Source of the DNA: Mustelus asterias
Taxonomy: Eukaryota
Length of the DNA stretch: 36,520 nucleotides
Direction: 5' to 3'
Assembly: GCF_964213995.1 (NCBI RefSeq)
Contig: NW_027590264.1
Span: 248,001-284,520 of the forward strand
Positions 1 to 36,520 of this stretch are shown here, piece after piece. A program made the position numbers and the translations under genes. The notes beneath the pieces were generated by a model. That model saw nothing but the letters and a program-made list of their open reading frames with translations, made no database searches and was not told the DNA's origin. How positions within the stretch are numbered: position 1 is the first letter of the stretch; the number at the start of each line of letters is the position of its first letter.

Positions 1-12819: not shown

Positions 12820-14490
12820 GTTAAATCTCACGGGATCCAGGGTGAGGTAGCCAAATGGATATAAAATAGGCTTGATGACAGAAGACAGAGGGTGGTGTAG
12901 AGGGTTGTTTTTTTGGTCAAACTGGAGGCCTGTGACCAGCGGGGTGCCTCAGGGATCGGTGCTGGGTCCACTGTTATTTGTCATTTATATTAATGATTTG
13001 GATGAGAATTTAGGAGGCATGGTTTGTAAGTTTGCAGTTGACACCAAGATTTGTGGCATAGTGGACAGTGAAGAAGGTTATCTAGGGTTGCAATGGGATC
13101 TTGATCAATTGGGCCAGTGGGCTGTTGAATGGCAGATGGAGTTTAATTTAGATAAATGCAAGGTGATACATTTTGGTGGATCGAACCAACACAGGACTTA
13201 CTCAGTTAATGGTAGGGTGTTGGTGAGAGTTACAGAACAAAGGGATCTCGGGGTACAGATTGATAGCTCCTTGAAAGTGGAGTCACAGGTGGATAGAGTG
13301 GTGAAGAAGGCATTCCACATGCTTGGTTTCATTGGTCAGAACATGGAACACAGGAGTTGGGATGTCTTGTTGAAGTTGTACAAGACATTGGTAAGACCAC
13401 ACTTGGAATGCTGTGTATTGTTCTGGTCACCCTTATAGAAAGGAGATTATTGAGCTAGAAAGTGTGCAGAAAAGAATTACTGGGATGCTATGGGGTCCTG
13501 ATGGTTTGAGTTATAATGAGAGGCTGGATACTCTGGGACTTTTTTTCCCTTGAGTTGGCTCAGTGGTGTTCTTATAGAGGTCTCTAAAATAATGAGGGCA
13601 TGGATACAGCAGCTTTATAGAACCTTAGTTAGGCCGCACTTGGAATATAGTGTTCAATTCTGATCGACACACTACCAGAAAGATGTGGAGAATATGGAGA
13701 GGATTCAGAAAAGATTTACCAGGATGTTTCCTGGTATGGAGGGCATTAGCTCTGAGGAGAGATTGGAGAAACTTGGTTTGTTCTCACTGGAACGACGGAG
13801 GTTGAGGGATGACCTGATAGAATTCTACAAGATTATGAGGGGCATGGACAGAGTGGATAGTCAGAAGCCTTTTACCAGGGTGGAAGATTCAAAATCTAGG
13901 GGGCATAGGTTTAAGGTGTGAGGGGCAAGGTTTAAAGGAGATGTACAAGGCAAGTTTCTTTACACAGAGGGTGGTGGGTGCCTGGAACTCGCTGCCGGGG
14001 GAGGTAGTGGAAGCAGATACGATAGTGAGTTTTACGGAACGTCTGGACAAATACATGAATAGGATGGGAATAGAGGGATATGGTCCCCGGAAGGGTAGGG
14101 GGTTTTAGTTCAGTCGGGCAGCATGGTTGGTGCAGGCTTGGAGGGCCGAAGGGCCTGTTCCTGTGCTGTAATTCTCTTTGTTCTTTGATAAGCTCGTCAA
14201 CATCTTTTCCAAAAGGGAGGGGAGTCTAAAACTAGAAGACATCGGTTTAAGGTGAGAGGGGAGAGGGTCCAGAGGGCAATTCTTTTCACACAGAGGGTGG
14301 TGAGGGATTGGAACAAGCTGCCAGAGGTCGTAGTAGAAGCGGACACAATTTTATATTTTAAAAAGCATTTAGACAGTTATTCTGGTAAGATTGGTATGGA
14401 GGGATTTGGGCCAAACGCAAGGCATTTGATACGAGCTTAATGGTAAAAACTGGGAGGGAAAAGTTGGGCCAAAGGGCCCATTTGTATCTG
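12820..14490 (+). mobile_element. Degraded CR1 LINE ORF2 (RT domain to 3' end), split by a nested younger CR1
   Basis: ORF 12872-13438 has SGVPQGSVLGPLLFVIYINDL...KFAVDTK (degenerate FADD)...KTLVRPHLE. It resumes at 14187 with FTQRVVRDWNKLP. Frameshifts and stops are present. Confidence 0.93.
13607..14186 (+). mobile_element. Nested 5'-truncated CR1 LINE (different subfamily), possible 4-bp TSD GATA
   Basis: Second copy of LVRPHLEY...ERLEKLGLFSLERRRLRDDL...SRGHRFKV, with 3' end GGGCCGAAGGGCCTGTTCCTGTGCTGTA and tail TTCTCTTTGTTCTTT. GATA occurs at 13603-13606 and 14187-14190. Confidence 0.88.
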
Positions 14491-14563
14491 AGCTCTGTTT
14501 TCTGCCCGGAAACCATTTCTCAATCCATCCCAGTATTTTCCAAATTTGTGGATTGGACACAGT

Positions 14564-14738
14564 AAATTGCCGTTTCCTGTCCAAAGCTGTGTTGGTTCGG
14601 TGGATTAAGGTAAATGTGTGGGGTTACGGGGATAGGGCTGGGTCAAGGGCCTTGGTAAGATACTGTGCCAGAGAGTCAGTACAGACTCGATGGGCTGAAT
14701 GGTCTCCTTCTGCACTGCAGGGAATCTGTGACTCTACT
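14564..14738 (+). mobile_element. HE1-type SINE 3' fragment (CR1-derived tail)
   Basis: GGGGTTACGGGGATAGGGC...GACTCGATGGGCTGAATGGTCTCCTTCTGCACTG. Confidence 0.8.
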
Positions 14739-14832
14739 ATTAAGATCCCTTTGTCATTTGAAGCTTCCAGCTAAAATGCTGACAATGCTGCCTATTTCTG
14801 TGCACTTTGGCAAACGTTCTGTCTCATCACCG

Positions 14833-15035
14833 GGTGACACGGTGGCACAGTGGTTAGCACTGCTGACTCACAGCGCCAGGGATCTGGGTTCGATTCCCCG
14901 CCTCGAGTGACTGTGTGGAGTTTGCACGTTTGCTAAATTGCCTCTTAGTGTCAGGGGGATTCGGGCCTGGGTGGGATTATTGTCGGGGCAGGCTTGTTGG
15001 GCTGAATGGCCTCATTCTGCAGTGTAGGAATTCTC
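14833..15035 (+). mobile_element. HE1-type tRNA-derived V-SINE with internal deletions
   Basis: Head GGTGGCACAGTGGTTAGCACTGCTG (A box) and GGTTCGATTCC (B box), V-domain start TGTGTGGAGTTTGCACGTT, tail GGGCTGAATGGCCTC.TTCTGCA. Confidence 0.88.
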
Positions 15036-15119
15036 TGGCTCTTGGATCTTAAGTGGTTGATAAAGAGTGAAACTGAGACACAAACTGGGGCTTTGCAGCA
15101 GCAGACAGAATGGGAATCA

Positions 15120-15426
15120 TTGCATCCTGCAGGGATTTTTATTACAGAATCAATTTCAGAAAATTTACAACTCAAAATTAACAACAGCAAAGTGTGGGAT
15201 TGCAAACTTGGAATGATTAGCCCAGGACTAAAGTTTAAAAGCTACAGATTGACATTCAGAAACAAGAGATGGCCTCACATCTTCAATTCTTTGATTGTCT
15301 GGCATCTCCTGCTCTGAATATTACAAAATCTCTGCCCCCTTCATGCGTCTGGAGACTTTGAAAGTTACGCAGACATTGGTAAAACTTTCCTTTATCTCAA
15401 GGCATCTCCTGTGAAATACTCAACTT
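15120..15426 (-). other. Candidate minus-strand terminal exon / 3' UTR
   Basis: Acceptor attgtgtctctttgcag|AAG at 15427-15429. Stops occur early (EVEYFTGDALR* or KLSISQEMP*). AATAAA lies on the minus strand at 15138-15143. Confidence 0.25.
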
Positions 15427-15877
15427 CTGCAAAGAGACACAATCTAATTGACACTTTCTGAATCTCCTTTCAAACAACCTCCCAACCCCACTGTGCAGGA
15501 TGCAGGAATGTCACCTTTTGTCACATTCCCCAACACAATTGTTGACACCTTTTCGGGACAGGAAAAGTAGATTCAACTGACAGATTCTGAGCCCCAGGTT
15601 GAATCTTTAAGATGTAAAAATGAACTGAAACCCCAGGTCTCTCTGTTCCTGCAACTATTTTAACATTGACCCATTGATTTTAAATTGCTTCTCCTGTGTG
15701 TAAAATACCATCTATCAACTTCAGGTTTGAACATTAATAAGTGACTGAGCATCAACTGTGAATTATAGAAGGTAGTTCCAAACTAATATCACACCTGGTG
15801 TGGCAAAGTGTTCCTGAATTTCACTCCGAAAAGTCTAAAACCCGAAACATTGTCTAAAATCCAATGTCCCCCAAGTC

Positions 15878-17044
15878 CTGTCCCCATCAAACACTCCCAG
15901 GACAGGTACAGCACAGGGTTAGGTACAGAGTATAGCTCCCTCGACACTGTCCCCATTAAACACTCCATGGACAAATACAGCACGGGATTCAATACAGAGT
16001 AAAGGTCCCCCTACACTGTCTCCATCAAACACTCCCAGGACATGTACAGCACGGGTTTAGATACAGAGTGAAGCTCCCTCGACACTGTCTCCATCAAACA
16101 CTCCCAGGACAGGGACAGCACAAGGTTCGATACAGAGTAAAGCTCCTTCTACACTGTCCCCATTAAACACTCCCAGGACAGGTACAGCACGGGGTTCGAT
16201 ACAGAGTAAAGCTCCCTCTACACTGTCTCCATCAAACACTCGCAGGACAGGGACAGCACAGGGTTAGATACAGAGTAAAGCTCCCTCTACACTGTCTCCA
16301 TCAAACACTCGCAGGACAGGAACAGCAAAGGGTAAGATACAGAGCAAAGCTCGCTCTACACTGTCCCCATAAAACACTTCCAGGAGAGATACACCACGGG
16401 GATAGATACAGAGTAAAGCTCCCTCTACACTGTCCGCCATCAAACACACCCAGGACAGGTACAGCACGTGTTTAGATACAGAGTGAAGCTCCCTCTACAC
16501 TGTCCCCATCAAACACTCCCAGGACAGGTACAGCACGGGGTTAGATACAGAGTAAAGCTCCCTCTACACTGTCCCCATCAAACACTCCCAGGACAGGTAC
16601 AGCACGGGATTAGATACAGAGTAAAGCTCCCTCTACACTGTCTCCATCAAACACTCCCAGGACAGGTACAGCACGGGGTGAGATACAGAGTAAAGCTCCC
16701 TCGACACTGTCCCCATCAAACACTCCCAGGACAGATACAGCACGGGGTTAGATACAGAGTGAAGCTCCCTATACACTGTCCCCATCAAACACACCCAGGA
16801 CAGGTACAGCACGGGGTTAGATACAGAGTAAATCTCCCTCTGCACTGTCCCCATCAAACACTCCCAGGACAGGTACAACACGGGGTTAGATACAGAGTGA
16901 AGCTCCCGATACACTGTCACTATCAAATAATCCAATGACAGATACAGCATGGTGCTAGATTAAAGGAAAGGCTACCTCCACATTGTGCACATCAAACAGA
17001 CCCAGGACAGGTACAGCACGGGGTTAGATACAGCTCAAATCTTC
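15878..17044. repeat. 69/70-bp satellite array
   Basis: Same monomer. Ends with the conserved left junction ...GATACAGCTCAAATCTTC. Confidence 0.95.
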
Positions 17045-18470
17045 NNNNNNNNNNNNNNNNNNNNNNNNNNNNNNNNNNNNNNNNNNNNNNNNNNNNNNNN
17101 NNNNNNNNNNNNNNNNNNNNNNNNNNNNNNNNNNNNNNNNNNNNNNNNNNNNNNNNNNNNNNNNNNNNNNNNNNNNNNNNNNNNNNNNNNNNNNNNNAGA
17201 GTGTGTGTGAGAGAGAGAGTGTGTGCGAGAGAGAGAGTGTGTGCGAGAGAGAGAGTGTGTGCGAGAGAGAGAGTGTGTGCGAGAGAGAGAGTGTGTGCGA
17301 GAGAGAGTGTGTGCGAGAGAGAGAGTGTGTGCGAGAGAGAGAGTGTGTGCGAGAGAGAGAGTGTGTGCGAGAGAGAGTGTGTGTGCGAGAGAGAGAGTGT
17401 GTGCGAGAGAGAGAGTGTGTGCGAGAGAGAGAGTGTGTGCGAGAGAGAGAGCGTGTGCGTGAGAGAGAGCATGTGCGTGAGAGAGAGCGTGTGCGTGAGA
17501 GAGAGCATGTGCGTGAGAGAGAGCATGTGCGTGAGAGTGTGTGTGTGTGAGAGAGAGAGAGAATGTGTGTGTGAGAGAGAGTGTGTGTGAGGGAGCTAGT
17601 GTGTGCGAGAGAGAGAGCATGGGCGTGTGAGAGAGTGTGTGCGTGAGAGAGAGTGTGTGTGAGAGAGAGAGTGTGTGTGAGAGAGAGAGTGTGTGTGAGA
17701 GAGAGAGAGTGTGTGTGCGAGAGAGAGAGTGTGTGTGCGAGAGAGAGAGTGTGTGTGCGAGAGAGAGAGAGTGTGTGTGAGAGAGAGAGAGTGTGTGTGA
17801 GAGAGAGTGTGTGTGTGAGAGAGAGAGTGTGTGCGTGAGAGAGAGTGTGTGCGTGAGAGAGAGTGTGTGTGTGAGAGAGAGTGTGTGTGAGAGAGAGACT
17901 GTGTGTGTGAGAGAGAGAGAGTGTGTGTGCGAGAGAGAGAATGTGTGTGCGTGAGAGAGAGTGTATGTTTGAGAGAGTGTNNNNNNNNNNNNNNNNNNNN
18001 NNNNNNNNNNNNNNNNNNNNNNNNNNNNNNNNNNNNNNNNNNNNNNNNNNNNNNNNNNNNNNNNNNNNNNNNNNNNNNNNNNNNNNNNNNNNNNNNNNNN
18101 NNNNNNNNNTGTATGTGTGTGAGAGAGTGAGTGTATGTGTGTGAGAGAGTGAGTGTATGTGTGTGTGAGAGACTGAGTGCATGTGTGTGAGAGTGTGTCA
18201 GTTGGAGAGAATGCATGGGTGAGAGTGTGTGAGCGTGAAAGTGTGTGTGAGAGAGAAAGTGTGTGAGAGAGAAAGTGTGTGAGAGAGAATGTGTGTGAGA
18301 GAGGAAGTGTGCGTGAGAGAGAAAGTGTGTGTGTGACAGAGAGAAAGAACATGTGTGTGAGTGAGAGAGTGCGTAAGAGATAGTGTATGTGTGTGTGAGA
18401 GACAGAGAGAGCATGTGTGTGTGTGTGTGTGTGTGTGTGTCTGAGAGTGTGTAAGGAGAGCATGTGTGTG
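17045..18470. repeat. GT/GA microsatellite block (unit 6) with N gaps 17045-17197 and 17981-18109
   Basis: 18-bp unit expansion, plus the shared 3' signature and right junction. Confidence 0.92.
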
Positions 18471-18506
18471 ACCTGATCTTCCTCGACAGTCTATCAGTAA
18501 CTGAAT

Positions 18507-19085
18507 CACGGGATTAGATGCAAAGTAAAGCTCCCTCGACACTGTTCCCATCCAACACTCCCAGGAAAGGTACAGGTACAGCACAGAGTTCGATACAGAG
18601 TAAAGCTCTCTCTACACTGTTCCCATCAAACTCGCCCAGCACAGGTACAGCACGGGATTAGATAGAGTAAAGCTCCCTCGACACTGTCCCCATCAAACAC
18701 ACTCACGACAGATACAGCAAGTGGTTAGATATAGAGTAAAGCTCCCACTTCACTGTCCTCATCAAACACTCCCAGGACATATACAGCACAGGGTTAGATA
18801 CAGAAAAAGCTCCCTCTACACTATCCCCATCAAACACTCCCAGGACATGTACAGCACAGGGTTAGATACTGATAAAGCTCCCTCTACACTATCCCCATCA
18901 AACACTCCCAGGACATGAACAGCACGGGTTTAGATACAGAGTGAAGCTCCCTATACACTGTCCCCATCAAATAATCCAATGACAGATACAGCATAGTGCT
19001 AGATTAAAGGAAAAGCTGCCTCCACATTGTGCACATCAAACAGCCCCAGGACAGGTACAGCACGGGGTTATATACAGCTCAAATC
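18507..19085. repeat. 69/70-bp satellite array
   Basis: Same monomer. Confidence 0.93.
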
Positions 19086-21780
19086 AGAGAGTGTGTGAGC
19101 GAGGCAGAGAGTGTGTGTGAGAGACAGAAAGTGTGTGTGTGAGAGACAGAGAGTGTGTGTGAGAGACTGAGAGTGTGTGTGAGACAGAGAGTGTGTGTGT
19201 GAGAGACAGAGAGTGTGTGTGTGAGAGACAGAGAGTGTGTGTGTGAGAGACAGAGAGTGTGTGTGAGCGAGACAGAGAGTGTGTGTGAGCGAGACAGAGT
19301 GTGTGTGAGCGAGACAGAGAGTGTGTGAGAGACAGAGAGTGTGTGAGAGAGAGACAGAGAGTGTGTGTGAGAGAGACAGAGAGTGTGTGTGAGAGACAGA
19401 GAGTGTGTGTGAGAGACAGAGAGTGTGTGAGAGACAGAGAGTGTGTGTGAGCGAGGCAGAGAGTGTGTGAGCGAGGCAGAGAGTGGGTGTGAGAGACAGA
19501 GAGTGTGTGTGAGAGACAGAGAGTGTGTGTGAGAGACAGAGAGTGTGTGTGAGAGACAGAGAGTGTGTGTGAGAGACAGAGAGTGTGTGTGAGAGACAGA
19601 GAGTGTGTGTGAGAGACAGAGAGTGTGTGTGAGAGACAGAGAGTGTGTGTGCGAGACAGAGAGTGTGTGTGAGCGACAGAGAGTGTGTGTGAGCGACAGA
19701 GTGTGTGTGTGAGCGACAGAGAGTGTGTGTGAGCGAGACAGAGTGTGTGTGAGCGAGACAGAGTGTGTGTGAGCGAGACAGAGTGTGTGTGAGCGAGACA
19801 GAGTGTGTGTGAGCGAGACAGAGTGTGTGTGAGCGAGACAGAGTGTGTGTGAGCGAGACAGAGTGTGTGTGAGCGAGACAGAGTGTGTGTGAGCGAGACA
19901 GAGTGTGTGTGAGCGAGACAGAGTGTGTGTGAGCGAGACAGAGTGTGTGTGAGCGAGACAGAGTGTGTGTGAGCGAGACAGAGTGTGTGTGAGCGAGACA
20001 GAGTGTGTGTGAGCGAGACAGAGTGTGTGTGAGCGAGACAGAGTGTGTGTGAGCGAGACAGAGTGTGTGTGAGCGAGACAGAGTGTGTGTGAGCGAGACA
20101 GAGTGTGTGTGAGCGAGACAGAGTGTGTGTGAGCGAGACAGAGTGTGTGTGAGCGAGACAGTGTGTGTGAGCGAGACAGAGTGTGTGTGAGCGAGACAGA
20201 GAGTGTGTGATCGAGACAGAGTGTGTGTGAGCGAGACAGAGTGTGTGTGAGCGAGACAGAGTGTGTGTGAGCGAGACAGAGTGTGTGTGAGCGAGACAGA
20301 GTGTGTGTGAGCGAGACAGAGTGTGTGTGAGCGAGACAGAGTGTGTGTGAGCGAGACAGAGTGTGTGTGAGCGAGACAGAGTGTGTGTGAGCGAGACAGA
20401 GTGTGTGTGAGCGAGACAGAGTGTGTGTGAGCGAGACAGAGTGTGTGTGAGCGAGACAGAGTGTGTGTGAGCGAGACAGAGTGTGTGTGAGCGAGACAGA
20501 GAGTGTGTGAGCGAGACAGAGAGTGTGTGTGAGCGAGACAGAGAGTGTGTGTGAGAGACAGAGAGTGTGTGTGAGCGAGACTGAGAGTGTGTGTGAGAGA
20601 CAGAGAGTGTGTGTGAGAGACAGAGAGTGTGTGTGAGAGACAGAGAGTGTGTGTGAGAGACAGAGAGTGTGTGTGAGAGACAGAGAGTGTGTGTGAGAGA
20701 CAGAGAGTGTGTGTGAGAGACAGAGAGTGTGTGTGAGAGACAGAGAGTGTGTGTGAGAGACAGAGAGTGTGTGAGAGAGACAGAGAGTTTGTGTGAGCGA
20801 GACAGAGAGTGTGCGTGAGAGACATAGAGTGAGTGTGAGAGACAGAGTGTGCGTGAGCGAGACAGAGTGTGTGTGAGAGACAGAGAGTGTGTGTGAGACA
20901 GAGAGTGTGTGTGAGAGACAGAGTGTGTGTGAGAGACAGAGAGTGTGTGTGAGAGAGACAGAGTGTGTGAGCGAGACAGAGAGTGTGTGTGAGCGACAGA
21001 GAGTGTGTGTGAGAGAGACAGAGAGTGTGTGAGCGACAGAGTGTGTGTGAGAGACAGAGAGTGTGTGTGAGCGAGACAGAGAGTGTGTGTGAGAGACAGA
21101 GAGTTTGTGTGAGCGAGACAGAGAGTGTGTGTGAGAGACAGAGAGTGTGTGTGAGAGACAGAGTGTGTGTGAGAGAGACAGAGAGTGTGCGTGAGCGAGA
21201 CAGAGAGTGTGTGAGAGAGACAGAGAGTGTGTGAGAGACAGAGAGTGTGTGAGAGACAGAGTGTGTGAGAGACAGAGTGTGTGAGTGACAGAGTGTGTGA
21301 GAGACAGAGTGTGAGAGACAGAGTGTGTGAGAGACAGAGTGTGTGAGAGACAGAGTGTGTGAGAGACAGAGTGTGTGAGAGACAGAGTGTGTGTGAGCGA
21401 GACAGAGAGTGTGTGTGAGAGAGACAGAGAGTGTGTGAGAGACAGAGAGTGTGTGAGAGAGACAGAGAGTGTGTGTGAGAGACAGAGAGTGTGTGTGAGA
21501 GACAGAGAGTGTGTGTGAGAGACAGAGAGTGTGTGAGAGACAGAGAGTGTGTGAGAGACAGAGAGTGTGTGTGCATGCAAGTGAGTGAATGTGAGTGTGT
21601 GTGAGGGAGTATTCATGTGTGTGTTGATGAGAGTGTGTTAAAGCGAGTGTTTATGAGAGTGAGTGTGTGTGTGAGCAAGTGTGCAAGAGGGAGTGTGTAA
21701 AAGTGAGTATGTGTGTAATGTGTGTGAGACTGAGTAAGTGTACAACAGTGAGTGAGTGCTGGCGGGAGAGTGCAGGAGTG
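19086..21780. repeat. Minisatellite of 20-bp units GAGTGTGTGTGAGCGAGACA / GAGTGTGTGTGAGAGACAGA, degenerating after ~21575
   Basis: Near-perfect 20-bp period at ~19730-20500. Confidence 0.95.
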
Positions 21781-21782
21781 TT

Positions 21783-22079
21783 AAGTTTCAGTTTCATTAC
21801 GAGTGTCACAAGTCGGTTTACATTAACACTGCAATGAAGTTACTGTGAGAATCCCCGAGTCGCCCACACTCCGGTGCCTGTTCGGGTGACACTGAGGGAG
21901 AATTTAGCACGGCCAATGCACCCTAACCAGCACGTCTTTCAGACTGTGGGAGGAAACCGGAGCACCCGGAGGAAACCCACGCAGACACGGGGAGAACGTG
22001 CAGACTCCGCACAGACAGTGACCCAAGCCGGGAATCAAACCCGGGTCCCTGGCGCTGTGAGGCAGCAGTGCTAACCACC
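21783..22079 (-). mobile_element. Nearly full-length tRNA-derived V-SINE with the CACAGTAACTTCATTGCAGTGTTAATGTAA...TTGTGACAC tail (second shark SINE type)
   Basis: Minus-strand head GTGGTTAGCACTGCTGCCTCACAGCGCCAGGGACCCGGGTTTGATTCCCGG and V-domain GGGTTTCCTCCGGGTGCTCCGGTTTCCTCCCACAGTC. Confidence 0.92.
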
Positions 22080-22498
22080 GGTGATCAGGGGGAGAGTTAA
22101 CAGAAAGCAGCTGGTGAGAATATACTGGCCGGTTTTAATTTAATCCAAATTAATGAATTAGAAACTTTTAACCTAAGGAATTGACATCCGAGGATTTCAG
22201 TTTAAAATCCCATTGAACCTCCGTGTCTCATAATGGGATGTTTTTGCCTGTATTTAGTAATTAGTGACTTCATATCTCACAGCGAGATAAATAAAACTTT
22301 TTTCCAATTGACAGGGACAGCTCAATGGACAAAACTGGTGTGAGAAAGGGGCAAATCCTTTGAAAATGGAGGCAGAGAGGAGGCTTTGTTCAACTCCCAT
22401 TCTTTCCCTGTCTTCAGCAGGCTGGGCAGGAAGTGTGAGCAGAGAGGGGGGGATAGACAGACACACACTGACACAATCCCCCCAATCCACTCACTCAC

Positions 22499-22603
22499 AC
22501 ATCCCCATTCCCCCTCCACTCGCTGGGTTGTGGGGAGCGGCTGCAAGGATTTTTGGGGCTGCTGTGCGGGGGTCAGGGGGCTTTTGAAATGGACGAACAC
22601 GAC
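22499..22603 (-). other. Candidate 105-nt minus-strand internal exon (VVFVHFKSPLTPAQQPQKSLQPLPTTQRVEGEWGC in phase 0)
   Basis: Acceptor aactttatttcttttcccccgtag|G and donor TGT|gtgagt. Length is divisible by 3 and two frames are open. Confidence 0.3.
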
Positions 22604-23100
22604 CTACGGGGGAAAAGAAATAAAGTTTGAAACTAAACTAAAGAAACTAAAGGCAGGAGATTGCAGAATCCATTGCCTCCCTGCATTAACATATCAATAG
22701 TCAGTCTGACATTGCCACAAACTCCTCTGGGGTGAGAGGGTGAGAGGGGGAGGGGGGGTGAATTAGCATCTCAATAGAGAGACAGACATTGCAGACATGT
22801 CAGAGACTCAGGGTGGGGTTTGCATCCAGCACACTCAGGATAAATGTGAATCTGAGAGCCTTCAGTCTCCACACCAATAATCCCCCTGCACTGAAAACAT
22901 TCCCACTCTGATTCAGTGTGTGTGTGTGTGTCTCAATCTGCGTTTTTACCTGTGCTTTGCTTGTGTTGACATGATGCTGAATGGACTTGAATGGAAATGC
23001 TGGACTCCTCGCTGTGATATGTTGTGTGTCTTATTGTTAAAATGGCCTTGTCTCTTTTTCTCTCTCTTTTTAACCAATTTTTATCTCTTTTTCTCCTGAG

Positions 23101-23225
23101 GAATTTTGAAAACTGGGGATGTGTCGAGGATCCAAAGGACGGGAATGATTGTGACCAGGATGAGGGAGAGGAGCTTCTTCCAGAGGGAGGGCTGACTGAG
23201 GCCTGTTGCTCAGGCTTCATCCCGA
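23101..23225 (+). other. Candidate exon A0, a diverged paralogue of the 102-nt cassette (NFENWGCVEDPKDGNDCDQDEGEELLPEGGLTEACCSGFIP, phase 2 to 1)
   Basis: Acceptor tctctttttctcctgag|G and donor A|gtgagt. The downstream intron GTGAGTTG..TTTATTA.CCTGATCCAG.TTTAAT matches that of A1, A3 and A4. Confidence 0.45.
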
Positions 23226-23616
23226 GTGAGTTGTGTCTATTTATTAACCTGATCCAGATTTAATGTTTCATATCAGAGGGAGCGAGATCTGAATGAGAGT
23301 GGAATAGAGAGAGAGAGAGAGAAACACACAGGGAGGGAACTGTCTCAATCTCTTTAGTCTCTGCTTTACAACTGACTTGTTGTGTTTGGGTGTTACTGAG
23401 AGATTGTGTAACTGAGGGGAGATCCTGGGTATTTTGCTGTGCTATGTAATTTAAATATTTTCTTGTATTTTAATTATTTTCTCTCTCTTTCCCCAAGAAT
23501 TAATATTTAGATTTTACTGAGAGATTGTGTAACTGAGAAGGGGGAATCCTGGGCTCTTGTGCTATTTAATTTAAAGAATTCTTGTATTTTAATTTATTAT
23601 TTTCTCTTCTCCCCAG

Positions 23617-23718
23617 GAATTTGAATTTTGAAGACTGCAATGTGACTCGGAATCCTTGGACAAGGGGCTTTTCTCCAGAGGAGGATGGATGGACTGAAGC
23701 CTGTTCTATAGGCCGCAT
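23617..23718 (+). other. Candidate exon A1, 102 nt, phase 2/2 (NLNFEDCNVTRNPWTRGFSPEEDGWTEACSIGR)
   Basis: ttttctcttctccccag|GAATT...CGCAT|gtgagt. Only the phase-2 frame is open. Confidence 0.55.
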
Positions 23719-24540
23719 GTGAGTTGTCGTCTCTTTATTACCCTGATCCAGGTTTAATTTTAATCTCGCTTCCTCGGATGAATCAGTTCTGGTTCGATTG
23801 TGGGGTGTGGGGGGGCATCTGGAGTTTGAAACCCTGGGGTTAAAATATCCCGGCTTTGCAGTTAGTCAGAAACAGGTTAACCCTTTGCTGGGTGGCAGAG
23901 AGTAAATTAAATGTCTGTAATATGAAGCTGTCTCAAAGTTAGTTTTAAATCCAAGATAACAGGGATGGGAGACAGAGCGCTGTTCCTAATTGTTGAATAA
24001 AATTCATAGAGGCCTTTATAATTCAGTTTTCAGATGTTCAGACTTTCATTGTGTCCTCTCTGCAGCTTTTCCCCCATTCTGTCTATTTCTCTCTGCTTTC
24101 TCTCTCTCTTTCTCTCCCTTTCCTTCCTCTATCTGTCTCTCTTTTTTATTCCCTCTCTCTCCCTCTTTTTCCCAGGAAGTCATATTTTGTTGGACAATCT
24201 CTCAGTAAAATCTGAGAAGGGGGAATCTTGGGCTCTTGTGCTATTTAATTTAAACATTTTCTGGTATTTTAATATATTTCTCTCTCTTTTACCCAAGAAT
24301 TAATATTTAGATTTTACTGAGAGATTGTGTAACTGAGAAAGGGGAATCCTGGTCTCTTGTGCTATTTGATTTCAACATTTTCTTGTATTTAAATTAATTA
24401 TATTCGATCTCTTCCCAAGGAATTCATATTTAGTTAAACAATCTCTCAGTGAAATCTTAGAAGGGGGAATCCTGGGCTCTTGTGCTATTTAATTTAAACA
24501 TTTTCTTGTACTTTAATTAATTATTTTCTCTTCTCCCCAG

Positions 24541-24642
24541 GAATTTGAATTTTGAAGACTGCAACATGACTCGGAATCCTTGGACAAGGGGCTTTTCTCC
24601 AGAGGAGGATGGATGGACTGAGGCCTGTTCTATAGGCCGCAT
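24541..24642 (+). other. Candidate exon A2, 102 nt, phase 2/2 (NLNFEDCNMTRNPWTRGFSPEEDGWTEACSIGR)
   Basis: Same splice signals and length as A1. Confidence 0.55.
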
Positions 24643-25218
24643 GTGAGTCATCGTCTCTTTATTACAGGGATGGGAGACAGACCGCTGTTCCTAATTGTTG
24701 AATAAAATTCACAGAGGCCTTTACAATTCAGTTTTCAGAAGTTCAAAATTTCATTTCGTCCTCTCTGCAGCTTTTCCCCCATTCTGTCTATTTCCTCTCT
24801 GCTTTCTCTCTCTCCATCCCTTTCCTTCCTCTATCTGTCTCTCTTTTTTATTCCCTCTCTCTCTCCCTCTTTTTCCCAGGAAATAATATTTTGTTGGACA
24901 ATCTGTCAGTAAAATCTGAGAAGGGGGAATCTTGGGCTCTTGTGCTATTTAATTTAAACATTTTCTGGTATTTTAATATATTTCTCTCTCTTTTACCCAA
25001 GAATTAATATTTAGATTTTACTGAGAGATTGTGTAACTGAGAAAGGGGAATCCTGGGCTCTTGTGTATTAAATTTAAACATTTTCTTGTATTTAAATTAA
25101 TTATATTCGATCTCTTCCCAAGGAATTAATATTTAGTTGGACAATCTCTCAGTGAAATCTTAGCTCTTGTGCTAAACATTTTCTTGTATTTTAATTAATT
25201 ATTTTCTCTTCTCCCCAG

Positions 25219-25320
25219 GAATTTGAATTTTGAAGACTGCAATGTGACTCAGAATCCTTGGACAAGGGGCTTTTCTCCAGAGGAGGATGGATGGACTGAG
25301 GCCTGTTCTTTAGGCCGCAA
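25219..25320 (+). other. Candidate exon A3, 102 nt, phase 2/2 (NLNFEDCNVTQNPWTRGFSPEEDGWTEACSLGR)
   Basis: ccccag|GAATT...CGCAA|gtgagt. Confidence 0.55.
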
Positions 25321-25775
25321 GTGAGTTGTCGTCTCTTTATTACCCTGATCCAGGTTTAATTTTAGTCTCGCTTTCTTGGACGAACCAGTTCTGGTTCGAT
25401 TGTGGGATGGGGTGGGGTGGAGTTTAAAACCCTGGGGTTAAAATATCCCGGCTTTGCAATTAGTCACAAACAGGTTAACCCTTTGCTGGGTGGCAAAGAG
25501 TAAATTAAATATCTGTAATATGAAACTGTCTAAAAGTTTGATGCAAATCCAAAATAACAGGGGTGGGAGAGAGTGATTTACCCGAATGTTAAATAAGATT
25601 CACAGAGGACATTACAATTCAATTTTCTGAAGTTCAGCCATTACATTTATCTTCCCCTCTGCAGCTTTCTTCCCCATTCTATTTAGCTCTGCTTTTCTCT
25701 CTGTCTCTCTCTCCAGTATTTTTCCCCTATCTTCAGCTTTCTCTCCCTTCCTGTTTCTTTCCATTCATCTCTCCC

Positions 25776-25983
25776 TCTCGAGCATTCTTCCATATCTGTC
25801 CATCACTCACCAGAATGTCTCTCTCTCCCTCTCGAGCATTCTTCCATATCTGTCTATCACTCTCCAGAATGTCTCTCTCTCGAGCGTTCTTCCATATCTG
25901 TCCATCACTCTCCAGAATGTCTCTCTCCGTCGAGCATTCTTCCATATCTGTCTTTCACTCTCCAGAATGTCTCTCTCTCTCTC
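25776..25983. repeat. Minisatellite, four copies of ~48-54 bp (TCGAGCATTCTTCCATATCTGTCCATCACTCTCCAGAATGTCTCTCTC)
   Basis: Seen directly. Confidence 0.9.
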
Positions 25984-26682
25984 TGGCTCCATCTTCCTTT
26001 GTGTCTCTTTAAACCTTTAATCAACAAAAACTGTGTTATTGTAAACAGGGAGACAGGAATATGGCATCGCTCATTTCAATGCAGAGTACATGAGAGAGAG
26101 GGAAAGAAACAGCTATGGACAGAGACAACGAGTGAGAAAGAGAGGGGACAGGGACAAGGATCTAGACAGGAACATCCATCTTTACACTGAGTGAGAGAGA
26201 CAGGAGCAGAGGGAGAAAAGAGAGGGAGATAGTGAAAGGGAGATGGAGGGAGTTGTAGAAACCAATCCCGGGAGGGCGATTTTAAAAAGTGTCCCGAAGG
26301 AATCAGCAGCCCCTTCCCAAACTGAAAGAGGGAGATGAGCAGCTCCTGGAGTCTGAGAGGGAGACAGGGATGGACTGGGGGGTTGTGGATATTTGAATTC
26401 AGTTTTAGGAGATTCTGTTTGTAGACTTCTCTCTCTCTGTTCATGCCATTCTGATGTTTCTGAGAGATTGTGTAACTGAGAAGGGGGAATCCTGCGTTTC
26501 GGTGAGATTTAATTTCAATGGTTTCTTGTATTTAATTAATTTTCTCTCTCTTTTCCCCAAGAATTCATATCTAGTTAGACAATCTCTCAGTAAAATCTGA
26601 GAAGGGGAATCCTGGGCTCTTGTGCTATTTAATTTAAATATTTTCTTGTATTTTAATTAACTATTTTCTCTCTTCTCCCCAG

Positions 26683-26784
26683 GAATTTGAATTTTGAAGA
26701 CTGCAACGGGACTCGGAATCCTTGGACAAGGGGCTTTTCTCCAGAGGAGGATGGATGGACTGAAGCCTGTTCTATAGGCCGCAT
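26683..26784 (+). other. Candidate exon A4, 102 nt, phase 2/2 (NLNFEDCNGTRNPWTRGFSPEEDGWTEACSIGR)
   Basis: tcttctccccag|GAATT...CGCAT|gtgagt. Confidence 0.55.
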
Positions 26785-27297
26785 GTGAGTTGTTGTCTCT
26801 TTATTATCCTGATCCAGGTTTAATTTTAATCTTGCTTCCTCGGATTCGATTGTGGGGAGGGGGGGCTGGAGTTTGAAACCCTGGGGTTAAAATATCCCGG
26901 CTTTGCAATTAGTCGCAAACACGTTAACCCTTTGGTGGGTGGCAGAGTAAATTATGTATGAAACTGTCTATAAGTTTGCTTTAAATCTAAAATAACAGGG
27001 GTCGGAGACAGAGCAATGAACCTAATTGTTGAATAAAATTCACAGAGGCCTTTACAATTCAGTTAACAGATGTTCAGATTTTCATTTCATCCTCTCCACA
27101 GCTTTTCCCCCATTCTGTCTATTTCTCTCTGCTTTTCTCTCCATTTCCTTCCTCTCTCTGCCTCTCTTTAATCTCTCTCTCTCCCTCTTTTTCCCAGGAA
27201 TTAATATTTAGTTGGACAATCTCTCAGTAAAACCTGGAAAGGGGCAATCCTGGGATTTTGTGCTGTGTAATTTTCATTCTGGGTGTCCCGGGGGGTT

Positions 27298-29170
27298 TGA
27301 TTTCACTGTCTCAGCCCCTCTCTGCCTCACTCTCTCTCTCTCTCTGTATAAACTTTTCCCAAATTACAAAACACTCAACACAGCTGACTGCACCTTGTGG
27401 GATCTTGCTGGGGATTTTGTTTTAAAAAGGGGTGTTTTCTCAGAGGCAGTTTAAACCTTTCAGGGGACTGCGGGGAAGTCTCCAGACTTGGGACAACACA
27501 CACACAGGGTTGGGGGCTGGGGTTGGCGGGCGGGGAGGTGGGCAGTCAGGTATACTGGTATTCTGGGAGACTGATATTCCCAACAAGGGCCAGAGGTCTC
27601 AGTGCTGAAACATATTAAACTGTTCAAACAGAGGCAGGCAGAAAGCCATGAGGCTTCAGAGCTCCCTGTAGATGCAAAGGTAACTCTGTCAAAAAGTAGC
27701 CACATGTGAAGTGGAAACACCTTCCCTCAGCTTGTTACACACTGACCTTTCCACAACCCCAACATGTTTACAAACACTCGCTGCAGTTTCTGCAAACTTT
27801 GTATCAAACTGCCTCCCATTCTGCTCAATACTGACCCCCTCTCAACCTGGCACTGAACTAGTGTCTGAATTGAGACAGAGACACAGACAGAGGTTTTAAA
27901 GTTGAAAGTTTTAAAGTTTGATTATTAGTGTCACAAGTAAGGCTTACATTAACACTGCAATGAAGTTACTGAGAGAGACAGAGACACACAGAGACAGAGA
28001 CATAGATAAAGAGACAGAGAGGATATTTAAAGTTTTAAAGTTTGTTTATTCGTGTCACAAGTAAGGCTTACATTAACGCTGCAGTTACTGAGAGAGACAG
28101 AAAGAGAGAGTTTTTAAAGTTGAAAGATTTAAAGTTTATTTCTTAGTGTCACAAGGCTTACATTAACACTGCAATGAAGTTAGTGAGAAAGACAGAGATA
28201 GAGGGAGCATCCAGAGTGGGTTCAGTAACACATTTATTGATCAGATATCTCTCTCTGTGACTCTTTAGCGATGAGATATTCAGCCAGGATGGTTTCACTG
28301 ACCCTCTTCAGCAGGCAGATATTCCCAAATCCAGCCCAGGTCTCAGACACACACACCACTCACACATTCCCTCTGCTCTGTCCAAGGGAATATTTTAATC
28401 CAGGAATTTCTATTTTATATTTACAGGGTGAGGGGGGGGAGAAACTCAACTCAAAAATCCTGCAGTCTCTCCAAGCTGCTTTTAAATTTCAATTCAAACC
28501 CTGGGCCACATGGGAAGCTGCAGAGATTGGGAAACTTACCAAACCCAGTTTGTGTGTGTGAGTGTCTGCAGCTTTTGTGTCTTTGAACTTGCGAGGGTGC
28601 CAGGGAGAGAATGTCACTGTCTTCACCTCTCTCTCTGCCTCTCTGTATAAAAATAATCACCAAATTAAACCACACTCAATAATGCGACCATACACAATTA
28701 ATTATCAAATATCTGTCTCTCTCGCTTTATCTCTGTCTCTCCCCGTCTCTCTCTCTCCCTGTCCTCTCTCTCCCTGTCTCTTCTCGAGCAGAAACAGATG
28801 GAGACAGAGAGGGAGAGAGAGGGAGGAAGAGGGAGGGATGGAAACAGCTGGAGTTGTGGGTTAGATGCAGGGGGAGAGACACAGGCTGTTGGAGGGAGGG
28901 GGGGTTTCAGTGAGGGACAGGGTCTCCAGTTTAATTCTGAGGGTCCTGAGAGAGGGATTTCACTGTCTCAGCCCCTCTCTGGCTCCCTCACTCTGTATAA
29001 ACAATTCTCAAATTAAAAAACGCTCAACACAGCTGACTGCACTTTGTGGGATCTTGCTGTGCACCACAGGGATTTTAGTTTTAAAAAGGGTTACTTTTAA
29101 GAGGGAGTTCCAGCCTTTCTGGAGATTTGGGATGATGCAGACACACACACACACACACACACAGGGTAGT
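27298..29170 (+). repeat. Dispersed duplicated block with TATAAA (27298-27510, 28613-28680 partial, 28958-29170)
   Basis: TTTCACTGTCTCAGCCCCTCTCTG...CTCTGTATAAA...CTCAACACAGCTGACTGCAC.TTGTGGGATCTTGCTG is shared. Confidence 0.85.
27894..28185 (-). mobile_element. Three tandem copies of a SINE 3'-tail fragment (same tail as 21783)
   Basis: AAAGTTT..TT..TAGTGTCACAAGTAAGGCTTACATTAACACTGCAATGAAGTTACTG at 27894-27971, 28027-28091 and 28112-28185. Confidence 0.88.
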
Positions 29171-29409
29171 GAGTGGGGAAGGGGGCTCACAGCAGGCAAG
29201 AGAGTGGGGAACGGGTGGGGGAAGGACTGTGTCCCATCTGATTCAGGTTCACATTGCTGCTGCTACTGTGGGATCTTGCTGTGCACACACTGGGCCTGTG
29301 GCCTTTGCCTGCACAGCAACAGCGCCCACACTTTTTATTTTCAAACAAAGTCTGGCTCAGGGACCGCAAAGTGGGTTCAAGGAAAAAGCTTGAAAAGGGG
29401 TCGGGTAAA

Positions 29410-29543
29410 TTCAAGCACTTTAATCGCCAAGGCATCGTAGGCTCTGGAGCAAGTGCTGGGGAATGGGAGGAGGATAGATTGGGATTTGATGGCCAGCATG
29501 GAGCTGGTGGGCCGAAGGGCCTGTTTCTGTGCTGTGTGACTCC
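29410..29543 (+). mobile_element. Old CR1 3'-end fragment
   Basis: GGCCAGCATGGA..TGGTGGGCCGAAGGGCCTGTTTCTGTGCTGT. Confidence 0.75.
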
Positions 29544-30201
29544 AGATTCTTTTCTCTCTCTCTTTTCCCAGGAATTTCTATTTGGATGGGGGGGGGGGGT
29601 ATAGAATTTCTCTGTCTCTCCAGTGTTCTTACCAATCCCAGCACCCCTCCCCTCCCCTCTCTCTCTCCCCAGACATTCCTGTCTATATTTCATCTTTCAA
29701 TAAAATGTTTAAGAAAACACCAATGTGAATTGTTGTCAATTTAATTTGGGAAGAGAGAGAGAGAGAGAGGAGTGGATCCCATTTCCCACACACTCTCCTG
29801 CAGTCCTCACCCACAACATTTATTTAATCTGGCCCTCACCAGGTTGTGTGTGTGGGATCTTGCTGTGCACACAGGTGGGTCTGGCTCCCTATTCCTCGCA
29901 CTGTGACCGTGAGCAGAACTTTAAACAGGAAAGATTGAGGGGAAGGAGAAGGGTTGGGGAGGCGGAGGAGGCAGAGAGAGAGAGATAGAGAAATGGAGGG
30001 AGAGCTAAACAGAGAGGGGGTGGGGGAGGTGTGAGAGGGTCTCAGGAGGGGCAGGGGGAAAGAGACACAGTCTGGGGGTGTCCTCCTCCACTGTGGGACT
30101 GGCAGTGGGATCTTGCTGTGCAGAATTACCTTCATTGTCATTTGAATCATTCATTCATTGACTAAGGGAGGGTGGGTGTGTGATTGTGGGATTATAAATA
30201 T

Positions 30202-31251
30202 TGTTACCACTCTGAGGTGATGTTTCCCTCTGCGCTATTTTGTAACCCCCTAAAGGGATACACCTCGCCTCGTAATCTTAAATAAGTGTGTGTGAGACAG
30301 GAGGAAGCGACTGGTTTTAGACATTCAATCCCTACAGTGCAGAAGGAGGTCATTCGGCCCATCTAGTCTGTACCGACCACAATCCCACCCAGGCCCTATT
30401 CCCGTAACCCCACACTTTTAACCTGCTAATCCCCCTGACACTGGGGTCAATTTAACACGGCCAATCCACCGAACCCGCACAGCTTTGGACTGTGGGAGAA
30501 ATTGGTAAATTAAAGCAAGATCTGACACTCTCTCCATCAGGAACAACCAAACAGGTCTTTAATTTAGACTGGGTGACAACCTTATTAAAACAATGAACAA
30601 ACTGAATAAACTCCCCAGTAGAATGCTGTTCCAAGGACAAGACTCACTCAGGAATAATGAAATAAATCATTACAGAATAGAGTCACCCTCGAATAACCAG
30701 GCGTCTGTTGGAAGTGTGAACTTGCTTCTGCTGCTTGGGTCTGGAATACTTTCTGAGTTGGTTTCTGCTTCTATTTAGATGGTGATGTGATGAAGCTGTA
30801 TATATTACTGCAGGATTCAGTATCAGACTCTCCCCCCTTCAATCTAAAGAGGCAGCAAGGTCGCTCCCTCCCCGTTATTTCCCCCTGTCCCGGGTTTAAA
30901 TACCCAGAATTTCCTCACAGTATTCCTGCAATTTGAGTGGCTTGAGGCTGTCACCAACGCCCCAATTTGAATGCAATTGGTTGTGTGCGTTTGAGAGCTT
31001 GTTTTAAAATCATTGGTCCAGTTCAAAGCCTGTTTTGCTCTGCTGGGACTCTGGCTGCTGCTTTGGACACAAATGTTGTAAAGTTGTGTTCTGCAGCCTG
31101 CTTTCTGCAGTTTAAAATCCCCAGCACAGAGACACAGGCTTTCTAAAGACACAACGCTGGATGGTTCGTTTTGGTTTTCTCAGCATTTCTTTTCAATATT
31201 TACATTTGTCAAACACCACATTTTTAACCTGATATACGCAACTTCATAACA
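30202..31251 (-). mobile_element. Solo LTR (Ty3/Gypsy- or ERV-like) with TGTTA...TAACA termini and 4-bp TSD ATAT
   Basis: TGTTACC starts at 30202 and CATAACA ends at 31251. ATAT occurs at 30198-30201 and 31252-31255. The minus strand has CCAAT boxes (~31015, ~30978), TATTTAAA (~30903-30896) and ATTAAA (~30563-30558). Confidence 0.75.
30322..30498 (-). mobile_element. HE1-type SINE fragment nested in the solo LTR
   Basis: CCCTACAGTGCAGAAGGAGGTCATTCGGCCCATC...GGCCAATCCACC..ACCCGCACA.CTTTGGACTGTGGGAG. Confidence 0.88.
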
Positions 31252-31341
31252 ATATTAGACAGGGAGAGAGAGATCGGGAGAGACAGAGAGAAAGTCACAC
31301 AAAGAGAGAGAGAGACAGGGAGACAGAGAGAGAGAGAGAGT

Positions 31342-31443
31342 CACATGGAGTAATGAGGATGGGGCCTGGATGGGAATGTGGTTGGTGTAGACCTGATGGG
31401 CCGAATGGCCTCCTTCTGTACTGTAGGATTCTGTGATTCTGTA
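31342..31443 (+). mobile_element. HE1-type SINE 3' tail
   Basis: GATGGGCCGAATGGCCTCCTTCTGTACTGTAGGATTCTGTGATTCTGT. Confidence 0.82.
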
Positions 31444-31614
31444 ATGGGGGCTGCGTGCGGTGTGAGGGGAGGGTGGAAGGGGACAGGGGGTGGGGGCAGC
31501 ACTGGTTCCCTTTTCCCCCCTCCCTCCTCCCAGGCCCTGTCCGGGAGGTTTCGGGGCTGGAGGGGATTGTTCTGGTGAACTGGCCGGGGCCTGGGGAACC
31601 TGTTCTTTGTCCAG

Positions 31615-31760
31615 GATGTATAATGCAGCCTCTGTGACCAGGCCTCAATCCCAGGCCTAACCTCAGGAAGGCTTTTGCATTTTGCTCCTTTTCCAAACAG
31701 TGCCTGTGTTTAAATCGATGGGACTCGACGGTCGAATAAAACCTGCAGCAGTCACTTTAA
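31615..31760 (+). other. Candidate terminal exon B1 (phase 2: MYNAASVTRPQSQA*, AATAAA 31735-31740)
   Basis: Acceptor cctgttctttgtccag|G, stop 31658-31660, polyA signal. Paralogous to B2. Confidence 0.35.
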
Positions 31761-31761
31761 T

Positions 31762-32217
31762 ACAAAGAACAGCACAGCACAGGAACAGGTCCTTTGGCCC
31801 TCCAAGCCTGCGCCGATCATGTTTACCTATCGAGACCAATGGCCTGTATCCCTCTCTACCCCGTTTGTTCATGTGTCTATCCAGATAAGTCTTAAATGTC
31901 ACTAATGTATCTGCCCCAACCACCTCACTTGGCAGCGCATTCCAGGCCCCCACCACCCTCTGTGTAAAAACCTTCCCCGCACATCTCCACTCAACCTTTC
32001 CCCCCTTATCTTGAACTTGTTCCCCCTTGTAATTATCATTTCTGTCCTGGGAAAAAGCTCCCAACTGTTTATCCTCGCCACACCCCTCATAATTTTATAA
32101 ACTTCCAGCTGGTCGTCCCTCAGCCTCCGTCTTTCCAGGGAGAACAATCCCAGTTTATTCAATCAATCCTCACAGCCAATACCCTCCATACCAGGCAACA
32201 TCCTGGTCAACCCTTTC
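31762..32217 (-). mobile_element. 5'-truncated CR1 LINE 3' fragment
   Basis: Minus-strand ORFs LGLFSLERRRLRDD and FTQRVVGAWNALP, with a CTGTGCTGTGCTGTTCTTTGT tail. Confidence 0.92.
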
Positions 32218-32479
32218 ATTGGATTTGGGATGTGATTGTGGGTTTTCCTGCTATATCTCTTTCTCTTCAATCTTTCTCCCGTGATTGTGAGTTATCAGGG
32301 AGGGAGAGAGAGAGAGAGAGAGAAAGGGATGGTAACAGAGAGAGAGGGAGAGAGGGCAAAGGCAGAGGGGCAGGGAGAGGAGAGAGATTGGAGGGGAGTG
32401 GGTTAGAGGGGGGCGGGGGGGGGGGGGAGCCTCCGCTGTGCACTCACAGCCCAGCAGCTCCCCAGTCTCTGGTTCGGTG

Positions 32480-32603
32480 CATTAACCCACTCTGGTGCAT
32501 TAACAGGCGCCAGAGTGTGGCGACTAGGAGAATTTCACAGTAACTTCATTGCAGTGTTAATGTAAGCCTTACTTGTGACTAAGAAATAAACTTTACTTTA
32601 CTC
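32480..32603 (+). mobile_element. V-SINE 3' fragment (same family as 21783)
   Basis: AACAGGCGCCAGAGTGTGGCGACTAGG..ATTTCACAGTAACTTCATTGCAGTGTTAATGTAAGCCTTACTTGTGACT..AAATAAACTTTACTTTAC. Confidence 0.88.
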
Positions 32604-33733
32604 TGAGATAAAGACCCTCACTCACAGCCTCCCAGAAGGTGGGATTTAGAAACAGCGACTGTGTAACTGAGGCTGAATCTGTGCTGTTGTGTTTGAAAAT
32701 ACATTGCAGTGAGAGAGAGATCTGGCTTTGCAGGAGGAGCTTCCCTCCCCATTTCCCCACGGAAATCACTGAGAAATAGCAAGCGTGGCCCACAACACGT
32801 CATTATTTGAAACGGTCAGACAGAAACTTATCAGAGAGAGCATTTTAATCCCCATTCATCCCCAGACGGAGAAACAGAGCAGAGATCAGGACAGATTATC
32901 CAGAGTAGGAGAGACCGGGGCAGAGATGGGGTTTGGATATATATAGATCTGGGGGGAAAGCAAAAGAGACACAGAGGGGGCTGGACAGGTTCAGAGATAG
33001 AGGCAGAGAAACAGGCAGAGAGAAAGAAACAGCGAGAGACAGAGGGAATGGGAGAGGTGTGACTGTGCTCGAAGTGGAAGGTTCCCTGTTCATATTGAAT
33101 GTACAAACAGCCCCAATCCTGGAGTGACTTGTCATTATTTTTATTTGGGGTGGGGGAAGAGATGGAGGGGGGGAGCAAGGGAGAGAGAGGGAGAAGTGTG
33201 GTTCCCTCATTGCCCACTCACTTTAGCCCAATCCTCACTTAAAAATCACTTTGTATCTGGCCCTGCCCAGACTGTGTGTGTGGGATCTTGCTGTGCCCTC
33301 CTCCCCGCCCCATATTCCCTGCACTGTGACAGCGCCCCACACTTTAAACATGAAAAGATGGAGAGGAAGGAGGGTGGGGTAGAGAGAGAGGAACAGAGAA
33401 TGGGTGGGGAGTGTGGGGGGGCTCAGGGGAGGGGGGGTAGGGGGATAGAGACAGAGTCTCTGGGGGTGGGGGGTGTCCTCCTGCAGTGTGGGACTCCCTG
33501 TGGGATCCTGATTGCAGCATTCCCAGTCTCTCTCTCTCTCTCACTGTGAAGCACTCGGGAGGGAGAGGGAGCTGAAATTCAAATTCCTGAGCCTGGGGGA
33601 AAGGCTTGTTCTCAATCCCAGAGTCCTGCTTGTGTTTTTAGACAGGGCGCTGGGATTTGTGGGTGTGGATGGAGAAGATTGTTCTGTTTAACTGGGGGGT
33701 GGGAGAGAGGGGGGTTTGTTCTTTCTACCTGAG

Positions 33734-36520: not shown

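Follow-up and report, generated by a model that had tools for sequence, protein, structure and literature searches.

A 22-nt core within a tandem, splice-acceptor-like module of the shark Mustelus asterias was likely inverted once, after which both forms were likely multiplied by duplication, and the RNA stems that they are predicted to form are a probable by-product. The window, i.e. the whole stretch of DNA analysed, comprises 36,520 nt of the forward strand (assembly GCF_964213995.1, contig NW_027590264.1, positions 248,001-284,520). Scanning it in both orientations, we relocated eleven copies of a 26-nt segment, five forward and six reversed, with 0-4 mismatches in 26, at the positions and in the order given by the original prediction. 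The copies lie within tandem modules of ~121 nt, and alternate module copies carry an inverted part of the module. Such a module contains a pyrimidine tract and an AG and is repeated head to tail ahead of an exon-like piece, most of the copies being weakened. When up to 8 mismatches were allowed over the whole window, the sole further match was at 15569 (8 mismatches).

Two forward (+) copies come first, a partial one of an old lineage at 23388..23413 (matching from 23393) and one at 23509..23534, which is more than 650 nt from the nearest reversed (-) copy. They are followed by two reversed-forward-reversed triplets: 24188..24213, 24309..24334 and 24432..24457 in triplet 1, whose middle copy is predicted by folding to pair with either neighbour, and 24892..24917, 25013..25038 and 25135..25160 in triplet 2. 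Then come a forward copy (26452..26477), a reversed copy (26573..26598) and the last reversed copy (27210..27235), which is more than 700 nt from any forward copy. A long pyrimidine tract and a CAG stand upstream of the first copy of triplet 2 (CAG at 24879) and of the last reversed copy (CAG at 27197). The inverted core measures 22 nt and is bounded by AG and CT, ends that are identical in either orientation; the reversed cores of the window differ from the reverse complement of the forward form at 1-4 positions. At least 15 nt are thus the reverse complement of their homologous counterpart between collinear flanks, which is what we took as a micro-inversion. The flanks had been described as constant, but this does not hold for the left flanks of 23388 and 26452, nor for the right flanks of 25135, where a deletion has shortened it, and 27210.

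Genome-wide, 1193 reversed and 909 forward copies were matched (more than 2,000 in all). No exact inverse of the forward form stood in a reversed slot among the 1193 reversed copies, and reversed-type letters were found in one forward copy, against the 909 forward matches. At position 6 the forward form predicts C, but G or A is present in 457 of 465 reversed copies. Since all reversed copies share private letters, almost none of which revert, the data argue for one old micro-inversion and not for a flipping switch. A tree built from flanks alone (151 haplotypes) contained 7 orientation changes, compared with a mean of 49 and a minimum of 40 in 200 shuffles; orientation tracks flank lineage. 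A DNA switch that keeps flipping, through recombinase action or recurrent template switches, would account for 7 changes on this tree instead of one, and for the forward copy with a reversed-type letter. It is nevertheless highly improbable: private letters of the reversed form essentially never occur in forward slots, nor vice versa, the extra changes fit crossing-over between modules, and ends of only 2 nt are not of recombinase length. According to PMC8755829, moreover, site-specific recombination needs a loop of at least 33 bp. No strand-change joint was seen among the matches listed in contigs of 4 of 7 sequencing runs, such contigs dropping rare variants.

Polarity was taken from diverged paralogues within this genome and not from another species. 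A diverged older relative of the module at 32643..32691 (+) aligned with a score of 43 to the forward form, a value that none of 300 shuffles reached, and 29 to the reversed form. A second one at 34340..34387 (+), before another exon-like piece, scored 34 (1 of 300 shuffles as good) against 30 and 31 for two reversed forms. In four diverged contexts the forward form matched better than the reversed, and by these alignments it is likely ancestral. If so, the local TCTCAG/CTGAGA hairpin of the reversed form, mentioned in the original prediction along with a template switch, is a product of the inversion and not its cause.

The inversion likely struck one copy of the ~121-nt acceptor-like module, whose 22-nt core would have flipped once via a template switch or microhomology-led repair. 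The switch could have used the short AG/CT ends, where TTTAG and CTGAG would pair with two G-T wobbles. Tandem and segmental duplication then likely multiplied both forms, and the alternation would reflect a forward-reversed doublet copied by unequal crossing-over. The inverted repeat at the edges is perfect over 2 nt (AG/CT) and reaches 5 nt only with the two wobbles. Human-chimpanzee micro-inversions are reported to be 17-33 nt long, and flanking repeats of 3-75 nt are given for human ones (PMC8755829). The perfect 2-nt ends are shorter than those repeats, so template switching and microhomology-led repair are both candidate mechanisms. With template-switch micro-inversions as described under the four-point model of Loytynoja and Goldman (PMC5453318; PMC8755829), the shark event shares an in-place, near-exact reverse complement of 22-26 nt, within the 17-33 nt range, unchanged flanks and complementary ends. 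It differs from them in its shorter perfect ends, and in that it hit a single copy among tandem modules; both states therefore survive side by side, complement each other and now number more than 2,000 copies. Literature searches, largely of open-access papers, returned no paper that deals with the unit or with a micro-inversion among tandemly repeated acceptors; a paper on the human Y that came up was unrelated.

The modules belong to a segmental duplication of more than 20 kb, present in several hundred copies in the genome, which extends in the window over approximately 11935..36275 (comparison of contigs, whose long blocks are mostly 90-98% alike). We compared 866 segment copies in 87 loci; these were picked by segment matches and are biased, and our two locus samples of the unit are both biased and short of a full census. 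Writing E for an exon-like piece, the common module orders in the 87 loci were -+-E (114), ++E (75), +-E (30), +-+E (19) and +-+-E (12); the rare ones included -- (7), -++-E (3), -E (3), +E (3) and --E (1). Each form occurs between 0 and 3 times in a block, and the order varies. The triplet is kept in 82 of these 87 segment-selected loci, and is missing from 15 of 20 further loci, 8 of which have lost 23578-27693 and with it every reversed copy and every E piece. Module order varies through gain and loss. What the paralogues show, namely both forms, frozen, in varying module orders over several hundred unit copies, bears out the simpler of the explanations first proposed, a single micro-inversion spread by later duplications.

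That the two orientations are an artefact of assembly or sequencing is scarcely credible. The copies do lie mostly on repeat-rich smaller contigs, but each form has its own lineage variants over the 866 copies, and run contigs from other studies span both forms at high identity (X6 at 23384-23506 and 26465-26598; X2 at 23339-23637 and 27178-27315). T-cell receptor V genes were considered as a fixed partner of the unit and rejected: they lie near 3 of the 8 units examined and are absent within 20-40 kb of the other 5.

We infer that the unit is a non-coding transcription unit, perhaps spliced, or a decayed one. An exon-like piece E0 of 125 nt (23101..23225, +) has a GAG acceptor and a GTGAGT donor and is out of phase with E, a 102-nt piece with a CAG acceptor and a GTGAGT donor that occurs four times on the same strand (23617..23718, 24541..24642, 25219..25320 and 26683..26784). 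End pieces bearing AATAAA accompany them. A 31-mer of E0 has 211 exact matches in the genome, and a search for an older single-copy parent of E, with 3 mismatches allowed, gave, among the matches listed, exact copies only. The E pieces are near-identical, 6 of their 32 variants are silent (20% expected by sites), and one subfamily has a 2-nt loss; by sequence, the exon-like pieces look non-coding. Pfam gave no family for four translated pieces, and no protein relative of E0 or E was found among longer proteins, short queries making these weak tests. A spliced E-E junction, as in a processed copy, had 0 matches in the genome. Contigs of 4 of the 7 runs contained no GT..AG joint among the matches listed and extend over introns as well as exon-like pieces; they resemble DNA and are uninformative on expression.

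If the unit is transcribed, stems would form in its RNA. Neighbours of opposite orientation are spaced 121-123 nt apart with 20-26 predicted pairs; ~120 nt and ~23-25 bp had first been proposed. The hairpin at 24300-24465 has a predicted energy of -45.7 kcal/mol (z -4.07; none of 200 shuffles folded as well). Two mutually exclusive partners for the central copy of a triplet, as the original prediction had it, are thermodynamically plausible: the rival stems, when forced, have similar predicted energies, about equal in triplet 1 (-130.7 and -129.9 kcal/mol), with -125.9 and -131.6 kcal/mol in triplet 2. In short-window folding a single stem dominates, with ~24 expected pairs vs 0.1. A 2-kb fold places 24188:24309 within 23509:24432, looping out the first E piece.

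The acceptor-like sites fit poorly with a structure-gated choice of acceptor of the Dscam1 type. A polypyrimidine-AG had been expected inside the stems, and an AG is indeed looped out, but in all 5 window cases it is AAG and not the exon-type CAG. Among 372 in-loop sites, 327 are AAG, 10 are TAG, 35 have none and 0 are CAG. The CAG precedes E in 262 of 263 copies, outside local stems. Outside them too is a pyrimidine tract (24096..24175, +; 94% over 80 nt) that ends in CAG 12 nt upstream of the first reversed segment. A strong CAG is found 12 nt before the first reversed copy in 239 of 245 blocks.

We also looked for selection on the pairing. There were no compensatory changes in 372 opposite-neighbour pairs of these young paralogues, and 23 of 33 paired-site variants break the pair, matching the prediction from flank rates (p 0.55). 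Segment variation equals that of the adjacent flanks, with 25 variants over 312 sites of the segments and 84 over 1029 sites of the adjoining module parts. Some observations speak against a mere by-product. Compared with wider controls the segments vary somewhat less, with 26 variants in 52 sites vs 154 in 188 (p 0.018), 1.65 parsimony steps per site vs 2.1-3.2, and 25 in 312 vs 265 in 2164 (p 0.04; rare variants alone p 0.29). The stem-less ++E block has the same dip (6 in 52 vs 89 in 413, p 0.14). Opposite neighbours outnumber like ones, 372 to 88, although these events are not independent, and most of the segment-selected loci keep a triplet. The two commonest in-stem changes of reversed copies, at positions 5 and 20, retain pairing as G-U, and the position-6 pair is restored in 8 reversed copies and 1 forward copy. 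Nothing seen points to selection for the stems, and weak selection is hard to detect because the copies are young.

The Dscam1-like choice thus finds no backing: it lacks in-loop CAG and compensatory change, and unit families without triplets or without the whole cluster exist. A lesser version, in which accidental stems now shape splicing, is unlikely. Here the middle copy would pair upstream or downstream, and 23509 would pair across the first E piece with 24432 or 24188, causing that piece to be skipped or the choice to shift between the long-tract CAG at 24175 and the exon E CAG at 24540. The near-equal forced energies of triplet 1 and those of triplet 2, the looped-out E piece of the 2-kb fold and the strong CAG before the first reversed copy speak for it, as does the proposal that competing structures originate when one arm of a stem is duplicated (PMC6071210). 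Against it, besides the findings that count against the Dscam1 analogy, one stem wins outright in short windows. Choosing among E pieces would in addition change little because they are near-identical and under no coding constraint. As in Dscam1 as described in PMC7430681, one sequence has two or more partners complementary to it, close to exon-like pieces that were duplicated in tandem, with pairing predicted to be mutually exclusive. Dscam1, however, has one docking site and a selector beside each variable exon, whereas the shark unit has no single docking site, its E pieces are not distinct coding exon variants, its pairing is not retained through two-sided changes and its arrangement differs between paralogues. 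In contrast to the duplicated-arm origin of PMC6071210, the shark stem would arise from an inversion in a duplicate and not from an older stem.

One pair of copies stands alone. A solo 230-nt reversed-forward piece (L031) is found on a large contig, where a young Penelope-like repeat flanks it with inverted arms. Inverted and direct arms surround the insert, with a ~44-nt inverted arm and an 11-12-nt target duplication, and sibling copies have the same head-to-head arms. In these siblings we saw by eye a core that is presumably hammerhead-like, and Rfam found 0 hammerheads at gathering score in the loci; the family label rests on layout plus this motif. Penelope-like elements as described in PMC8557442 share with L031 a truncated inverted arm beside a direct arm and differ from it in that no reverse transcriptase frame was seen in its 3-kb loci. 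They are reported there to be able to carry intron-containing host RNA in trans.

Capture from unspliced plus-strand RNA would fit the solo piece, and this would accord with the unit being a multicopy non-coding RNA family whose putative 20-26-pair stems serve as dsRNA for ADAR editing or small RNAs. The hundreds of copies, the stable predicted hairpin, the splice-signal pieces and the AATAAA-bearing ends are consistent with such a role, and template switches can reportedly create miRNA hairpins. We nonetheless regard it as quite unlikely. Rfam gave no match on the modules with the E cutoff relaxed as far as 1, its sub-threshold microRNA hits falling only on CT/GA repeats elsewhere; the shark loop is ~95 nt, unlike pre-miRNAs, which are 60-70 nt long; pair-breaking variants are common and stems have been lost in several unit families.

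A likely one-time inversion followed by duplication leaves the predicted stems as a probable by-product. There is a small chance that we see a competing RNA structure at its birth, i.e. a strong stem made from nothing by a micro-inversion, with copied rival partners. Its pairings would already influence which exon is skipped or which acceptor is chosen, or would supply dsRNA, in a family of non-coding RNAs with several hundred copies in this shark, and the paralogues would be its natural mutants. The locus documents a mutational scar and carries a caution, as tandem duplication plus a tiny inversion, with no sign of selection, gives a pattern that mimics a Dscam-type switch. It also offers a way in which competing stems could arise without a pre-existing one. 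Should an effect on RNA prove true, the hundreds of -+-, --, ++ and deleted paralogues would constitute a natural test of early splicing control.

A pattern search of the window located 11 copies of the segment within 23388-27235: five are forward and six reversed, and their succession is the one listed in the original prediction. The module, of about 121 nt, opens with a left flank of 12 nt, followed by the segment itself, then a purine-rich right flank, AT-rich sequence, a pyrimidine tract and, last, an acceptor-like end. AG and CT bound the 22-nt core that is inverted. Two or three modules form a block in front of an exon-like piece of 102 nt, E, with CAG and GTGAGT ends, and blocks of 0.7-1.4 kb are repeated in turn within the cluster. 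The window lies at G000:C232:248001-284520, and its cluster belongs to a unit longer than 20 kb that recurs on other contigs, with long blocks mostly 90-98% alike and families set apart by large deletions. Exact genome matches number 909 for the forward form with its right flank, 1193 for the reversed form and 211 for a 31-mer of E0, an exon-like piece at 23101-23225. A 24-mer of E has 1428 matches with up to three mismatches allowed; 87 sampled loci average 3.0 E pieces each (263 in all), which would put the genome at roughly 400-500 E-bearing units.

Paralogous copies were sampled from 87 loci, which gave 401 forward and 465 reversed segments. At position 6 the forward form predicts a C in reversed copies; 457 of them carry G or A and 8 carry C. 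Genome-wide, none of the reversed slots matched a precise inverse of the forward form, with a pattern that would miss those 8 copies, and one forward copy carries a reversed-type letter. Locus L071 (G000:C51:368322-368344) holds the sole forward copy whose letter change perfects the stem with its neighbour (26 of 26 pairs), through a point mutation or else a template switch that perfected the stem. A flank-only tree of 151 haplotypes, built from the 562 modules (of 866) whose flanks were complete, has 7 changes of orientation, versus at least 40 in all 200 shuffles; the surplus changes would reflect crossing-over between modules. The reversed form likely has a single origin, and orientation has been frozen since. 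As the forward form is the better match for two module types whose left flank differs (23388 and 26452) and for two diverged relatives (32643 and 34340), it is likely ancestral; three other places compared with both forms gave no information.

In size and exactness the segment resembles human-chimpanzee micro-inversions, of 17-33 nt in the available text of PMC8755829, and it fits the four-point template-switch model of PMC5453318, whose outcomes include the inversion of a fragment alone. In the core test the segment behaved as a micro-inversion. With perfect ends of 2 nt, either template switching or microhomology-led repair may have produced it. One micro-inversion in a module, then spread by duplication, quite probably explains the segment pattern; this simpler reading, already named in the original prediction, is supported by the private letters of reversed copies, the flank tree and the micro-inversion test.

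RNA folding predicts that adjoining opposite copies pair at -28 to -36 kcal/mol, and the fold of 24300-24465 has a z of -4.07 against shuffles. The middle copy pairs almost wholly with its downstream partner in folds of 530-560-nt windows. The proposed comparison of alternative triplet stems gave rival pairings close in energy when forced (-130.7 versus -129.9; second triplet -125.9 versus -131.6). When 2 kb are folded, the upstream stem sits within a long-range stem joining 23509 to 24432, by which the first E is looped out. Competition is thus plausible on paper. The stems had also been expected to loop out a polypyrimidine-AG. Predicted stems between neighbours retain 20-26 pairs. The acceptor-like end enclosed by the 372 opposite-neighbour pairs is never CAG: it is AAG in 327 and TAG in 10, and 35 have no AG. 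AAG is a rare and weak acceptor in vertebrates. CAG precedes E in 262 of 263 cases, and a long pyrimidine tract with CAG stands before the first reversed copy of a block in 239 of 245. Local stems would thus conceal the weakened acceptor copies, both strong sites staying outside, and the exon would be reachable by long-range pairing only.

In two of the 372 opposite-neighbour pairs both sides depart from the majority, and in neither case do the changed letters pair. Paired sites show 33 distinct variants: 10 preserve the pair and 23 break it, where flank rates would predict 26% preserving it (p 0.55). Compared block by block, with columns near gaps and rows below 90% identity dropped (10 of 27 in the +-E class), variants numbered 25 over 312 segment sites and 84 over 1029 sites of adjacent module flanks. 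Segments were less variable than pooled wider controls (p 0.018 in one comparison; p 0.04 in a second, with p 0.29 for rare variants), and took 1.65 parsimony steps per site on the flank tree versus 2.1-3.2 in controls. This lower variation counts against the reading of the stems as a by-product; the stem-less ++E block dips alike. Power to detect selection is low because the copies are young.

Block types in the 87 loci, coded by segment orientations before E, were -+-E (114), ++E (75), +-E (30), +-+E (19), +- (13), +-+-E (12), -- (7), +-+ (7) and rarer forms, in a sample chosen by segment matches that leans toward triplets (82 of 87 loci hold one). Twenty further loci were chosen by E or E0 matches, eight of them for having no segment-pattern matches, and lean the opposite way. 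Two hold triplets; three end early, two running on into triplet blocks in loci L035 and L042 and the third probably so; seven have ++E, --E or -E, and +-E with no triplet; and eight are deleted for window 23578-27693, every reversed copy and every E being gone. The unit therefore also multiplies where the competing arrangement is missing. Dscam1-type systems have a single docking site, distinct coding exons and compensatory conservation in the available text of PMC7430681. The first two are absent here and the third was not found, and the Dscam1-like structure-gated acceptor choice fails on all three. The module cluster resembles the duplication-born competing stems in the available text of PMC6071210 and would work alike. 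In all, a functional RNA role of the stems is unlikely.

An isolated 230-nt piece with a reversed-forward pair lies on contig C6 (L031:4770-5160; G000:C6:64957170-64957560), flanked by inverted arms of a young dispersed repeat and an 11-12-nt target duplication. Of 1336 candidate source copies 40 were scored, and none of the best-scored runs on into that repeat. Its layout matches that of Penelope-like elements, which according to PMC8557442 are able to carry host RNA with introns in trans. Capture from unspliced plus-strand RNA would fit and would hint indirectly at transcription; a DNA patch is a possible alternative. A SINE-like insertion common to 15 loci (L025 on contig C558, L020-L021 on C178 and 13 more) shares its place in the module, some 24 nt past the segment, with the right junction of this piece: two events at a single point, which is perhaps favoured for cutting.

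V gene segments with 23-spacer signals, presumably T-cell-receptor-like by their motifs, lie downstream of three of eight units within the fetched 20-40 kb. Their arrays, in both orientations, are at loci L013-L016 (8-38 kb past the window end) and L072-L077, and one five-finger C2H2 gene (minus strand) is among these neighbours. In window 1-21600, arrays of a 69-nt minisatellite alternate with arrays rich in GA/GT and with pieces of CR1-like LINEs (12851-14200); a further such piece lies reversed at 31762-32217.

Neither a protein family nor an RNA family matched the unit, which covers window 23000-36275 and recurs at several hundred further places in the assembly. E has a single open frame; of 32 distinct variants 6 are silent, versus 20% of sites, in 131 of 133 copies after the two with indels were left out. 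E0, of 125 nt, is out of phase with E and 14 nt shorter in one subfamily; one E has lost 2 nt in another. From its sequence the unit looks non-coding. A related pair of pieces at 31615-31740 and 33734-33849, each preceded by an acceptor and ending in AATAAA, resembles alternative last exons, and a third AATAAA follows an acceptor-like site at 29699. Such downstream pieces with acceptors and AATAAA suggest that the unit may give a non-coding, spliced transcript or else be a gene that has decayed.

What the first reader, a model, noticed from the sequence alone, without database searches (positions are those of the whole stretch)
23617..26784. Array of four symmetric 102-nt exon cassettes encoding an unrecognised 34-aa two-Cys repeat
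Seen: four copies, each exactly 102 nt with YnCAG|G and |GTGAGT sites, and only the phase-2 frame open. They have no indels, while the flanking copies carry many (e.g. a ~290-bp deletion at ~24665). Spliced in series they give (M/K)NLNFEDCN[V/M/G]T[R/Q]NPWTRGFSPEEDGWTEACS[I/L]GR, where an N-x-T sequon is kept while x varies. Inference: a variable-copy or alternatively spliced repeat module of an unknown, possibly extracellular, protein. Repeated exons of a lncRNA are equally possible.
Basis: partly seen in the sequence, partly recalled or inferred. Interest (0 to 1): 0.7.

Follow-up and report, generated by a model that had tools for sequence, protein, structure and literature searches.

The report
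Repeated exons in amplified shark transcript
These four short look-alike exons belong to a roughly 20-kb block copied an estimated 400 times in this shark genome; a fossil reverse-transcribed copy shows that such exons were spliced, but their mutations ignore the reading frame, so they are likely passengers in a non-coding transcript rather than a new repeat protein.

Summary
The four 102-nt cassettes are real and have strong splice sites. They are not local: a 29-mer occurs 1,252 times in the genome, giving about 1,400 cassettes in about 390 arrays. The arrays sit in a ~20-kb block that recurs at 88-99% identity, mostly on satellite-rich small scaffolds. Splicing is shown indirectly. A processed insertion on C6 joins a cassette end to a cassette start exactly at the predicted sites. 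A processed copy on C8 joins the related 125-nt exon to a beta-mannosidase exon fragment and further exons. Coding is not supported. In 163 full-length cassettes there are 37 non-synonymous and 7 synonymous distinct variants (neutral expectation 32:10). One subfamily carries a frameshift, 11 of 65 sampled blocks lack the array, and no homologue was found. Left open: no stop variants, few exonic indels, and a modelled 149-158-aa ORF. No RNA data were available. Best reading: an amplified, mosaic, likely non-coding transcription unit that works like a primate core duplicon. The C6 insert is one 102-nt circular permutation, possibly from a back-spliced circle. The scan's notes showed no earlier report of this family.

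The parts
12401..12597 (+). Upstream exon U; donor CAAG|GTAAAG, start inferred, stops in all three frames. It lies in a block repeated many times upstream between 69-bp satellite arrays.
   Evidence: Processed copy L102 joins 12407-12597 to the 125-nt exon, 3-4 nt short at the junction. Frames. Repetition.
21703..36520 (+). Left part of the amplified ~20-kb block; it continues about 5.7 kb beyond the window end.
   Evidence: Recurs at 88-99% on C232, C391, C815, C45, C51 and others.
23101..23225 (+). 125-nt diverged homologue of the cassette (phase 2 in, phase 1 out); 111-, 123- and 126-nt variants exist elsewhere.
   Evidence: Its type is spliced in processed copy L104.
23393..23621 (+). ~120-bp tandem repeat made of duplicated acceptor regions; similar runs precede cassettes 2-4.
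23617..23718 (+). Cassette exon 1 (102 nt)
24541..24642 (+). Cassette exon 2 (102 nt); ~219-nt deletion 23 nt downstream
25219..25320 (+). Cassette exon 3 (102 nt)
26683..26784 (+). Cassette exon 4 (102 nt)
34456..34624 (+). Diverged homologue with a good acceptor, open in the cassette frame for 55 codons, AATAAA at 34550; candidate terminal exon (inferred, no junction found).
35726..36108 (+). Segment carried in the same C6 insertion as the spliced cassette piece, so likely part of a family RNA.
   Evidence: 94% over 386 nt

Best explanation
The cassettes are spliceable exons of a multi-exon unit that recurs an estimated 400 times in this genome, and they are likely neutral passengers of a non-coding transcript rather than a protein repeat. 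Shown: the block is young and high-copy; arrays hold 2-6 cassette pieces or none; a processed copy carries the cassette-to-cassette junction; variation ignores the codon frame. Inferred: an ancestral exon (125-nt type) was duplicated with its acceptor and donor, and unequal exchange or gene conversion among tandem copies changes cassette number and keeps copies similar. The whole block spreads by segmental duplication among satellite-rich scaffolds. Family RNAs were made in the germ line, because retrocopies were inherited, and they splice to whatever exons lie near. The frame-symmetric length and open frame would be mostly chance or inherited relic.
For: 1,252 exact 29-mer matches, about 1,425 cassettes in about 390 arrays by scaling. 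Block-wide identity of 96-99% per unit, with intronic and LINE parts as conserved as the cassettes. Substitution distance in exon 0.041-0.044 against 0.043-0.052 just downstream. 37 N: 7 S against an expected 32.4: 9.8, p=0.37; 125-nt exon 7 N: 3 S against 7.2: 2.3. Of 197 cassette pieces in 65 loci, 162 are intact, 14 frameshifted, 20 truncated (two copies split by an insertion) and 1 lacks AG; 38 of 54 arrays are fully intact; 11 of 65 loci have no cassette, with a clean deletion seen in the loci whose output I could read. Donor GT>AT in 3 further loci. Exon U is closed in all frames and the 125-nt exon leaves the cassette frame. Splice junction in L122 and a four-junction processed copy L104.
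Against: No stop among 44 variants (1.7 expected, P=0.17), and none among 15 in the other two exons. Only 1 small indel type in the exon against 17 downstream and 23 upstream gap signatures in 177 copies, although many of those are alignment artefacts or homopolymer slips. Splicing cassettes to the 34456 exon gives a modelled ORF of 149-158 aa. All 5 exact-pattern acceptor mutants in the genome are in the decayed family B, which hints at constraint on family A splice sites. The cassette-to-cassette junction rests on one retrocopy.
Confidence: 0.6

Rival explanations
1. A young multi-copy protein family. A start codon inside cassette 2, or one created at a cassette junction, would open a ~150-aa protein of 34-aa repeats ending in the 34456 exon, evolving under relaxed or diversifying selection.
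For: Modelled ORFs of 158 and 149 aa. No stop variants and few exonic indels. 38 of 54 arrays are fully intact. 8 of 44 variants fall in one codon.
Against: No deficit of amino-acid changes. Frameshifted, truncated and array-less subfamilies were amplified too. Upstream exons carry short closed ORFs. AATAAA lies before the stop. No homologue found. The variable codon sits in an imperfect palindrome that could be a mutation hotspot (inference).
Confidence: 0.17
2. A functional long non-coding RNA in which the repeated exon is a protein-binding or localisation module, as the RRD exons are in FIRRE.
For: The repeat is a spliced exon with well-kept sites (GT 163 of 163, AG 162 of 163 among full-length copies). 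Within the window's array, divergence rises away from the exon.
Against: Across the family the exon is hardly more conserved than its flanks. One subfamily lost the array. No Rfam match reaches a gathering score.
Confidence: 0.13
3. A dead relic: the exons were spliced only in an ancestral copy, and today's copies are silent parts of a macro-satellite.
For: The retrocopies are 5-12% diverged from present copies, older than most of the amplification. No promoter was identified.
Against: Splice sites stay intact in nearly all family A copies, whereas family B lost its donor and gained a stop.
Confidence: 0.1

Closest known systems
Primate core duplicons, e.g. LCR16a/NPIP (PMC7419210, passages read)
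   Same: A ~20-kb transcribed block that recurs in many mosaic duplications, turns over whole exons and forms fusion transcripts with neighbouring duplicated gene pieces (here a beta-mannosidase exon).
   Different: NPIP keeps an ORF and shows positive selection. Here no ORF is shown to be used, copy number is in the hundreds, and the setting is satellite-rich scaffolds. No sequence relation was tested or is claimed.
FIRRE lncRNA with its exonic RRD repeat (PMC4820808, passages read)
   Same: One short exon type repeated within a spliced, apparently non-coding transcript.
   Different: RRD is a local repeat of a single conserved locus with shown hnRNPU binding and nuclear retention. This cassette is in about 390 loci, is dispensable in one subfamily, and has no shown function.
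circRNA-derived pseudogenes (PMC4897178, part 1 of 2 of the text read)
   Same: L122 carries an exon-end to exon-start junction and spans one circular permutation of the exon.
   Different: Because the exon is tandemly repeated, ordinary linear splicing gives the same junction, so the diagnostic non-colinear order cannot be established.
NBPF/Olduvai (DUF1220) exon arrays (recalled, not read)
   Same: Variable-number arrays of frame-symmetric exon units inside duplicated genes.
   Different: Those encode a recognised Pfam domain; this peptide has no Pfam match and no sign of selection.

Membership tests
Spliced internal exon | Canonical AG/GT sites with a pyrimidine tract | tested here: met
Spliced internal exon | Junction seen in RNA or in an RNA-derived copy | tested here: met
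   One retrocopy junction for the 102-nt cassette; not seen in RNA reads
Protein-coding repeat exon | Purifying selection on the frame (dN/dS below 1) | tested here: not met
   37 N: 7 S, expected 32.4: 9.8
Protein-coding repeat exon | Continuous ORF from upstream exons | tested here: not met
   Exon U is closed in all frames and the 125-nt exon shifts the frame; only an internally started ORF remains
Protein-coding repeat exon | Depletion of stops and frameshifts | tested here: inconclusive
   0 stops (P=0.17); 1 small indel type, present in 14 copies
Protein-coding repeat exon | Translation (Ribo-seq, peptides) | not testable with these tools
   No such data offered
Core-duplicon-like transcribed duplication | One block shared by many duplications with differing neighbours | tested here: met
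Core-duplicon-like transcribed duplication | Transcribed, with fusion transcripts | tested here: inconclusive
   Shown only by old processed copies; present expression unknown
Core-duplicon-like transcribed duplication | Encodes a positively selected gene family | tested here: not met
   omega ~1.6, not different from neutral
FIRRE-like lncRNA repeat module | Repeat confined to one locus | tested here: not met
   1,252 exact matches across many contigs
FIRRE-like lncRNA repeat module | Protein binding or nuclear retention | not testable with these tools
   Needs experiments
miRNA/snoRNA host array | Known small RNA in the repeated introns | tested here: not met
   No Rfam hit at a gathering score; weak miRNA hits fall mostly on a CT/GA simple repeat at ~28740 and none in the array
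circRNA-derived pseudogene (L122) | Non-colinear junction that linear splicing cannot give | tested here: inconclusive
   Insert is 99-102 nt, one period. The best matches are last-in-array cassettes, and 7 of 7 cassettes ending in C have no downstream cassette; tandem exons still allow a linear origin.

The most novel reading that the evidence does not exclude
A shark lineage has built a family of about 400 genes for a new ~150-aa protein of variable 34-aa repeats, started inside the repeated exons and evolving without purifying selection: a cartilaginous-fish counterpart of NPIP/NBPF whose 102-nt exon also back-splices into circles that get retrocopied.
Probability: 0.15. Interest if true: 0.7.

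Novelty: new member of a known kind. Interest (0 to 1): 0.36.

Why it matters
If the best reading holds, this is an undescribed, very high-copy, spliced duplication core in a shark. It would account for several megabases of hard-to-assemble scaffolds, sits next to the T-cell-receptor V cluster on this contig, and makes chimeric transcripts from gene fragments. It also shows that a tidy frame-symmetric exon array can arise without protein selection, and that retrocopies can stand in for missing RNA-seq. If it is translated, it would be a large de novo repeat-protein family.

Tried and rejected
Protein searches. Pfam: 0 families for 5 peptides. Word-based searches: nothing at E<=10 for the cassette, the 125-nt exon or alignment A1 (only proteins longer than about 73 aa were searched, so this is weak). 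ESM Atlas: no usable hit. PDB: one hit at E=1, taken as chance. The single HMMER hit P0001 (E 1e-29) is a singleton eel 'hypothetical protein' of 17 near-identical repeats at 33% identity; its E-value is summed over the repeats, so it was rejected.

Expression. No RNA holder listed. Contigs of 4 of the 6 listed runs laid on 23060-23800 cross exon-intron borders and show no splice joint; the runs look like DNA, so this is no evidence either way.

Junction patterns. One true cassette junction among 3 matches (control 1). None for the 125-nt exon to a cassette and none into the 34456 exon.

Other. Rfam negative. The parent locus of processed copy L104 was not found: no 125-nt exon in 110 kb around the C1 mannosidase-like exon or in the stretches read on C539, C193 and C257. 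Paper searches (listings only) showed no description of this family; some searches were for analogues. Supplements were not read. The deletion-length script failed; the 219 nt comes.

Full report
Observation. The four cassettes lie at 23617-23718, 24541-24642, 25219-25320 and 26683-26784. Each is 102 nt, flanked by CCCCAG and GTGAGT, with only the phase-2 frame open. They differ by 2-6% and have no gaps; flanks differ by 2-26% and have several. The deletion behind copy 2 is about 219 nt. A given frame is open in 11% of shuffles and some frame in 32%, so the open frame alone is weak.

Context. The window is G000:C232:248001-284520 in a 3.68-Gb genome. Upstream lie 69-bp and simple-sequence satellites alternating with a repeated block. 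About 8 kb beyond the window begin ORFs that look like T-cell-receptor V segments (label recalled, in line with note e1-9552764).

Family size. The cassette search had 1,585 candidates, and one 29-mer has 1,252 exact matches. In my sample 173 of 197 cassette pieces carry that 29-mer, which scales to about 1,425 cassettes in about 390 arrays. The sample was partly chosen by that 29-mer, and uncollapsed haplotypes could inflate the number. The block from 21703 to about 5.7 kb past the window end recurs at 88-99% in local alignments on C232, C391 (two copies 57 kb apart), C815, C45 and C51. Per-unit substitution distance is 1-5%, and many intronic or LINE-derived stretches are more alike than the cassettes are. 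Older relatives exist. Family B (158 exact matches of one motif) has lost the donor in all 12 loci read and has a stop at the first Cys codon in 11 of them. A copy on C22 is 83% identical and has no array in the 3 kb read.

Variation among copies. I examined 65 loci: 40 found through the cassette and 25 through the 125-nt exon. 54 hold arrays of 2-6 pieces and 11 (all among the 25) hold none; in the loci whose output was visible a deletion removes window 23579-27692. Of 197 pieces, 162 are intact, 14 carry a 2-nt deletion, 18 lack the 5' end, 2 lack the 3' end (two copies split by an insertion) and 1 lacks the AG; 38 of 54 arrays are wholly intact. Among 163 full-length copies (59 haplotypes; the 34 others were left out of this count) there are 44 distinct variants: 37 non-synonymous, 7 synonymous, 0 stops, against 32.4, 9.8 and 1.7 expected (p=0.37). 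Both cysteines are hit once. The 125-nt exon gives 7:3:0 in 64 copies and the 34456 exon 3:2:0 in 17 copies, with one 8-nt deletion. Substitution distances are about equal in exon and near flanks. Against my reading, the exon shows 1 indel type against 17 and 23 gap signatures in equal-length flanks; many of those are artefacts or homopolymer slips, but a deficit probably remains. The copies are related, so these counts are not independent events.

Evidence of splicing. A gapped pattern found 3 places (control 1), one of them real. L122 on C6 joins cassette position 102 directly to position 1, and it is the only match in the genome to a cassette-end pattern without T at donor +2. The insert interrupts an old LINE. 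It consists of a LINE 3' tail, window 36108-35726 inverted (94%), and cassette positions 19-102 followed by 1-18, with 5 differences from the nearest copies. This looks like a LINE-made chimeric retrocopy with a 5' inversion (mechanism recalled). The cassette part is one circular permutation, 99-102 nt allowing for target overlap. The two nearest copies are last-in-array cassettes carrying both end variants, and 7 of 7 C-ending cassettes have no downstream neighbour. A back-spliced circle is therefore possible (my estimate about 1 in 3), but one linear RNA explains both pieces more simply. L104 on C8 joins a 125-nt-type exon to a 95-nt exon, two more exons and a further segment; the genomic relatives of the three exons are bounded by AG and G(G)T. 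The 95-nt exon is a beta-mannosidase fragment (E 2.5e-8). L102 on C1 joins window 12407-12597 to the 125-nt exon between inverted repeats that I recall as Penelope ends; the junction is 3-4 nt short and the intron start resembles the exon start, so it is only suggestive. No RNA run was available.

Coding potential. Exon U has stops in all frames, and the 125-nt exon hands the cassettes a closed frame. In spliced models the longest ORFs are 158 aa from an ATG formed at the first cassette junction and 149 aa from the ATG in cassette 2, both running into the 34456 exon. No junction into that exon was found. No homologue was found in Pfam, the protein collections, the Atlas or the PDB; the one strong hit was an artefact of summed repeats. 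Rfam gave nothing at a gathering score.

How it likely works. An exon with strong splice sites was duplicated in tandem inside a transcription unit. Exchange among the tandem copies would vary their number and keep them alike, and the whole unit was then spread by segmental duplication through satellite-rich regions. Family RNAs were spliced in the germ line, at least in the past, and sometimes joined captured gene fragments. Shown: copy number, array variation, neutral pattern and processed junctions. Inferred: the exchange mechanism, germ-line expression and the absence of translation. It works like a primate core duplicon (PMC7419210, passages) and resembles FIRRE in having one repeated exon (PMC4820808, passages). 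It is a member of neither family: it fails the positive-selection and single-locus tests. circRNA-derived pseudogenes are known (PMC4897178, part 1 of 2). Two paper searches (listings only) and four answered look-ups in the scan's notes showed no account of this family, which is weak evidence of novelty.

Verdict. Observation confirmed, splicing supported, protein unsupported but not excluded. Best explanation 0.6, coding 0.17, functional lncRNA module 0.13, silent relic 0.1. Interest 0.36.

Noticed in passing
L122 (G000:C6:99.177-99.178 Mb): LINE-tailed chimeric retrocopy holding one circular permutation of the 102-nt exon; candidate circRNA-derived insertion.
   Followed up: partly
L102 1153-1690 (G000:C1:6.588 Mb): Two-exon fragment of the family RNA between ~85-bp inverted repeats that I recall as Penelope-like ends; possible Penelope-mediated capture of a host transcript.
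   Followed up: partly
L104 (G000:C8:98.19 Mb); L184-L186: Processed chimeric transcript with a beta-mannosidase exon fragment; that exon has at least three duplicated copies (C1, C3571, C539), one with stops.
   Followed up: partly
L021 2512-2750, minus strand (G000:C232 ~287 kb): TATA-like box, a short first exon with GTAAG donors and a 92-nt second exon pointing into the window; part of the same amplified block, a possible antisense unit.
   Followed up: no
G000:C232:292600-384500 (L021-L030): Dense cluster of TCR alpha/delta-like V segments on both strands, with a zinc-finger ORF and a GPR139-like ORF (labels recalled), starting about 8 kb past the window.
   Followed up: no
window 23708-23710 (cassette positions 92-94): 8 of 44 family variants fall in this one codon, at the top of an imperfect palindrome; mutation hotspot or diversifying site.
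   Followed up: no
family B, L050-L061 and the list: Decayed single cassettes without donor; many lie within ~10 kb of a contig start on the + strand, next to a ~28-bp tandem repeat in L050.
   Followed up: partly
window 1-21600: Alternating 69-bp satellite and (GT)n(GA)n arrays that separate repeated copies of the block carrying exon U.
   Followed up: no
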